Assembly (NCBI GenBank): GCA_964348645.1
Contig: CAYGDK010000001.1
Location: forward strand, 14,426 to 68,669
From: an uncultured Candidatus Saccharibacteria bacterium
GTDB taxonomy: Bacteria; Patescibacteriota; UBA1384; 2-12-FULL-50-11
Length of the DNA stretch: 54,244 nucleotides
Direction of reading: 5' to 3'
Shown here: in pieces, positions 1 to 54,244 of the stretch
Numbering within the stretch: position 1 is the stretch's first letter
Layout: each line of letters starts with the position of its first letter
Translations under genes and position numbers: made by a program
The notes under the pieces: generated by a model
Told to the model about the DNA's origin: nothing
What the model saw: the letters and a program-made list of their open reading frames with translations, nothing else
Databases searched by the model: none

Positions 1-340
1 CGTCGCAGCAGAAAAGCGCCCACTCCATGGTTGTTTGCGGCGGGTTGTGGCCGTTATGAAAGTGGTTGTGGGCCAGAATGGCGGTATTGATTGTTTCGTC
101 GCCGAGGTCTAGGTCTTCGAGCCACTCAACAACTTTCTTCGCGTGGTCCTCGGGCGTGTCGCGTGTAACTTCCCAGTCAGCATCGTGTAGAAGACCAGCA
201 ATCCCCCAGGACTCTTCGTCTTCGTGAAAGTAAGCGGCGAGCGCCTTCATCGAAGCTTCGACAGCAAGACAGTGGCGAACTAGATTGTCATTCTGAACGT
301 TATCGGTCAGTAGTTTGTGTGCTTGGTCTCTTGTAATCAT
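1..340 (-). CDS. HD-domain metal-dependent phosphohydrolase (N-terminal part only; gene runs off the left edge)
   Basis: Hand translation from ATG at 340: MITRDQAHKLLTDNVQNDNLVRHCLAVEASMKALAAYFHEDEESWGIAGLLHDADWEVTRDTPEDHAKKVVEWL... The H...HD...D pattern is typical of HD/HDIG hydrolases. It is absent from the ORF track because the window edge truncates it. Confidence 0.6.
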   Translation of the reverse strand, partial: MITRDQAHKLLTDNVQNDNLVRHCLAVEASMKALAAYFHEDEESWGIAGLLHDADWEVTRDTPEDHAKKVVEWLEDLDLGDETINTAILAHNHFHNGHNPPQTTMEWALFCCD

Positions 341-389
341 GGCAACAGTCTAGCGTGAATTCGCCTGAAATGTATACACTCATAGTAAT

Positions 390-1760
390 ATGAAGGACAA
401 GAACCTCGTGGAAGAGATTGCGGATGCACCAGCACTTGCGATAGAGAAGACGATCGAAACGACCGAGAAGCTCATCCATGAACTCCCAGGGCAGGGGTCG
501 ATCAATAAGGTTAGGCACTTTTGGCATTCGCTTGGTCCTGGCTTAACAACCGGTGCGTCCGATGACGATCCGTCTGGGATTGCGACTTACTCCCAAACAG
601 GTGCGCAGTTTGGCAATCAGCTACTTTGGCTAGCCGGCTTCACCTTCCCACTGATGGCGATCGTGCAAGAAATGTGCGCTCGTATTGGTCTAGTCACCGG
701 CCGCGGACTGGCTGCCAATATACGCACGCACTATTCTAAAAAAGTTTTGTACATCACCGCCTTACTACTGCTGGCCGCTAACTCTTTCAATATTGGCGCT
801 GATTTAGGCGCGATGGCCGAAGGCGCTCGCCTACTATTCCCAGGTATCGGCTCGGGCGTGTTGGTTGTGGGCTTCGCGATAACTAGTTTAATCCTTCAAA
901 TTTTTACGCCGTACGCTACCTATGCGCGCTACCTAAAATACTTGGCCTTTGTTCTGATTGCATACATTTTTTCTGCCATTCTCGCTGGCTTAAACTGGTC
1001 GGATATTGGCCGAGCAGCAGTATTGCCAAGCATCACTTGGTCAAAGGAGCAGGTGATCTTGATCTGCGCAATTCTGGGAACGACGATCTCACCGTACCTT
1101 TTCTTCTGGCAGACCTCACAGGAAGTTGAAGAGCAAATCGCTGGCGGTAAGACGACGCTCGCTTCTCGCCAAGGTGCGAGTGATGCTGAGGTTAAAGATA
1201 TGCGAGTTGATGTTTGGTCGGGAATGTTTTTGTCGAACGTGGTGATGTTCTTTATTATTGCCGCGTGCGCTGCCATCTTGTTTCCGCAAGGTATTACTCA
1301 GATCAGTTCCGCCGCCGAAGCCGCTGAGGCGCTCCGGCCTTTTGCCGGCGAAGCAACCTTCTTCTTATTTGCGATTGGGATTATTGGTACCGGATTGTTG
1401 GCAATCCCGGTACTGGCCGGTTCCGCATCTTACGCTATGAGCGAAAGTTTTGGTTGGGGCGGCGGATTGGGCAAAACACTTAAGCAAGCCCACAGTTTTT
1501 ATGGCGTCATAATAATTTCAATGCTACTCGGCTTGGGGATGAACTTTATTGGTCTCAACCCAATGAAGGCGTTGATTTACTCGGCAGTACTGAACGGTTT
1601 AGTTGCACCGATAGTGCTTGTTATTATTGTCCAGCTAAGTCGCGATCAAAGAATCATGGGCGAACGTAGAAATAGCCGGCTGACAAGTGCGATTGGGTGG
1701 GCTGTAGTTGCCCTGATGACAATCGCTGGCCTGGCGGCGCTGATTTCGCTGATAGCCTAA
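390..1760 (+). CDS. Nramp-family divalent metal cation transporter
   Basis: 456-aa polytopic ORF with N-terminal motif GASDDDPSGIATYSQTGAQFG, characteristic of Nramp-like transporters. Confidence 0.85.
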   Translation: MKDKNLVEEIADAPALAIEKTIETTEKLIHELPGQGSINKVRHFWHSLGPGLTTGASDDDPSGIATYSQTGAQFGNQLLWLAGFTFPLMAIVQEMCARIGLVTGRGLAANIRTHYSKKVLYITALLLLAANSFNIGADLGAMAEGARLLFPGIGSGVLVVGFAITSLILQIFTPYATYARYLKYLAFVLIAYIFSAILAGLNWSDIGRAAVLPSITWSKEQVILICAILGTTISPYLFFWQTSQEVEEQIAGGKTTLASRQGASDAEVKDMRVDVWSGMFLSNVVMFFIIAACAAILFPQGITQISSAAEAAEALRPFAGEATFFLFAIGIIGTGLLAIPVLAGSASYAMSESFGWGGGLGKTLKQAHSFYGVIIISMLLGLGMNFIGLNPMKALIYSAVLNGLVAPIVLVIIVQLSRDQRIMGERRNSRLTSAIGWAVVALMTIAGLAALISLIA

Positions 1761-1821
1761 AAGCTTTAGCGTAACCGTATCTCTTCAGGTTCCTTTGCGG
1801 TAAAATTGACACTGTTTTCAT

Positions 1822-1895
1822 GCCCCCGTAGCTCAGTGGATTAGAGCGAGACGGTTCTAACGTCGAGGTCGTAGGTTCGAATCCTACCGGGGGTA
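1822..1895 (+). tRNA. tRNA-Arg (anticodon TCT)
   Basis: Hand-folded cloverleaf: acceptor GCCCCCG/CGGGGGT, D arm GCTC/GAGC, anticodon stem AGACG/CGTCG with loop GTTCTAA, T arm GTAGG-TTCGAAT-CCTAC. Confidence 0.85.
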
Positions 1896-1900
1896 CTACA

Positions 1901-1931
1901 CAAACGACCCGGTAATTTGCCGGGTCGTTTG
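1901..1931 (+). terminator. Perfect 12-bp stem-loop just after tRNA-Arg (no clear U-tract)
   Basis: CAAACGACCCGG-taatttg-CCGGGTCGTTTG. Confidence 0.45.
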
Positions 1932-1939
1932 TGTATGGT

Positions 1940-2034
1940 GTCGTAGGTGAGAACCTAAGGTTCGACAACGACCGAGCGGTAGCGAGGGAGGTGTACCGCA
2001 GTGAAGCGGAGGTAATCCTACCGGGTGTACTACA
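1940..2034 (+). repeat. Degenerate, interrupted second copy of the tRNA-Arg(TCT) 3' portion
   Basis: GTCGTAGGT (1940-1948) and GGTTCGA (1959-1965) match tRNA positions 1868-1880. AATCCTACCGGGTGTACTACA (2014-2034) matches 1880-1900 at 20/21, including 5 nt beyond the tRNA end. Confidence 0.8.
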
Positions 2035-2476
2035 GGAAGTGGCTAATAAGTTTTTCAGTATCGCCACCTAGGACGATTGGGTTTAGACCGATTATTTCTT
2101 CTAAGTAAGCAGACTCTTTGGGGATGTTGTTCAGAATAAAGATCGGCTTTTTCAAATAGAATGCTATCGTCATTTCCATCAAGACATTACCGCCAATGTA
2201 GTTTGGGATACCTCGCTTCTTCTCGTTTATTACTAATATCGCATCGCTCTTCTCTATCTCAGCGAAGTGCCCGTTCATTAGCGCGGTTTTCTTGCTGTAA
2301 TCGTTGGCGTTTGAAAACCAAGTCTTGTAATGACTGACCTCAAAGTCACCATTTTTCTTCATTATTTCGGCTGTGGCAGGTAGAAGCGTGGAGATGCCGT
2401 GTGTTTCTAGCTCGCCCTGGATTTCGACAGCTCTTTTATAGAAATCAGCGCTTGAACATAAGGTGACAGTTGTCAT
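2030..2476 (-). CDS. Nucleoside 2-deoxyribosyltransferase-superfamily protein (tentative)
   Basis: 148-aa ORF. The pattern SDAILVINEKKRGIPNYIGGNVLMEMTIAFYLKKPIFILN resembles the Rossmann-like deoxyribosyltransferase fold. Its TAG stop lies inside the tRNA-end repeat. Confidence 0.45.
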   Translation of the reverse strand: MTTVTLCSSADFYKRAVEIQGELETHGISTLLPATAEIMKKNGDFEVSHYKTWFSNANDYSKKTALMNGHFAEIEKSDAILVINEKKRGIPNYIGGNVLMEMTIAFYLKKPIFILNNIPKESAYLEEIIGLNPIVLGGDTEKLISHFL

Positions 2477-2576
2477 AATGAGATTGTAGTAAGTTCTGCA
2501 GTAAACGCAATTATTCTAGTTCTTCTTGACAGGTGATACAGGATAGGTGATCCTGGAGAAAATGAAGGAGGGGGAA

Positions 2577-3554
2577 GTGAGTACTCGAAAACTAATTATT
2601 TATGCGGGAGTTATATTACTTTCGCTGACAACTGTGTTCGCGATCGTGGCCAATACCGGTAGCTTTAAAGCGCAAGTTGCGCTTGAAGAACTTTGTGTCG
2701 CAGATACTGACGTGAACGGAGATGGGCTGATTGATGAAAATGACTGCGAAGGCTCAGGTGGCGGAGGTGGTGTTGGTGACATCTGTCTCGATGATGCAGT
2801 AGACACAACAGCAGCTAGCTCTTTGCCAGCAATCGGTACTGATCCAAAGGAATGTGAAAATGTTTGCCGTATCGATGAGGCGTTCCCGCCAGCACATGAC
2901 GGCGCGACAGAAACCGCTCACCAAGCAGGGGTAACAACGCTAAATTCTAAAAAGTTCCAACTAGATGTTGAGTTTAAGAGTTGGGCTAATGACCAGCTCA
3001 GCCCGTACTTTACGGCAACAAGGCGGATTCTAACTCTAATTAAGGGCGGACAGGCAAGCCAGGCGCAAGCCAACCAGCTTCTCAGTACCTTTGCGAGTGA
3101 CTTATCGCGCTATGCCAATGACCCGATTAATCTTGCAAAGATACAGGCTGGCGTACTGAACCCTGCGACACTGGCCGAAAAAGCAGTTTATGACGCTCTG
3201 ACGCTTTCAAAGCAAGAAAAGCACTACCGAAGCGACCCACACGGGCCAAGCACCAAGCGTGAGTGGACGATTCTCAGTAATTTCAAACCCAACTTTACCG
3301 GCTGGCCAACGAACGTGAAGCTGGACGGAATAACATTCGATGTTCTTAATCTAACGGATTCAGCCGCCGGCTACAGCCTCTGCGTTGAGGGTGGTATAGG
3401 TACCGCTAACGGAAGATTTGACGCCCCACTGTCTGGGTTGAAGCTTAAAGGCAAGTGGAATGATCCAAGTACAGGATCTGGCCTCTCGCTCAACTTTGGA
3501 TTCAGCTACAAAAATAGACCAACACTTGGCCTATTCGGATTCTTCCGCTTCTAA
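2577..3554 (+). CDS. Membrane-anchored/secreted hypothetical protein
   Basis: The track ORF starts at 2547. I prefer GTG 2577, which has GGAGG 5 nt upstream. Features: N-terminal TM (LIIYAGVILLSLTTVFAIV), a DTDVNGDGLIDEND Ca-binding-like loop, a Gly run, and a C-terminus ending LGLFGFFRF. Confidence 0.6.
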   Translation: MSTRKLIIYAGVILLSLTTVFAIVANTGSFKAQVALEELCVADTDVNGDGLIDENDCEGSGGGGGVGDICLDDAVDTTAASSLPAIGTDPKECENVCRIDEAFPPAHDGATETAHQAGVTTLNSKKFQLDVEFKSWANDQLSPYFTATRRILTLIKGGQASQAQANQLLSTFASDLSRYANDPINLAKIQAGVLNPATLAEKAVYDALTLSKQEKHYRSDPHGPSTKREWTILSNFKPNFTGWPTNVKLDGITFDVLNLTDSAAGYSLCVEGGIGTANGRFDAPLSGLKLKGKWNDPSTGSGLSLNFGFSYKNRPTLGLFGFFRF

Positions 3555-3578
3555 AAATAGAACGAGAATAACGAAAGA

Positions 3579-3607
3579 GGAGGTGGCCAGTGGCCACCTC
3601 CTTTCTT
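3579..3607. terminator. Bidirectional intrinsic terminator between convergent genes
   Basis: GGAGGTGGCC-agt-GGCCACCTCC followed by TTTCTT; the upstream side is A-rich. Confidence 0.75.
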
Positions 3608-3622
3608 GTTGCTGTGCGAGCC

Positions 3623-4051
3623 TTACGGCTCGGTTAGCGGTTCGATCTCGATCAGGCGCCACTTGGACGCCTCCTGGACGTAGATCAGCATAAAGCTGAT
3701 GTTGTTGAACTCCTTGCCCAATTCTCTGGCACTGAACTCACACGTCACGACCGAGATCTTCTCGAAGCCCTGGTCGCGCATAGCGGTGGCGAGCTTCTGC
3801 TGATCGATCAGCGTCTGCCCTGCCCGCAATCCGTTGAAGAGCGTACTCTTCAATTCCCAGCCCTCATTTCGACAGATCCCTCGGATCTTGTCCATTTGGG
3901 CCAGGAAGCGCTTAGCGTCTTCGGTCGTATCGGCTAGCGGTCGAACCGCGGCCAGTCTGGTCGGGGTGGACGTAGGCGCAATGAAGGCCTGCGTCATCCC
4001 GAGCGGTGACAAGAAGTAGGCCGCGATGGCCGATCCGATTCCAATAAACAT
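3623..4051 (-). CDS. Hypothetical protein with N-terminal hydrophobic helix
   Basis: 142-aa ORF with GAGGA upstream of ATG 4051. No family recognised. Confidence 0.55.
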   Translation of the reverse strand: MFIGIGSAIAAYFLSPLGMTQAFIAPTSTPTRLAAVRPLADTTEDAKRFLAQMDKIRGICRNEGWELKSTLFNGLRAGQTLIDQQKLATAMRDQGFEKISVVTCEFSARELGKEFNNISFMLIYVQEASKWRLIEIEPLTEP

Positions 4052-4120
4052 GATTTCCTCGTGCGAAACACCACAACTATACCGGCTGGTGCGGCAAAAT
4101 CAATGCAAAATCGGCTAGTT

Positions 4121-4627
4121 TTAAATTTTAATCAGTAACCCAACGAAGACGCTAACGGTAATAACGACGGCGCCAATAGCGGTAATTTTGAGCGCGCCTT
4201 TGATCGGATGGTTATGGACGAAGAAACCCTTAAAGAGGCCGACGCAGAAGAGGGCGACTAAGCTAGCGATCACCGACCAGTAGAAGGCGGTCTTGGTGCT
4301 GTCGAGCAAAATGTACGGTAACAGCGGGATCAGGCCAATCAAAGCGTACGAGAAGAACATTACTGCACTGTCGCTGATGAGATTGTCTTTATCGTTAGGG
4401 TCGAGCTCTTTTTCGGAGTCTTCGGAGATATAAACGCCGGCAGCCATAGAGATTGCTTCAACAAGGATAAGAATCACGCCGCTGAGAATTACTTCTCGGG
4501 ATGATAGGCCAGCGAAGCTAACACCGGATAAGAGGCCGACCGTAGAAACGAGTCCGTCTTCGGCGCCAAAGACAAAGTTGCGCAAGAATCCTTTACCCTT
4601 CATTACTCGCATCATACCTGAATTCAT
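4121..4627 (-). CDS. VIT1/CCC1-family iron/manganese transporter
   Basis: 168 aa with FGAEDGLVSTVGLLSGV and multiple TM helices, typical of the VIT family. Confidence 0.8.
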   Translation of the reverse strand: MNSGMMRVMKGKGFLRNFVFGAEDGLVSTVGLLSGVSFAGLSSREVILSGVILILVEAISMAAGVYISEDSEKELDPNDKDNLISDSAVMFFSYALIGLIPLLPYILLDSTKTAFYWSVIASLVALFCVGLFKGFFVHNHPIKGALKITAIGAVVITVSVFVGLLIKI

Positions 4628-5160
4628 AGTGAAACTCCGGCCGATTGGCCGGAGTCGGTGGTGAACGTCTTGTTTATGCTCTCGAGGAGGAATTTCTCGC
4701 CCTCGCGAACGAACTTGAACAACCAGATGATCCGGATGACTCGTTTGCCATCAGGTGCTTTCATCTCCAGATCCGCCGGCACATCGTGCCGGAGAAGAAT
4801 CTCATCTTTCGGTTTGCCGTCCGTATCGTTCGGTCGAGCAACTTTCAGCTCGTCCGGATTCATAAACGTCCGTAAGCGGCTGTCGCCAGTTGGGCTCTGC
4901 CATGCCTTGTAGATCTCGTGGCTGCTATTAGCGAACTCGCGGATTGCCTTAAGGCGGGGCGAATCAACTGGTTCATCCTTAATGTCTTTGACGAACGGCC
5001 GAATACCGGTCATTCCTTTCTCAAAGCAAGCACGTAACACATCGCGTGTGTGTTGTAGGAGCGGGTCGGGAGGGAGCGGATCCTTCTCCTGACCACTGGC
5101 TGTCGTAGCCAAGCCAAATATGGCCAGGCAAGCGAAAAGTACGATCACGATTTTCTGCAT
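4624..5160 (-). CDS. Secreted hypothetical protein, co-transcribed with the VIT1 gene
   Basis: The track ORF runs to 5217. ATG 5160 has GGAGG 6 nt upstream and gives a signal-peptide-like MQKIVIVLFACLAIFGLATTASG. The stop overlaps the VIT1 start (ATGA). Confidence 0.6.
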   Translation of the reverse strand: MQKIVIVLFACLAIFGLATTASGQEKDPLPPDPLLQHTRDVLRACFEKGMTGIRPFVKDIKDEPVDSPRLKAIREFANSSHEIYKAWQSPTGDSRLRTFMNPDELKVARPNDTDGKPKDEILLRHDVPADLEMKAPDGKRVIRIIWLFKFVREGEKFLLESINKTFTTDSGQSAGVSL

Positions 5161-5237
5161 TTCAAGCCTCCTTGCGGGATGCAAAACAATTCTCCGCCGA
5201 TCAACGGCGGATTTCAAGATTCTGGGAGCTAGTTTTT

Positions 5238-6131
5238 TTACCAGAGAACGTAGCCTTTGATCACGCCGCTAGATCGTGGAATGGTTCTCTGACTGACAAC
5301 ACATGGTCCGATGTAGTTCATATCGGAGATCGATACAGTGGTGTCGGTAAAGCCCGTGACAACACCAACATGACCTGTTCCGGCAGCTTCTGTAGTTGAG
5401 ATCAACGCACCTACGGACGGATTTTTACTAGTAGCTATACCATACGATCGGGCGTACGACAGATACTGGCCTCCGTTACCCATTCTTCGCTTCTGAAGAT
5501 CGGGACGGTTGTGGAGCGCCCACTGGGTGCATTGGCAACGATAGGCGGTATAGGTGGGCAGATTGCGGAATACGCCAACGATTGAGACGCCACCAATAGT
5601 ACTGGCGATTCTTGGCAAACGTGCGCCAGAGGCGGTACTACGTCGCTGTTGAGCTAGGCGTTTAAGCTCGGCCTGTCGAGCGGCTTCGCGCTCCTCCACT
5701 TTTAGTTGATTTAGTTCGTCGAGCCAGGCGAGTGAGTTCTCCGAGTCCTGTGACGGTATAACAAGACTGGTTCCAGGTTTAATCTTCTCGATATCCGCTG
5801 TTTTGATCTCGTTGGCTTCAATGATTGTATTAACGTTGGTGTTATAGCGTTTGGCAATCGAAAGTAAGCTATCACCCTTTTCGACAGTATAGGTTATAGC
5901 GTATTGAGTCTCACCTGTTAAAACTGTTTGGCCGATAACTTGTGGCTTACCAACAAAGCCGGCTGCCTGGACTTCAACGATCTCATCCGAAATATTGGAG
6001 GCAAAGTAATCTGGGTCGTAGGCCTGTCCTTCGCCAACCGAAAAAGTCAAAAAGATTAAGATAAACGACCCAAAGCCGAGTTGGGTTGAGTAAGCGCGAA
6101 TAAATTTGCGGATTTTTTTGATCCGGGGCAA
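5238..6131 (-). CDS. LysM + CHAP domain peptidoglycan hydrolase (start uncertain; may extend to about 6266)
   Basis: LysM motif: YTVEKGDSLLSIAKRYNTNVNTIIEANEI...IKPGTSLVIP. CHAP Cys/His: CTQWA...GHVGVV. The track start is a TTG with no SD. Confidence 0.85.
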   Translation of the reverse strand: MPRIKKIRKFIRAYSTQLGFGSFILIFLTFSVGEGQAYDPDYFASNISDEIVEVQAAGFVGKPQVIGQTVLTGETQYAITYTVEKGDSLLSIAKRYNTNVNTIIEANEIKTADIEKIKPGTSLVIPSQDSENSLAWLDELNQLKVEEREAARQAELKRLAQQRRSTASGARLPRIASTIGGVSIVGVFRNLPTYTAYRCQCTQWALHNRPDLQKRRMGNGGQYLSYARSYGIATSKNPSVGALISTTEAAGTGHVGVVTGFTDTTVSISDMNYIGPCVVSQRTIPRSSGVIKGYVLW

Positions 6132-6292
6132 TCGTAAAAATGGCTGAACGGCGACAAGCAGAGCTTGAACACCAGCACTAAGCCGGGAAAGGAACGGACG
6201 GAGACTGCGAATTATGTTTTGTGTTTTTTGTCGAATAAGTTGAGCGGTATCTTTTGGGATACTAATCTGCCTCCTTACATGAGACGAGACCC

Positions 6293-6320
6293 AGTGTACC
6301 GTAGCCTAAAAACTTGTCAA
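6293..6320 (-). promoter_or_regulatory. Sigma70-type promoter for the LysM-CHAP gene
   Basis: Minus strand reads TTGACA-16 nt-TACACT, followed by AAGGAGG at 6270-6276. Confidence 0.55.
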
Positions 6321-6342
6321 GGGACCCATCTGCCTCGAGTGG

Positions 6343-6729
6343 TTACCGAGCAATAACGTCGAGATAGAAGCCAATAATGAGTGCGATAATTGAGGAAACG
6401 AAGATAACAACTGAGTTCCATTTCTCTTTACTGGAGCGCAAGGTGTGAAAAATATACTCCATGCTGGCCTTGTCCAAATCAGTTAGTCCCGCTGCTTGGT
6501 TGATCTTATTCTCCAAATCGTTTTCGGCGATTAACCGACTGCGTCTTTTCGAAACTTGGTAGCGATGGGCGAAATAGATAATAAAGCCGATGGTGCCGAA
6601 GTACCATAAGAAATGAATCGTGGCTTTATTCTCGATGATACCGATGGCGCGATAGGCGATAGTGGCTACTATGCCTGTAGCGAAAAATAGATTACGAGCA
6701 AATTGTGAGTGTGTTTTTGGTACTTCCAT
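6343..6729 (-). CDS. Small integral membrane protein (about 3 TM), unknown function
   Basis: The hydrophobic part of track ORF 6343..7032 starts at ATG 6729 (MEVPKTHSQFARNLFFATGIVATIAY...). The upstream 101 codons are Arg-rich and overlap a terminator and a better small gene. Confidence 0.5.
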   Translation of the reverse strand: MEVPKTHSQFARNLFFATGIVATIAYRAIGIIENKATIHFLWYFGTIGFIIYFAHRYQVSKRRSRLIAENDLENKINQAAGLTDLDKASMEYIFHTLRSSKEKWNSVVIFVSSIIALIIGFYLDVIAR

Positions 6730-6763
6730 ATGCCTAGCGTACCAAATAATAGAATAAAGAAGA

Positions 6764-6785
6764 GGCCGCCCGGTTAGGGGCGGCC
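6764..6785 (-). terminator. Intrinsic terminator after the small lipoprotein gene
   Basis: GGCCGCCC-ggttag-GGGCGGCC, followed by a T-rich run on the minus strand. Confidence 0.6.
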
Positions 6786-6806
6786 AATTAAGTCGGGAGT
6801 GAACGC

Positions 6807-6965
6807 TTACTCGTCGGTCGGCGTTGACTCGTTGAGGGGGCGCTCGGCGCCGTCTCGGGCGTTTTTCGCCTCGTTGATCTTTTCCCGTGAGGGAAGGGCG
6901 CAGCCGCTCGCGATCATCCCGGCGGCAACGAACAGGCCGCAAAGGGCTAGAATCTTTTTCACCAT
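6807..6965 (-). CDS. 52-aa lipoprotein (below the ORF-track size cutoff)
   Basis: Hand translation: MVKKILALCGLFVAAGMIASGCALPSREKINEAKNARDGAERPLNESTPTDE. It has AAGGAG upstream, a lipobox (IASGC) and a terminator downstream. Confidence 0.6.
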   Translation of the reverse strand: MVKKILALCGLFVAAGMIASGCALPSREKINEAKNARDGAERPLNESTPTDE

Positions 6966-7228
6966 TTCTCCTTGTTGTGACTTGCCACAACCAAGTGTTC
7001 CGAAGAACGAGAGAAATTATATATCCGAACACCTACCCCAATCAATACAATTGCCGTTCATTTAATGGATTACACATCGGATTGGTGGTACAATTACAGA
7101 ACTTTATGCGTTAACTTGCCAAGTGCGAGGCGCATCAAAGCCACACTTTCGGATTGTGGCCACACTCTTCTACGAAGACGGCACTACTGTTCGGGAGTCC
7201 CAACAGTAGAAAGGCTGTTTATAATAAT

Positions 7229-8419
7229 ATGTATAGCAATGTAAGAAGTCGTGCCCAAGGATTTGGGGGCCGACGCCGCTCAGGCGGTTTTGGACGAGGT
7301 TCCTCAAAGCGAGCCGACTCTACCAATCCAAGCCGATATATCAATAAAAGCGCGGATGTTCCGGTGGAAGTTCCGTTCGAACCAACGCACTCGTTTAGTG
7401 ATTTTTCGTTGAACGCTCAGATCCTTGAGCGCGTGACCGCTCGCGGTTACACTCACCCGACACCAATTCAGGATCAAGCGATTCCGGCCGTTATGGCGGG
7501 TCGCGACGTCATCGGCCTAGCTGATACTGGTACTGGCAAGACAGCTGCGTTCCTACTGCCGCTTTTGCACAAAATGCTGCGTGACCCGGTGCAAAAAGCG
7601 CTAATTATCGTTCCCACTCGCGAACTAGCTGTTCAAATTGACGATGAGCTACGCGCGTTTTCACGTGGGCTGGGTATTAACAGCGCTGTTTGTATCGGTG
7701 GTAGCGGCTACGGCTCGCAGATTCAGGCCCTTCGCCGTCGCCCCCAGATTGTCATTGGTACACCGGGTCGTTTATGCGATCACCTTGGTCAGCGAACTCT
7801 CTATCTAAAAGACGTCCAAAATCTCGTCATCGACGAGGCCGACCGTTTAGTTGATATGGGCTTCATTAAAGATGTTCGCTTGCTTGTTAGCCATTTACTG
7901 CCAGAACGACAGACGCTTTTCTTCTCGGCCACAATGGCGCCGGAAATCCAAGTGCTCGTCGATTCATTTTTGCGCGACCCAGAAACGATTGCCGTCAAAA
8001 AGCGCGAAACATCAGTTAACGTTGACCAGGACGTTGTGCGCTACACCGATGCTTTTCACCGAATGGCGCTCTTGCACGAGCTGCTGATTAAAGAGGATTT
8101 CAAAAAAGTTTTGATTTTTGGCCGAACGAAACACGGTGTCGAGAAACTTTGCAACACACTCATCGAACGCGGTTTTACAGCCGTTTCGATTCACGGAAAT
8201 AAATCTCAGCCGCAACGACAGCGAGCGTTAAACGACTTCAAGGAAGGGCGAGCTCAAATTATGGTGGCTACCGACGTGGCTGCCCGTGGTCTGGATATCC
8301 CTAACGTTACGCACGTAATTAACTTTGAGGCACCAGAAAATTACTCCGACTACGTCCACCGTATCGGACGAACTGGTCGCGCTGCTAATAAAGGAACTGC
8401 CTTAACGTTCGTTCAGTAA
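7229..8419 (+). CDS. DEAD-box ATP-dependent RNA helicase
   Basis: Motifs ADTGTGKTAAF, VIDEADRL, FSAT and HRIGRTGR. I prefer ATG 7229 (MYSNVRSRAQGFGGRRR...) over the track start at 7154. Confidence 0.92.
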   Translation: MYSNVRSRAQGFGGRRRSGGFGRGSSKRADSTNPSRYINKSADVPVEVPFEPTHSFSDFSLNAQILERVTARGYTHPTPIQDQAIPAVMAGRDVIGLADTGTGKTAAFLLPLLHKMLRDPVQKALIIVPTRELAVQIDDELRAFSRGLGINSAVCIGGSGYGSQIQALRRRPQIVIGTPGRLCDHLGQRTLYLKDVQNLVIDEADRLVDMGFIKDVRLLVSHLLPERQTLFFSATMAPEIQVLVDSFLRDPETIAVKKRETSVNVDQDVVRYTDAFHRMALLHELLIKEDFKKVLIFGRTKHGVEKLCNTLIERGFTAVSIHGNKSQPQRQRALNDFKEGRAQIMVATDVAARGLDIPNVTHVINFEAPENYSDYVHRIGRTGRAANKGTALTFVQ

Positions 8420-8420
8420 G

Positions 8421-10238
8421 ATGGAAATACGTAACGTCGCCATAATTGCTCACGTCGACCACGGTAAAACCACGCTTGTGGACGGCTTACTTAAACAGTC
8501 AAATACTTTCCGCGAAAACGAAGCGGCGATGAGCCAAGATCTAATCATGGACTCAAACGACCAGGAGCGAGAGCGTGGCATTACAATTTTGGCCAAGAAT
8601 ACGGCCGTTAATTACAATGGCACCAAGATAAATATCGTCGATACGCCAGGTCACGCTGACTTCGGTGGTGAGGTAGAGCGAACGCTTAACATGACCGACG
8701 GTGCGCTGCTAATCATTGACGCTAAAGAAGGCCCAATGCCGCAGACAAAATTTGTTTTGAAGAAAGCGTTGGAGCTTGGTTTGCGACCAATTGTAGTTAT
8801 TAACAAAATCGACAAACCTGACGCGCAAATCGAAAAAGTCATACATGAAACGTCCAACCTTTTCTTGGATCTTGCGACCGAAGAAGCACAGCTCGAGTTT
8901 CCGATTTACTACGCCATTGGGCGCGACGGTAAAGCTTGGGCACACGAGCCAACTAAGGAAGAAATTGCTGCCAATGCCGATCTGACACCGATCTTTGAAG
9001 CGATACTTGATCATGTGCCGGCACCGAAACCGGCTGATGACGAACCGTTTCAAATGCTTGTTTCTGCACTTGATTGGGACAGTTTTCAGGGTAAGTATGC
9101 TATTGGTAAAATAACCCGCGGTACTGCCAAGCCGGGTATGAATATTTCGATCGGAACCCCTGACGGGTGGCGAACGACGACTAAAGTTGACCGTGTTTAC
9201 ACCGGACTAGGCTTAAAGCGGGCACCAGTCGAAAGCGCATCAACGGGCGACATTATTGCCTTAACGGGATTGGCCTCCGCAAAGATCGGCGACACCGTGG
9301 CTGACGCTAAGAATCCTGAAGCATTACCGACCATCGCCATTGCGGAACCAACGCTCAAAATGGCTGTTGCTGCTAGTACCTCGCCGTTTGTTGGCAAGGA
9401 AGGCACGCAGCTCACGAGCCAAAAAATTTACGAGCGAATTCTTAAAGAGCTTGAAGTTAATGTTTCGCTCAAAATGGAGAAGGGTGAAAACAACGAATAT
9501 ATATTGTCCGGCCGAGGTGAGCTGCATTTGTCCGTCTTTATTGAGGCATTGCGACGTGAAGGTTTTGAGCTTCAGATTAGTAAGCCGCAAGTCATCACCA
9601 AACTAGTTGAAGGTCAGCGCGTTGAGCCGGTTGAGGAGTTGACGGTTGATGTTGCGAGCGAGTACGCTAGCGCCGTTACCGGCGAAGTTGGCAAGCGCAA
9701 AGGTATGCTTTTTTCGCAGACGGAGAACGACGACAGCACAACCCGGCTGTTGTTTGAAATACCGACTCGTGGCCTGCTGGGCTTGCGCAACGTTTTACTG
9801 ACGCTCTCGCGTGGAACAGCGGTGATGAACTCGATGTTTTTGCGCTTTGATCCAGTTGGCGCGGCGCTACCTAAGATGCGTAATGGTGTTTTGGTTGCTT
9901 CAGAAGGCGGTGTCGCGGTTTCTTACGGTTTGAACAACGCTCAATCACGCGGCATAACATTTATTGCCCCACAAACTCCAGTTTACGAAGGTATGGTTGT
10001 TGGGCTCAACTCACGCGAAGGCGATTTAGAGATTAACGTTACCAAAGAAAAAAAGCAGTCCAACGTTCGTTCTAGTGGCGCCGATGATGCTATTACGTTG
10101 ACTCCGCCAACAATTTTCAGTCTCGAACAGTGTATCGATTTTCTGGAAGACGACGAGTACTTAGAGGTAACTCCGAAGTCTCTTCGACTACGTAAAAAGA
10201 TTCTCAACGGATCACTCCGAGCAAAAGCCTCTCGCTAA
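8421..10238 (+). CDS. typA: Translational GTPase TypA/BipA
   Basis: 605 aa with AIIAHVDHGKTTLVD, DTPGHADFGGEVER and NKID, plus the TypA-type C-terminal domain. Confidence 0.93.
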   Translation: MEIRNVAIIAHVDHGKTTLVDGLLKQSNTFRENEAAMSQDLIMDSNDQERERGITILAKNTAVNYNGTKINIVDTPGHADFGGEVERTLNMTDGALLIIDAKEGPMPQTKFVLKKALELGLRPIVVINKIDKPDAQIEKVIHETSNLFLDLATEEAQLEFPIYYAIGRDGKAWAHEPTKEEIAANADLTPIFEAILDHVPAPKPADDEPFQMLVSALDWDSFQGKYAIGKITRGTAKPGMNISIGTPDGWRTTTKVDRVYTGLGLKRAPVESASTGDIIALTGLASAKIGDTVADAKNPEALPTIAIAEPTLKMAVAASTSPFVGKEGTQLTSQKIYERILKELEVNVSLKMEKGENNEYILSGRGELHLSVFIEALRREGFELQISKPQVITKLVEGQRVEPVEELTVDVASEYASAVTGEVGKRKGMLFSQTENDDSTTRLLFEIPTRGLLGLRNVLLTLSRGTAVMNSMFLRFDPVGAALPKMRNGVLVASEGGVAVSYGLNNAQSRGITFIAPQTPVYEGMVVGLNSREGDLEINVTKEKKQSNVRSSGADDAITLTPPTIFSLEQCIDFLEDDEYLEVTPKSLRLRKKILNGSLRAKASR

Positions 10239-10242
10239 ATTG

Positions 10243-10316
10243 GGTGGCTGACTGGATTCGAACCAGCGACATTCTGGACCACAACCAGACGCTCTGCCGA
10301 CTGAGCTACAGCCACC
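10243..10316 (-). tRNA. tRNA-His (anticodon GTG)
   Basis: The reverse complement folds as G(-1)-GTGGCTG...TCTGG-TTGTGGT-CCAGA...GCTGG-TTCGAAT-CCAGT-CAGCCAC-C. The encoded G-1 is typical of tRNA-His. Confidence 0.88.
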
Positions 10317-10492
10317 ATGTTCGGGATTTGCCGATACCTGGTTATTTTACTGGAATTTGCGGCGAAAATGAATTCAACCTGACATATTTCCAAATTTCCT
10401 TACTCTGTGAAAAGTATTCATTTTATGTGAACGCAGGAGTACAATTGAGACCCCGTTTATGGAAACGTAAGCGGTGCACATCGGATGTGGAT

Positions 10493-11041
10493 ATGACAGC
10501 AATTGCAACACAGGCGCCGACCCTCAGTCGGCAAACTATCGTCATGCTACTCCAACAGCGATTGGAGGACAAAATCAAGAAGGCCCAAGAGAAGATCCTG
10601 GAGCTGAGAGGGCAGCTGAACGACCCGTCGGAGACGGACCGTGAAGCACAGCAGCTCCACATTGCTTCCGTTGGTCAGGATATCGAAAGCGCCGAGTACA
10701 ACAAGCGAGGCTTGGAGGCCTTCGTCAAGCTACTTGGGGAAGAGCATCCTCTTTCGGAAGTCGTCTCAATCGGGAGCATCTTGCTTCTGCGCGATGAGGG
10801 TGAGCTCTGCCTCTGGATCATTTACGATCCACTGAAGCTTCGCCAACCCGAAGAGCACTATGTCTCGATCAACGACCTGGGGGTCGAAGGCGAACTAGGT
10901 CTCAGCGGAGATGCGCTCGCATTGACGTCAGCCTGCCCAATAGGTGAGGCACTTCTGGGCCTCAAAGTTGAGCCGGGGATGGAGGTCAAGATCGAGGTTG
11001 GCAAGCACGTGAACCGTTTTGTCATAGAGAACGTTCTCTGA
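10493..11041 (+). CDS. GreA/GreB-like transcription elongation factor homologue
   Basis: Coiled-coil N-terminus. The C-terminus SACPIGEALLGLKVEPGMEVKIEVGKHVNRFVIENV resembles the GreA C-terminal SPIGxALxGxxVGD motif. The track ORF start at 10244 overlaps tRNA-His. An alternative TTG at 10445 has AGGAG upstream. Confidence 0.55.
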   Translation: MTAIATQAPTLSRQTIVMLLQQRLEDKIKKAQEKILELRGQLNDPSETDREAQQLHIASVGQDIESAEYNKRGLEAFVKLLGEEHPLSEVVSIGSILLLRDEGELCLWIIYDPLKLRQPEEHYVSINDLGVEGELGLSGDALALTSACPIGEALLGLKVEPGMEVKIEVGKHVNRFVIENVL

Positions 11042-11055
11042 GGGTGGTTCGTCCG

Positions 11056-11088
11056 GGCGGCACAGCAATGTGCCGCCCAAACTTTTAC
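11056..11088 (+). terminator. Intrinsic terminator after the GreA-like gene
   Basis: GGGCGGCACA-gcaa-TGTGCCGCCC followed by AAACTTTT. Confidence 0.7.
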
Positions 11089-12788
11089 TCTCTAAATGGT
11101 GCAATGAACCTGATATTCCAGTAAAATACACAAAGGCGCCCGTAGCTCAGTGGATACTCGATCGAAGATCTCGTTCCACTTTGCCCAAGCGCACGCATGC
11201 GCCCGTAGCTCAGTGGATAGAGCGACTGACTTCGGATCAGTAGGCCAGGGGTTCGAATCCCTTCGGGCGCACCAAACTGGATGTTATTTTCTTGGAGTTC
11301 CAGAATAGCCTGATAGAACGGGCTTTTTGGGGTGTTCGAATAGCCCGGATAGCGATATTGCAGTCCGGAGGGGAATATCGAACACAACAGGGTACGCTTC
11401 TCTTCTAACGAACCATTTTCATAGGTTTCATTTAAGTCTTTGAACTTCGTGGCGATAAACTCGGTGATAGCCGCCAGACTATATTTTTCGATGACTGAAT
11501 CATTTTTAGCGATCTGGACGGTTTTTATTTTATCCTCCAGCATTTTATTCTGTTCTTTGAAGATCGAGTCTGAGTAAACTCCTGATAGGTTCTTCTCAAC
11601 TAAGGCCTGGCGCAATTCGTAGTACTTTTTCAGGTCTTCGTCGGCCTTCTCCCGCTTCTTCTGCAGGGAGCCGGTTCGTAGGTAGTAGGTGCGGCGTAGG
11701 AAGGCGTTCAACAATTCAATAGTCTTCGGCCGAAGGCTAACTGCTTGTAATTCTGTTGCCGTCTCTTCGTGCAGCTTCTCTTTGGCTATGGAATGACTAC
11801 CTTTACACCGTTTTTGACAACAATAGTAAGCGTAACGTTTGAGTTTACCCTTACTCCACCCTGCCGTTAGTGAGTGGCCGCAGACCGAGCATTTCACAAG
11901 ACGGCGCAGCGGGAACTCGGTGCTGTCAAAGTTTCTTCGCGCTAAAGCGGGAGCTAAGTTGCGATTTCGGCCGTCAAGGGCAGCCTGAACTTGATAGAAT
12001 TGTGCCTCCGTGATCATCGGCGTGTGTTGGCCTTGAGCTTCATCCCCGTATTTCCTTGATACCAGCTTTCCAACATAGAACTTGTTCCGAAAAATGTTAT
12101 TCAGAGTCTGCGGACGGATAGGATATTCTTTGTGCCCTTTGCGCTGCTCTCTAAGCCCCTTTTCATTTAGAAAGTCAGCCATCGCCTGGAGACTCTTAGT
12201 TCCGGTTGCCATCAGCTCCCACGCCTCCTTCATTAAGGAATATTTTTCCGGATCTTTAGCGATATAGCCGTTTTGATTTAGATAACCAATTGGTACGGTC
12301 CCGGTATGAAGACCAGCCAAGAAGCGAGCACGCATCCCATTCTTTGTTCGTTCGCTTCGAACGTCATTATCCATTTGAGCAAATCCGGCCAGCATTGTTT
12401 CGATAAACTTCTCAGTCGGCGTGTTGCCAGTTGGCTCGGTGGCCGAAATTAAGACAATATCTACTTCGGCTAATTTCTTACGAATTGCCAGGTAGTCGGC
12501 TGTCTGCCGCGACAGGCGGTCAAGCCGGTAAACGATAATCGCCCGGACATCTTTCTTGTTTTTTCGGCAGAATTCGAGCATTTCAATCAGTGTCGGCCGA
12601 CCCTTAATAGTCTTTGCTGACCGACCTTCTTCACGAAAAACTTTCAGTACCCCCAGCCCTCGCCGTTCGGCTTCTTTTACACAAATGTCTAATTGCGTTT
12701 CCAGTGAGTAGTTTTCAACTTGCTCTTCCGTCGAAACTCGTAAGTAAATTACGGCTTGTGATGACTTCCCTTCTTCGATTTGATGCAT
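11085..12788 (-). CDS. Large serine recombinase; the last ~63 codons of the ORF are antisense to tRNA-Arg and its partial copy
   Basis: Resolvase N-terminal domain (AVIYLRVSTEEQ), recombinase domain, Zn ribbon (CSVCGHS...YYCCQKRC) and a coiled-coil tail. The tail ...FGAPEGIRTPGLLIRSQSLYPLSYGR is a typical antisense-tRNA translation, so the native C-terminus probably lies near 11280. Confidence 0.85.
   Translation of the reverse strand: MHQIEEGKSSQAVIYLRVSTEEQVENYSLETQLDICVKEAERRGLGVLKVFREEGRSAKTIKGRPTLIEMLEFCRKNKKDVRAIIVYRLDRLSRQTADYLAIRKKLAEVDIVLISATEPTGNTPTEKFIETMLAGFAQMDNDVRSERTKNGMRARFLAGLHTGTVPIGYLNQNGYIAKDPEKYSLMKEAWELMATGTKSLQAMADFLNEKGLREQRKGHKEYPIRPQTLNNIFRNKFYVGKLVSRKYGDEAQGQHTPMITEAQFYQVQAALDGRNRNLAPALARRNFDSTEFPLRRLVKCSVCGHSLTAGWSKGKLKRYAYYCCQKRCKGSHSIAKEKLHEETATELQAVSLRPKTIELLNAFLRRTYYLRTGSLQKKREKADEDLKKYYELRQALVEKNLSGVYSDSIFKEQNKMLEDKIKTVQIAKNDSVIEKYSLAAITEFIATKFKDLNETYENGSLEEKRTLLCSIFPSGLQYRYPGYSNTPKSPFYQAILELQENNIQFGAPEGIRTPGLLIRSQSLYPLSYGRMRALGQSGTRSSIEYPLSYGRLCVFYWNIRFIAPFRE
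11136..11156 (+). repeat. Truncated duplicate of the first 21 nt of tRNA-Arg(TCG)
   Basis: GCGCCCGTAGCTCAGTGGATA is identical to 11199-11219 but is followed by unrelated sequence (CTCGATCG...). Confidence 0.9.
11199..11274 (+). tRNA. tRNA-Arg (anticodon TCG), CCA encoded
   Basis: GCGCCCG-TA-GCTC-AGTGGATA-GAGC-G-ACTGA-CTTCGGA-TCAGT-AGGCC-AGGGG-TTCGAAT-CCCTT-CGGGCGC-A-CCA. Confidence 0.88.
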
Positions 12789-13153
12789 TACCCCTCCTTT
12801 AATAGTTGCTCTAAAGTTCTTCCTTCAAATAATTGTTTTTCGTACTGATCCAACCAAGCGTTGAGCAGGAATTGGAACTCTGTTAGATACTTCTCAAGCT
12901 CTTCGTCTGCCATTCCTACGATCAGATCTCCCATAATCTGCCGGGCTTTTTCTATCCGGGTTAGCTCCCGTTCAGTCGGAAAGATCCGCTTTAGCTGTGT
13001 TTCCAGCGTTTGTTGTGGGCTGCTGGCGTATCCAACACTCTCCTGCCTTTTTACTGCCGGAATAGTATCGACCGGCTGCTCGTATCGAACACCTGCCTCT
13101 TGTGAAGCTGTAGCATCGTCCTGATTGAATAACGCTAACGATAAGGTATTCAT
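12788..13153 (-). CDS. Hypothetical 121-aa protein upstream of the recombinase and overlapping it
   Basis: GGAGGG SD. The stop overlaps the recombinase ATG (TAATG). No family recognised; it could be a directionality or accessory factor. Confidence 0.5.
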   Translation of the reverse strand: MNTLSLALFNQDDATASQEAGVRYEQPVDTIPAVKRQESVGYASSPQQTLETQLKRIFPTERELTRIEKARQIMGDLIVGMADEELEKYLTEFQFLLNAWLDQYEKQLFEGRTLEQLLKEG

Positions 13154-13164
13154 TGCCCTCCTAC

Positions 13165-13201
13165 TATCCTTATAGGGATATACTATATCCGTATCCGGAT
13201 A
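13165..13201. promoter_or_regulatory. Cluster of GGATA/TATCC palindromes upstream of the recombinase operon (candidate operator)
   Basis: TATCCTTATAGGGATA, GGATATA-C-TATATCC (13176-13190) and TATCCGGATA (13192-13201). Confidence 0.45.
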
Positions 13202-13364
13202 GTGTCAAGTGACTAAATTCACAATAAATTTAATCCTTAAGATTCGGACTATCGAACACTGCTAACTAGCCACAAATTGAGGAATATGGGGTTAATTTGC
13301 ACCGACTCAGCAGTGCCCGAGAGTCCTCGACTGGAGCTAAACCGAAGGCTCGACAGTGCCTCTC

Positions 13365-14165
13365 CTAAGTTTTTTTATTTAAAAGCAGGCTGATGACGAA
13401 GAAAAGCAGCGCGATCAGAACAATCGTGCCGCCGGTTGAGATATTCAGGTAGAAAGAAACGATTACGCCGAGTATTACTGCCAAAAGCGAGAAGATTTCA
13501 GCGATAACAATGCTTTTCTGGAAGCTCTGGCGAAATTGAAGGGCAGTCAGCACCGGGATAACGACTAAGGCCGAAACCAAGAGGATACCGACAATCGGTA
13601 TGGCTAGCGCCACCACCACCGCCGCTAACATGATGAAAACAGTATTGATGAACCGAACGGGTATACCACTGACTTGAGCCGCTTCCTCATCAAATGAGAT
13701 AAAAACCAGCTCTTTGTAAAGAGAGAAAATGAGCATCGCTACAATTAAGCAGGTGACTAAGATTGTTATAACATCGCTATCTCGGACCGTTAGGATACTG
13801 CCGAAAAGGTAGCTCGAAAGATTAACGTTAAAGCCGTGATAGGCGCTAATGAGAACAATGGCCACTGCTAGCGACCCAGATAAAAACAGCGAGAGCGCTG
13901 ATTCACCGTAAATCCGGCGACTGTTACGCAGTCGTTCAATGGCAACCGATGAGACTACGGAAGTTCCAATGGCCGTCCAAATGGGATTTAAGCCGACCAG
14001 AAGACCAATCGCTACTCCGGCAAAAGAAACGTGGGAGAGCGTATCGGCAATAAGAGAGTAACGGCGTAAGACCAGAAACATCCCGATCAGTGGAGCGATC
14101 AGGGCGATAATGATACCGGCCTCCAGCCCTCGCACAACAAAACTATACTGAAGAAAATCAAACAT
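13365..14165 (-). CDS. znuB: ABC-3 family metal (Zn/Mn) transporter permease
   Basis: 266-aa polytopic protein of ZnuB/TroC type, in an operon with an ATPase and a TroA-like binding protein. Confidence 0.8.
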   Translation of the reverse strand: MFDFLQYSFVVRGLEAGIIIALIAPLIGMFLVLRRYSLIADTLSHVSFAGVAIGLLVGLNPIWTAIGTSVVSSVAIERLRNSRRIYGESALSLFLSGSLAVAIVLISAYHGFNVNLSSYLFGSILTVRDSDVITILVTCLIVAMLIFSLYKELVFISFDEEAAQVSGIPVRFINTVFIMLAAVVVALAIPIVGILLVSALVVIPVLTALQFRQSFQKSIVIAEIFSLLAVILGVIVSFYLNISTGGTIVLIALLFFVISLLLNKKT

Positions 14166-14847
14166 TTACTTTACTGACTTTAGTCAGAACTTTATTAACC
14201 CTGAATAGCTCTCGGGCCTCGCGTTCGATCATTTCTGAGTCATGAGAAACAAGAATTAACGTTAAATCATGGTCGCGATTTAATGTTCTCAGTAATTGGT
14301 AAAACTCTATTTGAGCCGCCTCATCAACACCGGCTGTTGGCTCATCAAGAATAATAACCTCGGGATTACTTGCCAGAGCCCGAGCAATAAATACTCGCTG
14401 TTGTTGACCACCCGACAGGTCGCCGATCAACCGTTTGCAGTAGTTGTGCATGTCGACTTTTTCCAATGCGCTGTGGGTTTGCTGATAGTCTGAGGTAGCT
14501 AAGTTGTGGAGTAGGCCCTTTTTGGCGAATAGTCCCATACTAACAACCTCTTCGACAGTGGCCGGAAAACTAATATCAAAATTAGTGACTTTCTGGGGGA
14601 CATAGCCAATCTTCTCCCAGTCTTTGAACTTCTTGAGCGGTTTTCCAAACAACTCGACCCGGCCTTTGCTCGGCTTGAGTAAGCCAAGCATAATTTTGAG
14701 AATGGTGGTCTTACCGCCGCCGTTCGGTCCAACTATTCCGACGTAACTGCCGGGGTTAATCTCTAAACCAATATTGTGCAAAACTTCTTCCTTGCCGTAG
14801 GAGAAGCAGACGTCTTGGAGCCTAAATACGGGACTTACCGATTGCAT
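14158..14847 (-). CDS. znuC: Metal ABC transporter ATP-binding protein
   Basis: Walker A GPNGGGKTT, signature LSGGQQQR, Walker B ILDEP. Confidence 0.85.
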   Translation of the reverse strand: MQSVSPVFRLQDVCFSYGKEEVLHNIGLEINPGSYVGIVGPNGGGKTTILKIMLGLLKPSKGRVELFGKPLKKFKDWEKIGYVPQKVTNFDISFPATVEEVVSMGLFAKKGLLHNLATSDYQQTHSALEKVDMHNYCKRLIGDLSGGQQQRVFIARALASNPEVIILDEPTAGVDEAAQIEFYQLLRTLNRDHDLTLILVSHDSEMIEREARELFRVNKVLTKVSKVNV

Positions 14848-15755
14848 TCAAGAGCGAGCTGAAGGTTAGTGAGATTTTGCTCCATGACCGACTGGTAGCT
14901 TTTACCTTGATCTGTGTCTTCAGCTGTTAACCCTTCGATCGGATTAAGCTCAAGCGTTTGGGCACCAGTTTCTTTAGCGATAGTTTCTGATAGTTTCGGG
15001 CTGACTAAACTCTCAAAGAAAATATATTTAACATTATGATCCTTGACGAACTTACTAACGTCAGCCAAATCTTGGCTTGAGGGTTCCTCGTCAGGCGAAA
15101 CGCCGGCAATGGCAATCTGATTTAAATCGTACCGCTGGGCCAGGTAGCCAAAGGCGACATGAGAGGTAACAAAATCTTTCTTCTTACAGCTTTGAAGACC
15201 CGTTCTATATCGATCATCAAGAGTCGTCAGAGCTGCCTCAACGCGCGATTGGTTGGCTTCGTAATAAGCCTTATGGGCCGGGTCAAGAATAACCAAGGTA
15301 GTCGTAATTTTTTGAACCATTGTCTGAGCTAAAACTGGATCAAGCCAAATATGCGGGTCTTGTTGCAGTTCTCCTTCCTCCTCAACCTGTCGAGTCGCCA
15401 CTTCGCTACCGACCGTAAGAACTGTTACGTCTTTCCCGTGGAGCGTTTCTGTAATGTTCTTTCCCCAGGTTTCCAGTCCAGCGCCGTTTAAAATCAAAAG
15501 CTTGGAACGTTCAATCGCCGCAACGTCCTGAGTTGAAGGTTCGTAGTCGTGCGGCTCGGCCCCGGCCGGGGTAATATTGGCAACTGTCACTTTGTCTCCG
15601 CCGACTTGTTCGGCGAAGTAGGCGAGCGGATAGAAGCTGGCAACAACTGATAATTTGTCGCTGGGCGAGTTGTCTTTTTGTTTGGTTAGTACTAGGCCGG
15701 TAATACCGACGATAACAACAAGCCCGATAATGATGGTGAGAGCAATTTTATTCAT
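14835..15755 (-). CDS. znuA: Metal ABC transporter substrate-binding protein (TroA/ZnuA-like)
   Basis: N-terminal anchor, then motifs SFYPLAYF...EPHDYEP...DPHIWLDP typical of cluster A-I binding proteins. Confidence 0.85.
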   Translation of the reverse strand: MNKIALTIIIGLVVIVGITGLVLTKQKDNSPSDKLSVVASFYPLAYFAEQVGGDKVTVANITPAGAEPHDYEPSTQDVAAIERSKLLILNGAGLETWGKNITETLHGKDVTVLTVGSEVATRQVEEEGELQQDPHIWLDPVLAQTMVQKITTTLVILDPAHKAYYEANQSRVEAALTTLDDRYRTGLQSCKKKDFVTSHVAFGYLAQRYDLNQIAIAGVSPDEEPSSQDLADVSKFVKDHNVKYIFFESLVSPKLSETIAKETGAQTLELNPIEGLTAEDTDQGKSYQSVMEQNLTNLQLALECNR

Positions 15756-15786
15756 TGGATGTATCTTCCCTTCTATGCTAACTTAT

Positions 15787-15801
15787 TGCAACTAACTTGC
15801 A
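15787..15801. promoter_or_regulatory. Palindrome in the znuA/zur divergent promoter (candidate Zur box)
   Basis: TGCAA-CTAAC-TTGCA lies between the divergent starts at 15755 and 15831. Confidence 0.35.
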
Positions 15802-15830
15802 TTAACGATCATTATTGCTATCCTTAGCCC

Positions 15831-16223
15831 ATGACAACCACTTTGCGCCAGACTAAAACTAAAGCACTCGTGACGAAAGTATTTCAAACCTATCACCGAC
15901 CGCTTCGGCTTAGTGAAGTCACCCGGTTAGTGAAGATATCACTACCCCAAACTTCGTTCTCGACAGTCTTTCGGATTGCGACCAAACTTCTTCAAGAAGG
16001 AACGATTCGCCAAATCGATTGGCGGGAGCGCGGCAGTCGATACGAGTGGGCAGCGCTCGACCACCATCACCACTTGGTGTGTGAGCTGTGCGGCCAAGTT
16101 ATTGATATTAGCGACGAGGATTTAGGTTTTAGCGACCAAAGCATTGAAAAGAAAACTGGTTTTATTCTCAAACACCATTTAATTGAACTAGAGGGAATTT
16201 GTCCTGATTGCCAGCAAAAGTAG
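15831..16223 (+). CDS. zur: Fur-family metalloregulator (probably Zur)
   Basis: 130 aa with HHHHLVCELCG...CPDCQ metal sites, divergent from the znu operon. Confidence 0.8.
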   Translation: MTTTLRQTKTKALVTKVFQTYHRPLRLSEVTRLVKISLPQTSFSTVFRIATKLLQEGTIRQIDWRERGSRYEWAALDHHHHLVCELCGQVIDISDEDLGFSDQSIEKKTGFILKHHLIELEGICPDCQQK

Positions 16224-16255
16224 ACCCGACATTCTTATGTATAGCAATCGTATTG

Positions 16256-16888
16256 CTACCTTGGAGGATCGCCGGTTAGAAATACCCTGGGGTTAACCGG
16301 GATATAGAAAATCCGAATTTCAAAGTGTAGGTGCGGCCCGGAAGACTCTCCGCTGTCTCCCATTGTCCCGATCGGATCACCCATCAGCACATCCTGCCCT
16401 TCCGTCACTGCCGGGACATCTAAGTGGCCGTAAATAGAAGTGAGGTACGGTCGGTGTTGGACGACGACATGATTACCGTAGCCTGTATCGCCTAATTTAA
16501 CCGTTTTCACTTTTCCTGCCATAAATGCGTGAATGGGCGTTCCGACTTCTCCTCGGGGATTAGCGATATCTATTCCGGTGTGAAAAAGATAGTGAGGAAG
16601 ATTCGGTTCGCCGAACTCTAAAGTTACTACTCCACTCGTCGGCCAAATTCTGGCTTCAGAAATATGGTCGAGGGTCTCGCCGTTGGCCGGATTGTGGATT
16701 TCAACGACTTGCGTTTGGGGGTCGCTTGTCGCGAGCGCGTCAGAAATGAGATTGAATCCGGCTTGGGTTAGGATAATCACGATCAGTATTGGTACGAGGA
16801 AAATAGCCCCAACGGTGTAGAAAACAAGCTTAATCTCTGACTTCATTGAGAAAGCCGCAGCGATTAGTTTAAGAGAGCTAGGATTCAT
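16256..16888 (-). CDS. M23/LytM-family peptidoglycan endopeptidase (T4SS-associated hydrolase)
   Basis: HTGIDI...GHLD...GPHLHFEI motifs and an N-terminal TM. It overlaps the VirB4 gene by 4 nt. Confidence 0.85.
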   Translation of the reverse strand: MNPSSLKLIAAAFSMKSEIKLVFYTVGAIFLVPILIVIILTQAGFNLISDALATSDPQTQVVEIHNPANGETLDHISEARIWPTSGVVTLEFGEPNLPHYLFHTGIDIANPRGEVGTPIHAFMAGKVKTVKLGDTGYGNHVVVQHRPYLTSIYGHLDVPAVTEGQDVLMGDPIGTMGDSGESSGPHLHFEIRIFYIPVNPRVFLTGDPPR

Positions 16889-18669
16889 TGTTTCCGGCGT
16901 TCGGACGGGTCAGTGGTAATTAATGGGTGCTCACTCTCCGAAGCGGTCACTTTAACCGCAACATGGTGTTGGTTAGCGATTATTAAGGCCTCGCCGCGCT
17001 CGCAGGTCAGCAGAAAGCGCTGTTCGTATTCGCTCAAACGAAACTCGGAGGTGACGTTCTTAATGGTGGTGGTGTCCTGGCGCATTAAGATTCGGAGAGC
17101 ACTTTGCGAAGCAATTGCCCGACCATAGGCGTTCTGTAAAAAGTCACTGGCTTGTTGAGAAATAATGCTGACGCCGAGGTAATACTTTCGGGCTCGTCGA
17201 ACCAAACCGGAAATAAAGCGGGCTGATTCTTCGTGCTCAAGCATTAGCCAAGCTTCATCAATGACTAGGATTCGCTTCACTGGGTCGGATTTAACCTGAT
17301 TGAGAGTAAACTGCGCCACGACCAAGTGCATAATCTGCCGCAATGACTCCGGCAGGTCTTTGGTGTCAAAAACAACTAAACGATTGTTAAGTTCGATATT
17401 GGTATGAGAGTCAAAAACATCAGCTAGTGAGCCTTTGGTGTATTTTTCCAACCGTTGGCAGAGCTTCGGCTGTTTCAGGGATTTAAGCACTTTGTAGAAG
17501 TCGTTTAGTCGCGGGTAAGCGCTACCAGTTTTCTTGACCGCCTTTTTCTTGGCCCAGCCGAAATCTCGATAGGTCTTGAGGATAGCGCGATCGACAACGG
17601 ATTTCTCTTCGGCGCTCAGTCCATCAGCCATCAACGATATAATCTCGGTCAGCGATTGAACGTGATCGGCAAAACTGTCCGGTTCGGTGTAGGCGTTAAT
17701 TGAAAGGTCAAACGGATTAATCTTTTCTTTTGAGTGAACCGACAGCTTAATATATGTTCCCTTAACCGATTCTGCCAGCTGCCGGTATTCGCGTTCGGGA
17801 TCAATAACGATAACTTTCGTGCCCTGCATCAAGTGACGCAGTACCTCAACTTTGGCCGTGTAGCTCTTGCCAGCACCTGATTGCGCAAAGAGAATGCTGT
17901 TGGCGTTTGGCAAACTAAAGCGGTCGAGAATAACCAGGGAGTTATTGGATTTATTGATGCCGTAAAGAACGCCCGATTCGTGAACTAATTCCGAAGAGAT
18001 AAACGGAAACGTCAGTGCCGCCGACGAGCTATCGAGGTTCCGCTTCTGTCCCAAAAGATTGTCGCCGCGCGGCAAAACCGACTGCAGCCCTTCTAACTGC
18101 TGGAAGATGGCCGTCTTGGTGTAAAAGAGGCGAGTTGCCAGTAGTGTTTCTAGTAACTTCACGATTTTATCGAGCTCGATTAAAGAATTAGCCGAAACGG
18201 TTACATATAAGGAAACTTGGAAGAGGTTTTCTTGGCCGCGTTGAATTTTGTCGCGCAACTCAATAGCCGATTCGAGTGGGTCAAGTAGTTCAGCACCAAT
18301 AATTCGTCCTGCTCGCTCCATCGCTCGCTTCGTCGAAGTCATCTCCGTAATCTTCCGATTGAGTTTTGGCAGCGCAAAGGTCGGCTCAACCGGCTCGATG
18401 TGGTAACTAATATCGACGTTGTGGTTGAAGTTGATTAAGTGGTTTAGCCAGCCGCTCGAAGCGGTATACGGATATCCAGAAACATAGAGCGTCCGGACGT
18501 AACGACCGTCAACAACAAGATGCTTTTGTTGCTCCTCCAGGCCGGAGTAAGTAATGAAGTCGAGCTGGTCCTGCTCGCCGACGTGGAACGCCAACTTTTG
18601 CGGCCGCTCTTTGCGTCGCTTCTTCCAGCGGGTTAGTCCTTTTTTAAGCCTAGAGATAATTTGTGGCAT
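16885..18669 (-). CDS. VirB4/TraC-like T4SS ATPase, C-terminal (ATPase) part
   Basis: Walker A FAQSGAGKS and Walker B VIDEAW. The N-terminus (DGRYVRTLYVSGYPYTASSGWL) corresponds to the middle of single-chain VirB4 proteins. Confidence 0.85.
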   Translation of the reverse strand: MPQIISRLKKGLTRWKKRRKERPQKLAFHVGEQDQLDFITYSGLEEQQKHLVVDGRYVRTLYVSGYPYTASSGWLNHLINFNHNVDISYHIEPVEPTFALPKLNRKITEMTSTKRAMERAGRIIGAELLDPLESAIELRDKIQRGQENLFQVSLYVTVSANSLIELDKIVKLLETLLATRLFYTKTAIFQQLEGLQSVLPRGDNLLGQKRNLDSSSAALTFPFISSELVHESGVLYGINKSNNSLVILDRFSLPNANSILFAQSGAGKSYTAKVEVLRHLMQGTKVIVIDPEREYRQLAESVKGTYIKLSVHSKEKINPFDLSINAYTEPDSFADHVQSLTEIISLMADGLSAEEKSVVDRAILKTYRDFGWAKKKAVKKTGSAYPRLNDFYKVLKSLKQPKLCQRLEKYTKGSLADVFDSHTNIELNNRLVVFDTKDLPESLRQIMHLVVAQFTLNQVKSDPVKRILVIDEAWLMLEHEESARFISGLVRRARKYYLGVSIISQQASDFLQNAYGRAIASQSALRILMRQDTTTIKNVTSEFRLSEYEQRFLLTCERGEALIIANQHHVAVKVTASESEHPLITTDPSERRKQ

Positions 18670-19270
18670 TGGTGTGCTTGATTAATTCCTGGCTTAACGG
18701 CTGAACTTTCGCCTGCTCTGGCCGGTAGAAACTATAAAAGAGGTCGAGGATTTCTAGGCTGGAAAGCGATCGAGCCGTCATGCCAAGCTTTTCCAGACCT
18801 TTAATAATAATTTCTTGTTCGAGTTGTAGCTGTTCCTTCACGAGCGAGAAATCGGTCACGGTTCGGCTCTCATACGGAATAACAACGTAAAACCGCCGCG
18901 ACAGAATCTTATTGCCAGCCACGAGCTCTCTAATAAAATTACCGTACGACTGCATTTGTTGCTTATAAATTGCCTGGGTTTCACCGGCGCGGGCGGTTTC
19001 GAAATCCTCAATGTAACGGTCAACGTCGAGTTCACGGATACGAACTAGAATCTGAATCGGCGTGGCCAGTGAGTTAAGAAATGACTGGAAATTATCAACC
19101 AGCGCATCTTGCTCGTCAGCGCTTTGCAGCTCGAAATTGACCGAAGATGTCGAAAGTACCGCCCGATAACGGTTGTCTGGCAAAATCAGGATATTATCGC
19201 GAACACCTTTAATGCCGATTTGTGATCGAGCCGAGCCTTTAGTCTTTGATCGGCGTGAGCGAAACATCAA
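18650..19270 (-). CDS. VirB4-like N-terminal domain encoded as a separate ORF
   Basis: GIKGVRDNILILPDNRYRAVLSTSSVNFELQSADEQDALVDNFQSFLNSL...IQILVR resembles the N-terminal region of Gram-positive VirB4/PrgJ/TcpF proteins. It overlaps the next ORF by 20 nt in a different frame. Confidence 0.65.
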   Translation of the reverse strand: MMFRSRRSKTKGSARSQIGIKGVRDNILILPDNRYRAVLSTSSVNFELQSADEQDALVDNFQSFLNSLATPIQILVRIRELDVDRYIEDFETARAGETQAIYKQQMQSYGNFIRELVAGNKILSRRFYVVIPYESRTVTDFSLVKEQLQLEQEIIIKGLEKLGMTARSLSSLEILDLFYSFYRPEQAKVQPLSQELIKHTNATNYL

Positions 19271-19745
19271 TGCCTCCTTTCTTAGCTAATTCAAACGAAA
19301 CAGTTAGCGACGGGTTCTCTAGTAGTTGGGTGAGTCTACCTTCTTCGGCAGGCCCCAGAATCGGAATGACTGGCTTTGGTTTCTTGACCTTCTGGTCAGC
19401 AGTAACGACCGGTTCTTTGGCGAGCGTCGCTTTCTCCCGTCCGGCCTCGTCATTCTTTGTAAAAACGTGGTAGCGCGGACGGCGAGTAAAGCGAAAGTAG
19501 ACACCGAACCAGTCGGCGACGATCTTACCGTTAATCCGAACTGCCAAGACCCCGAACACCAGAAACTGCAGAAGGATTAAGGAAAGTTTCAGCGGCCCGA
19601 GGTGCATCTTCGGAACGACCAAAACATACGTAACCGTGCTCGTCAGTAGCGGCACGATAAACAAAAGAATCTGGGCGAAGGTGAAGTTACCCGCTATCCG
19701 GTCTTCAACGGTCGTAATTTGGGCCGGAACGATTGTCGTTTTCAT
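19239..19745 (-). CDS. PrgI/VirB3-like small T4SS membrane protein
   Basis: N-terminus IVPAQITTVEDRIAGNFTFAQILLF plus two TM helices, located immediately upstream of VirB4. Confidence 0.65.
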   Translation of the reverse strand: MKTTIVPAQITTVEDRIAGNFTFAQILLFIVPLLTSTVTYVLVVPKMHLGPLKLSLILLQFLVFGVLAVRINGKIVADWFGVYFRFTRRPRYHVFTKNDEAGREKATLAKEPVVTADQKVKKPKPVIPILGPAEEGRLTQLLENPSLTVSFELAKKGGIDVSLTPIKD

Positions 19746-21010
19746 GCTTTAGCCGCCCTTGGTTTTGTCGCGTTGACCTGGCTTGGTGCCGGGCTAACAA
19801 CGTTTAAGAGCTGTCCACCAAATTTCTTAAAGACACCTGTCGCTTGCGAAGTCAGTATGAGCTGAGCGGTCATCGCTGTACTTTTTAGGAGAATGGAGAA
19901 AAGAGCGATGCCGATTAGAATCGAGATGAATGGGTTGGTATTAACCTGGTTCGGTACTGTCAGGAAAGCCGAAGCCAGCTGGATAATAACAACGTGAATA
20001 AATAGGCTGAATATCATCACGATGTAGGACTTCGCCGCCGCTTCGGCAAAGTCACTCATTTTCGGCATCAGCCAGAGGAGACATAGCAGGGGCGACATAA
20101 CCGCTCCAAAAGCCAGGATCATGAGGCGGCTGATGTAGAACAATAAAAGAATCACGGCCAGCAGGATGAAGACGACCATAAAGATCAATGTAATTAGCAG
20201 CGTTCCGCCAGTTGCCAGCGCTGCCGGATCAAAGGCGTTCAGTATCCAAGCTTGGCCAATGCCGCCAGTCGCGTGGATGACGGCGGTAATTAGTGTCTGA
20301 CAAAGCTTAATAATCCAGTCGATTAAAAAGATCGAAGTATTGGCCAGCAAGAAGGCTAACCCGATTCTCGGCAAAAGTTGCTTTAACGGCACGTCCTCAA
20401 AGCCGAACGTCGAGGCGCTCATCACTTGGAAGCCAAGCAAAGCGATGCCGAGCGCAAAAAGCGCATCGGTGATGCCGACCATAATTAGCCAGAAGTTAAA
20501 AACAACGGAGTTAGTCGCGAGTGCTGGCGTATTAGTGAGAAAACCGATAATGCCATCAATAACTGGTTTGGTCGCCGACTGAACAATGTTCTGTAAGAAC
20601 CCGGCAATCGCGTTTAATATAATTCTGGCCAAAGAACCATCATCAGGAGCCGGTTGAATAGGAGCGAGATTGAGAGCAGTTCCTAGTGCGGGAGTGCTCG
20701 GTTCAGTGAAGGCAGATGACAGCATCGAGGAGAAGATAGCTGCCCCGACAACGATAATTAAGCCGATCAGGGCTTGTCGGATCGTTCGCTTTGCTTCGGC
20801 CAACGCCTCCGGCTTGCCGGTCGAAGTGATGTAGACATAGCCGCCGCGGATTAGGAAAAAGGCCGCAGCTAATCCAGCTACGGAAATTAAAACCGTCAAC
20901 GTGTCCTGGGTGAAGCGAGCAACTTCGCCGTTAGAAGCAGCCAGAGCCGAAGTAGGCAGGAGCAGAGTTGTTCCCGCCAGTATGAGTGCGGTAACAAATC
21001 TTTTCATCAC
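19742..21010 (-). CDS. VirB6/TrbL-like polytopic T4SS protein with an N-terminal VirB2-like pilin module
   Basis: Signal peptide plus about 100 aa homologous to the adjacent pilin ORF, followed by at least 6 TM helices. Confidence 0.65.
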   Translation of the reverse strand: MMKRFVTALILAGTTLLLPTSALAASNGEVARFTQDTLTVLISVAGLAAAFFLIRGGYVYITSTGKPEALAEAKRTIRQALIGLIIVVGAAIFSSMLSSAFTEPSTPALGTALNLAPIQPAPDDGSLARIILNAIAGFLQNIVQSATKPVIDGIIGFLTNTPALATNSVVFNFWLIMVGITDALFALGIALLGFQVMSASTFGFEDVPLKQLLPRIGLAFLLANTSIFLIDWIIKLCQTLITAVIHATGGIGQAWILNAFDPAALATGGTLLITLIFMVVFILLAVILLLFYISRLMILAFGAVMSPLLCLLWLMPKMSDFAEAAAKSYIVMIFSLFIHVVIIQLASAFLTVPNQVNTNPFISILIGIALFSILLKSTAMTAQLILTSQATGVFKKFGGQLLNVVSPAPSQVNATKPRAAKA

Positions 21011-21013
21011 TTA

Positions 21014-21343
21014 CTATTTAGTGAATGCGGTTGATGCCAGCTCCGAGATAGCGTTACTGAGGACGAACGCCCCAATGCAGATTGCCAACCCCAGTCCGGA
21101 ATAAATAATCGTTCGCTTTGATCCTTCCAGACGCTCCGGATTGCCCGAGCTGGTAATGTAACCGATGCCACCCATAACGAAGAACCCGGCAGCTAATAGA
21201 CCGGCAAGGGTTACAAGTATCTGAATGGCGTTCTGAAGAAAGTTCTGGACTCTGGCGACATCGGCTGAAGCAGCCAAAGCTGGGGCGACCCAAACGAGAG
21301 ACAAAAGTATCGAAAGACCGATGGTGCGGAGGCGAGTGGGCAT
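21014..21343 (-). CDS. VirB2/TrbC-like pilin
   Basis: ATG 21343 has AAGGAG upstream. Features: signal peptide ending ALAAS, two hydrophobic helices, and the motif GYITSSGNPERLEGSKRTI. Confidence 0.6.
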   Translation of the reverse strand: MPTRLRTIGLSILLSLVWVAPALAASADVARVQNFLQNAIQILVTLAGLLAAGFFVMGGIGYITSSGNPERLEGSKRTIIYSGLGLAICIGAFVLSNAISELASTAFTK

Positions 21344-21454
21344 AAAAAACTCCTTTCCCCTCCACACGAGAACGATTCCTCGTCGCTCGTTGTTAATCTT
21401 TTAATTATCAATCAATTAACTATGGGTCGTTAATTTGCCACATTTCTATCATAG

Positions 21455-21507
21455 CTAGCATATGTTGTCAAATTATTCGCTCTCATAAATACCTTTACTA
21501 GCATATG
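21455..21507. promoter_or_regulatory. Two copies of CTAGCATATG, 43 bp apart, in the divergent pilin/T4CP promoter region
   Basis: Exact 10-mers at 21455-21464 and 21498-21507 in an AT-rich intergenic region. Confidence 0.4.
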
Positions 21508-21575
21508 CCTTTGTGATAAACCTACGGTAAATATAGGCCATTCCGTTATCGGAGGGGTAAGACGGAATACCAACA

Positions 21576-24122
21576 ATGAATGTATTCCCTTCCTTAAACT
21601 TCACTTCTGAGCTAGTTCGAGATTACAGCTGGCTTTTCTTGTACTCACTTATTGCGGTACTGGCACTTGTCTATGCGTTCCGGTTAATTCGCTTTTGGCA
21701 GAACTTGCGGCAAGAGTCGGTATTTTTGGAATTGGTGCCGCCCCGAAACACTGAAATTTCCAGCTTCACGACAACCCAATTGTTCCAAATTATTTCCGGC
21801 TTGCTACGCCAGCAGTCTTTCATTGATCGGCTGTTGCTTCGACAACTATCATCCTCCTTGGAAATCGCTTCACAAAAAGAAACCGGCATCCGCTACTTAC
21901 TGCGGCTACCTAAAGCTTTAGCCGAACCAGCTGAAAAGAGTCTGCGTGCCTACATACCCGGATTACAGATAAAAGAAGCGGGCGACTACCTACCTCTAAA
22001 GCTGCCATCAGGAGTTAAGGCTAAGGTTCTCGACTTTAAGCTGGCAGGGCACTTCGCGCTACCTCTCAATGAACAAATCGATCTCGGTAAGCACGATCCA
22101 CTGCTTTATTTGACCAGTAATATGACCCAGCTCAAAGAAAATGAAACGCTGGCCATTCAGCTGACTCTGCGGCCGCTAACCAGCTCCGCTCAACGCCGGA
22201 TTCGCCGCAACGCAGCTAAATTGCAGTTACCCGACGTCGTGTCACAGCGGGGCGTTGATAAGACGGCCGCTACCATTGAAGCGATTGTCCAGCTGGCCAT
22301 GACTCCGCTATTTGTCTTGGCCGAGTTCGTGACTGGACAGAAAACTTTAGTACCAGGCCGAAAGATTAGTCAGCACAAAAGTCAGGTAACGGCTCAAGAC
22401 ATGGATGATTCTGTTCGCCGTAAAGTCGACCAACAGTTGTTTGAAGGATCGCTCCGAGCCTTGTTAATTATTGAGTCGAAACAACTGCGCATCAGAGAGC
22501 GCGGATTGGTTTCGGCCTTCATGAGCTTTCTACACCCCGCTGGCCAGTCACTCTCTGCTAAAAGAAATCTGCTTTGGAAAGTCGGTAAACAGTTGCGGTG
22601 GTGGCACTATAAAAACCGGCTGAATAATCGGCAATTGATTTTGTCTTCTTCTGAAGTCGGCGCGCTCTACCATTTCCCGTATACCAAACTGTCGCGCACG
22701 GAAGATTTTAATAAGTTGAAGAGCCAAGAATTGCCAGCGCCGCTCTCACTCAAAAACAGAACTGATTTGGATGTTATCTTCGGTCACAACAACTACGGCA
22801 ATCGGTCAGTCGAGATTGGCCTAACGGATGATGAGCGCTCTAGGCATATGTATTTAATCGGCCAGACCGGGTCTGGTAAGTCGACGGCTATTTACCACAT
22901 GGCCAAAGGCGACATTCAAAAAGGCCGGGGCTTAGCCGTCATCGATCCGCACGGCGATCTAGCTGAAGATCTTTTATCGACGGTCCCGGAATCAAGAATT
23001 GGTGACTTAATCTATCTGAACCCGTTTGATATTAAGTACCCGATCGGTATTAACCTCCTTGAGCTGCCAGGTAATCTCGATGCGGATGAGCTTGAGCTAG
23101 AAAAAGAGTTAGCCTGCGAAAGCGTGGTGTCGGTCTTTCGGCGCATCTTTAATAAAGACGAGAATACTGATGCGCACCGGATTGAATATGTTCTTCGTAA
23201 CGCTATCCACACCGCCTTTACCGTTGAGGACGCGACGATCTTTACCGTTTACGAGCTACTGAATAACCCGACGTTTCAAAAGAAGGTTATCAGTAGGTTA
23301 AAAGATCAGAACCTGCGGCACTTTTGGAAAAACGAGTTCGGCAAGGCTGGTAACTATCAAATCGTGAAGATGGTTAGTGGCGTAACGGCTAAAATCGGGC
23401 GGCTGCTCTTTTCGCCGATGGCCAAGCGGATTCTTGAGCAGCCGAAATCGACAATCAATTATGAAGAAATCCTGAATTCCGAGAAGATTCTGATCTGCAA
23501 CTTGGCCGAAGGTAAACTCGGTGAAGATACTTCGCAGCTACTAGGTACGATGATGATTGCCAAAATCCATCAAGCCGCCTTGCGGCGGGCGAGAAAGGAA
23601 GCTTCCACTCGCAAGTCATTTTATTTATTCGTCGACGAATTTCAGAACTTCGCGACGTCCTCATTTACCCGGCTGTTATCCGGTGGCCGAAAATTTGGTT
23701 TGCGCATTACGATTGCCGAGCAATCAACGGCTCAGCAATCTGACCGTTCCACGGTCGAAGTTATTCTGGCCAATACCGGCGTGGTTGTCTGCTTCCGAAC
23801 CGCCAGTCCGGTCGACGAAGAGACGATGCTGGCCCAATTTGCCCCGTTTGTGAAACCCGGCGATATTCCGAACTTGCCACGACACCACTTTTATATGCGC
23901 CTGGCCGCCATTGAAGCCGAAGATCCGTTTTCCGGTGTTACGATTCCGGTCCCCACAACTAAAGATCCGGGAAATATTAACCGCTTAATCGAAGCCTCCC
24001 GGCAAAACTACGCTACTGTCTACAACCAATCCGTACCTACGGCTATCTCAAAAGAGGTTAATCAACCGTTAACAGATACGGTTGCCGTGAATATCGACAC
24101 GATCGAAACAGCGACTAAATGA
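21576..24122 (+). CDS. VirD4/TraG/TraD-type coupling protein (T4CP)
   Basis: 848 aa with N-terminal TM helices, Walker A GQTGSGKST and Walker B LFVDEFQNF. Confidence 0.8.
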   Translation: MNVFPSLNFTSELVRDYSWLFLYSLIAVLALVYAFRLIRFWQNLRQESVFLELVPPRNTEISSFTTTQLFQIISGLLRQQSFIDRLLLRQLSSSLEIASQKETGIRYLLRLPKALAEPAEKSLRAYIPGLQIKEAGDYLPLKLPSGVKAKVLDFKLAGHFALPLNEQIDLGKHDPLLYLTSNMTQLKENETLAIQLTLRPLTSSAQRRIRRNAAKLQLPDVVSQRGVDKTAATIEAIVQLAMTPLFVLAEFVTGQKTLVPGRKISQHKSQVTAQDMDDSVRRKVDQQLFEGSLRALLIIESKQLRIRERGLVSAFMSFLHPAGQSLSAKRNLLWKVGKQLRWWHYKNRLNNRQLILSSSEVGALYHFPYTKLSRTEDFNKLKSQELPAPLSLKNRTDLDVIFGHNNYGNRSVEIGLTDDERSRHMYLIGQTGSGKSTAIYHMAKGDIQKGRGLAVIDPHGDLAEDLLSTVPESRIGDLIYLNPFDIKYPIGINLLELPGNLDADELELEKELACESVVSVFRRIFNKDENTDAHRIEYVLRNAIHTAFTVEDATIFTVYELLNNPTFQKKVISRLKDQNLRHFWKNEFGKAGNYQIVKMVSGVTAKIGRLLFSPMAKRILEQPKSTINYEEILNSEKILICNLAEGKLGEDTSQLLGTMMIAKIHQAALRRARKEASTRKSFYLFVDEFQNFATSSFTRLLSGGRKFGLRITIAEQSTAQQSDRSTVEVILANTGVVVCFRTASPVDEETMLAQFAPFVKPGDIPNLPRHHFYMRLAAIEAEDPFSGVTIPVPTTKDPGNINRLIEASRQNYATVYNQSVPTAISKEVNQPLTDTVAVNIDTIETATK

Positions 24123-24146
24123 TGGAATCAGCCCTGATTCCATTTT
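24123..24146 (+). terminator. Intrinsic terminator after the T4CP gene
   Basis: TGGAATCAG-cc-CTGATTCCA followed by TTTT. Confidence 0.65.
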
Positions 24147-24155
24147 GCGCAAAAT
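24142..24155. promoter_or_regulatory. Perfect 14-nt palindrome ATTTTGCGCAAAAT (operator or oriT candidate)
   Basis: Seen directly. It lies between the T4CP gene and the replication-relaxation gene. Confidence 0.3.
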
Positions 24156-24234
24156 TACAGGTTAACGACCGGAAAATCACTACGCTTTCTTTATATATAC
24201 ACCCCTCTGCTTACTGCCTATCGCTTGCCCGCCG

Positions 24235-24978
24235 ATGAAACAGACACCCCTCTTAACTCTCAAACAACGCCATACCGACATACTGCTCTTATTATTCAGA
24301 TTCCGTTTCCTGACCCGTCCGCAAATTCAGCAACTCCTTACACTCAAAAACCATCAAAAAGTCCTCCGGTGGTTAAACGAACTAGCTAAATCTCAGTACG
24401 CGACTAAGTATCAGTCATCCGTCTCTTCAGTTGCTACATATTCGCTTGGTCGTGCCGGTCGCAAGTATTTGGTTAAGAACAAGCTGGTGAAGCAGGCGGT
24501 CCTACTCGATCGTGTCTGGCGAGAGTACGCCTACTCGTCCGGCTTTCGCGAAAAATGCCTTCTGATTGCCGACATGTATCTGCAATTAGTCGCCCGATCG
24601 GGAGGGGCGCTTCGCTTTTGGACGAAGTCCGAACTCCACGGTGTCGAGAATATGATCGAACCTGCGCCTGATGCCTATATTATTGTGAATGAAAAAAGCG
24701 AAGCGGATCGGATCTTTCTAGAAGTTCCAACCGTTGCCCGAACCAAAAATGTCATGGCCCAGATCGAGCGCTATTCGGAATACTTTTTCAGCCGGGAGTG
24801 GCAGGAACATACCGACAAACCGTTTCCAAAGATCGTTATCATCTGCCCGAACAGGAATGTTATTAAATCGACATTAAGTTTTATCAAAGAAGAATTCGCA
24901 GACGAGCCCGATCTCCGCTTTCGTGTAGCGAGCTCCGATCAGGCTCTGGAAGAAATACTGCCAAAGGAAAAGGCCTGA
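24235..24978 (+). CDS. Replication-relaxation family protein
   Basis: N-terminal LTLKQRHTDILLLLFRFRFLTRPQIQQLL winged-helix-like motif typical of this family, adjacent to the T4CP gene. Confidence 0.6.
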   Translation: MKQTPLLTLKQRHTDILLLLFRFRFLTRPQIQQLLTLKNHQKVLRWLNELAKSQYATKYQSSVSSVATYSLGRAGRKYLVKNKLVKQAVLLDRVWREYAYSSGFREKCLLIADMYLQLVARSGGALRFWTKSELHGVENMIEPAPDAYIIVNEKSEADRIFLEVPTVARTKNVMAQIERYSEYFFSREWQEHTDKPFPKIVIICPNRNVIKSTLSFIKEEFADEPDLRFRVASSDQALEEILPKEKA

Positions 24979-25001
24979 GGCATCTAACCCCAGACCCTCC
25001 T

Positions 25002-25673
25002 TTACATTTTTAAACTTCCGTCGTGGATCGAAATCCTTTTGGTTGCAAAGGGCTCGATACGTTCGTCATGGCTAGCAACAATAACTCCGATTCCCGAGTT
25101 GGTCGAAGCTTTAAGTAGCTGCATAATTTGATTACCGTGAACTGTGTCTAAATTGGCTGTGGGTTCGTCTGCCAGTATAATCTCGGGATCATTAACTAAA
25201 GCTCTGGCAATGGCGACGCGCTGTTTTTCACCGCCTGATAATGACTCGACGGGTGCATCAAGTCTCTTAGACATCTCCAGTTGATCCAGCAAGCTTTCCG
25301 CCTTCTTATGTGCTGCCTTGTAAGACAACTTTGTAGCTAAGAGTGGCAACATAACATTTTCGACTGCCGTCAGGGCACGAATCAACTTGAAATCCTGATA
25401 GACAAACCCGTACGTGTTAAGCCTTAACTTGGCAATCTTATTGTCCGTTAGGCCGGAGACAGCCTGGCCCGAGACAGACAATGAGCCGGCATCTGGTCTT
25501 GTAAGTAATCCAAGCACTTGAAGCAGAGTCGTTTTCCCAGATCCAGACGGGCCCTTAACCAATATCAGCTCACCTTTGCTTAGTTCTAAGTTGATATCAC
25601 TCAGCGCTACTATTTTATTTGTAGCCTTACCGAACGTTTTGGAAATATTAGCAGCGACTAGAAGTTTGCTCAT
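25002..25673 (-). CDS. ABC transporter ATP-binding protein (MacB/LolD-like)
   Basis: GPSGSGKTT, LSGGEKQRVAIARAL, ILADEPT. Confidence 0.88.
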   Translation of the reverse strand: MSKLLVAANISKTFGKATNKIVALSDINLELSKGELILVKGPSGSGKTTLLQVLGLLTRPDAGSLSVSGQAVSGLTDNKIAKLRLNTYGFVYQDFKLIRALTAVENVMLPLLATKLSYKAAHKKAESLLDQLEMSKRLDAPVESLSGGEKQRVAIARALVNDPEIILADEPTANLDTVHGNQIMQLLKASTNSGIGVIVASHDERIEPFATKRISIHDGSLKM

Positions 25674-26779
25674 CTAAATGCTTCCGAAGGGTAGACCGAG
25701 CTAATAAACTTTACGGACGGAACCATTGCGAGCAGCGAAATGATTAACGTCAGTAACAGCGTCTGCCAAACCGCTTTAAATGTAAGAGCGATCGGAATAT
25801 CTATTAATTTGGGCAACAAATAATTAGCAGCTACTACGATTAGTAAACCAATCACAAAACCTATCAGTACCAATAAGAATGCTTGGAAGTAGGTCATTAA
25901 TGACAAAGTTCGATCGTTGAAACCAATTGCTTTCATAACCCCTAACTCTCGCCGACGTTCGTTAATTGAGCTGTAGAGGACTATCCCAACTATCATAGTG
26001 CCCAAGATGACAGCCACCGCTGTCATCATATTAAGAATTGGGGCGAAGGACTCAGCCTGCGACTCATCAGCTACTGCTATTTGTTCGGCTTTAGTCTTAG
26101 CACTAAGATTATCGAACTGATCTTCGATACTGTTTATAACTTCTTTAGCAGGAGCGTCACCGCTCAGCTCAAGTAGGGCAAATGTTGCATAACCCGGTGC
26201 GGGATAGATGTCGCGTGAGATCTTCTGAGTCACCCAGGAATGATTACGGCCGAAACTTTTACCTTCTGGCACTAATCCTGCCACCTCCCAGTTACGGTCG
26301 ATACCGATAATTTTCAGTTGATCACCGACATCCAGGTGCAATGCTTTCGCAAGCGAAGAAGGAATGACTATCTGCGAATCATCAATGATACGACTGCCGG
26401 CAACTACCGGCCAAGGACCGTAATCTGTATTGCTCGGCTCGTACCCAGAGATATAGAGATCGTATACTTTCCCATCGCGTTCCAATCCGGCTCGAGTGTT
26501 GAATACTGGCGTCACTTTAGCCACCCCGTTAATTGATTGGATACTGGTTAAGGTAGCAAGCGGTATGGGGGTTGAGGCCTGGTAGTAGGCGCTCACTCCC
26601 CTTGGGAATACAAAGATGTCCGTGTTAATTTCTTCAACAAACTTTACGTCGCGTTTTAACGACCCGTTATAAATAGCTTGCATCATCAACATCAAAACAA
26701 TCGACAAAGTAATGCCAGCAATACTAAGTATCAGCCGGCCAGAATCTTTACTTAGAGTACGCCAAACAATCAGTAACAT
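25670..26779 (-). CDS. ABC transporter permease, FtsX/MacB type
   Basis: 369 aa with one N-terminal TM, a large extracytoplasmic domain and a C-terminal FtsX-like 3-TM bundle. Overlaps the ATPase gene by 4 nt. Confidence 0.8.
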   Translation of the reverse strand: MLLIVWRTLSKDSGRLILSIAGITLSIVLMLMMQAIYNGSLKRDVKFVEEINTDIFVFPRGVSAYYQASTPIPLATLTSIQSINGVAKVTPVFNTRAGLERDGKVYDLYISGYEPSNTDYGPWPVVAGSRIIDDSQIVIPSSLAKALHLDVGDQLKIIGIDRNWEVAGLVPEGKSFGRNHSWVTQKISRDIYPAPGYATFALLELSGDAPAKEVINSIEDQFDNLSAKTKAEQIAVADESQAESFAPILNMMTAVAVILGTMIVGIVLYSSINERRRELGVMKAIGFNDRTLSLMTYFQAFLLVLIGFVIGLLIVVAANYLLPKLIDIPIALTFKAVWQTLLLTLIISLLAMVPSVKFISSVYPSEAFR

Positions 26780-26840
26780 CTCAGTAATAGTAGCTTACTA
26801 AGGCCCCGACTGAACAGACTTACCCATCAATTTTCAACCA

Positions 26841-26874
26841 AAGAAAAAGGCCTGAGGCAGTTAGCCTCAAGCCT
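26841..26874 (-). terminator. Intrinsic terminator after the DUF3768 gene
   Basis: AGGC-C-TGAGGC/GCCTCA-A-GCCT hairpin followed by T5 on the minus strand. Confidence 0.6.
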
Positions 26875-26879
26875 GATTC

Positions 26880-27194
26880 TTAATACTCTGAAGCCAGCAT
26901 CACCGTCAGCACTCGCTTGCAGTTGTCGGACAGTGGATCGCACCAGCCGCTGTAGGTCGGATTGTGGTAGTCAATCTTCCAGAAGATCTTCTTCCCGTAC
27001 CAGCTGAGCGAACCGAAATCATGCTCGCCGTACGGATCGTTACCCTCCGTGAACGCATTGTAGTTGCGCACCGCGTGTAATAACCCCTCGACCTTCGGCA
27101 ACGCGTGAACGCCCTGAGTCAGCGTAATCCCGAATCCCAACTCCCGAAACCGATCGTTGAATCGTGCCTGTTTCGATAAAACCTTTGTAGTCAT
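26880..27194 (-). CDS. DUF3768-family protein (plasmid/ICE-associated)
   Basis: 104 aa with NDPYGEHDFGS...FWKIDYH...RVLTVMLASEY, the signature I associate with DUF3768. Confidence 0.65.
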   Translation of the reverse strand: MTTKVLSKQARFNDRFRELGFGITLTQGVHALPKVEGLLHAVRNYNAFTEGNDPYGEHDFGSLSWYGKKIFWKIDYHNPTYSGWCDPLSDNCKRVLTVMLASEY

Positions 27195-27391
27195 GTTTAC
27201 CTCCTCAATAAGTTACTTCTCTGTCGGGCTTGGTCGACCTTCCTGCCCTTCGACAAAAGAGCAAGGGCAGCATGCCGGCGGGGTCAAGGTGGAGCCCTTC
27301 CTTAGCCCATCTATATAAAAGGGACGACCTTGAGGCCGTCGGACCTGTCCTTACGATGAGGAGGGTGGGCAGGAGAAAAATCATTTTGCAC

Positions 27392-27432
27392 AAAAAAAAG
27401 CACCCCATCTGACCTTTTGGGACAGACAGGGG
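27392..27432 (-). terminator. Probable intrinsic terminator after ORF 27508..28221
   Basis: Imperfect hairpin CCCCTGTCTGTC...TCAGATGGGG followed by T8 on the minus strand. Confidence 0.5.
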
Positions 27433-27507
27433 CTAGAGAAAGCTGGGCGGATGCCTAGCAACAGATTTGTGGGGTCCGAGACTGCGCTCGTGACCGGGCT
27501 TCGAGTG

Positions 27508-28221
27508 CTACGAAGTTGTGTAGTATTGAACTCGATTGCGATTTGGCCGTATTTTCCCGTCCTTACCTTGGAAGGCATTCAGGGCACTGAACGAATCGAG
27601 GGAAAGCTTTTCGAATGCTTCCATGTCCTCATATTCGCGCTTAGCCAGACCGACACGACCGCGAACCCAGGGTAAAAACAGCCGAGCGAGCACTGTTGTT
27701 GCCTCAAGTCTGGAGAGCTCGAGCATGTGCTCAGTACTCTCCGGCTTCAAGAGGGAAATTCGCGGCAAGAAGCGTTCAGGGGAAATGGGCTTCCCCTTCT
27801 TGCTGACATGCTCTTCAAAGTCAAAGAGACCAAGTACCCATTCTGCTTCATTGGTCATGCCGCAGAACAGAAGGGTATAGACTCTAAAGCCGTTTTCTAC
27901 ACCTTTGATTTCTCGGGTGACGTGCTCGGTTTTCCCGTACGCTTCCCAGTGTCCGATGACACGAGTTGCCCCAGTGTAACCACTTTCACCTGGAATGACC
28001 TCCGGCTTGTAGTCCTCGATCCGCTTATTAGTCCCCCTTGGGCCTGCATGCGCGTTGTCGTAGAGCTCAAGAAGCGAGTGTTTCGCAAGCTTGGGCATGA
28101 CAGGCCTTAGGGCTTCAAGATAGGCGTCGAGTGCTGCAGCCTGTTCTGCTCGTGAGAGTTCCCTTCCAAATCTGAAAGGAAGGCCGTCGAACTTGATTGG
28201 CGATGTGCTTGATGAGGACAT
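27508..28221 (-). CDS. Hypothetical 237-aa protein, no family recognised
   Basis: I prefer ATG 28221 (MSSSSTSPIKF...), which has GGAGGTGGGG upstream, over the track start at 28299. Confidence 0.6.
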   Translation of the reverse strand: MSSSSTSPIKFDGLPFRFGRELSRAEQAAALDAYLEALRPVMPKLAKHSLLELYDNAHAGPRGTNKRIEDYKPEVIPGESGYTGATRVIGHWEAYGKTEHVTREIKGVENGFRVYTLLFCGMTNEAEWVLGLFDFEEHVSKKGKPISPERFLPRISLLKPESTEHMLELSRLEATTVLARLFLPWVRGRVGLAKREYEDMEAFEKLSLDSFSALNAFQGKDGKIRPNRNRVQYYTTS

Positions 28222-28320
28222 TTCCCCACCTCCATTTGTAAAGTACCTCTGGCATTCCAGTGGCGCGCTAACGGTATCAAAAAATAGGGTGCATAGCAAT
28301 TGTCTTATAGGCTCTGGTAG

Positions 28321-28349
28321 TTGACTTTTCAGGTTAAAGGTGCTATCAT
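28321..28349 (+). promoter_or_regulatory. Canonical sigma70-type promoter
   Basis: TTGACT-17 nt-TATCAT, 27 nt upstream of the GTG at 28376 (GGAGGTG SD). Confidence 0.55.
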
Positions 28350-28375
28350 TCAGCCTGTTTCGGAGGTGAAAATCA

Positions 28376-28648
28376 GTGAACAGTCATGCCCTTTGGATGA
28401 TCGTGTCCGGCCTAACCGGATTCAGCTGTTTCGTGATCATCCACTTCACGAAACTATTAAAAAACCCGCGATACGCCGCAATGTTGCAGCTTGCCGCTAA
28501 CACGTTCGTGTTCGTTAGCTGGGGTTCGGCTTTCTTGGCCTCATCTGGCCTGATGAAAGCATTTGCCTTTGGTGGAACGGTCGTGCCGGTTATCATGGCA
28601 ACCTTCACCATCCGCAAAGTCTTCTGGCCCAAGAACAAGTCCGCCTAG
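28376..28648 (+). CDS. Small 3-TM membrane protein, unknown function
   Basis: 90 aa with three hydrophobic helices, a GTG start and a GGAGGTG SD. Confidence 0.55.
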   Translation: MNSHALWMIVSGLTGFSCFVIIHFTKLLKNPRYAAMLQLAANTFVFVSWGSAFLASSGLMKAFAFGGTVVPVIMATFTIRKVFWPKNKSA

Positions 28649-28741
28649 CGCAACGCTCGGCGGACATTTATTTACCCTAGAATTTCGGTCAATTTTCCGG
28701 CATAATCCCCATGTCTGGTTTCGGCCAGCAGGAGGCAGCGA

Positions 28742-29203
28742 GTGATTAAAGGCACTTTACAAGGACAGGGTGAGTTGGCGACTGAATTTAACCGGTTGTC
28801 GTGCGAGATTCATCGTGATTTTCACGATGAGCCAAACAGCTACTATCGTGGCAAGGGCACCGAGACTCTTTTCGTGATGACGGGGCGCAGAGCAATGTCT
28901 GACGAAGAGTTCTTAAGGGTGATGGGCTTGGTCGATCAATGCGACCTCCCGATCTTGGCGAGATGCCACGCCAAATATGGTGGGTTTATCTTTGCCCTCA
29001 CCAACCCCAGCAGTAGTGACGAGCCGGAGATCTTATTCGGTTTTGAAATTGGTCAAGTGCCCGTAAAATATCGTCCCAGCCTTAGGAGGCGATATAGCGG
29101 CAAAAAGAACCGTATTCTCTTGGGGGCTTACGGCGAGGCCAAGAACGTTGAAGAATTGCTGCCGTATCTCGACACTTCCCACTCCAAAACGTGGGGAAAA
29201 TGA
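28742..29203 (+). CDS. Hypothetical 153-aa protein, no family recognised
   Basis: GTG start with an AGGAGG SD; soluble composition. Confidence 0.5.
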   Translation: MIKGTLQGQGELATEFNRLSCEIHRDFHDEPNSYYRGKGTETLFVMTGRRAMSDEEFLRVMGLVDQCDLPILARCHAKYGGFIFALTNPSSSDEPEILFGFEIGQVPVKYRPSLRRRYSGKKNRILLGAYGEAKNVEELLPYLDTSHSKTWGK

Positions 29204-29375
29204 CGACAAACGGTTTTCGGGCGTGGAGGATTTTATTCTCCACGCCATTCTTATACCCACGTATTTTACTATGAACTGAACCATATTTGGAGTAGAATTC
29301 GGACAATAAATGAGCACAAAATAGACTAATACCTCACATGAAAATTACATCAGCAATTCAATTGAGCAAGTCACT

Positions 29376-30158
29376 GTGACTGATATTCGCGCCGAAATTA
29401 CAGGAGATGTGCAAAAGATTGTAGCCCGCCACGACTTACACCTCCGCGGTTCTTGGCTATATGGCGAACAACACTTTGTTGCTGTAGAGAACCGGCTATT
29501 CTCACTCTCGGACATAGACATAATTTCCGATAGAGAACTTGCCACCCCATCTGAGGAGCTGGTTCGAACGGATATTAAAGCAGCTACTGAGAACATTTTA
29601 TTGTTTCCGCCAGCCATTTCTATTCGAAACGTAGCTATAAGCAATGACGCTTCCCAAGTAATTAACCACAATACGTTATTTTGGGCATATATTGCTCTAT
29701 TTGAATTGAAGAATTCACTGCAAGAATCCCAGCCTAATACCTACTGCGATACTGAATCGTATTTCTTGAATAAGTTTTTGCTGAATATATGGCGAAACTT
29801 ACTTTTCGAAGCAGGCAAGTCGCCAACGTCCTACTCATCTATCGTAGATGCGCTGGATGATCTACCTGACCATGATAAGAAGGGCATACTTTTAATTAAA
29901 AAGGGTGAATACCGTTCTCGCGAAGCCCCATCTTTAATATCCAAGTTTCATGACTATACAGCGGCATGGGTAAAAGAAAATTCTCGTAACGAGATCCGCA
30001 GTGGTTTACTGGATATATTAGTAGGAGAAGCTCACCGCAGAGATTTTTCATTAATTTTTAGCGAATTGAGCCAGGTAGCTATAACAGGGACAGAGTTTGA
30101 TGTAATTGCTTACTCCCAAGCTAGGATTGGGAGAGTGGGCAGGAGAAAAAAACTTTGA
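29376..30158 (+). CDS. Hypothetical protein with a possible minimal nucleotidyltransferase (pol-beta-like) N-terminal motif
   Basis: LHLRGSWLYGE...LFSLSDIDIIS could be a GS...DxD NTase motif with long spacing. I could not identify a third acidic residue. The C-terminal half is helical. Confidence 0.4.
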   Translation: MTDIRAEITGDVQKIVARHDLHLRGSWLYGEQHFVAVENRLFSLSDIDIISDRELATPSEELVRTDIKAATENILLFPPAISIRNVAISNDASQVINHNTLFWAYIALFELKNSLQESQPNTYCDTESYFLNKFLLNIWRNLLFEAGKSPTSYSSIVDALDDLPDHDKKGILLIKKGEYRSREAPSLISKFHDYTAAWVKENSRNEIRSGLLDILVGEAHRRDFSLIFSELSQVAITGTEFDVIAYSQARIGRVGRRKKL

Positions 30159-30255
30159 AAACTTTTATGGTTCAATTTATAGTCAACGAACCATATTACT
30201 GCTAAGATTTATGGAGAAAATGCTCAAAATAAAGATAACTTGCGACTAACGACCG

Positions 30256-33069
30256 ATGTACAAAAATACTGAAGAAAAAACACGTCAAGAAATAATCGAC
30301 ATTCGACTCCAGCACGCTGGGTGGAATGTTAATGATATTTCACAAGTTACTTCAGAATTAGATATTTGGGTTGGCCTACCCGAAACCGTCTCAGAGCCTG
30401 AAAACCCATACCAGGGGCATCAATTTGCCGATTATGCTCTGCTTGGTGATGATGGCTATCCGCTTGCAGTGGTGGAGGCAAAGAAGACTTCTCGCGATGC
30501 ACGGATCGGACAGGAGCAAGCACGCCAATATGCGGAGAACATCAAGGGGGATTCTGATAAAGACATGCCGTTCGTTTTTTACACAAACGGACACGACATA
30601 TATTTCTGGGACACCGAAAAGTTCCCACCACGAAAGGTATACGGCTTTCCCACTAAGAAAGATCTTGAGCGGATGCTCTTTTTACGTAAAAACGAAAAAC
30701 CTCTTTCCCAAGAACTAATTAATAAAGATATTGCTGGCCGCCCTTACCAAATTGAGGCGATTCGCTCTGTTTTTGAAAATCTCGAAAAGGGCAAACGAAA
30801 GTCTTTGCTCGTTATGGCGACAGGAACCGGAAAAACAAGAACCTGTGCCGCGATGATCGACTCGCTCATGCGCGCCAACAAGGTACAAAAGATCCTCTTT
30901 CTTGTAGATCGTATCGCTCTACGGAACCAAGCCCTTGATGCATTCAAAGAGTATTTGCCGAATGCTCCTGTATGGCCAAAGGTGGGCGAGCACGACATCG
31001 CAACAGACAGACGTATTTACTGCGCGACGTACCCAACGATGCTTAATATCATCGAGGATAAGGATTGCCCACTCAGTCCGCATTTCTTCGACATGATCGT
31101 GGCCGATGAAAGTCACCGGTCAATCTACAATGTGTACAAAAATATTTTCGACTATTTTGACACGATCCAGCTCGGCCTTACTGCGACACCAAAAGATGCG
31201 GTTGAGCATAACACCTTTGGTCTCTTCGACTGCGAGGAGGGCGTCCCAACATTTGCCTACTCGTATGAAGAAGCAATTAACAACAAGCCACCTTACCTTT
31301 GTGATTTTGAGGTTCTAAAAGTAAAAACAAAGTTTCAAAAAGAAGGTATCCGAAAGAATAATATTTCTGTTTCAGAACAACAGAAACTTCTTGCTGATGG
31401 CAAGGAACCCGAGGAAATTAACTACGAGGGTAGTGAAATCGAAAAGCGAGTCTCCAATAAAGGCACAAACGCCTTGATCGTTCAGGAGTTCATGGAGAAC
31501 TGCATAAAGGATGAAAGCGGGACGCTGCCAGGGAAGACCGTATTCTTCGCCATGACCATGAAGCACGCCCGAAGGATCCAGGAAGTCTTCGACAATCTCT
31601 ACCCTGAGCACAAAGGTAATCTTGCGAAGGTTATAGTTTCTGATGACTCACGGGTTTATGGAAAAGGCGGTCTACTCGATCAGTTCATCAACAAAGATTT
31701 TCCTCGCATTGCCATCAGCGTAGATATGCTTGATACCGGTATTGATGTACGCGAGCTAGTAAATCTCGTATTCGCCAAGCCGGTCTTTTCCTACACAAAG
31801 TTCTGGCAAATGATTGGCCGAGGGACACGACTTTTGGAGCCAAACAAAATCAAGCCTTGGTGCAAAGAAAAAGATAAGTTCCTAATCATCGACTGCTGGG
31901 ACAACTTTGAGTATTTTCAAATGAACCCAACCGGTAAAATTGATAAGCCATCTAAACCGGTTCCTGTTCGTTTGTTTGAAACGAAATTAGAGAAACTCAG
32001 AGTGGCCCAAGATCAGAATCTCACTCAGGTTGTAGATACTACCGTTCAAAAAATTAAAGAAGATATTGAGAAGCTGCCACAAAACAACGTCGTAGTCTTA
32101 GATGCTCAAAGCAAAATCAGTAAGCTAGACGAAACTTTCTGGCACAAGCTCACCGATGATAAGATGCTCTTCCTTCAAAAAGAGATCGCGCCACTAATGC
32201 GAACGCGCACTGGCGAAGACTACAAGGCTATGGGCTTTGAGATTAGAGTAATGAACTACTCAGCTACTAAGCTTCTTGGAACCGTGGAGTCAGCCGAGAA
32301 AGTACAAACCCTTCGGGACGTAATTATCGAAATGGTCTCTGACCTTCCACTTACGATTAATATCGTTGCAAAGGAAAGGGAACTTATCGAGAGCATCCTC
32401 AACAGCGCCTATCTCGAAGAAGCGGACGAGGATGAGCTCAATACAGTTATTGAAAAGATTGCCCCACTCATGAAGTACCGAGAGGAAGGCATTAAGCCTG
32501 ACCAGGACGAACACAACTTCAAAGATCAAACGAGCGAGAAAGAATATATAAAATTTGGGCCAGCACACGAGCGGATCACAGTACTCAAATATCGAGAAAA
32601 AGTTGAGGCGCTCGTAAAAAGTCTGGAAGAAGATAACCCTATTCTGCAAAAGATTAAACAGGGCGAAGATATCTCGCATGAAGAGGTAGAGCAGCTTGCT
32701 ACCACTCTTGGCGGATACGAGCCGTACCCAACTGAAGAGAACCTCCAAAAAGCATACGATGCTCGTAAGGTAGCTTTCCTTGACCTTATCAAGCACATCA
32801 TGGGGATGGGCGGACTGGTGACATTCCCGGAAAAGGTATCCGAAGCCTTTGCCGAATTTATCGCCGATCATAATACCCTAGCCCCAAACCAGATTCAGTT
32901 CCTGATCGTGCTTCGCGACTTTATCATCAACAATGGGGATCTGACCAAAAAAGACCTTGTGCAAGAGCCATTCACCAAATTGCACACACGAGGCTTCCTG
33001 GGACTCTTCACTCCACAACTTCAGACAGAGATTCTGACCCTCACTAATAGAGTTCTGCACCATGCTTAA
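30256..33069 (+). CDS. hsdR: Type I restriction enzyme R subunit
   Basis: 937 aa with an N-terminal HSDR_N-like region, helicase motifs VMATGTGKTRT and IVADESHRS, and a C-terminal EcoEI-R-like tail. Confidence 0.92.
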   Translation: MYKNTEEKTRQEIIDIRLQHAGWNVNDISQVTSELDIWVGLPETVSEPENPYQGHQFADYALLGDDGYPLAVVEAKKTSRDARIGQEQARQYAENIKGDSDKDMPFVFYTNGHDIYFWDTEKFPPRKVYGFPTKKDLERMLFLRKNEKPLSQELINKDIAGRPYQIEAIRSVFENLEKGKRKSLLVMATGTGKTRTCAAMIDSLMRANKVQKILFLVDRIALRNQALDAFKEYLPNAPVWPKVGEHDIATDRRIYCATYPTMLNIIEDKDCPLSPHFFDMIVADESHRSIYNVYKNIFDYFDTIQLGLTATPKDAVEHNTFGLFDCEEGVPTFAYSYEEAINNKPPYLCDFEVLKVKTKFQKEGIRKNNISVSEQQKLLADGKEPEEINYEGSEIEKRVSNKGTNALIVQEFMENCIKDESGTLPGKTVFFAMTMKHARRIQEVFDNLYPEHKGNLAKVIVSDDSRVYGKGGLLDQFINKDFPRIAISVDMLDTGIDVRELVNLVFAKPVFSYTKFWQMIGRGTRLLEPNKIKPWCKEKDKFLIIDCWDNFEYFQMNPTGKIDKPSKPVPVRLFETKLEKLRVAQDQNLTQVVDTTVQKIKEDIEKLPQNNVVVLDAQSKISKLDETFWHKLTDDKMLFLQKEIAPLMRTRTGEDYKAMGFEIRVMNYSATKLLGTVESAEKVQTLRDVIIEMVSDLPLTINIVAKERELIESILNSAYLEEADEDELNTVIEKIAPLMKYREEGIKPDQDEHNFKDQTSEKEYIKFGPAHERITVLKYREKVEALVKSLEEDNPILQKIKQGEDISHEEVEQLATTLGGYEPYPTEENLQKAYDARKVAFLDLIKHIMGMGGLVTFPEKVSEAFAEFIADHNTLAPNQIQFLIVLRDFIINNGDLTKKDLVQEPFTKLHTRGFLGLFTPQLQTEILTLTNRVLHHA

Positions 33070-34588
33070 TACCAAGCTGAAATCATCAATCGGTCGCCTT
33101 TGGGATAAGTTCTGGAGTGGTGGTATCTCAAACCCCCTTACCGCTATTGAGCAAATCTCGTACCTGCTCTTCATGAAACGATTAGATGAGATGGATATCA
33201 AAAAGAAACAGGACGCGGAGTTTACCGGCGAAGCGTACAAGCCGGTATTCCATGATGAATATGAGACGTTTCGCTGGAGCCATTTTAGGCATATGGAGGG
33301 TGGGGAGATGCTAACCCATATTCAAACAAAGGTTTTCCCGTTTCTAAAAACACTCGGCAAAGAAGAGAGCCCTTTCGCAAAACACATGGGTAATGCCGTA
33401 TTTATTATTTCCAAACCTTCTCTCCTCGTAGAGGCAGTAGGTATCATCGACGAGATATTTGAGGAAATTTCTACCCAGGACACAAAAGGCCAGGGTTTTC
33501 AGGATACCCAGGGAGACATCTATGAATACCTTCTCTCAGAAATCACGAGCGCTGGTAAGTTGGGCCAGTTCCGTACACCGCGCCATATTATCCAGCTCAT
33601 CTGCGAACTAGTAGATCCTAAGCTTGGCGACACTATCTGCGATCCTGCCTGTGGTACGGGCGGGTTTCTCCTCGGTGCCTACCAACACATTGTCACGGCT
33701 TACACGAACAAAGAGCACCAAAAGACCGATGAAAATGGCTTAACTCGCGGAGACCTAGGAGATAAACTGACCGATGAGCGTCAGTGGCACCACCTCAAAG
33801 AGAAAACCTTCTATGGTTACGATATGGACGAAAGCATGGTCCGTATCGGCCTGATGAACTTAATGATGCACGGGATTTCTAGTCCTAATATCGAGCAGAA
33901 AGATACTCTTTCTAAGAAATATGATGAGGACGGACGCTATGACGTAATCATGGCTAACCCCCCTTTTAAGGGAAGTATCGACAAGGGTGACATTAATGAG
34001 TCGCTTTCACTCAATACCACCAAGACTGAGCTGCTGTTTATCAACAAAATTATTCAGTCTCTAAAAATTGGTGGCAGAGCAGGCGTGATAGTACCTGACG
34101 GCGTTCTCTTTGGTTCGAGCAATGCACATAAGCAGGCTCGTCAGATGCTGCTTAATGACTGCGAACTTCAGGGAGTCATTTCTATGCCGAGCGGCGTGTT
34201 CAAGCCATACGCCGGGGTCAGCACCGCTATTCTCATCTTCGTAAAGGGTGGAGAAACTGAAAAAGTTTGGTTCTATGACATGCAGTCAGATGGCTATAGC
34301 CTAGACGACAAGCGCACCAAGATAAATGGCGGCGGAGACTTGCCTGACATTGTTGATAAATGGAAAACCAGAAAAGAACAAACTGAGAATAAGCTAAACA
34401 GCAAGTTTTTCTACGTCGATAAGAAAGAGATCGAAGACAACGGCTTTGACCTGAGTATTAACCGCTACAAAGTTACCGATCACGAAGATGTGAGCTACGA
34501 GGATCCGGAAGTGATTCTCGAAAAAATTGAGACACTAGAGCAAGAAATTCTTACAGGACTCAGCGAAATTAAAAATTTAGAAGTATGA
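33062..34588 (+). CDS. hsdM: Type I R-M N6-adenine DNA methyltransferase subunit
   Basis: N-terminal HsdM_N motif, SAM motif DPACGTGGFL, catalytic NPPFKG. Overlaps hsdR by 8 nt. Confidence 0.93.
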   Translation: MLNTKLKSSIGRLWDKFWSGGISNPLTAIEQISYLLFMKRLDEMDIKKKQDAEFTGEAYKPVFHDEYETFRWSHFRHMEGGEMLTHIQTKVFPFLKTLGKEESPFAKHMGNAVFIISKPSLLVEAVGIIDEIFEEISTQDTKGQGFQDTQGDIYEYLLSEITSAGKLGQFRTPRHIIQLICELVDPKLGDTICDPACGTGGFLLGAYQHIVTAYTNKEHQKTDENGLTRGDLGDKLTDERQWHHLKEKTFYGYDMDESMVRIGLMNLMMHGISSPNIEQKDTLSKKYDEDGRYDVIMANPPFKGSIDKGDINESLSLNTTKTELLFINKIIQSLKIGGRAGVIVPDGVLFGSSNAHKQARQMLLNDCELQGVISMPSGVFKPYAGVSTAILIFVKGGETEKVWFYDMQSDGYSLDDKRTKINGGGDLPDIVDKWKTRKEQTENKLNSKFFYVDKKEIEDNGFDLSINRYKVTDHEDVSYEDPEVILEKIETLEQEILTGLSEIKNLEV

Positions 34589-35754
34589 AGGAAGTAAAAA
34601 TCGGAACCATTGCTAAGGTTTTCAACGGCTACGCGTTTAACAGTACTGACTACGTCAAAGAGGGATACCGGGTAATAAGGATCACAAATGTTCAGAAGGG
34701 ATTTATTACAAATTCCAGTCGAAAATTTATAGACCTTAAAAATAAATTATTGGAACGATTTATTTTGAAGCAAGGCGATATATTAATCTCATTAACCGGG
34801 AATGTTGGAAGAGTTGGGAAAGTTACAAATGAAATATTGCCCGCAGTACTCAATCAACGAGTTGGTAAGATAGTAATTACTTCTAAGGACGTAGTGCCCG
34901 ACTATCTTTTTCATATATTGAATAGCAATATTTTTGAAACCAGGTTGATTGAAAAATCAAAAGGCATTGCACAAAAGAATATCGGATCATCTGACATTGA
35001 AAGTTTGTTAATCCCCCTCCCGTCACTTGAAAAGCAAAAACATATTGTGAATGTTCTTGACCAGGCTAATAGTCTCCGAGAAAAACGTAAGGAAGCAATT
35101 GCGTTATTAGACGAATATTTGAAGTCGATATTTTTAAACTTGTTCGGCGACCCTGTTAATAACCCAAAAGCGTGGCCTAGTGGGAAGGTACAGGATTTGG
35201 TCTCTGATGTTAGATATGGAACAAGCGCCGTTGCTAGTTCAGAGGGAGAATACCCCTATCTGAGAATGAATAACATCACATACTCGGGAGAGCTTGATAT
35301 CTCAAAGTTAAAATTCATAAATCTTTCTGATGGTGAAAAGGAAAAGTATCTTGCAAAAAAGGGAGACTTACTATTTAACAGAACAAACAGCAAGGAGTTA
35401 GTCGGCAAGACAACTGTCTATAACCTAGATAAGCCTATGGCTATTGCTGGCTATTTGATTCGAGCTAGGACAAATGAGTTAGCTGTCCCGGAATATATTT
35501 CCGGTTACCTAAATTCAAAGCATGGTAAAAAAACTTTAGAAGCAATGTGTAAAAGTATTGTTGGTATGGCAAATATAAATGCGAAAGAGTTGCAGAGTAT
35601 TAAGATACTAATCCCACCTATTGATTTACAAAAGAAATACGCAATGACTGTTGAAAAGGCCGAAGCCCTTAAACGAAAAATGCTTACTCAACTTAAAGAA
35701 ATCGATAGTCAGTTTCACGCTGCCGTGCAAAAGTCATTTAGATATAACGCCTAA
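34585..35754 (+). CDS. hsdS: Type I R-M specificity subunit
   Basis: 389 aa with two target-recognition-domain halves separated by the conserved helix LPSLEKQKHIV...; the second half ends PPIDLQKKYA. ATGA overlap with hsdM; very AT-rich. Confidence 0.9.
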   Translation: MKEVKIGTIAKVFNGYAFNSTDYVKEGYRVIRITNVQKGFITNSSRKFIDLKNKLLERFILKQGDILISLTGNVGRVGKVTNEILPAVLNQRVGKIVITSKDVVPDYLFHILNSNIFETRLIEKSKGIAQKNIGSSDIESLLIPLPSLEKQKHIVNVLDQANSLREKRKEAIALLDEYLKSIFLNLFGDPVNNPKAWPSGKVQDLVSDVRYGTSAVASSEGEYPYLRMNNITYSGELDISKLKFINLSDGEKEKYLAKKGDLLFNRTNSKELVGKTTVYNLDKPMAIAGYLIRARTNELAVPEYISGYLNSKHGKKTLEAMCKSIVGMANINAKELQSIKILIPPIDLQKKYAMTVEKAEALKRKMLTQLKEIDSQFHAAVQKSFRYNA

Positions 35755-35766
35755 AAATGGGGTGAC

Positions 35767-37098
35767 TTATGGGCGAATTCTTACGAGGAATGGACCACTT
35801 CTTGCTATCCAATGGCTATCCCTTACCACGAAAGCCTCAATCCAATGTGTGCCAATATAAAGTGAGGATTCTTTGCGAGTATCACCCTGGCCGCTGACCA
35901 CAAATCCTCCGCGCAGACCACTTACTTGCCTAGCATGATCACCCGTGTTTACCACCTGCCAATGAATTGTGTAGGGCTGTGGGACGTCGGTTTGGGCCGT
36001 GAAGTATAAGTTCCAGTTTTGCTCAACAATATCATTTGAGCTAAAACTTGATTCCGGGCCCTCCCATTTACGACGGAACCCCTTCTTGGGTGCCTGCATT
36101 CTTTTAATCGCTCGTACCGTTGCTTTATAACTGCTCGATAGGTGCGACCAAGGAACTGGTTGCCGATGAGAGTAGTCTGCCAATTCGGGCACTTCTGCCT
36201 CAACGATTGACCTGTTTTTTGCCTCAGGGAAGTCATCCCCTAACAATTTACGCCACAAGACAGCGCTTTGTATTTCACTTTCTTCCGCAAATGCCTGCTC
36301 GGCCACTACCGCTGCTGCCAATACTTCCCGCCGGAAATCTTTGTAATGAGCAGTCTCCCAGCGTTCAGCAAAATCTTCCTCTGACATCACGGGGTTTGGT
36401 ACCGGAGGCGGCGAATCTGGGTGTTGCTCAAGCATTCCAGCAATACCGGACAAAGTAATCGTTAAGTTATCGGCATCAGTTTCATCGTTGAGAAACGACA
36501 TCGAAGCTATAACTTGAAGTGTTACAGATTTTATCGCCTGATTAACATTTTGGTTGAAATCCCGCCAGCGCTTGAGCATCTTCACGGTCCGTAAAAAGTT
36601 GTCTCCCTGGTTTTTGCACCACTCCGTATAGGCTTTTGGATTACTAAGCACCCAACCATCACTACGCTGCGGTATTTCAATAAACCCTTCTGTTTCACTC
36701 AACCGTGCGGGAACAAGATCAACGTGGAACCCACCAATTTCTTCATCAGCATATTGCAGCCGAACGCACGACTCTTTACGTGGGTTGGTCACTACCATGG
36801 TTTTGTACGTACCGTTCTCTAGTAGGGCATTTTCCAAGATAGTAAGCGCTTCTAAAGCTGTTTGCCTCGCTTCGGCACAGAGCACAACTAGATCAACATC
36901 ATACTCACCATCTTCGAGTGGCTTGACAGACGTCTCGTTAGCGTAAGAGCCTTGAAGAAAGAAGTCATCTTTAGTAATCCCGAAGTAGTTTGAAAGATAG
37001 CCTGTCAAACCGCCTACGGCATCGTTGATTCGCTCGTGCTGCTTGTCTCCGAGCGAAATTTTTTCAACAAATTCGCTGAACGACGAATTTAATTTCAT
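35767..37098 (-). CDS. SMODS/CD-NTase-like nucleotidyltransferase with a long beta-rich C-terminal extension (possibly AGS-C-like)
   Basis: ATG 37098 has GGAGG upstream. Motifs FFLQGSYANETSVKP, DVDLVVL and GGFHVDLVPAR. The C-terminal ~200 aa end WQVVNTGDHARQVSGLRGGF...THWIEAFVV. The track ORF start at 37179 looks spurious. Confidence 0.7.
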   Translation of the reverse strand: MKLNSSFSEFVEKISLGDKQHERINDAVGGLTGYLSNYFGITKDDFFLQGSYANETSVKPLEDGEYDVDLVVLCAEARQTALEALTILENALLENGTYKTMVVTNPRKESCVRLQYADEEIGGFHVDLVPARLSETEGFIEIPQRSDGWVLSNPKAYTEWCKNQGDNFLRTVKMLKRWRDFNQNVNQAIKSVTLQVIASMSFLNDETDADNLTITLSGIAGMLEQHPDSPPPVPNPVMSEEDFAERWETAHYKDFRREVLAAAVVAEQAFAEESEIQSAVLWRKLLGDDFPEAKNRSIVEAEVPELADYSHRQPVPWSHLSSSYKATVRAIKRMQAPKKGFRRKWEGPESSFSSNDIVEQNWNLYFTAQTDVPQPYTIHWQVVNTGDHARQVSGLRGGFVVSGQGDTRKESSLYIGTHWIEAFVVRDSHWIARSGPFLVRIRP

Positions 37099-37676
37099 TT
37101 CTTTTTCCTCCAATGAGACCAGTAGATATTGCGAAGCATGAGCAGGAACCGCGGCGCTCGCCACCACGACAACTGCCATCGCACATCACGCAGAAAACGC
37201 CGAGACTCTTTGTCGATCTCGTCAAAAGTAGCAATTTCTTTTGAACGTTCCGTGGATGACAGTGCTGTCTTTAAACTTTTCCAACGAGGAGTAAGCGGAC
37301 GCTGCCAGGCATCAATTATTGGATCTTCAAGTGAGGCCTTAATCTTTGTCACTAGTTTTTGGTAGGCTCGTCCTAGCCACAGGGACTCGGTATAAATCCA
37401 GCCCTGGTTGTAAAGAATCTTTTCCTGAAGTTCGTGAAATCGATCTACTAGCACATCAGCTTCTCTTTTGGTTTTACCCCGTCGGCGAATTCGGTAGAGC
37501 ATCTCTCCCCAGGCAAGAATATCTTGATAAGCTTGGGCATATAACGTTCTACGTCGTTGTCTCTTTTCGCTTGAATATGCCGCGTAAGCCACAATTAAAG
37601 CAACCAAAATCGTACCGACGATTGTCAAAATTGGTGATAAATTTAGTAGCTGCTTTATATTTGGCATTGCCGTCAT
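37095..37676 (-). CDS. Single-pass membrane protein, unknown family, translationally coupled to the NTase
   Basis: The stop overlaps the NTase ATG (ATGA). One TM (ILTIVGTILVALIVAYAAY) is followed by a basic helical region. Start is uncertain: ATG 37676, ATG 37667 or TTG 37724, none with a good SD. Confidence 0.55.
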   Translation of the reverse strand: MTAMPNIKQLLNLSPILTIVGTILVALIVAYAAYSSEKRQRRRTLYAQAYQDILAWGEMLYRIRRRGKTKREADVLVDRFHELQEKILYNQGWIYTESLWLGRAYQKLVTKIKASLEDPIIDAWQRPLTPRWKSLKTALSSTERSKEIATFDEIDKESRRFLRDVRWQLSWWRAPRFLLMLRNIYWSHWRKKK

Positions 37677-37865
37677 CTTAGCGGAAATTAACCAGACAGA
37701 AAATGGTCTGGACGTGAGTTCCAAGCAAAAAAGCTAGCCAAAGAACAGGTAGATACCCTCATTCGCAAAGGCTACTACAACTTTCGAAACGGGGATCATA
37801 GATCAGTAATACGCCCAGGTTGTGGAACAATTTATCCTTTTGTGTTTCTGTACAATTAGATAAGA

Positions 37866-39170
37866 ATGACGACAGACTTTCGTAAATTTTTACGCGGATT
37901 ACTTTGGTTTATAGGGATTGCCATTGGACTTCTATATCTGTCTTGGATTACGGTTGGATTCGGTTTTGCCTGGTTACTGTATAAAGCTTTCAAGAGTAGC
38001 CGGACAAATTACGCTCACCATTCAGGAAAACTAACGAGCGATCAATATACTCAAGTTCTTGGCCATATGTTCCGTCGAATAAAAACCAACTGGATCGTGC
38101 AGAAAGTCTGGAAAGGCGGCTTATTCACGGCTAAATGGGTCGTTCGATTAAGTATCCTCCTGTCGCTAATCCTCAATATGATTTTGCTTTGGTACGTTTA
38201 CCAATATCGGACCGGTCAGGTGGATTACGAATTGAAATGCGGCCAAGCCGATATTCAAACGGCTTCTGATTCAGTCGTCTTAATTGAGGGCGAGGAGGGT
38301 GTTGGTAGTGGTTTCTTTGTGGAGAAAAACTTTATTGTCACCAACAATCACGTCGTCGATCACAATCCAATCACAAAAATTTTGATCGGCGATCAAGACC
38401 TGGCTTCCGTTGCACGCGTGGTAGCCACCGACTCATTACGCGACATCGCTCTTATTAAGATCACTAGCTACAACGATATGCCGTTCTTACATGGAGCAAC
38501 CAGGCCAGTAGTCCCGGTTGATGAAGTTTACGCTATCGGCTACCCACTTGGTCGGAATCTATCGATTTCCAAAGGTATTGTTTCGGCTCTGACGCTCGAC
38601 GACTATGATGATCGTCGCTTTATTCAGACCGATGCGGCTATCATCCCGGGCAACTCTGGTGGCCCGTTGGTGGATATCTGCGGTAAAGTCGTCGGGATGA
38701 ACACTCAAACCCTCCAGGGACAAGAAAACGTTGGTTTTGCCATTGAGTACTCCCAACTCAACGATCGCATCCAGGCGATGATTAAGACGGCCGAGGGCGC
38801 GACTCCACAGGAAATCCAGCTCAACTACCCATCCGAGCAAGCTGAGGTCGTAGCGAAGTACTACACGACCTTAGGTGGCGGTGCCTTGCAGGAAGCCTAC
38901 GACTTCTACGCGGCAGGTAGAAAAGCTAAGCTACCATTCGAAAGCTGGCAAAAAGGGCTGGATCGAACAATCTTTATTCGTTTGGTCTCCGTTGAGCTAA
39001 CTGACAAGCCCAATACCATTAAAGTTCACTTTTACGCTACTGAAGAAAAAGAAGATAATCCCTGGGAGTGGAAAACTGGCGAGTTTGAGGGGACTTGGAC
39101 ATTGCTGCGCGAAGGTGGCTTGTGGAAAATGAACGAATCGAATATTAAAGATATAACTAAGCCCCAATAA
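37866..39170 (+). CDS. Membrane-anchored trypsin-like (S1C/HtrA-type) serine protease with an extra C-terminal domain
   Basis: Three N-terminal TM helices. Catalytic triad context TNNHVV, DIALIKI, GNSGGPLVD. The C-terminal ~110 aa are unassigned and there is no PDZ domain. Confidence 0.8.
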   Translation: MTTDFRKFLRGLLWFIGIAIGLLYLSWITVGFGFAWLLYKAFKSSRTNYAHHSGKLTSDQYTQVLGHMFRRIKTNWIVQKVWKGGLFTAKWVVRLSILLSLILNMILLWYVYQYRTGQVDYELKCGQADIQTASDSVVLIEGEEGVGSGFFVEKNFIVTNNHVVDHNPITKILIGDQDLASVARVVATDSLRDIALIKITSYNDMPFLHGATRPVVPVDEVYAIGYPLGRNLSISKGIVSALTLDDYDDRRFIQTDAAIIPGNSGGPLVDICGKVVGMNTQTLQGQENVGFAIEYSQLNDRIQAMIKTAEGATPQEIQLNYPSEQAEVVAKYYTTLGGGALQEAYDFYAAGRKAKLPFESWQKGLDRTIFIRLVSVELTDKPNTIKVHFYATEEKEDNPWEWKTGEFEGTWTLLREGGLWKMNESNIKDITKPQ

Positions 39171-39173
39171 ACA

Positions 39174-39380
39174 ATGAAGCCATTACTATCCGAACACGAC
39201 AGTAAGCTCATTTCTATCCTCACCCCAAGTGAGCAGATAATTATTGTGATGTATTACGGTTTAGGCGATCGGCACTACAATCTCAAAGAAATTGCCAAGA
39301 AATTCGACATTTCACCACAGACAGTTAGTAAGTATCGCGATAAAGCTTTGCAAAAACTGGAAAAACACACAGGAAAGTAG
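39174..39380 (+). CDS. Sigma-70 region-4-only HTH protein
   Basis: 68 aa; EQIIIVMYYGLGDRHYNLKEIAKKFDISPQTVSKYRDKALQKL matches sigma region 4.2. Starts 3 nt after the protease stop. Confidence 0.65.
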   Translation: MKPLLSEHDSKLISILTPSEQIIIVMYYGLGDRHYNLKEIAKKFDISPQTVSKYRDKALQKLEKHTGK

Positions 39381-39393
39381 ACCAGAGCCGGTT

Positions 39394-39543
39394 TTATTCC
39401 CGACCAATTTTATAGGTTTCGAGCTTTTCTATTTCTTCTTTGGTCTTGGCTTCGTAATTACACTGAGAACAACGGTAAAAAGAGGGTTGGTCTTTGATCC
39501 CAATCATTGTTCCCCGGCATTTTGGACACTTTTTGTATTGCAT
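39394..39543 (-). CDS. 49-aa zinc-ribbon protein (below the ORF-track cutoff)
   Basis: Hand translation: MQYKKCPKCRGTMIGIKDQPSFYRCSQCNYEAKTKEEIEKLETYKIGRE, with CxxC...CxxC. Confidence 0.5.
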   Translation of the reverse strand: MQYKKCPKCRGTMIGIKDQPSFYRCSQCNYEAKTKEEIEKLETYKIGRE

Positions 39544-39638
39544 ATTGCTTAACCAAACCTAATGGAAAAACCTCCTTCTTTCAATAATTAGCGAAAGATG
39601 AGCTATTTTTTCAGGGAGCAGTGCTATAATATCCGTAT

Positions 39639-39857
39639 ATGGTTAGTAACAAGAGTGGGAAAAGTCGGAAAGAACTTGGCGAAAAACTTCGACGGGTGCG
39701 CGAGCAAGCTGGTTTGACCCAAGCCGATGTTGCCGAGAAAGCCGATCTTCATGCTAATTACTACGCTCGAATCGAGCGCGGCGAAGAGAACCCTACTTTT
39801 GAGAAGCTTCAGAGCATTATGAAAGCCCTGAAGATCAAGTCTCTCGACCTGCTTTAA
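39639..39857 (+). CDS. XRE-family HTH transcriptional regulator
   Basis: 72 aa; LGEKLRRVREQAGLTQADVAEKADLHANYYARIERGEENPTFEKL. Confidence 0.85.
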   Translation: MVSNKSGKSRKELGEKLRRVREQAGLTQADVAEKADLHANYYARIERGEENPTFEKLQSIMKALKIKSLDLL

Positions 39858-39966
39858 TCATTTTCAGTAGGAGTGTCATTAACAAATGCCTGTCGTAACT
39901 GGTCCAACCAACTAAGCAGGTGTTCGTATGAAAGTCTCTCAAGCGCACAGTTAAGATATATTTGTT

Positions 39967-40039
39967 GCCCTCATAGCTCAGTGGATAGAGCGTTGGTTTC
40001 CGGTACCAAAGGCCGCTGGTTCGAGTCCAGCTGAGGGCA
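39967..40039 (+). tRNA. tRNA-Arg (anticodon CCG)
   Basis: GCCCTCA-TA-GCTC-AGTGGATA-GAGC-G-TTGGT-TTCCGGT-ACCAA-AGGCC-GCTGG-TTCGAGT-CCAGC-TGAGGGC-A. Confidence 0.88.
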
Positions 40040-40046
40040 CAGAAGC

Positions 40047-42287
40047 TTATATCCGAACCCTTTTCAGCAATAGTGAGTTAAGCACCACTGATATGGAGCT
40101 AGCTGCCATTGCGGCTGAGGCAAAGATCGGACTAAGGAGAATCCCCCAGGTTGGGAATAGAATGCCCGCTGCTACTGGAATGAGCAGGATATTGTAGCCA
40201 AAAGCCCAAACCAAATTCATCCGTATTGTCCCCATCGTCTTGCGACTCAAACGAATCGCAGATGTTAAGCTGCGTAGGTCTTTGTTGATCAGTGTAATAT
40301 CGGCCGCCTCAATCGCCACATCTGTGCCGCTGCCCATTGCGATGCCGTTGTCGGCGGCTGCGAGCGCGGGTGCATCGTTAATGCCATCTCCTACCATCGC
40401 TACGTGGAATCCTTTATGTTGCAGCTTACGTATTTCGCCTTCCTTATCCTGCGGGAGAACTTCTGCTAATACATTCCGTGGCTTAATTCCTACTTCCTTG
40501 GCAATAGCCTCGGCAACGCGACGATTATCACCTGTGATCATAAATATCTCTAGGCCAAGGTCGGTAAGTTCTTTAATAGCCTGTTTTGAAGTTGGCCTTA
40601 GCGTATCTGCAACGGCGACAATTCCGGAAGCCTTTTGATTAATTGCCACCAGCATTGCTGTCTTGCCTTCGTTCTCGAGTCGTTCAAGCTCCGCAATTTG
40701 TTTTCCGGAAAGTGAGATTTGGTTCTCGCTCAATAGTTTTCGGTTTCCTATCAGAACAGCTTGACCATTAACATTTGCCGTAACACCTTGTCCGGAAAGA
40801 GCATTGAATTCAGAGGTCTTGGACAGCCCTAATTTTCTATCTTTAGCGCCATCAACAATTGCCGACGCGAGTGCATGCTCTGACAGACTTTCGACACTTG
40901 CGGCTAGGGCTAGTAGTACTTTCTCATCAACTGACCAGGCGACAACGTCTGTCAAAATTGGTTGACCATTTGTTAGTGTGCCAGTTTTGTCAAAGACAAT
41001 TGCACTGACCTTGTGCGCAGTCTCAAGCGCTTCGGCATCTTTAATTAGGATACCCTTTTCGGCGCCCCGGCCAGTCCCAACCATTATCGCGGTTGGCGTA
41101 GCTAGGCCCATGGCACAGGGACAGGCGATAATTAGCACCGTTACCATGTTTAGTAGGGCGTAGGTCATTGCGGGGCTCGGGCCAACTACATACCAGAGCA
41201 CGAACGTTGCGATCGCGATCATCATAACAATCGGGACGAAATACGATGAGACGGTGTCAGCTAATCGCTGAATTGGAGCTTTTGATCCCTGCGCGTCTTC
41301 GACAAGTTTAATGATCTGGGCAAGCATTGTTTCAGAGCCAACCTTTTCCGCTACGAGCGTAAAACTACCGGTCTTGTTAAGTGTTGCACCAATAACAAGG
41401 TCACCGACTTTTTTAGTTGAAGGTATGGACTCACCAGTCACCATTGACTCATCAATGCTTGACTGGCCATCGACAACCTTGCCATCGACGGGGATTTTTT
41501 CTCCTGGACGAACGAGGATGTGATCACCCTTCACCACCTGCTCAATCGGCAAATCAATTTCTTTGCCAGCACGAATCACACGTGCAGTCTTGGCCTGTAG
41601 GCTCATTAGCTTCTTAATCGCCTGGCTTGTCCGCTTCTTAGCGATAGCCTCTAGGTAGCGGCCTAAAAGTATTAGGGTAATGACTATTACCGAGACATCA
41701 AAGTAAGGCATAACTTCGACATCAAGTTTTGCAAAAGTGTCTGGGAAGAATGCGATATAGGCAGAGTAGAGATAAGCAACTAAAGTACCTAAGGCAATTA
41801 ATGTGTCCATATTTGCACTCCGGTGTAGCAAAGCTTTCCAAGTGCTCTTGTAGAATTGCCAAGCCGCCCAAAATTGTATGGGCGTTGCTATGACTAATTG
41901 AACGTATACATTTTTTAGAAGTTCCGGCGCTGTTTCCATTAGTCCGGGGAAGCTTCCCCACAGGATAAGGAGTCCGGCAACAATACCGGCGATGATCTTT
42001 GGTCGAAGAGTCTTAATTTCCTGTTCGCGCATCATGGCCTGATGGTCGGGGTGTTCGCTGCCAGCGGGAACAGCTTTGTAGCCAGTCCGGTCTACGGCTG
42101 CCTCCAAATCCTGACGTGTGGCGTGAGTTTGGTCGTAAGTAACGGTTGCCTTACCTGTTGCAAGATTGACGTTTGCTTCTTGGACGCCCTTAACTTTGGA
42201 AAGTGAACGCTCAATCGTTAATACGCAGCTTGCGCAATGCATGCCTTCGATGTTGAGTGTTTCTTTTTTGTGAGATGAATGACCCAT
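40047..42287 (-). CDS. copA: Copper-translocating P1B-type ATPase
   Basis: N-terminal HMA domain (GMHCASC), CPC motif ([12 protein letters not shown]), DKTGTLT and GDGINDAP. Confidence 0.93.
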
Positions 42288-42400
42288 TAATGATGGTGCT
42301 CCTCATTTTGGCTCCGGTCGGACTTGCCTAGAAAAAACCAATAAACAAATATAATTAACAGGACTCCTGCCGCTCCTACGATTATTTTGTCAGCCGACAT
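42287..42400 (-). CDS. 37-aa membrane peptide with an acidic/His tail, translationally coupled to copA (tentative)
   Basis: Hand translation: [37 protein letters not shown]. Its TAA shares an A with the copA ATG (TAATG). Confidence 0.4.
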
Positions 42401-42608
42401 GGGGTACCGCCTTGTAGCTACTCAACTCCTTCACGGCTGCTATCAGCTCATCTATGTTCATCTGTGACTCGTCCCATTCAATTTCAGCTTGTTTCTTTAA
42501 CGAGTTTACTCGCACTTCTTTTACGGCAGGACAGTCTTCTTCGAGTGCCTCAATTAACATAACGCAGCTGGCGCAGTGTATTTCTGGAATATCAAAAAGT
42601 TGTTTCAT
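42390..42608 (-). CDS. Heavy-metal-associated (CopZ-like) domain protein
   Basis: 72 aa; IPEIHCASCVMLIE metal-binding CxxC in an HMA fold context. Confidence 0.75.
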   Translation of the reverse strand: MKQLFDIPEIHCASCVMLIEALEEDCPAVKEVRVNSLKKQAEIEWDESQMNIDELIAAVKELSSYKAVPHVG

Positions 42609-42616
42609 CCGCCTCC

Positions 42617-43774
42617 TTATTTAAAGTTTATCTTGCCTGTGTACATCCCCATTGAGCAGCTGAATCTTAGCGTGCCGCTCTTTTGTGGTGGTAAATCGAT
42701 CACCTCGGTTCCAGTCTCTTTTAATATTCTCTGGATTCTTAAGCTTGGGATGACAAAAGCAACGCTGCAACTGTAGGTATCTTTGGTTGTCAGTCGGATT
42801 TTGGTCGGCATGTTTGCTTTTGCGTTAATAGTCGACGGTACGTAGCCACTGTCTACTACCTGGATATCAATAATTTGTTCAGTGGTACTGTCTCCGTTAG
42901 AGGTTGGGGTATTCGTCCCTGGGTCGATCGTCTTGGGTTCGAGAGTACTGTTCGTGACTAGACTTTGCTTGATGGCAGCGAAGGAGACTGGAGAGTTAGT
43001 CAGATTAAGTCCAGATTCCAGCGAGTAAAGGCCAAAGATTAACACGAGTACCGCAACGATCCTGACAAAGTTCCTGTGAAGTTTCTCGCCAATCCGTGTG
43101 GTGAAGTAGGCGAGCAAAAAGAATAGGGGGCTCGCGCCAAGAGTAAACGCAAACATTATTAGTGCGCCAGAAATGGGATTTGCCGTACCAATGGCCAGAG
43201 CCATCATCGCTTGTGTAACTCCACACGGAATAAGGACGGTCAGGGCGCCGAGAAAGATTGGAGTGACAAAGTCTGATTCAGAATTCTTGCTGAACCGACG
43301 GATGAACTTGCGGATAAATTTCGGAGGCTGAATGTTGAAAACGTTAAAGATTGGGTGGACGTTAAGCATTCGGAGGGCGGTCCCGATCATGAATATAGCG
43401 ATCGCGAGCATTAGTATCCCTCTGGCAACTGGTCCAAGCTGGAGCGTCGTACCTAGCCATCCAAGCAAGAATCCCAGCAGTGTGTACACAACAATTTTTG
43501 ACACAAGAAAAAGTGTGATTGCGACCGTGGTCTCTTTTCGGTAGACAGCCTCTACCAATTTCGGGCCAGTCGAGTGAGCCTCGTAATAATTAAGCAAATC
43601 ATGTTTGCTGGCATATTTCTTTGGGTCGTAATCAGGATCAGTTTTCTTTCGTGGTTTGAATTCCTCTTCTGTTTCTCTGGCGATCACGTTGGCTAGTAGT
43701 CCGCCTTGAACGGCAAGGCAGCTTAAACCGCCTGTCGTTAATCCTGTTAGGAACACGACCCATAAGCTAGGCAT
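42617..43774 (-). CDS. TauE/DsbD_2-like polytopic membrane protein fused to a C-terminal cupredoxin-like domain
   Basis: N-terminal GGLSCLAVQGGLL motif and multiple TM helices. The C-terminus VVDSGYVPSTINAKANMPTKIRLTT...FSCSMGMYTGKINF is cupredoxin-like. I prefer ATG 43774. Confidence 0.6.
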   Translation of the reverse strand: MPSLWVVFLTGLTTGGLSCLAVQGGLLANVIARETEEEFKPRKKTDPDYDPKKYASKHDLLNYYEAHSTGPKLVEAVYRKETTVAITLFLVSKIVVYTLLGFLLGWLGTTLQLGPVARGILMLAIAIFMIGTALRMLNVHPIFNVFNIQPPKFIRKFIRRFSKNSESDFVTPIFLGALTVLIPCGVTQAMMALAIGTANPISGALIMFAFTLGASPLFFLLAYFTTRIGEKLHRNFVRIVAVLVLIFGLYSLESGLNLTNSPVSFAAIKQSLVTNSTLEPKTIDPGTNTPTSNGDSTTEQIIDIQVVDSGYVPSTINAKANMPTKIRLTTKDTYSCSVAFVIPSLRIQRILKETGTEVIDLPPQKSGTLRFSCSMGMYTGKINFK

Positions 43775-44108
43775 TCTTGGCTGCGCCCTCCGATAATTCC
43801 TCAATCAAGTTTTGCGTAAACTCGTTATCTCGAAGTGAATAAAAAACAGTCTGGGCTTGTTTGTTGGACTGTACGATGTCGGCAGACTTGAGCTTTTTCA
43901 GTTGACGCGATGCTGCAGATACAGAAATATCAACTAGCTCCGCAATATCGGTAACTGATAGCTCGGGGTGATGGCGGAATAGGTAGCAAATCTTCATAGC
44001 GGTGGGGTCGCCAATCGTGCCATGGCGGTGAGCACACGCCTTAACTGCTTCGCTGTTGGCAATCTCTTTTTTTATTGCTCGAATTTTCTTAGTTGCGTCC
44101 ATACGCAA
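43767..44108 (-). CDS. ArsR/SmtB-family metalloregulator
   Basis: LSVTDIAELVDISVSAASRQLKKLKSADIVQSNKQAQTVFYSL winged HTH; heads the copper operon. Confidence 0.8.
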   Translation of the reverse strand: MRMDATKKIRAIKKEIANSEAVKACAHRHGTIGDPTAMKICYLFRHHPELSVTDIAELVDISVSAASRQLKKLKSADIVQSNKQAQTVFYSLRDNEFTQNLIEELSEGAAKNA

Positions 44109-44195
44109 ATACTAACCCCAAGCTTACTTGCATGTCAAGGAAAGTACGTATACCTCCCGACGCCTCTCACTTGTTTCTCTGCTACTATAGAAGTA

Positions 44196-44450
44196 ATGAA
44201 ACTCGATCCGCACGAGAAAGAGGGGATGGAAAATCTTGATCGACTGGTCAAGGCAATTGATCGTGCCTATCACCATCCTGCTCCATTAGTCTGGCGCGGG
44301 TTCTTGATTGGTCTTGCCTCAGGATTGGGTGCGACTCTCGGTGTGGCTTTAGTGTTGACGATACTTGGGTACTTTCTACGCGAACTTGGCGGCTTACCGT
44401 TTATAGGTGACTGGCTGCAGGGCGTCGGTAACAACCTTAACCGTTTTTAA
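44196..44450 (+). CDS. Small membrane protein, unknown function
   Basis: I prefer ATG 44196 (MKLDPHEKEG...). Hydrophobic segments: RGFLIGLASGLGATLGVALVLTILGYFL. Confidence 0.55.
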   Translation: MKLDPHEKEGMENLDRLVKAIDRAYHHPAPLVWRGFLIGLASGLGATLGVALVLTILGYFLRELGGLPFIGDWLQGVGNNLNRF

Positions 44451-45039
44451 CCATTCTCCGGGCGAGTGTGATTAGTGGTGGGGCGATAATCGATCCGATA
44501 ACTGCTGTCAGAATGATAGGCAGGACATATTTGTCTATATTTGGAATCTGAGAACCCAGGTAGTATCCGAGGAGGCTCATAGAGCTTACCCAAAGGATTC
44601 CGCCAATTATGTTGTAGGCAACAAACGTTCCGTAATTCATTTTGCCAACCCCGGCCAAAACCGGCGCAAATGCGCGAATTACTGGTATGAACCGAGCTAG
44701 GACGATCGTGATCGGGCCGTATTTTTTGTAAAACTCCTCGGCCTTTCGGGCGTGGTCTTTGTGGAAAAATAGCGACTCTTCGCGTTTAAAGACTCTTGAT
44801 CCGTATCTGCTTCCCAAAAAGTAACCGAAATTATCACCTAAGATAGCGGCCATGATTGTGCCAACAATTAGGTAGAAAATATTGAAACCGCCGGGAAGTG
44901 ATGCGTATAAACCAGCCGCGAATAGCAGCGTGTCCCCTGGTAAGAAAAATCCAATAAGTAAGCCTGATTCGACGAATACAGTGGCGTAAATAGCCCACAA
45001 GCCCGCGCTGGTTATTAGCTCCTGAAGGTTTAGTTCCAT
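44437..45039 (-). CDS. DedA-family membrane protein
   Basis: FFLPGDTLLFAAG and RFIPVIRAFAPVLAG motifs; ATG 45039 is preferred over GTG 45060. Confidence 0.85.
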   Translation of the reverse strand: MELNLQELITSAGLWAIYATVFVESGLLIGFFLPGDTLLFAAGLYASLPGGFNIFYLIVGTIMAAILGDNFGYFLGSRYGSRVFKREESLFFHKDHARKAEEFYKKYGPITIVLARFIPVIRAFAPVLAGVGKMNYGTFVAYNIIGGILWVSSMSLLGYYLGSQIPNIDKYVLPIILTAVIGSIIAPPLITLARRMVKNG

Positions 45040-45173
45040 TAGGGCAATCTTAACAGTCACACTGTTGTAATAACAGGGGCAAACTTCTTTCTAAATTTCG
45101 ACTCAACGGATATAATTATGATCGTCTAAGGGGCTACTGCGAGCCGAAAGCGAGTAGGGACCTCAAAAAGTTT

Positions 45174-45245
45174 GGGCCATTAGTTCAGCGGCAGAACAAC
45201 GGACTCTTAATCCGTGTGTCGGTGGTTCGATCCCACCATGGCCCA
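45174..45245 (+). tRNA. tRNA-Lys (anticodon CTT)
   Basis: GGGCCAT-TA-GTTC-AGCGGCA-GAAC-A-ACGGA-CTCTTAA-TCCGT-GTGTC-GGTGG-TTCGATC-CCACC-ATGGCCC-A. Confidence 0.88.
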
Positions 45246-45246
45246 C

Positions 45247-45281
45247 AAGAAAATCCCGGTCTTTATGGCCGGGTTTTTCTT
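45247..45281 (+). terminator. Intrinsic terminator just after tRNA-Lys
   Basis: AAGAAAATCCCGG...CCGGGTTTTTCTT, a stem with a T5 tract. Confidence 0.65.
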
Positions 45282-45377
45282 GTGCCTAAGGTTGGGCGAC
45301 CCCAGGCCATTAGGCCGAGGTTCGACTTCGAGCAGCTCAGTAGAGCTGCGAGTAGTGGAGTCGCGCTAGCGACGGAA

Positions 45378-45394
45378 ATCCCACCATGGCCCAC
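45378..45394 (+). repeat. Second copy of the tRNA-Lys 3' end
   Basis: ATCCCACCATGGCCCAC is identical to 45230-45246. Confidence 0.85.
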
Positions 45395-45804
45395 TAGAGC
45401 AGGTCAGTTAGTATCTTTGCGACGTCGCCTATTGTTTGATACCGACATACTTTGAATTCCGGGGCTCCATCTACTAAAGCTGAAAGTCGGCGACCTTCTT
45501 GCTCTCGATAGAGGCAGATCACTTTCTTGCCCCACTCCTCGGCCCAGCCAAGTTCCATTCCGACGCCCAAGCTCGGCGTCGTCACTTCTGCGACAATTAC
45601 ATCGGCTTCGCGAACCCAATCTTTATCTCTATTGCGAATAAACGTGTTTGTTAGGTTCTCGCCGTCCGTCGTCAGATTCTTGCTGCCAAAGTGCTCACTG
45701 AGGACGAGACCGTGCTTCTTTAGCTCTGCAATAATGCTCGAGTATATTTCCTGATCATCTCTGCCGCTCCGGATCGACGCGGCAAAATAAATTTTCTTAT
45801 GCAT
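45394..45804 (-). CDS. 2'-deoxynucleoside 5'-phosphate N-hydrolase / nucleoside 2-deoxyribosyltransferase family (DNPH1/Rcl-like)
   Basis: MHKKIYFAASIRSGRDDQEIY...VLSEH...ADVIVAEVTTPSLGVGMELGWA. I prefer ATG 45804. The TAG stop directly abuts the tRNA-end repeat. Confidence 0.7.
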   Translation of the reverse strand: MHKKIYFAASIRSGRDDQEIYSSIIAELKKHGLVLSEHFGSKNLTTDGENLTNTFIRNRDKDWVREADVIVAEVTTPSLGVGMELGWAEEWGKKVICLYREQEGRRLSALVDGAPEFKVCRYQTIGDVAKILTDLL

Positions 45805-46477
45805 CAACAGTTCTGTGTTCGCCAGGAAGCAAGTCACCCAACTCGTACTGGCCGACGCGGATTCGTGTCAGTTTGGTGACTTCTATTCCGACTTTCGCAC
45901 AAATACGCCTGACTAAACGGTTGCGACCTTCGTGGATAACGATCCGAAAACTGACCTTATCCTTACCCATTTTAACAAGTTCCAGATCGTCCAAAGTTAC
46001 GGGTCCATCCTTGAGGATTAGCGTTTTCTGTTCCAACTCAGTGAACGCTGCTTGCGGTGTTTTGCTTGTTCCTTCGACGATGTATTCTTTTTGGTGCTCA
46101 AATTTTGGATGAGTTAGTTGGTAGCAAAGGTTGCCGTCGTTGGTCAAAATGACCAATCCCATCGTGTCGTAATCCAATCTTCCGCAAGGGAAGACTCGCG
46201 GAGTCTTGGGAACAAAATCAAGAACGGTCTTGCGTCCTTCGGGATCATCGGCCGTTGTCACAACGCCCTTCGGCTTATTGAAAAGATAAACAACAGTTTG
46301 CTTGGTCCCACCGATACTTTTACCGTTAACGGTCACGATATCTTTTTCTGGGTCGATGATAGTACCGAGCTCTCGAACTGCCTTGCCGTTAATCGCCACC
46401 TGTCCGTTGGTGACTAGCTCATCCGCTTTCCGACGTGACGCAACCCCGTGACTAGCAAGAAATTTGTTAATTCTCAT
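45797..46477 (-). CDS. Pseudouridine synthase, RsuA/RluB family
   Basis: S4 domain (MRINKFLASHGVASRRKADELV) plus catalytic GRLDYDTMGLVILTND. Confidence 0.88.
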   Translation of the reverse strand: MRINKFLASHGVASRRKADELVTNGQVAINGKAVRELGTIIDPEKDIVTVNGKSIGGTKQTVVYLFNKPKGVVTTADDPEGRKTVLDFVPKTPRVFPCGRLDYDTMGLVILTNDGNLCYQLTHPKFEHQKEYIVEGTSKTPQAAFTELEQKTLILKDGPVTLDDLELVKMGKDKVSFRIVIHEGRNRLVRRICAKVGIEVTKLTRIRVGQYELGDLLPGEHRTVDA

Positions 46478-46554
46478 GTTGGCCTCAGGATACCTCAATT
46501 GGTCGTTAGATGATAAGATTTAAATGTACAACAACCGTAAATCAGAAAAGGCAT

Positions 46555-47328
46555 ATGCTACTCCAAACTAAAGACCTCATCGAACAATCTACTGCCGATC
46601 TCCTTCAACGGCGAAAAACAATCGCCGTCCGACCTGGTATGGCGCTTATTTGGGTTGGTGATGACCCACAGACCAAGTCTTTTGTGAGAGTAAAGCAGCA
46701 AAAAGCCAAATTACTCGACTGTGACTTCTATCTTTATCACTTAGAGACGGCCACCTTTGATCAGCTGGTGGCGTTAATGAAAAGTTTGAATAAGAAGAAA
46801 GAAGTGCACGGGATAGTCTTGCAGCTGCCGCTGCCAGATAAAAGCTGGGTGGCGCCGCTAATCGATGCCATGTCTCCTGAAAAAGATATTGATCACCTGC
46901 GATCGGACAGCCCGTACCAGGCGCCGACGCCAGCAGGGATACTATCTATCCTTAAACACAATCAGATTGATCCAGCCAAAGAGCAAACAGTCATTCTGGG
47001 CGCTGGTCGCCTTGTTGGTGCGCCATTGGCGGAGATTTTTGCACAAAACAATTGGCCGTTTTCACAAATTCGTCGAAAGGCAGCTGATCATCAGGACGAA
47101 ATCAAGAAAGCTACGCTTGTCATTTCTGGCACTGGAGTCGAAAAACTTATTACTGCCGATTATGTTGGGACGAACGCTGTGGTTGTGGATGGTTCCGGAA
47201 TCGACGTTGATATCGCCAGTGTCGAGCCAGCAGCCCGGGCCGTCAGCCCCTCCAAGGGAGCTGTCGGCCCGATGACGGTCTGCCAGTTATTCGAGAATCT
47301 ACTTATTTCTTCGTCGCGCGTGGTTTGA
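46555..47328 (+). CDS. folD: Bifunctional methylenetetrahydrofolate dehydrogenase/cyclohydrolase
   Basis: PGMALIWVGDDPQTKSFVRVKQQK...HGIVLQLPLP...PTPAGI...VILGAGRLVG. Confidence 0.88.
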   Translation: MLLQTKDLIEQSTADLLQRRKTIAVRPGMALIWVGDDPQTKSFVRVKQQKAKLLDCDFYLYHLETATFDQLVALMKSLNKKKEVHGIVLQLPLPDKSWVAPLIDAMSPEKDIDHLRSDSPYQAPTPAGILSILKHNQIDPAKEQTVILGAGRLVGAPLAEIFAQNNWPFSQIRRKAADHQDEIKKATLVISGTGVEKLITADYVGTNAVVVDGSGIDVDIASVEPAARAVSPSKGAVGPMTVCQLFENLLISSSRVV

Positions 47329-47743
47329 TTACATTATCAACAAGACACTTGGAGTAGGTTGCGCCTTCAGTCGCCATACATGTGTTTACCGCAGTATTCT
47401 CAGCGCTGGTGATGGTGCCTAGGTCAAAGCTGAGCTTAGAAGGATACATTGTGCCAGGAAAGCCTTGTGCCGAAAAAAGGCCAGTTGTTAATGTGGTGTC
47501 TAACATTATGGTAGCTGGCACCTTAACTGATGCGGCCTTGTCATAAAGGTCAGTTGCCTTCCAGCCAATGCCGACGATTCCCGACAAATCTGAATCGGTA
47601 TCATTGAGTGAAGGCGCAGTTGGAATTGTATAGGCCTCCAAGTTAAGAGCGTTTGCGAGCGATCCACGGAAGCCAAAGCCGATCAATACGCCTATCACCA
47701 ATCCAACCAGTCCAATCACAATCATACGTGTACTATTCATCAC
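47303..47743 (-). CDS. Membrane-anchored hypothetical protein
   Basis: 146 aa with an N-terminal TM (MIVIGLVGLVIGVLIGFGF). The 3' end overlaps folD by 26 nt (convergent). Confidence 0.5.
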   Translation of the reverse strand: MMNSTRMIVIGLVGLVIGVLIGFGFRGSLANALNLEAYTIPTAPSLNDTDSDLSGIVGIGWKATDLYDKAASVKVPATIMLDTTLTTGLFSAQGFPGTMYPSKLSFDLGTITSAENTAVNTCMATEGATYSKCLVDNVIKPRATKK

Positions 47744-47812
47744 CCTCCTTAGTTAAATGGCCTACTGGCCTATAACAGAACCGTAGCATTTAGGTCTGTC
47801 TCGGTAAATATT

Positions 47813-49543
47813 TTACGCAATTTCTTTAATTAGATCTTGCGTGGTTTGTGTTGTTTGCTCTGGTGTTTTTCGGCTGCGAACGGAGATCGTTTTCGACTCT
47901 TCTTCTTTGGCTCCAACGACTAGGATAAATGGAATTTTTTGAGTCTCAGCGATTCGGATTCTTTTTCCAAGTGATTCGCTGCTGTTGTCCAGCTCAAATC
48001 GAACGCCCGCAGCTTTAAGTTCGCTAGCTACGCTGGCGGCGTACGAATCAAATTTTTCACTAATCGGTAAAACAACGGCCTGAACTGGAGCTAGCCAAAC
48101 GGGGAAATCGCCGCCGGTATGTTCGATTAAGATTGAAGTAAAACGCTCGATCGAACCCATGATGGCGGCGTGAATCATAACAACCTCTTCCTCTTTTCCG
48201 TCAGCGTTAATATAGTTCAACTCAAAACGCTTCGGTAAGTTCATGTCGAGTTGAATGGTAGCTACTTGCCACTCACGGCCAAGAGAATCCGAGGCCATGA
48301 AGTCGAGCTTTGGTCCGTAAAAATTTGCTTCGCCTTCGCCTATAAAGTAGTCGGCTTTTTTCTTAATCGCCATTTTTTCAAGTGACTGTTCGGCGCTCTC
48401 CCATAGCTCCTGACTGCCTAAGTATTTTTCGGGCGCAGATTTATCGCGAACAGAAAGTCGGACACGCAAGCCAAAGCCAAAGCGGCCGTAGAACTTTTCG
48501 ACGATATCCCAGACAGCCAACAGTTCGTTGTTTACCTGGTCTGGTCGACAAAAGACGTGCGCATCATCTTGCGTGATGCTCAGGACCCGTGAGAGGCCCG
48601 ACAATTCACCGGATTGTTCGTCGCGGTAAACCATGGTCGTGTTGGCGTAGCGTTGCGGCATGTCGCGGTAGCTCCAGCGTTTGCGGGCAAAAATTTGCGT
48701 GTGGTGCGGGCAGTTCATTGGCTTGACGACAAACTGCTTGCCTTCGCGAGTTTCGATGACATACAAGTCGTCTTTAAACTTTTCCCAGTGGCCAGACTTC
48801 TCGTATAGATCTTTTTTGGCCAGATGAGGAATTTCAACACGGTCGTAGCCTTTTTCGCGTCGCAGCTGCCAGACAAAGTCGTCGAGCAATTGGCGAACAA
48901 CCATGCCTTTTGGCGTCCAGAGTGGTAGGCCAGGACCAACCAGTTCGGAAAAGACAAAGAGGTCCAGGGCTGGGCCAACTTTTTTATGATCACGTTTTTT
49001 GGCTTCCTCAAGCTGAGCGAGATAGGTGTCGAGTTCTTTCTGACTTTCAAAAGCAGTGCCGTAGATGCGGGTTAGCATCGGATTATTTTCGCTACCGCGC
49101 CAGTAAGCGCCGGCGATGCTGAGGAGTTTTAGGGCTTTGACTTCACCTGTTTTGGCGACGTGCGGACCCTTGCATAAATCCCAGAACGTATCGATACCGT
49201 AATGGCTCAATTCCTGATCGGGTAAATCGTTGATTAGCTCTTCTTTGAAGGTTTGTTTGAACTTTTTTGTTTGCCCGAGTGCTTCATTGCGAGAAAGGAA
49301 TTTGTGTTCAATCGGAAAGTTTCGACCAACAAGTTTACGCATCGATTTTTCCAGATCCTTGAGCGTCTCCTCGCTGACCGGTTTGGTGAATTCGAAATCG
49401 TAGTAGAAACCGTTATCGATCGGCGGACCGATTGCCAGTTTGACTTCGGGATCGTACTCAAGCGCTGCCATCGCCAAAAGATGGGCAGCGGTGTGCCGTA
49501 CTTTATAAAGATTGGTTTCTTCGTACTTTTGGTGCGCTTTCAT
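47813..49543 (-). CDS. thrS: Threonine--tRNA ligase (short form without the TGS domain)
   Basis: 576 aa with the SAD motif HTAAHLLA, class II core motifs and a C-terminal anticodon-binding domain. Confidence 0.92.
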   Translation of the reverse strand: MKAHQKYEETNLYKVRHTAAHLLAMAALEYDPEVKLAIGPPIDNGFYYDFEFTKPVSEETLKDLEKSMRKLVGRNFPIEHKFLSRNEALGQTKKFKQTFKEELINDLPDQELSHYGIDTFWDLCKGPHVAKTGEVKALKLLSIAGAYWRGSENNPMLTRIYGTAFESQKELDTYLAQLEEAKKRDHKKVGPALDLFVFSELVGPGLPLWTPKGMVVRQLLDDFVWQLRREKGYDRVEIPHLAKKDLYEKSGHWEKFKDDLYVIETREGKQFVVKPMNCPHHTQIFARKRWSYRDMPQRYANTTMVYRDEQSGELSGLSRVLSITQDDAHVFCRPDQVNNELLAVWDIVEKFYGRFGFGLRVRLSVRDKSAPEKYLGSQELWESAEQSLEKMAIKKKADYFIGEGEANFYGPKLDFMASDSLGREWQVATIQLDMNLPKRFELNYINADGKEEEVVMIHAAIMGSIERFTSILIEHTGGDFPVWLAPVQAVVLPISEKFDSYAASVASELKAAGVRFELDNSSESLGKRIRIAETQKIPFILVVGAKEEESKTISVRSRKTPEQTTQTTQDLIKEIA

Positions 49544-49602
49544 CTAGAACGATTGTAACTGATCAGGTTTACTAAAAAAACCTTTGAAGTGGTTGTCTCG
49601 TG

Positions 49603-50889
49603 CTAGCGGTCGCTTGGGAGCGGGAAGCCTTTGGAGTATTCGGTTACTTCTTGGCGCAGTGCGGCGATCTTTTGTTCGTCGGATCGGTTGTTGATGGCTT
49701 GGATCATCCACTCGGCAACTCGCTCCATATCACTTTCTTTGAGCCCGCGGGTGGTAATCGCTGGTGTGCCGAGACGAATACCGCTGGGTTTAAACGGCGG
49801 TAAAGGATCGTCTGGGATAACATTCTTATTCAAGGTGAGGCCGACCTGATCGAGAACAATTTCGACTTCCTTACCGTTTAAGCCAAAGCTGGCGTTAACG
49901 TCTGCCAAAATGAGGTGGTTGTCGGTGCCGTTGGTGATGAGCTTGAAGCCGCGATCCATCATTGCCTTAGCAAGTGCTTGTGCGTTGCTGAGTACCTGCT
50001 CGGCGTACGCGGCGAACTCTGGCTGGCCTGCTTCATGAAAAGCGATGGCCTTAGCCGCAATGACATGCATATGTGGACCGCCCTGGATTCCGGGAAAAAC
50101 GGTCCGATCGACAAGCGTTGGTAGATTCTCGATAGTTTTTTCTGGTGCCTTGAGTGGGTTGCCAGGGGTACCCTTCGTTAAAACAATGCCGCCCCGAGGT
50201 CCACGGAGTGTCTTGTGGGTGGTTGAGGTAAGCATGTGAAAGCCGTGGTCGAAAGGATTAGCGAGCTTCTTGGCCGCGATTAGCCCGGCGATGTGGGCAA
50301 CGTCGGCCCAAAGAACAGCTCCGACCTCTTGGCCAATTTCGGCAAATTTGGCGTAATCCAATTCGCGTGGATAGGAAGAGAAACCAGCCAAAATCATTTT
50401 CGGCTTATGCTCTTTGGCCAGTGCGCGCAGGGCGTCGTAATCAATTTCGCCGGTTTCAACGTCTTTCATGCCGTAGCGAACAAAGTTGAAGATCTTAGCG
50501 AGGATTGTGCCTGGCCGTCCGTGCGTCAGGTGACCGCCGTGGCTGAGCTCCATGCCCATAATCGTATCGCCAGGCTCCATCCAGGCATGCTCAGCAGCTT
50601 CGTTAGCTTGGGCGCCTGATAGCGGCTGGACGTTAGCGTGGTCGGCGCCGAAGAGGGCTTTAACGCGATCTATCGCTAATTGCTCAATTTGGTCTGTGAA
50701 TTCTTGACCACCGTAGTAACGGCGCCCAACGTAACCCTCGGAGTATTTATTAGTGAGCACGCTAGACATTGCGTCGAGCACATCGCGGCTGACGTAGTTT
50801 TCGGAGGGAATCAGTTCCAGCCCTTCGTGCTGTCGCTTCTCCTCGCCCTTTAGAATTTTCTCAACTGCACTGTCTTTCATTGGCTGCAT
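49603..50889 (-). CDS. glyA: Serine hydroxymethyltransferase
   Basis: LELIPSENY, the PLP-lysine context TSTTHKTLRGPRGG, and GTPAITTRG. I prefer ATG 50889 (or 50880) over the track start at 51000. Confidence 0.92.
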   Translation of the reverse strand: MQPMKDSAVEKILKGEEKRQHEGLELIPSENYVSRDVLDAMSSVLTNKYSEGYVGRRYYGGQEFTDQIEQLAIDRVKALFGADHANVQPLSGAQANEAAEHAWMEPGDTIMGMELSHGGHLTHGRPGTILAKIFNFVRYGMKDVETGEIDYDALRALAKEHKPKMILAGFSSYPRELDYAKFAEIGQEVGAVLWADVAHIAGLIAAKKLANPFDHGFHMLTSTTHKTLRGPRGGIVLTKGTPGNPLKAPEKTIENLPTLVDRTVFPGIQGGPHMHVIAAKAIAFHEAGQPEFAAYAEQVLSNAQALAKAMMDRGFKLITNGTDNHLILADVNASFGLNGKEVEIVLDQVGLTLNKNVIPDDPLPPFKPSGIRLGTPAITTRGLKESDMERVAEWMIQAINNRSDEQKIAALRQEVTEYSKGFPLPSDR

Positions 50890-50969
50890 CGTAGCAATAT
50901 TTTTCTTCGCCACCAAACATTTATTTAAAGGTATATGACAAACCAGTTTGTGAACCTTACAATAGTGGT

Positions 50970-51419
50970 ATGGATCTATTCTTTCGGAACAAGAAAGCAT
51001 TCTTCGATTACAAAATTGATGGCGACCTTGAAGCTGGCCTAGTTTTGACTGGCCCAGAAATAAAAGCCATCCGTGCCAAGCAGGTGACGATGAATGCTAG
51101 CTATGTAAAACCTTTTACCAATCCGCACGGACAGACAGAGCTTTGGTGGATTGGTAGTCACTTCAGCGTGACCGACGGCGACCCAACTCGTTCAAAGAAA
51201 CTACTACTCAATCGGGCAGAGATTGATCGTCTTGTCGGCAAGCAAGCAGCGAAGGGTTTTACAATTTTGCCTCTGGAACTTTACGTCAAACGCGGACGAG
51301 CAAAGCTAAAGATTGGGTTGGGTACGCACAAAAAAGCGTTTGACCATCGTCAAGAGCTGCGTGAGCGCTCGATCGACCGAGAGACCGAGCGCTCTTTCCG
51401 CGAACGGCAGAAAAACTAG
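50970..51419 (+). CDS. smpB: SsrA-binding protein
   Basis: 149 aa; NKKAFFDYKIDGDLEAGLVLTGPEIKAIRA and a basic C-terminal tail. Confidence 0.9.
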   Translation: MDLFFRNKKAFFDYKIDGDLEAGLVLTGPEIKAIRAKQVTMNASYVKPFTNPHGQTELWWIGSHFSVTDGDPTRSKKLLLNRAEIDRLVGKQAAKGFTILPLELYVKRGRAKLKIGLGTHKKAFDHRQELRERSIDRETERSFRERQKN

Positions 51420-52216
51420 TTGCTAGTCTCTGGCGAACTATCGTCGTCGCTAGAACTCTTGAGCAACTCGATGGCGTCTTTGGCGGTCGAGAGATGAGTC
51501 TTAGCGCTTTTTACTAGAGCCTTGGCGGCGGCCAATTCTGTTTTATAAGCAGTTGAGCCAGGATTGTTGGCGATGACCTTGTAGGCTGCGTAGGCTTTTT
51601 CGGCATCACTCTTGGCGGCGGCTAGCTCTGTCCTGATCGTGGTTACGTCATTGCCATTGGTTTCAATTCGATCGACCAATGGAGTGATTTTTGTGTCAAT
51701 TAAGCCGATCAGCCGATCAGCAACACACATTCCCCTTACTGCTGGTAGTAGGCCAACATAGACGCGGTTTTTACCAACAATATCGTTTTTAATTAGCGTC
51801 CGGACCTGCTCGGTTGTAGTGGCGCTAGCAGTATCAATCTGGCCGAGGCGAGCGATTGCGGCATTAACTGCGCTTGTTGCTTCTGCTTTTGCCGCGGCAC
51901 GACATTTTTTTGTGTGCTCACCGCTCGTGAGTTTTTTGAGTAATTCGGCTCGCTCACTGACAAGTTTTTCGGCAAGATCTTTAGCGCTTTCGAGTTTCTT
52001 ATCCTCACGTGCCGTTTTAGCTGCTTCGAGGGCCTTCTTGCGCGCCTCACGCTGAAGTTTATTCTGTTCTCGAAGTTTCTCTTGATTTTGTTTGGCAAGT
52101 TCCTTAGCCGCTTCTTCACTCGAGCTACCCGAGCTAGACGAATTTGAATCTTCGGCAAATACTGGCGCACCAATCAGATTGAAAGCAACGATGAAACTAA
52201 AAATCCACGGTGTCAT
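51416..52216 (-). CDS. Secreted/anchored Ala-Lys-Glu-rich coiled-coil protein
   Basis: Signal-like N-terminus followed by long low-complexity helical repeats. No family recognised. Confidence 0.5.
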   Translation of the reverse strand: MTPWIFSFIVAFNLIGAPVFAEDSNSSSSGSSSEEAAKELAKQNQEKLREQNKLQREARKKALEAAKTAREDKKLESAKDLAEKLVSERAELLKKLTSGEHTKKCRAAAKAEATSAVNAAIARLGQIDTASATTTEQVRTLIKNDIVGKNRVYVGLLPAVRGMCVADRLIGLIDTKITPLVDRIETNGNDVTTIRTELAAAKSDAEKAYAAYKVIANNPGSTAYKTELAAAKALVKSAKTHLSTAKDAIELLKSSSDDDSSPETSN

Positions 52217-52472
52217 CTTCTGAGCCCTCCTCTAATTCAATTGCTGCCAATTCGCCCTCCAGCTCGTTGAGCGAGCTATCTACCTCTGTTTTAACTGATG
52301 CCTGCAATTCAGTTGTCGTGGCCGGGGCTTCGGCTGTGGTGTTCGACTCTGACGCGGTATCAGCTTCCTTATTACCCATAACATAGAACCAAGTAGCACC
52401 GCCCGCGATTAGCGCCGCGAAGGCTAACGCTAAAACTACGTAAAGTGCTTTACCTTTTTGTTGTTGCTCCAT
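52197..52472 (-). CDS. Small single-TM acidic protein
   Basis: 91 aa with TM ALYVVLALAFAALIAGGATWFYV and an acidic C-terminus. Confidence 0.45.
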   Translation of the reverse strand: MEQQQKGKALYVVLALAFAALIAGGATWFYVMGNKEADTASESNTTAEAPATTTELQASVKTEVDSSLNELEGELAAIELEEGSEDDTVDF

Positions 52473-52533
52473 TATCCTCCTTAAGTCTTACAGCTCCACG
52501 CTGTCAGACTGGAAGGAGAAAATCAATGGAGGG

Positions 52534-53037
52534 TTACTGTGCTTGTTCGTAACGCCAGCTAAGTTGGTCTGTCGATTTAGTTGCAAATTCGCTAGCACCA
52601 ACCTGAGCTTGCTCACCGTTGACGTAGAATATCCAGTAGTTCTCGGCAGTCGAAGGAACGCCATTAATCGATGTAACGAGCTCGCCGATACCTTCATAGT
52701 TCTGGGTTTCGACGGTGGCGTTGGCTTTTAGTAGCTCGAGCGCGTTTTTGCCATCAACACCACTGTAGCTAACTACTTGTTCTTGCGAGGTTGTAGTTGG
52801 CGCCACAGCTGGAGTGCGGAAAACGAGAAATAGACCAAAGGCCAAAATCGCCGCGGCGAGAACAAGAACAAGATTAGACCAAGTTGAAGTTGGTAATGAA
52901 ACGGTTGGGATCGCCGAAGCTTGTCTGCGTGTTTCAACTACGGGACGGGCACTTTTGGCGCGAGTAGTTCGCTGAATACGGCGGGCAGCTGGACGGGCGG
53001 TCGAGGACTTTTTTCGAGGTGATTTTGATGTTGGCAT
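52534..53037 (-). CDS. DUF4430-like domain protein with a basic N-terminus and TM anchor
   Basis: The C-terminal YSGVDGKNALELLK...INGV...YWIFYVNGEQAQVGASEF resembles DUF4430. Confidence 0.5.
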   Translation of the reverse strand: MPTSKSPRKKSSTARPAARRIQRTTRAKSARPVVETRRQASAIPTVSLPTSTWSNLVLVLAAAILAFGLFLVFRTPAVAPTTTSQEQVVSYSGVDGKNALELLKANATVETQNYEGIGELVTSINGVPSTAENYWIFYVNGEQAQVGASEFATKSTDQLSWRYEQAQ

Positions 53038-53139
53038 AGTGGTTTACTTGTACGTCAAATTTACATAAGGGTCAAGCCTGCGATTGGAGAATATTACATG
53101 CATACAATATTCGTCTTCCAACAGGTATAATCATTCCAA

Positions 53140-54207
53140 ATGGAAATCGGAATAGTTGGCCTGCCGAATGTTGGCAAATCTTCGCTTTTTAATGCCCTCA
53201 CCAAAGCCGGCGCGCAAGCGTCGAACTTTCCGTTTACTACTATCGAGCCAAATGTCGGTATCGTCGAAGTACCCGACGACCGTCTAGACTTTTTGGTTAA
53301 ACAATATAACTCAGCTAAACGTGTGCCGGCGACGATTAAGTTTGTGGATATTGCTGGACTGGTTAAAGGCGCGTCGAAAGGCGAAGGCTTGGGCAATCAG
53401 TTCTTAAGTAATATTCGAGCCTGCGATGCGATCGCTGAAGTTGTAAGAGTATTCGAAGACCAGAATGTCATTCATGTGGCCGGCCGCGTTGACCCGGATG
53501 ACGACATCTTAACAATTAACACCGAGCTGCTTCTGGCCGATATCGAGCAGGCCACCGCTGCAGCCAAGGGTTTGGAGGATAAAGCGAAACGACAAGACAA
53601 GGATGCTCTTAAGCTAAAGCCCCTTATCGACCGGGCGCTCAATATGCTCGAAAACGAAACGCCGCTCCGAACTGATCCCGAGCTATGCAGCGGTCTATCG
53701 AGTTATAACTTTTTGACCGCCAAGCCACTGATGTACGTTGCTAATGTTGGCGATGGTAATAGCGACGAACTCGTCGAGAAAATCCGGATACATGCCAAAG
53801 CCGAGGGTGCGCAATTAGTTGCGATTTCAGTTAAGACCGAACTCGAAGTAGTTGATTTGCCTGCGGATGAGCAAGCTGAGTTTCGAGCTGAGCTCGGCAT
53901 CGAATCGGGATTGGGTGAAGTTATTCGGGCGGGATACGCGCTGCTGGCCCAGGAAACTTTTTTCACAGCTGGACCAACCGAATCTCACGCCTGGACAATT
54001 ACCAAAGGCACCAAAGCGCCGCAAGCCGCCGGAAAAATTCACACCGATTTTGAAAAAGGCTTTATCCGAGCCCAAGTCTTTAGCGTCGCAGATTTACAAG
54101 AACTCAAAAATGAAGCGGCTGTTAAGGCTGCCGGTAAGCTGCGCAGCGAAGGCAAAGAGTACACCGTTCGCGACGGCGACGTGATCGAATTTCTGTTTAA
54201 CGTTTAG
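53140..54207 (+). CDS. ychF: Ribosome-binding ATPase YchF
   Basis: GIVGLPNVGKSSLFNALT, DIAGLVKGASKGEGLGN, and the C-terminal TGS-like domain RSEGKEYTVRDGDVIEFLFN. Confidence 0.93.
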   Translation: MEIGIVGLPNVGKSSLFNALTKAGAQASNFPFTTIEPNVGIVEVPDDRLDFLVKQYNSAKRVPATIKFVDIAGLVKGASKGEGLGNQFLSNIRACDAIAEVVRVFEDQNVIHVAGRVDPDDDILTINTELLLADIEQATAAAKGLEDKAKRQDKDALKLKPLIDRALNMLENETPLRTDPELCSGLSSYNFLTAKPLMYVANVGDGNSDELVEKIRIHAKAEGAQLVAISVKTELEVVDLPADEQAEFRAELGIESGLGEVIRAGYALLAQETFFTAGPTESHAWTITKGTKAPQAAGKIHTDFEKGFIRAQVFSVADLQELKNEAAVKAAGKLRSEGKEYTVRDGDVIEFLFNV

Positions 54208-54244
54208 TTACAAAAAGTAAAAGTAGCTCAGAATTCGACCAAGG

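Follow-up and report, generated by a model that had tools for sequence, protein, structure and literature searches.

A probable RtT-type tRNA-trailer unit behind tRNA-Arg(TCT) of a Candidatus Saccharibacteria bacterium

The DNA between positions 1897 and 2034 of the window, by which the whole 54,244-nucleotide stretch from an uncultured Candidatus Saccharibacteria bacterium is meant, is probably one unit of an RtT-type tRNA-trailer element, of which a second unit lies at 45247-45398. The units stand directly 3' of a tRNA gene and on its strand, and their parts follow one another in the same order: a hairpin, which in most relatives is a terminator; one and a half copies of the T-arm of the host tRNA (T5'-TGAGAA-T3', then a second block with GGTTCGA); a core of small hairpins (CGAGCG-n-AGCGAGG and others); and, last, the tRNA sequence once more, from T-loop position 58/59 onwards to its 3' end. 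On the evidence of sequence comparison, a family of such units exists, the same core is found behind different tRNAs, the stems covary, and the units persist in relatives.

Two units behind tRNA genes in the window

The first unit, at locus A, belongs to a tRNA-Arg(TCT) gene at 1822-1896 (plus strand; ARAGORN, and 62.1 bits with the Rfam tRNA model), whose CCA end is not encoded. Copy 1 of a direct repeat (1880-1900, plus strand) runs from T-loop A58 through the discriminator base and takes in five trailer nucleotides, CTACA; copy 2 (2014-2034, plus strand), with which the element ends at its 3' side, differs by one G>T change. The copies are thus identical in 20 of 21 positions, with 113 nt between them, and a 17-mer of the repeat, with up to two mismatches allowed, occurs at these two sites only (chance expectation 0.00), as the preliminary description of this DNA had led one to expect when it reported a repeated tRNA 3' end around an insert of about 113 nt. 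The insert begins with a hairpin (1897-1935, plus strand) and continues for 78 bases. A perfect 12-bp hairpin had been noted here; the hairpin is real and its length was understated, for its perfect stem measures 16 bp, with a 7-nt loop, and its 19-nt arms are 95% complementary. It has no U-tract, and it occupies the place where other units have a bidirectional terminator.

Further pieces of the 3' third of the tRNA, also noticed earlier, are present in the insert at 1940-1948 (GTCGTAGGT) and 1958-1965 (AGGTTCGA). They fall into two blocks. The pseudo-T-arm at 1940-1957 (plus strand) is composed of GTCGTAGG, which copies the variable loop and the 5' half of the T-stem, TGAGAA, which is an altered T-loop, and CCTA, which copies the 3' half of the T-stem. 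It is followed at 1958-1966 (plus strand) by AGGTTCGAC, a second block resembling a T-stem and T-loop, whose GGTTCGA is the same in each of the six family members aligned. The motif CCTAAGGTTCGAC, singled out in the preliminary description, has turned out to be a genuine feature of the family, consisting of the 3' half of the pseudo-T-arm and then the invariant GGTTCGA. The conserved core (1967-2013, plus strand) contains CGAGCGGTAGCGAGG (1973-1987), a small hairpin CCGC-AGTGAA-GCGG (1996-2009) and the linker AGGT. With its 134 nt, the unit is a short one, and part of it may have decayed.

The second unit, at locus B, lies behind tRNA-Lys(CTT) (45174-45246, plus strand; ARAGORN and Rfam). It is introduced by a terminator hairpin (45244-45284, plus strand) with an A-tract on its 5' side and a U-tract on its 3' side, which appears to be bidirectional. 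The core (45285-45377, plus strand) starts with the T5'-like GGTTGGG and includes three hairpins and GAGGTTCGAC, and the unit closes with the 3' end of tRNA-Lys once more (45378-45398, plus strand), which matches 45230-45250 in 20 of 21 positions. An architecture common to both loci had been proposed for this region, at 45.2 kb, and its components are all present: the terminator hairpin, the repeat, and a convergent gene whose stop codon (45394-45396) falls within the repeat. Each of the two window loci carries a single unit, without tandem repetition. Folding of the insert, which the preliminary description had put forward as a check, gave a clear signal at locus B, where the core folds far better than shuffled sequences (z -4.4), but not at locus A, where the region by itself folds no better than its shuffles (z -0.98).

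Aligned directly, the inserts of the two loci are marginally similar, and 173 of 2000 and 88 of 3000 shuffles attain the score. Significance is reached only through a relative, L252, which carries the ortholog of locus B (neighbouring protein 72% identical). The core behind tRNA-Lys(CTT) of L252 is identical to that of locus A at 41 of 51 ungapped positions, with a score of 62 against 20.0±3.9 for shuffled sequences (0 of 3000 attaining it), and the ends of the L252 unit match tRNA-Lys, not tRNA-Arg. The two window loci are therefore tied together as a family solely by way of this ortholog, and on that footing the earlier claim of an element shared by both can be upheld. The window unit at locus B differs from the L252 unit mainly in its longer hairpins.

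Another conceivable origin is a tandem duplicate of the tRNA that has decayed into a functionless pseudo-tRNA, which would account for the several fragments of the tRNA 3' third in the insert. In locus B, GGCCATTAG even matches tRNA positions 2-10; this match to the 5' end is probably due to chance, since GGCCATTAGGCC forms a hairpin and the orthologs differ in its loop (GGCC-GTCA-GGCC in L251). ARAGORN and Rfam, which find five true tRNAs in the window and no others, give no tRNA signal in the inserts, and the units behind different tRNAs, as well as those of E. coli, have in common a core that does not derive from tRNA. A pseudo-tRNA is thus scarcely credible as an explanation.

The convergent genes lie outside the element. 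The gene at 2030-2476 (minus strand) encodes a protein of 148 aa from a conserved Saccharimonadia family, and its TAG stop codon lies inside repeat copy 2, as had been seen before, making use of the CTA of the copy. The label deoxyribosyltransferase-like, given to it in the preliminary description, finds no backing, as neither Pfam nor a PDB sequence search returned a match. The gene at 45394-45804 (minus strand) is placed by Pfam in PF05014, the nucleoside 2-deoxyribosyltransferase family, and BLASTP detects no similarity between its product and the 148-aa protein; that the two genes belong to one superfamily is therefore unsupported by Pfam, PDB and BLASTP alike. Linkage of either gene to the element was likewise considered and ruled out. 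In the genome contexts that were fetched, homologues of the 148-aa protein occur in varied surroundings, next to NUDIX genes, tRNA-Met and others, and the order Nramp, tRNA-Arg(TCT), gene is kept only in the two closest relatives (L006 and L245, 74% identity). In two of the four relatives at locus B (L249 and L251), the repeat is separated from the PF05014 gene by an additional ORF and a terminator; for this reason, the gene is not counted as part of the element. The window itself is a contig of Saccharimonadia, in the candidate phyla radiation (CPR), and the homologues of its proteins come nearly all from genomes labelled Saccharibacteria or Saccharimonadales.

Units in relatives and in a sister subfamily

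The preliminary description had called for a search for further copies beside other tRNAs, and many were found, some of them in tandem and in forms that vary among relatives. Of 84 tRNAs, taken from the window and from about 80 genome loci of Saccharimonadia, 11 (~13%) repeat their own 3' end 80-180 nt downstream. This count is based on the last 16 nt of each tRNA with up to two mismatches, and one of the 12 matches, an adjacent tRNA-Ser, was subtracted; the mirror control upstream of the tRNAs gave one match, which the same tRNA-Ser pair explains. In the surveyed cases, the downstream copy resembles a tRNA 3' third that has been split in the T-loop by 60-75 nt. About one in eight Saccharimonadia tRNA genes carries a unit.

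Locus B is kept in four related contigs (L249-L252; neighbouring protein 72-84% identical), that is, in five genomes with the window included; L248 comes from the strain of the window itself and is uninformative for this comparison. L249 shows that the ancestor encoded CCA, which later decayed in the lineage of the window. A structure of 32 pairs is common to locus B of the five genomes, with double changes in six of the pairs. In the consensus fold, the T5'-like segment pairs with the T3' part of the repeat, this closing helix surrounds three hairpins, and the acceptor copy remains as a tail. Compensatory changes occur in the hairpins, for example CAGCTC/GAGCTG against CAATTAA/TTAATTG. Locus A has changed more: in L245 and L006 the hairpin and the first T5' copy are gone, and GGTTCGA, GAGC...AGCGAG and the repeat are still present. 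An insert and repeat that stay fixed among relatives, which the preliminary description regarded as speaking against its own reading as an integration product, are consequently seen at locus B, in four further contigs, and not at locus A, which is reduced in two. At tRNA-Met (L062, L074 and L081), the flanks could not be aligned for a comparison with an empty site.

The repeats also preserve older states of their tRNAs. In L245, the repeat retains CCTAC, the T-stem of the window, and the live tRNA has CTCTC; in L108, which has two tandem units, the T-stem allele of the distal unit is older than that of the live tRNA and of the proximal repeat. The units therefore look like dated snapshots, with new ones added beside the tRNA, and the retention of outdated alleles makes a function that requires an exact match to the live tRNA doubtful. 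Where T5' copies differ from the tRNA, the terminal repeat shows no compensation.

A sister subfamily extends these observations to many more tRNAs. The pattern GCGAGGACGCGC...GAGCACGCCGCAG is common to three genome loci, and a metagenome scan with it yielded 118 loci. In about 70 of the 118, a tRNA end is found ~60-125 nt upstream of the motif, and 17 tRNA specificities are represented, each with its own matching ends. Among 42 non-redundant units, the length is 155-210 nt (median ~177), the terminal repeat measures 17-18 nt in 31, and a terminator follows the tRNA in 36 and the repeat in 20; the repeat stops at CCA, and identity past CCA is at chance level in these 42 units. At least one further sister locus (L148) lies behind a tRNA whose gene contains a group I intron; upstream of L199 and L227, the sequence is the same. 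A reading of these three as tmRNA ends was dropped, L148 being the intron-containing tRNA.

In the core of the sister subfamily, two hairpins follow each other: one long and imperfect, its internal loops rich in purines, and one small, with GAA or GCA in the loop. Its stems are paired in 92.4% of cells as opposed to 82.9% after shuffling (0 of 500 shuffles), and cells with double changes number 100 against 32 in shuffles (again 0 of 500). The slid controls were without exception far lower, and extra covarying pairs were found as well. In the helix formed by antisense and sense copies of tRNA positions ~44-57, whose register was chosen without bias, G·U occurs 45 times and A·C 13 times. Such an excess favours a folded strand of tRNA polarity, and the pairing statistics as a whole suggest an RNA on the tRNA strand.

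The sister subfamily agrees with loci A and B in position, strand and host clade (Saccharimonadia). Its plan, too, is alike: a terminator comes first, then half copies of the T-arm (antisense and sense 44-57), the long hairpin, which is rich in GA, the small one with its GAA or GCA loop and, last, a 17-18-nt copy of the tRNA end. The cores, however, have no detectable sequence similarity, and only the design is common to both. Rfam contains no family that matches the sister subfamily; nhmmer with the sister HMM finds no match in the window, where the covariance model R1 gives 8.9 bits at 1970-2030 (E 2.2, a rough value for a model built here, and below significance). Neither the HMM nor R1 significantly detects A, B or the E. 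coli units.

Origin and possible role of the units

The preliminary description took the two loci to be att-type scars or a miniature, CIME-like element. According to this account, an element with a tyrosine or serine integrase entered the tRNA 3' end and brought with it a new end and a terminator, and, once its interior had been deleted, attL and attR remained at a distance of about 113 nt, still mobilisable in trans. A direct repeat of the tRNA 3' end does bracket an insert that supplies a hairpin or terminator, but in the sister subfamily one core stands behind 17 tRNA types, and the A-type core stands behind both tRNA-Arg(TCT) and tRNA-Lys(CTT), which is at odds with the fixed attB specificity of a single integrase. 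tRNA-Arg 3' ends serve proviruses elsewhere as att sites (L020, L021/L032), and a large serine recombinase gene is located 9 kb away, beside a tRNA-Arg(TCG) with a duplicated 5' fragment; the units themselves, at up to 210 nt, contain no integrase, and no long element with the same ends was present among the loci examined. Scans of viral contigs for the two tRNA ends retrieved only unrelated GC-rich proviruses with ordinary att duplications, and the scan for the RtT-type motif retrieved only an E. coli-like fragment. The ancestral T-stem in the L245 repeat is as it would be in a displaced native 3' end. Random deletion remnants, though, would not be expected to have so narrow a size range or a repeat that ends exactly at CCA, and the covarying stems and the G·U bias speak for a selected fold rather than a recombination scar. 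Together with the conservation of locus B among relatives, these observations make an integration scar quite improbable, and this part of the preliminary description is set aside.

A self-propagating element aimed at tRNA ends is somewhat less improbable, although we still consider it unlikely. It would manage without a classical integrase and would form new units by copying the tRNA 3' third, either through reverse transcription with template switching, in the manner of the Neurospora retroplasmids, or through recombination in the universal GGTTCGA T-loop; the conserved fold would then serve propagation and not the host. Several features fit such an element: host-matched ends around the same core at 17 specificities, the snapshot character of the units (older T-stem alleles in the distal unit of L108 and in the L245 repeat), tandem units, with a copy number of 1-10 in E. 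coli, and the presence of a unit on only ~13% of tRNAs. The 17-18-nt repeat moreover begins just after A58 and ends at CCA, and on a tRNA with m1A58 a reverse transcriptase copies just this stretch. The repeats in the window, on the other hand, include trailer bases other than CCA (CTACA in both copies at locus A, C[A/T]AGA at locus B), which points to copying from DNA or from a precursor and not from mature tRNA. No reverse transcriptase, transposase or terminal inverted repeat could be tied to any unit, and locus B has been passed on stably in five genomes, those of the window and of four related contigs. E. coli K-12 likewise keeps rtT with no partner enzyme known to us.

The interpretation preferred here remains that of an RtT-type trailer unit that may act as RNA. 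Against this, a hairpin or terminator separates the tRNA from the unit, and a search for sigma-70-like promoters found none. Read-through past the hairpin or terminator would produce transcripts that carry the unit. The unit would then fold so that a helix between the upstream T5' copy and T3' of the terminal repeat encloses the hairpins, and the acceptor-3' copy would be left as a free tail. Because this tail is the tRNA's own 3' end, the enzymes of tRNA 3'-end maturation might trim at it and set free an RNA of ~135-180 nt, in the way in which the E. coli rtT RNA (171 nt) is reported to leave the tyrT transcript. At the DNA level, the repeated tRNA end would permit gain, loss and amplification of units by unequal recombination. 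Our best guess for the cellular role is that of a tRNA-3'-end mimic, which titrates a factor that reads tRNA ends.

More tentatively, and with less confidence than we place in the assignment of the window units, RtT-like units could be members of one large superfamily, in which structured RNAs are tied to tRNA 3' ends; it would range from Enterobacteria to the CPR, and each member would carry a snapshot of the 3' third of its host tRNA. These would be either new regulators that mimic tRNA ends or a new self-copying element with tRNA as its template or target. Apart from RtT itself, no description of such a superfamily was found in Rfam or in the literature searched, whose coverage was incomplete; the same search found no account of such elements in the CPR and almost nothing on RtT. 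Since hundreds of natural variants now define the fold, the element has become tractable, and the mechanistic question that it raises is what brings each unit into agreement with the tRNA that it follows. There is also a practical side, as tools that find genomic islands by tRNA fragments can mistake these repeats for integration scars.

Comparison with known systems

Att sites, islands and CIMEs resemble the units in that a repeat of the tRNA 3' end brackets DNA that provides a new downstream sequence. In contrast to them, the units are 130-210 nt long, have a conserved, covarying core and no integrase, occur behind many tRNA specificities and, in the sister subfamily, have a repeat that stops with the mature 3' end. 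The retroplasmids of Neurospora insert immediately 3' of tRNA genes and have tRNA-derived repeats, and they share with the 3' tRNA-like tags of plant RNA viruses, and with the transcripts proposed here, a tRNA-like 3' terminus on an RNA. Unlike in retroplasmids and viral tags, no polymerase or reverse transcriptase is linked to the units, and the tail copies the neighbouring tRNA, without a paired acceptor 5' strand.

The closest counterpart is E. coli rtT (Rfam RF00391), for which the tyrT-tyrV-rttR locus of K-12 (L126) served as reference. In a permissive Rfam scan, the whole RtT model (positions 1-130) could be aligned to 1927-2032 of the plus strand, with 16.8 bits (E 0.35-0.69), which does not reach the gathering score of 45; it has no match at locus B, the orthologs of B, L245 or 12 loci of the sister subfamily. 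After removal of the tRNA-specific ends, comparison of the locus A core with two E. coli rtT units gives scores of 47 and 41, where shuffled sequences give ~22.5±4 (0 of 3000 in each case). When the T-loop-like block is removed as well, the score against E. coli rtT is attained by 11 of 5000 shuffles for A and by 14 of 5000 for L252. A composite motif occurs, in the ~2 Mb searched, only at A and in four E. coli units. The covariance model R2, made from CPR units only, reaches the E. coli locus at 889-985 (minus strand; 12.2 bits, E 0.17) and at 1368-1460 (minus strand; E 1), with E-values that are rough, given the few members of the RtT-type alignment. As a CPR-only model arrives at E. coli with no better than these values, homology of the units with rtT is judged from sequence to be probable and not proven, and part of the similarity could be convergent, because both copy T-arms.

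In layout, the agreement is extensive. rtT, too, is located directly 3' of a tRNA gene and on the same strand, and its unit ends in a tRNA copy that starts from T-loop A58 (19 nt in E. coli, 21 nt here, where position 1880 is A58). The motifs follow in the same order: a copy of the 5' half of the T-stem, (A/G)TGAGAA, a T3'-like CCTT or CCTA, AAGGTTCGA, CGAGCG-n-AGCGAG, small hairpins, and (G)TAATCC with T3' and the acceptor strand, after which the E. coli unit ends in CCA. The E. coli unit, at 178 nt, is also about as long as the median unit of the sister subfamily (~177 nt).

The differences concern copy number, host and flanking parts. E. coli has ~3 tandem units of 178 nt, whereas locus A has just one, of 134 nt. 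The rtT core, which PGAP labels 'RtT sRNA', occurs at 1-10 places per genome (median 3) across 5426 complete genomes of E. coli. The host there is tRNA-Tyr of Enterobacteria, and here it is tRNA-Arg or tRNA-Lys of a CPR bacterium. A strong hairpin or terminator opens the window unit and is missing from E. coli rtT, and a tpr-like ORF belongs to the E. coli system and is absent from the window units.

In work attributed to Bösl and Kersten from 1991, rtT was reportedly released as a 171-nt RNA from the tyrT transcript and affected the stringent response. A secondary mention of the release and of this effect is given in 10.1101/2024.07.17.603846. If the same design, with covarying structure, sits behind nearly all tRNA specificities in a distant, genome-reduced phylum, rtT would be one example of a general tRNA-trailer RNA. 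To our knowledge, rtT itself, known since the late 1970s, lacks an accepted function and is usually seen as an oddity of the enterobacterial tyrosine-tRNA operon.

A sister subfamily of tRNA trailer elements

Among the metagenome loci (L127-L244), a subfamily of tRNA-trailer elements is defined by the invariant core GCGAGGACGCGC...GAGCACGCCGCAG, one example being the unit at L134:328-490 on the minus strand. Members of this subfamily are hosted by 17 tRNA specificities and their stems covary, and an Rfam search of the subfamily matched no family.

Host tRNA genes and their 3' ends

Downstream of tRNA-Lys(TTT) in the comparison locus L108, two trailer units lie in tandem (L108:8215-8506), and the distal one carries an older allele of the T-stem, GTGAG/CTCAC, where the live tRNA has GTGGG/CCCAC. 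At another locus, L148 (1239-1515, minus strand), the Rfam model Intron_gpI, at 69.3 bits, marks a group I intron within the tRNA gene, and here too a trailer unit with a copy of the tRNA 3' end lies downstream. Loci L199 and L227 share the upstream sequence of L148, the locus that gave the Intron_gpI match.

The encoded CCA is gone from several tRNA genes of the window lineage. CTA stands in its place after tRNA-Arg (window 1894-1899) and CAA after tRNA-Lys (window 45244-45249); at the same tRNA-Lys, the related contig L249 still encodes CCA.

Protein-coding genes of the window

The convergent neighbour of the tRNA-Arg(TCT) unit, at window 2030-2476 on the minus strand, encodes a 148-residue protein whose family is well conserved, with 38 invariant positions, and counts 309 homologs, found nearly exclusively in Saccharimonadia and other Patescibacteria; Pfam and PDB sequence searches with the protein gave no match. 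On the same strand, adjoining a type I restriction S-subunit gene, is a CBASS-type gene with SMODS, DncV-like nucleotidyltransferase and AGS_C domains (window ~35767-37098, mapped from L247:12981-14312), and the two genes may constitute a small defence island.

Duplicated tRNA ends at an apparent integration junction and in proviruses

tRNA-Arg(TCG) (window 11199-11274) is overlapped in antisense by a 567-residue large serine recombinase ORF (window 11085-12788, minus strand; Resolvase, Recombinase and Zn_ribbon_recom in the contig gene table), and the 5' end of the tRNA has an exact 21-nt duplicate (window 11136-11156) 63 nt upstream of the tRNA gene. Together, the recombinase and the duplication look like an integration junction at the 5' part of the tRNA.

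In the IMG/VR contigs L020 (10890-11140) and L021/L032, which are GC-rich, non-CPR proviruses, the tRNA-Arg 3' end is duplicated at length together with the sequence downstream of it. These duplications are ordinary att repeats, and they provide a useful contrast to the trailer units.

Follow-up and report, generated by a model that had tools for sequence, protein, structure and literature searches.

A type I CBASS gene pair with a 1TM membrane effector beside a type I restriction–modification system in a Patescibacteria genome

Two overlapping minus-strand genes of an uncultured Candidatus Saccharibacteria bacterium raise the question whether they form a defence system based on a nucleotide second messenger and whether the membrane protein encoded by the first of them is an effector of a new type, as a preliminary description of the locus had proposed. 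We analyzed the pair within a window of 54 244 nt, the whole stretch of DNA under study. The two genes make up an ordinary anti-phage CBASS, composed of a cGAS-like cyclase fused to an Ig-like AGS-C domain and of a single-pass membrane effector. The effector class and the overall system are already known, and the pair is a further example of type I CBASS. We consider it very likely that the pair is a type I CBASS module for abortive infection, probably gained horizontally together with the adjoining type I restriction–modification (R-M) system, on an ICE-like island of this Patescibacteria genome.

The downstream gene encodes a CD-NTase fused to AGS-C

The CD-NTase (CBASS oligonucleotide cyclase) gene covers positions 35767..37098 of the minus strand, encodes 443 aa and ends with a TAA stop codon at 35767-35769. 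Its product matched the Pfam families SMODS (E 5e-21), DncV-like_NTFase (6.5e-10) and AGS_C (PF18134, 1.7e-21), each above the gathering threshold, and the PADLOC model Cyclase PDLC00793 matched over residues 1-441, that is over the full length (E 4.7e-69). The pol-beta NTase triad that had been read in this ORF (FFLQGSYANETSVKP, DVDLVVL and GGFHVDLVPAR) is present, with the catalytic GS...DVD...D residues intact. The G[G/S] motif is formed by G50-S51 (36946..36951, minus strand), and Q49, G50 and S51 do not vary among 68 homologues. The catalytic metal-binding motif D67-V-D69 (36892..36900, minus strand) reads GAT GTT GAT, with both aspartates invariant, while the third catalytic acidic residue, D127 (36718..36720, minus strand), is at least 90% conserved in alignment A4. 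Judged by these residues, the protein is a catalytically intact cGAS/DncV-like nucleotidyltransferase.

The fold agrees with this assignment. Using the AF2 model of the cyclase (pLDDT 92.3) for a Foldseek search, we found the CD-NTases BfCdnB, DwCdnB, CdnD and CdnG to be closest, the best match being BfCdnB (7ljo, E 5.6e-17, TMt 0.83). All 17 sequence matches in the PDB and the best 50 structural matches listed were CD-NTases, the last of the latter being cGAS. The NTase core and helical lobe comprise residues 1-295 (36214..37098, minus strand), as delimited by the PDB phmmer match with BfCdnB over residues 3-300 and by DSSP of the model, in which residues 166-295 form the CD-NTase helical lobe. 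In the PDB sequence and Foldseek comparisons, references of clades B, G and D scored similarly against the cyclase, BfCdnB being the best structural match.

The C-terminal part of the protein, ending in ...THWIEAFVV...RIRP, had been likened to an AGS-C sensor domain, and the PF18134 match (77 bits against a cutoff of 26.7) bears this out. It lies at 35773..36093 of the minus strand (Pfam residues 336-442); in the model, a disordered linker (residues 297-304) is followed by an all-beta part at residues ~320-443, an Ig-like beta-sandwich joined to the cyclase. Within this region N384, G386, R396, G397, E410, G416 and H418 are invariant in the alignment of cyclase homologues. The beta-rich tail is shorter than the ~200 residues first given to it, namely ~125 aa (residues ~320-443), since residues 166-295 belong to the helical lobe. 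About 40% of type I CBASS have such an AGS-C fusion, which alters the phage range (bioRxiv 10.1101/2023.05.21.541620).

The upstream gene encodes a member of the 1TM effector class

The effector gene occupies positions 37095..37676 of the minus strand, encodes 193 aa and ends with the TGA stop codon 37095-37097. Two start codons are likely, ATG 37676 (193 aa) and ATG 37667 (190 aa, as in database entry P0001); homology to the locus of the closest relative, L007, begins about 35 nt upstream of ATG 37676. Since there are strong homologues for each, both ORFs of the pair are real genes and not chance ORFs. The effector matched the PADLOC Effector 1TM models PDLC00665 (2e-15) and PDLC00666 (2e-13), and its AF2 model is of high confidence (pLDDT 93, pTM 0.83).

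Hydropathy, charge and the AF2 model all agree with the architecture first described for this protein, one N-terminal transmembrane (TM) helix followed by a basic helical cytoplasmic part. The helix, SPILTIVGTILVALIVAYAAYSS, corresponds to residues 14-36 (37569..37637, minus strand), which reach up to 2.36 in 19-residue Kyte–Doolittle windows and are the only hydrophobic segment in the protein. Across the effector family this segment consists to 48% of small residues and has an acidic N-flank and a basic C-flank, from which an N-out/C-in topology is predicted by the positive-inside rule. The segment after the TM helix has a charge of +9, and the whole protein one of +18, compared to a family mean of +4.7. 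The basic cytoplasmic domain, presumably the signal receptor, spans residues 38-192 (37101..37565, minus strand) and is all-helical according to DSSP of the model (helices 38-64, 70-97, 99-125, 141-169 and 173-192). Residues conserved in the family are R41-R43, W56, E58, Y61, R62, R64-R66, F80, H81, Q84, E85, W93, E97, A123, W124, F161, D164, R166 and S170.

According to the preliminary description this protein fitted none of the standard effector classes. For SLATT, 2TM and 4TM this was correct: the protein has a single hydrophobic segment, and the SLATT profiles gave no match to it. In one of 72 effector relatives we noted a marginal SLATT_fungal match (E 0.004). Cap13, Cap14, Cap15 and Cap16 do not apply either, the domain being all-alpha and without a STING, SAVED, beta-barrel or NUDIX match in Pfam, PADLOC and Foldseek. 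However, 1TM is a recognised CBASS effector class that is modelled by both PADLOC and DefenseFinder (PMC9090908; PMC12480259; bioRxiv 10.1101/2022.04.27.489752), and the protein shows the corresponding profile match, one predicted TM helix and an adjoining CD-NTase gene. Because it is a member of this catalogued class, the proposal of a new effector type did not hold. The family is large, with about 790 clusters at 50% identity, and all of the 72 aligned relatives match both PADLOC 1TM models.

Searches beyond the 1TM models gave no assignment. Foldseek found no PDB or BFVD structure matching the effector model at E<0.001 (best E 0.26, generic helical bundles), the Pfam scan of all 72 family members assigned no family, and the family profile gave chance matches alone among PDB sequences (best E 0.036). 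Our literature searches found no paper characterising a single-pass/1TM helical-bundle CBASS effector.

The two genes are conserved as a pair

Direct reading of the gene junction (37095..37111, minus strand) upheld the overlap of the cyclase start with the upstream TGA: GGAGG at 37111-37107 is followed by an 8-nt spacer and ATGA at 37098-37095. The same 4-nt overlap of effector and cyclase occurs in the loci L002-L004, L007, L023 and L024, and the effector family as a rule has the effector first and the cyclase downstream, the two genes overlapping by 4 nt. This arrangement points to translational coupling of the two genes. A perfect inverted repeat of 6 bp that precedes the effector gene (37711-37692) was considered as an operator and rejected, as it is not kept in L007, and a promoter and terminator scan around the pair performed no better than on shuffled sequence.

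Co-conservation of the pair across related genomes had been named as a check, and we observed the effector gene immediately upstream of a SMODS cyclase gene on the same strand in 24 of 24 loci examined, from Patescibacteria and several Actinomycetota orders. By gene order and homology, the two genes are strictly co-conserved among these loci.

The neighbourhood agrees with a minimal system. The hsdS stop lies at 35754, leaving a gap of 12 nt to the pair, as had been stated; on the other flank, 190 nt from the effector start, a divergently transcribed gene encodes an HtrA-like TM serine protease (37866-39170). The reported absence of Cap2/Cap3, HORMA/TRIP13 and SAVED genes next to the pair was confirmed for these two neighbours, hsdS and the HtrA-like protease gene, using Pfam, PADLOC and NCBIfam, and the further ORFs of the island carry no Cap2/Cap3 or HORMA/TRIP13 signature domains. 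The pair shows the genetic features of type I CBASS, namely a SMODS/CD-NTase cyclase whose G[G/S]...DxD...D active site is intact (from Pfam, PADLOC, conservation and fold), an adjoining gene of a recognised effector class (PADLOC Effector 1TM; ATGA overlap), and no neighbouring Cap2/Cap3 (E1/E2/JAB), HORMA/TRIP13 or other signature genes. With domain and family matches for both proteins, what had been described as a minimal nucleotide-second-messenger defence pair can be specified as a minimal type I CBASS pair. The classification scheme for CBASS types is reportedly that of Millman 2020. As standard annotators, PADLOC and DefenseFinder should call the pair type I CBASS already, and the gain at the system level is small.

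Alternative readings of the gene pair

A first alternative is a second-messenger circuit with a housekeeping or regulatory role, governing a membrane process in a way similar to the DncV-dependent regulation in Vibrio, rather than an abortive-infection system. The function of the effector family is predicted from sequence and model, and the helical bundle very weakly resembles the four-helix ligand-binding domains of chemoreceptors (Tar/Tsr; E about 1, TM 0.3). However, these Foldseek matches are not significant and every family member matches defence-system models. Moreover, the family has a patchy distribution among phyla that are far apart, CPR and Actinomycetota copies being about 40% identical; its loci have R-M systems, integrases, transposases and HicAB as neighbours, and it also occurs with Cap2/Cap3. 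We regard a regulatory circuit as improbable.

Slightly less probable still is a system of three or more genes, with the HtrA-like protease or the type I R-M system as a partner (a CapP-like regulator or a second effector). The protease gene lies close to the effector start, on the opposite strand, its product weakly matches the PADLOC protease domains of RT-Protease_XI, LmuA and Avs1b, and hsdRMS and the pair are kept together in L007. Yet these PADLOC matches span the generic trypsin fold only, and in NCBIfam the protein comes closest to HtrA/DegP-type serine protease models, none of which reaches its curated cut-off. In none of 25 loci did we find a protease homologue within about 5 kb of the pair, and R-M homologues were limited to the close relative L007, in which a ResIII helicase takes the place of the protease. 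Because they are not co-conserved with the pair, the HtrA-like protease and the R-M genes were rejected as components.

That the NTase is non-signalling (an MNT-type antitoxin, an aminoglycoside or other antibiotic NTase or a CCA-adding-like enzyme) and the TM gene an unrelated neighbour is very hard to maintain: the sub-threshold matches to NTP_transf_2 (E 0.12, 13 bits against a cutoff of 21) and to an archaeal CCA NTase (E 0.055) are due to the shared pol-beta fold, whereas SMODS, AGS_C and DncV-like NTFase score above their gathering thresholds, the PADLOC cyclase model fits at full length (5e-69), the full CD-NTase helical lobe is present, the best PDB sequence and structure matches listed are all CD-NTases and the TM gene adjoins in 24 of 24 loci, so that the enzyme models as a signalling CD-NTase.

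Genomic setting

The type I CBASS pair adjoins the type I R-M system within an ICE-like element. The CPR genome that carries it is Berkelbacteria-like, in line with the CPR-like host assumed earlier. Defence and mobile genes, namely hsdRMS, a serine recombinase and T4SS genes, surround the pair. The pair had also been placed in an AT-rich island, but its GC content (cyclase 0.472, effector 0.452) is close to that of the window (0.478); hsdS alone is low (0.368). The locus provides a clean documented case of CBASS in Patescibacteria (CPR), in which the pair shares an ICE-like element with a type I R-M system. Its closest relatives outside the CPR are found in Actinomycetota, and the case is relevant to the ways in which ultra-small episymbiotic bacteria gain immunity.

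A possible mode of action

By analogy with characterised systems, the pair is predicted to synthesize a cyclic oligonucleotide and to protect against phages by abortive infection; its nucleotide product, ligand site, oligomerisation and membrane damage are likewise predictions. As in characterised CBASS, a phage cue during infection would release or activate the cyclase, and the AGS-C domain might tune the range of phages sensed. The product, presumably a cyclic di- or trinucleotide, would bind the cytoplasmic bundle of the effector, where the conserved Arg and aromatic residues R62, R64-R66, F80, H81 and W124 may form the binding site. Binding would then lead the TM helices, rich in small residues, to oligomerise, and the oligomers would breach or depolarise the membrane so that the cell dies before phage release. 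According to PMC10419184, in its summary of Duncan-Lowey 2021, TM effectors kill through oligomerisation and inner-membrane damage.

We tentatively suggest that the cytoplasmic domain of the effector family may be an undescribed cyclic-oligonucleotide receptor fold, in which a basic helical bundle, tethered to the membrane and carrying conserved Arg, Trp and His, couples ligand binding directly to the assembly of a single-helix pore. If this were true, the compact and confidently modelled CPR effector (193 aa, pLDDT 93) would offer a good entry to such a mechanism. With this confident model and the conserved residues listed above, sensing and killing by the 1TM class become directly testable.

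Relation to known CBASS systems

In the literature, AGS-C is described as almost constant in type I enzymes of clade B. The cyclase core is matched best, both in structure (E 5.6e-17, TMt 0.83) and in sequence (2.8e-12, residues 3-300), by the CdnB enzymes of Bacteroides fragilis (PDB 7LJO) and Deinococcus wulumuqiensis (8YSC etc.). The identity is about 22%, however, and SmCdnG and CdnD score nearly equally, so that clade B is a candidate assignment alongside G and D. The best-matching solved CD-NTase chains align to residues ~1-300 of the cyclase and not to its AGS-C.

At the level of the operon, the pair resembles the type I CBASS with CD-NTase–AGS-C (bioRxiv 10.1101/2023.05.21.541620) in its two-gene layout of cyclase and effector, in its membrane effector, in having no Cap2/3 or HORMA/TRIP13 and in the size of its C-terminal AGS-C, about 125 aa here and thus similar to the ~18 kDa reported. 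The operons tested in that study are gammaproteobacterial and have 2TM, 4TM, SLATT, Cap5, Cap15 or CapV effectors, whereas the pair in the window is from a CPR genome and has a 1TM effector. With the 1TM family of PADLOC and DefenseFinder the effector shares the single N-terminal TM helix and the adjoining cyclase; it is, however, divergent (E 2e-15, profile positions 12-128 of 178) and unusually basic (+18), and differs from most of the family by a short insertion at about residues 128-140. Cap15 (TM + beta-barrel), Cap13 (TM-STING), Cap14 (TM-SAVED) and Cap16 (TM-NUDIX) follow the same presumed logic of one or more N-terminal TM segments and a cytoplasmic nucleotide sensor, and in these named effectors ligand-driven oligomerisation disrupts the inner membrane (PMC10419184). 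In contrast, the sensor in the window is an all-alpha bundle and belongs to none of these families.

The effector family occurs with type I (AGS-C fusion) as well as with type II (Cap2/Cap3) systems. In the type II loci L001, L005 and L006 the effector is 36-42% and the cyclase core 45-48% identical to those in the window, and the gene order is the same. Unlike the window cyclase, theirs carry no AGS-C; downstream of them lies ThiF (Cap2-like), sometimes together with JAB (Cap3-like), whereas the window has neither ThiF nor JAB. The presence of one effector family in both type I and type II (ThiF/JAB) systems is as expected if CBASS effectors are swappable.

The cyclase is a CD-NTase fused to an AGS-C domain

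The minus-strand frame that stops at 35767 is open from ATG 37179 (470 aa), but the start consistent with the homologues is ATG 37098, which yields 443 aa. This ATG is preceded at 8 nt by a GGAGG (37111-37107) and overlaps the TGA of the effector frame in an ATGA at 37098-37095. All NTase motifs quoted in the preliminary description were found in the translated minus-strand sequence: G50-S51, D67-V-D69 (36900-36892, codons GAT GTT GAT) and D127. Among 68 homologues Q49, G50, S51, D67 and D69 are invariant (68/68) and D127 is nearly so. We observed Pfam matches above the gathering score for SMODS (5e-21), DncV-like NTFase (6.5e-10) and AGS_C (1.7e-21, residues 336-442), while NTP_transf_2 stayed sub-threshold. 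Using PADLOC, 43 CBASS cyclase models match, the best over the full length at 4.7e-69; the CBASS cyclase models of NCBIfam match as well, but under their equivalog cutoffs. The solved sequence relatives in the PDB are all CD-NTases, namely SmCdnG and BfCdnB (2.8e-12), then CdnD and DwCdnB.

An AlphaFold2 model built from the 68 homologues (mean pLDDT 92.3) joins an NTase core with helical lobe (residues 1-295) to a C-terminal beta-sandwich through a disordered linker (297-304). With this model as query, BfCdnB was the top Foldseek match (E 5.6e-17, TMt 0.83), ahead of DwCdnB, CdnD, SmCdnG, BdCdnG, CdnC, DncV and cGAS. The family, sequence and structure matches to CD-NTases exclude an MNT or aminoglycoside NTase. 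Since residues 166-295 form the helical lobe of the enzyme, the beta-rich tail comprises ~125 residues instead of the ~200 first assumed. Its likeness to AGS-C, stated in the preliminary description, is correct, as follows from the Pfam match and from the literature, where AGS-C is an Ig-like domain of ~18 kDa that is fused to ~40% of type I CBASS cyclases and to almost every cyclase of clades B and H, and changes the range of phages restricted (bioRxiv 10.1101/2023.05.21.541620). The domain carries a second invariant set in the 68 homologues (N384, G386, R396, G397, E410, G416, H418). Judged from its sequence, the window encodes an intact CD-NTase-AGS-C enzyme.

The upstream gene encodes an effector of the 1TM category

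The likeliest start of the effector ORF (37095-37676, minus strand) is ATG 37676 (193 aa) or ATG 37667 (190 aa, as in its public database entry P0001); at the DNA level, homology to the closest relative sets in ~35 nt upstream of ATG 37676. Neither Pfam nor NCBIfam assigns the protein to a family, and the PADLOC 'Effector 1TM' profile models PDLC00665 (2e-15) and PDLC00666 (2e-13) match it. The Millman 2020 scheme has '1TM' among its standard effector categories, and it is applied in this form by DefenseFinder (PMC9090908), Lau et al. (bioRxiv 10.1101/2022.04.27.489752) and a 2025 effector census (PMC12480259). This refutes the earlier view that the protein falls outside the standard classes of CBASS effectors. 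A word-indexed search returned 13 relatives, and an exhaustive profile search 790 clusters at E<=1e-3, of which 83 reach E<=1e-30. All members of the family alignment (72/72) match both 1TM models (best 2e-33), and no Pfam family is defined among them.

The effector has one hydrophobic segment (residues 14-36), followed by a charge of +9 over the next 33 residues. Gly, Ala, Ser and Thr account for 48% of the TM segment across the family, and the segment is flanked by an acidic N side and a basic C side, which fits an N-out/C-in topology. The net charge of the window protein is +18 (family mean +4.7, maximum +20), and a short insertion at about residues 128-140 (TPRWKSLKTALSS) recurs only in the closest relative. 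The AlphaFold2 model, built from 72 sequences (pLDDT 93, pTM 0.83), is all helical: the TM segment runs into a basic juxtamembrane helix (14-64), helices 70-97, 99-125 and 141-169 make up the rest of the bundle, and a basic, aromatic-rich helix (173-192) forms the C-terminus. The best-conserved positions are R41-R43, A49, W56, E58, Y61, R62, R64-R66, F80, H81, Q84, E85, W93, E97, A123, W124, F161, D164, R166 and S170. Foldseek gave no significant neighbour for the model (best E 0.46 in PDB and 0.26 in BFVD), and a sequence-profile search of the PDB with the family gave chance matches only. The protein belongs to none of the named TM effectors Cap13, Cap14, Cap15 and Cap16, whose sensors are STING, SAVED, beta-barrel and NUDIX domains, respectively (PMC10419184, PMC12421889).

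The two genes form the conserved unit

We examined the gene context around homologues of both proteins and scored 25 loci from other genomes (L001-L025) by running an HMM for each family against their six-frame ORFs. In 24 of the 24 loci with an effector homologue, a cyclase homologue lies directly downstream on the same strand, and the 4-nt start/stop overlap recurs in L002-L004, L007 (the closest relative), L023 and L024; the effector is translationally coupled to and co-conserved with the cyclase. The hosts are one Patescibacteria MAG (45% identity) and many Actinomycetota (Blastococcus, Gordonia, Nocardia, Acidithrix, Solirubrobacterales, Acidimicrobiales). Next to the pair, 190 nt from the effector and divergently transcribed, lies a gene for a membrane-anchored HtrA/DegP-like serine protease (37866-39170, plus strand; Trypsin_2 1e-28). 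The protease starts with TM segments and ends in a ~120-aa region that could be assigned to no family. Homologues of this protease are absent near the pair in the 25 loci, and R-M genes adjoin the pair only in L007. Together with the co-conservation, this identifies the two genes as the functional unit.

The pair is very probably a type I CBASS in which a CD-NTase-AGS-C fusion is combined with a 1TM effector; the feature is real, and ordinary in that its kind is already known. The individual mechanistic steps, drawn by analogy with CBASS systems that have been characterised, are much less certain than this identification: a phage cue would switch on the cyclase, with AGS-C modulating recognition, and a cyclic oligonucleotide would bind the cytoplasmic bundle of the effector, where the conserved Arg and aromatic residues may form a putative ligand site. 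Binding would oligomerise the small-residue-rich TM helices, so that membrane integrity is lost and infection aborted. The remaining interest lies in how the 1TM family senses and kills, and in the CPR/ICE setting.

In L001 (6001-9083), L005 (6001-9289) and L006 (4932-8720) the 1TM effector is followed by a cyclase core without AGS-C (45-48% identity) and by ThiF (Cap2-like) with or without JAB (Cap3-like) genes. These loci are type II CBASS with the same effector family, and because they share it along with a closely related cyclase core, the AGS-C fusion and the Cap2/Cap3 genes look like alternative regulatory additions to a single cyclase-effector core.

In three soil MAGs, two of Solirubrobacterales and one of Acidimicrobiaceae, an intact 1TM gene is followed by a cyclase homologue that is split into two ORFs or truncated (L014 5430-6781, L016 5330-6767, L021 5221-6015), reflecting either pseudogenised CBASS or assembly frameshifts. 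In L025 (479-5593) the partner encoded ahead of a distant AGS-C cyclase (28% identity) is a SAVED effector instead of a 1TM protein, and Multi_ubiq, DUF6791+ThiF and BubE genes lie farther upstream. This ubiquitin-like conjugation cluster deserves mention since AGS-C is described as restricted to type I CBASS; it may be a separate neighbouring system.

The pair is carried by an ICE-like island

BipA/TypA of the window (BipA, 8421-10238) shares 78-80% identity with proteins labelled as Candidatus Berkelbacteria, Patescibacteria and Saccharimonadales, and this supports a CPR host. A literature search on CBASS together with Patescibacteria yielded few papers, none on this subject. The stretch around the pair that runs from ~11 to ~40 kb of the window (roughly 11085-40040) looks like an integrative conjugative element. 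It encodes a large serine recombinase (11085-12788), a TraG/VirB4-like ATPase (16885-18669) and a T4SS pilin-domain protein (19742-21010) on the minus strand, and a TrwB-like coupling protein (21576-24122) and a Replic_Relax protein (24235-24978) on the plus strand. The cargo includes ZnuABC (13365-15755), a MacB-type ABC transporter (25002-26779), type I R-M (hsdRMS, 30256-35754) and the CBASS pair. The pair lies among genes of defence and of mobile elements, and the stretch also holds the protease and small HTH genes. Housekeeping genes flank the island, with BipA on one side and Cu-ATPase (40047-42287), ThrRS (47813-49543) and SHMT (49603-51000) on the other.

Both island ends carry tRNA-Arg genes. 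The tRNA-Arg(tcg) (11199-11274, plus strand) lies within the 3' end of the recombinase ORF of the opposite strand, and 21 nt from its 5' end (GCGCCCGTAGCTCAGTGGATA) are repeated 63 nt upstream at 11136-11156; the tRNA-Arg(ccg) at the far end (39966-40040) is 71% identical to it. These elements may be integration scars or att sites. The related contig L007 (GCA_034680565.1) matches the window in hsdRM, at 83% nt, and in the CBASS pair, at 79% nt, with different flanks and recombinases of its own.

Just upstream of hsdR, a 260-aa ORF (29376-30158, plus strand) that is absent from L007 and without match in Pfam, PADLOC and NCBIfam shows a pol-beta-NTase-like pattern (LRGSWLYGE ... SDIDIISD) and may be another small NTase-type defence or TA component. 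The pair had also been placed in an AT-rich island, which the base composition contradicts: GC is 0.472 for the cyclase and 0.452 for the effector versus 0.478 for the window. Only hsdS (34585-35754, plus strand), which ends 12 nt from the cyclase stop, is low at 0.368, compared with 0.45 for hsdR/hsdM. As hsdS is also the sole part of the R-M block that strongly diverged from L007, its divergence fits a swapping of target-recognition domains.

Follow-up and report, generated by a model that had tools for sequence, protein, structure and literature searches.

The window, meaning the whole stretch of 54,244 nucleotides analysed here, stems from a Saccharimonadales (CPR) bacterium and carries a short non-coding insert between a tRNA-Lys(CTT) gene and a convergent gene of the nucleoside 2-deoxyribosyltransferase family. 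Reading of the sequence recovered all elements that the initial annotation had listed for the locus, which is organized as follows.

45130..45164, plus strand: hairpin in the tRNA-Lys 5' leader, GGGGCTACTG-CGAGC-CGAAA-GCGAG-TAGGGACCTC (sequence reading)
45174..45246, plus strand: tRNA-Lys(CTT) gene (ARAGORN; Rfam tRNA model, 68 bits), CCA not encoded
45230..45246, plus strand: proximal direct-repeat copy, starting at T-loop A58, extending one base beyond the discriminator and belonging to the working tRNA
45244..45284, no strand assigned: intrinsic terminator, predicted bidirectional, a hairpin with 16-nt arms, flanked on its two sides by an A-run and a T-run
45285..45318, plus strand: 5' part of the Lys unit, small variable hairpins (RNAalifold)
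45319..45360, plus strand: long hairpin P2, GGTTCGAC-TT-CGAGC-(apical hairpin)-GCGAG-TAGTGGAG, with tandem G.A / A.G pairs
45361..45374, plus strand: short hairpin P3, GTCGC-GCTA-GCGAC
45378..45394, plus strand: orphan, distal repeat copy corresponding to the tRNA-Lys 3' end, directly adjoining the former downstream flank
45394..45804, minus strand: Rcl/DNPH1-like gene of the nucleoside 2-deoxyribosyltransferase family (PF05014), a resident neighbour outside the insert

The 17-nt end of the tRNA gene, ATCCCACCATGGCCCAC, had been described as recurring exactly downstream. Both copies were found and are the only two occurrences in the window (45230-45246 and 45378-45394), with two matches appearing in 0 of 100 shuffled sequences. 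Allowing one mismatch extends the repeat to 21 nt (45230-45250 versus 45378-45398). The 131 bp between the repeats contain a terminator and hairpins, with no ORF of substance and no cargo genes, and the termini of the unit read AAGAAAATCC... and ...GGCCCAC. An inverted-repeat search and a terminator scan define the terminator as an inverted repeat (45244-45259 and 45269-45284) followed by a T-run. This terminator, the GGTTCGAC motif and two hairpins had been placed between the repeat copies, and all were recovered there, with CCTAAGGTT read at 45285-45293, GGTTCGAC at 45319-45326, the apical hairpin GCAGCTC-AGTA-GAGCTGC at 45333-45350 and the second hairpin (P3) at 45361-45374. CCTAAGGTT alone is weak as evidence, with two copies occurring in 8 of 100 shuffles, and the motif is unconserved among orthologous units.

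A sister module at tRNA-Arg(TCT)

A second locus of the same architecture had been proposed for the window, and the layout at tRNA-Arg(TCT) indeed matches that at tRNA-Lys(CTT).

1822..1896, plus strand: tRNA-Arg(TCT) gene (ARAGORN and Rfam)
1897..2033, plus strand: sister module (covariance model R1, 64.9 bits)
1897-1935, part of the sister module: terminator
1936-1958, part of the sister module: 5' part
1959-1995, part of the sister module: GGTTCGAC and a hairpin with two tandem G.A pairs
1996-2009, part of the sister module: hairpin P3
2014-2033, end of the sister module: orphan tRNA-Arg 3' end
2030..2476, minus strand: 148-aa protein with a predicted nucleoside-deoxyribosyltransferase/YtoQ-like fold, resident neighbour of the sister module

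The sequence AATCCTACCGGGGGTACTAC is found at 1880-1899 within tRNA-Arg(TCT) and again at 2014-2033 with one mismatch (19/20 nt), and no shuffled sequence contained two matches. The duplicated block begins at T-loop position A58 in both tRNAs. The Lys and Arg repeats differ and each matches its own tRNA, in agreement with the earlier view that the repeat is specific to each tRNA. The core is common to both loci although the tRNA-derived ends differ. A motif shared by the two inserts had also been suggested, and the real common core consists of GGTTCGAC, the G.A-rich hairpin and the second hairpin. Covariance model R1 finds only these two units in the 54-kb window.

Structure and conservation of the core

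The core spans ~95 nt, with the long tandem-G.A hairpin being followed by the short hairpin. The fold of P2 reaches z = -3.1 in the Lys unit, six of its pairs are changed on both sides among orthologues, and the hairpin is also recovered by covariance model R1. P3 contains two pairs with compensatory changes (RNAalifold and covariation test). Over the structure as a whole, both partners have changed in 10 pairs, and none of 500 shuffles attained the covariation that was observed for it. On the tRNA-sense strand the pairs include 8 G.U versus 1 A.C, and the double-G.A hairpin folds on the plus strand and not on the minus strand. GGCCGAGG(T) in the 5' part of the Lys unit can pair with the orphan tRNA end to form a helix, P1 (RNAalifold), which is only moderately kept among orthologues and poorly in L052, L189 and unit u1 of L001.

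Several readings of these elements were rejected. The bases of GGTTCGAC, considered as a T-loop, form the foot of hairpin P2, with a C-G to U-A covariation in L052. CCTAAG as a GAAA tetraloop receptor is unconserved in orthologues, and the defining bulge or core bases of a K-turn, a hammerhead or a group II intron domain V are absent from the G.A core. No Rfam family (Rfam 15) covers the unit, either at gathering thresholds or with E values allowed up to 10. No cloverleaf is found in the Lys unit by ARAGORN or by the Rfam tRNA model (E up to 10), which call only the genuine tRNA. A literature search retrieved no description of this element.

Variation of the site among related Saccharimonadales

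The syntenic tRNA-Lys site was compared among related loci (labelled L001, L050, L052, L053, L189, L190 and so forth), with a module being a terminator, a structured core of ~95 nt and an orphan tRNA 3' end. Relatives carry zero, one or two such modules. L190 represents an empty site, in which 10 nt separate the tRNA end from the stop codon of the convergent Rcl gene and no terminator intervenes. The window, L050, L052, L053 and L189 have a single unit each. L001 contains a tandem of two dissimilar units that both possess a terminator and an orphan tRNA end of their own, and the unit of L189 is only of the type adjoining the tRNA in L001. In L191, the tRNA is inverted and has no insert, and L002 is also without a unit. 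A terminator is found at this position in every unit-bearing locus and is absent from the empty L190, hence the module brings the terminator.

The orphan copy has decayed in L050 (remnant ATCCCACC) and L053 (remnant ATCCCACCATAGCCCTT), and the core stays conserved. Orphan copies contain no CCA and match the gene plus 1-4 flanking bases. They were therefore copied from DNA and not from a mature tRNA. The same features led us to reject the orphan copy as a primer-binding site for reverse transcription.

The leader hairpin and the wider distribution of the G.A motif

The hairpin in the tRNA-Lys leader has a tandem G.A core and an outer stem that imitates the tRNA acceptor stem, and it folds on the plus strand only. 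Orthologous hairpins are found once in L052, once in L053 and twice in L050, with none in L001 and L190. The copies of L052 and L053 and the tRNA-proximal copy of L050 start with GGGCCATT, which is a copy of the tRNA 5' end, and the distal copy of L050 starts with GGGCCACT. Among the Saccharimonadales-related loci examined, 12 of 20 G.A-core hairpins are located no more than 200 nt from a tRNA, in a zone covering 7% of the sequence, with the count not being independent because the loci are partly orthologous. All three hairpin copies in the 54-kb window are tRNA-linked.

The core motif also occurs in unrelated genomes, as part of intergenic repeats of many other bacteria, and the core hairpin sequence was found in intergenic regions of small ssDNA (CRESS) virus genomes. 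The 16S rRNA leader of L105 contains three such hairpins in sense orientation. The layout of the window loci recurs on the unrelated high-GC contig L135, where a 73-nt insert bearing the hairpin motif is enclosed by the 21-nt repeat of a tRNA-Ser end. The motif is antisense to the tRNA in L003 (tRNA-Val leader), L070 and L135, and its orientation relative to flanking genes is unbiased in the high-GC repeat family.

Neighbouring deoxyribosyltransferase-like genes

The Rcl-like protein matches PF05014 (E 4.5e-15, 56.3 bits; cut-off 28.8). Its stop codon occupies 45394-45396 on the minus strand and therefore shares one base with the end of the Lys repeat, which bears out the earlier remark that the repeat ends on the stop of a DNPH1/Rcl-like gene. 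The 148-aa protein next to the sister module scores below the cut-off for PF05014 (15.3 bits versus 28.8; E 0.023) and has no PDB sequence match. Its AlphaFold model (pLDDT 93.2) has YtoQ and nucleoside 2'-deoxyribosyltransferases as best PDB matches (E 9e-5 to 1e-3, TM 0.5-0.6; best E about 1e-4, TM 0.52-0.59). The assignment of both neighbours to the nucleoside-deoxyribosyltransferase superfamily is consistent with these results, through Pfam for the Rcl-like protein and through the predicted model for the 148-aa protein. Structural comparison did not reveal unrelated folds, and both proteins appear nucleoside-deoxyribosyltransferase-like.

The synteny RluB-Rcl-tRNA-Lys-VTT is kept in L050 and L052, and RluB-Rcl-tRNA-Lys in L053 and L189. 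The gene set is unchanged in the insert-free L190 and in L191, and L001 carries inserts but no Rcl. More distant Rcl homologues are found in a Thy1-Tmk-Rcl-SHMT-dUTPase operon without a tRNA. Homologues of the 148-aa protein adjoin NUDIX or heliorhodopsin genes, and one in L186 lies beside tRNA-Arg(TCT) with no repeat. The neighbouring deoxyribosyltransferase-like genes are resident and not cargo. The initial annotation had suggested that the gene might move along with the att site as a cassette. The shared fold class of both neighbours and the contact of both stop codons with the orphan repeat would suit such a cassette. We nevertheless regard it as most improbable, with both genes lying outside the repeats, synteny being the same with or without the unit, homologues existing elsewhere without a tRNA, and L190, L186 and the Rcl-free units of L001 contradicting it. 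As the neighbours keep their position without the module and have homologues away from tRNAs, the idea is unsupported. Absence of the repeats without a change in gene content had been taken as a sign of simple local duplication. Such absence was observed, and the local duplication did not hold up, with an insertion polymorphism of a small module being found instead.

Search for mobility functions and donors

A Pfam scan of 30 ORFs of the window detected no tyrosine recombinase, RAYT or reverse transcriptase, the sole recombinase among them being a large serine recombinase at a distance of 33 kb. All of the loci are free of integrase genes and integrase pseudogenes. A donor attP was not recovered from IMG/VR, where the 17-nt tRNA ends are, with two exceptions, restricted to phage tRNA genes. 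Both exceptions are uninformative, L198 being a high-GC contig without a tRNA and L210 a tRNA array uncalled by ARAGORN. BLAST searches of the unit against phage and plasmid collections gave no match. A generic pattern scan of viral contigs returned 18 matches, none of them beside a tRNA, which were judged to be due to chance, and the single-G.A core pattern returned no matches.

Discussion

The segment 45247-45394 is likely enough, at a probability of about one half, to be a miniature non-coding insertion module composed of a two-way terminator, a core of ~95 nt and a 17-nt orphan tRNA-Lys end, and which might now have an insulating role. A DNA-level event would have placed the module inside the 3' segment of the tRNA. 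The stretch from A58 to the gene end might have been duplicated in the process, or incoming DNA might have brought its own copy. The tRNA would thereby have been left intact, with the old end staying joined to the old flank. The same module family would have acted likewise at tRNA-Arg(TCT), and a related G.A hairpin may have produced the mirror-image event at the 5' end of tRNA-Lys. The module could separate two converging transcription units by ending both at the predicted terminator, and its stems may lock away the orphan tRNA fragment.

Other observations fit an insertion module less well. A circle of ~150 bp is an awkward recombination substrate, no recombinase or transposase could be linked to the module, and no free or donor form was found. 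The repeat lengths are 17-21 nt at the 3' end versus 8-9 nt at the 5' end, and one simple transposase is therefore a poor fit. The pattern of zero, one or two modules could also stem from loss through recombination between the repeats, with no repeated gain.

A structure conserved on the tRNA-sense strand would equally suit a functional RNA, which might come from the tRNA precursor or be produced by terminator read-through. In that case, the acceptor stem would be imitated by the leader hairpin and the trailer unit, capped by G.A hairpins, and these could have a role in pre-tRNA processing or stability, or serve as decoys for enzymes recognizing acceptor stems. Tandem G.A pairs, as well as the surplus of G.U over A.C, are confined to the tRNA-sense strand, the double-G.A and leader hairpins fold on this strand only, and the hairpins in the 16S rRNA leader of L105 are sense-oriented, all of which argue for an RNA. 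Helix P1, joining the orphan end to its complementary stretch, resembles an acceptor/T-arm helix. The leader hairpin is located between the -10 box and the tRNA and is therefore part of the precursor. We still consider a functional RNA unlikely, given the strong predicted terminator between tRNA and unit, a scan that found no promoter-like site and the lack of an Rfam family match. The unit is also dispensable, being absent in L190, L191 and L002, and P1 is poorly kept in three of the units compared (L052, L189 and u1 of L001). The antisense motifs of L003, L070 and L135 and the lack of orientation bias in the high-GC repeat family point the same way. Repeats running from the T-loop to the tRNA end are typical of tRNA-targeting integrases, and the unit could be the scar of such a tyrosine-integrase element, with the repeats being attL and attR and the genes between them deleted later. 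The position and length of the repeat (17-21 nt) are classical, the tRNA-proximal part provides a new tRNA 3' end and a terminator as is usual for integrative elements, and the tandem units of L001 resemble tandem accretion at an att site. However, independent deletions at two tRNAs, and in six or more lineages, must then have left near-equal remnants (131-137 bp) whose cores are homologous. The compensatory changes show selection for hairpin structure in the remnant, which is unexpected for integrase arm sites. With no integrase gene or pseudogene at the loci, no tyrosine recombinase in the scanned part of the window and no matching attP in viral contigs, a scar seems rather improbable.

If a local tandem duplicate of the whole tRNA gene, or just of the 3' part and the terminator, had decayed, the unit would be a tRNA pseudogene. 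The Lys unit holds GGCCATTAG, corresponding to tRNA positions 2-10, along with a D-arm-like hairpin, the Arg unit holds GTCGTAGGT, corresponding to tRNA positions 45-54, upstream of the core, and, as with a gene, a separate terminator follows each L001 unit. Yet ARAGORN and the Rfam tRNA model remain blank in the unit at E up to 10, and the D-arm-like hairpin is unconserved in sequence among orthologues and only covaries. The core common to Arg and Lys is present in neither tRNA and its motif occurs in unrelated genomes, which makes a pseudogene origin highly unlikely. A more speculative proposal, to which we attach little probability, is that the units are mini-cassettes without proteins, a new class that inserts at either end of tRNA genes and acts as folded single strands with the G.A hairpin as recognition module. 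The copied terminal tRNA segment would begin at T-loop A58 and run to the end of the gene for insertions at the 3' side and comprise the first 8-9 nt for those at the 5' side, and the single strand might fold as do integron attC sites or CTX phage. Pairing of the orphan tRNA segment with its complement within the unit would restore the target duplex. The G.A hairpin would be common to small ssDNA viruses, on the virion strand near the origin, and to intergenic repeats of multiple phyla.

By analogy, the unit may be likened to attC sites, including ORF-less cassettes, and to the folded ssDNA attP of CTX phage. Structure is conserved above sequence and is strand-specific, the stem P1 rebuilds a duplex copy of the target, and arrays lie beside a fixed site. 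Unlike attC sites, the unit contains no R''/R' core sites (RYYYAAC / GTTRRRY), its tRNA repeats are 17-21 nt long and no integron integrase is encoded among the 30 ORFs. Islands with P4-like tyrosine integrases share with the insertion module a direct repeat of 17-21 nt from the T-loop with an intact tRNA, a new tRNA-proximal end with a terminator, and empty and occupied sites among relatives (L190 versus the window, L001, L050, L052, L053 and L189). They differ in that only 131-137 bp lie between the repeats here, without integrase or cargo, and in that the hairpin content is conserved with the same core at two different tRNAs. The cis-mobilisable elements (CIMEs) of Streptococcus likewise have att-like repeat borders, no recombinase of their own and tandem arrays, as in L001. 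However, CIMEs are kilobases long and visibly derived from ICEs, whereas the unit spans ~150 bp with no known parent element. REP/REPIN sequences, MITEs and the NIME/dRS3 arrays of Neisseria are also short, structured, non-coding intergenic modules. The arrays of module and repeat found here are reminiscent of NIMEs, and the presence of the G.A-hairpin motif in high-copy intergenic repeats of other bacteria is a REP-like trait. Unlike REP/REPIN, the hairpin is tRNA-linked with three copies in 54 kb and without a GTAG motif. The 30 ORFs scanned in the window include no RAYT. Unlike MITEs, the unit has no terminal inverted repeats, and the duplications of 17-21 nt (3') and 8-9 nt (5') are not of a fixed short length.

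The tandem-G.A hairpin recurs in CPR tRNA flanks, soil-bacterial repeats, a 16S rRNA leader and intergenic regions of CRESS viruses. It represents an uncharacterised and widely reused nucleic-acid module that merits description as a family. If the insertion module is or was mobile, an element of ~150 bp made of structure and a terminator alone can yield a duplication of a tRNA 3' end, which is the classical mark of a genomic island. Repeats of tRNA ends should therefore not automatically be taken for the borders of islands with adjacent cargo. In the very compact genomes of CPR bacteria, such a module would provide the sole terminator separating a tRNA from a converging gene.

Duplicated tRNA ends enclose a structured unit

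The window derives from a Saccharimonadales (Patescibacteria/CPR) bacterium, and the nearest relatives of its RluB-like gene are found in Patescibacteria and Saccharimonadales MAGs. The final 17 nt of tRNA-Lys(CTT) recur as a second exact copy at 45378-45394 (two matches in 0/100 shuffles), and the repeat reaches 21 nt when one mismatch is allowed. The elements that the initial annotation had placed between the copies are all present, namely CCTAAGGTT, GGTTCGAC, two perfect hairpins and a hairpin terminator that has both an A-run and a T-run. The distal copy overlaps by one base with the stop codon (45394-45396) of the Rcl-like gene on the minus strand. At both tRNA-Lys(CTT) and tRNA-Arg(TCT), the duplicated block begins at T-loop position A58. 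The remaining three tRNAs of the window were checked and carry no 3'-end repeat.

Features at the two tRNA genes of the window
1822-1896: tRNA-Arg(TCT), with a layout as at tRNA-Lys and a 20-nt repeat with one mismatch
1897-2033: Arg unit
2030-2476, minus strand: gene encoding a 148-aa protein
45130-45164: smaller hairpin in the tRNA-Lys leader, with the CGAGC-loop-GCGAG core of the unit
45174-45246: tRNA-Lys(CTT)
45247-45394: Lys unit, comprising terminator, hairpin core and orphan tRNA-Lys(CTT) 3' end
45394-45804, minus strand: Rcl-like (DNPH1-like) gene

We aligned both window units with five related loci (L001, L050, L052, L053 and L189). All follow a common plan of terminator, variable 5' part, long hairpin P2, short hairpin P3 and orphan tRNA end. 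P2 has conserved GGTTCGAC as its foot and tandem G.A / A.G pairs (CGAGC...GCGAG) in its middle. The core takes one of two forms. A single G.A tandem with a variable apical hairpin is found in the window Lys unit, L001, L050, L053 and L189, while two G.A tandems with a GNNA loop, CGACYGAGC-GNNA-GCGAGGGAG, characterize the window Arg unit and the orthologous Lys unit of L052. Pairing in P2 and P3 is maintained via compensatory changes. Across the whole unit structure, 10 pairs are altered on both sides, a covariation matched by 0/500 shuffles and lost when partner columns are slid by 1-3 positions. The predicted closing helix P1, formed by GGCCGAGGT with orphan ACCATGGCC, is only moderately conserved. 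G.A pairs of the unit occur solely on the tRNA-sense strand, where 8 G.U pairs stand against 1 A.C pair, and the double-G.A hairpin and the tRNA-Lys leader hairpin likewise fold on this strand only. Rfam holds no family matching the unit, and R1, a covariance model of the full unit, found matches only in these Saccharimonadales loci across the ~650 kb searched.

Site occupancy among relatives

The Lys site lies in conserved synteny (RluB-Rcl-(unit)-tRNA-Lys-VTT) and occurs in three states, with no unit, one unit or two units. The empty site of L190 has 10 nt from the tRNA end to the Rcl stop codon and no terminator. L002 also lacks the unit, as does L191, where the tRNA is inverted. Single units of one type are present in the window, L050, L052 and L053, and a single unit of a different type in L189. 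L001 carries both types in tandem, each with its own terminator and its own tRNA-end copy, and contains ATCCCACCATGGCCCAC three times in total. The orphan tRNA end is decayed in L050 and L053, with the core intact in both. Orphan copies always lack CCA and their identity covers the gene plus 1-4 flanking bases, hence the duplication was copied from DNA and not from mature tRNA. The unit is a repeat-bounded, non-coding module with conserved structure and polymorphic copy number. It is the source of the terminator, and the distal repeat marks the former tRNA end beside its former flank.

At the Arg site of L186, tRNA-Arg(TCT) is still convergent with the homologous gene across a 66-nt spacer without a repeat. 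This spacer (1261-1326) holds GGTTCGAT..GAGAC..GCGAG, with no detection by R1, and may represent a decayed unit rather than a never-occupied site.

In some relatives, Rcl (or DUF305) and the orphan tRNA end are separated by an ORF of 102-109 aa and a hairpin of its own that follows it (L001, 7648-7956; L053, 1956-2285; L189, about 1960-2270). The ORF has no Pfam match in these three loci and is a variable gene directly at the distal repeat.

The 5' leader of tRNA-Lys mirrors the 3' units. Its hairpin sits downstream of the -10 box and upstream of the tRNA, and its outer stem mimics the acceptor stem. The first 8 nt of the tRNA, GGGCCATT, are copied exactly at the start of the hairpin in L052 and L053. 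Copy number is zero in L001 and L190, one in the window, L052 and L053, and two in L050 (4640-4725), where the tRNA-proximal copy starts with GGGCCATT and the distal copy with GGGCCACT. Among the Saccharimonadales-related loci examined, 12/20 CGAGC...GCGAG hairpins are located at most 200 nt from a tRNA, and such tRNA-proximal positions make up 7% of the sequence. The counts are not independent, as the loci are partly orthologous. In L003, the motif is antisense within a tRNA-Val leader.

Neighbouring genes do not behave as cargo

The initial annotation had assigned both neighbouring genes to the nucleoside-deoxyribosyltransferase superfamily. The shared fold holds, since the Rcl-like protein clearly belongs to PF05014 and a confident AlphaFold model of the 148-aa protein best matches YtoQ and nucleoside 2'-deoxyribosyltransferases. 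The latter protein belongs to a conserved Saccharimonadales family and reaches no better than E 0.023 in Pfam. The further suggestion that such genes travel with the unit as cassettes is contradicted by their remaining in position without a unit (L190, L186), and by L001 carrying units without Rcl. Distant Rcl homologues lie within a thymidylate-metabolism operon, and homologues of the 148-aa gene adjoin NUDIX or heliorhodopsin genes. Common to both loci is a tRNA tightly convergent with a protein gene without its own terminator, an arrangement that would tolerate or favour an insert bringing a two-way terminator.

The G.A hairpin beyond these loci

A 22-mer of the double-G.A form matched nine IMG/VR contigs. 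Six of these are circular Rep/Cap (CRESS) virus genomes of 2.4-2.8 kb (L054-L057, L061, L062). In four of the six, TTGG(G/T)TCGACGACCGAGCGTTAGCGAGGGAGG and a second hairpin lie on the TAGTATTAC origin-loop strand, ~35 nt downstream of the loop. All six share a near-identical ~60-nt block, GG(G/T)TCGACGACCGAGCGTTAGCGAGGGAGG plus a G-rich hairpin, which could be a single-strand structural element. The other three contigs are high-GC and phage-like, and their G.A tandems are periodic and number up to four.

The 22-mer also occurs in at least 120 metagenome contigs, and was found in L070, L105, L125 and L135. The metagenome matches listed are mostly high-GC soil contigs with the motif inside a dispersed or tandem intergenic repeat, its orientation unbiased relative to flanking genes. 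In soil contigs among L063-L142 (e.g. L084, L088, L097, L110), gcgagCGACCGAGCGCCAGCGAGGGAGcggccag..cggcctgcgtggccggggaacgcaatga recurs between genes, both dispersed and in tandem, as an apparently undescribed REP-like family. In L105, from a low-GC (0.41) bacterium, three successive G.A hairpins in sense orientation occupy a 16S rRNA leader (1090-1215, minus strand), ~100 nt upstream of the gene. The motif adjoins a tRNA 3' end in antisense in L070 and L135. In the high-GC contig L135 (4598-4790), a 73-nt insert downstream of tRNA-Ser(CGA) carries two hairpins of the G.A type in antisense to the tRNA, and 21 nt of the tRNA end, CGAATCCCACCCTCTCCGCCA, recur exactly beyond the insert. The repeat layout of the window tRNAs is seen here in an unrelated lineage.

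Three contigs (L073, L125, L131) carry a G.A hairpin with 23 nt identical to the window Arg unit core, positioned between direct repeats of 10 nt (CTGCGTCCAT). They encode protein kinases, contain long poly-G runs and may be of eukaryotic or giant-virus origin. In L131, the GGAG arm has grown into a tetranucleotide repeat. The G.A hairpin is a widely reused module, spread either by common descent or by convergence on a very stable fold.

Origin of the unit

Window positions 11088-24975, possibly to about 39 kb, resemble an integrative conjugative element, and GC content falls to 0.41-0.46 around 30-38 kb. Serine recombinases are not known to generate 17-21-nt repeats.

Features of the region resembling an integrative conjugative element
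11088-12788, minus strand: large serine recombinase, its ORF overlapping tRNA-Arg(TCG) at 11199-11274
Within the region: VirB4/TraG-like ATPase, PrgI, two T4SS pilins, coupling protein and Replic_Relax protein
30256-35751: type I restriction-modification system, further along
35770-37179: SMODS/AGS_C cyclase

The feature is real and exceeds a local duplication. Both units share a core that is absent from both tRNAs, which contradicts a decayed tandem tRNA. Decay of an integrase island would require equal-size, structure-conserved remnants at two tRNAs and in several lineages. The main rival explanation is a functional RNA of the sense strand, as strand asymmetry and leader position would suggest, but the terminator intervenes, the unit is dispensable, antisense instances occur elsewhere and the high-GC repeat family lacks orientation bias.

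We consider the unit best filed as a tRNA-end-duplicating insertion in miniature, hairpin-built and gene-free. No description of the module family or the G.A hairpin was found in Rfam or by literature searches. The insertion would have occurred at the DNA level, with the terminal tRNA segment duplicated in the process. Incoming DNA with a matching tRNA-end copy might have integrated through a single crossover or, alternatively, the target segment might have been duplicated upon insertion. A search of phage and plasmid collections and of viral contigs for a donor form of the module found none, and among the 30 window ORFs scanned, none encodes a tyrosine recombinase, a RAYT or a reverse transcriptase. 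The module may later have been co-opted as an insulator whose stems sequester the orphan tRNA fragment.
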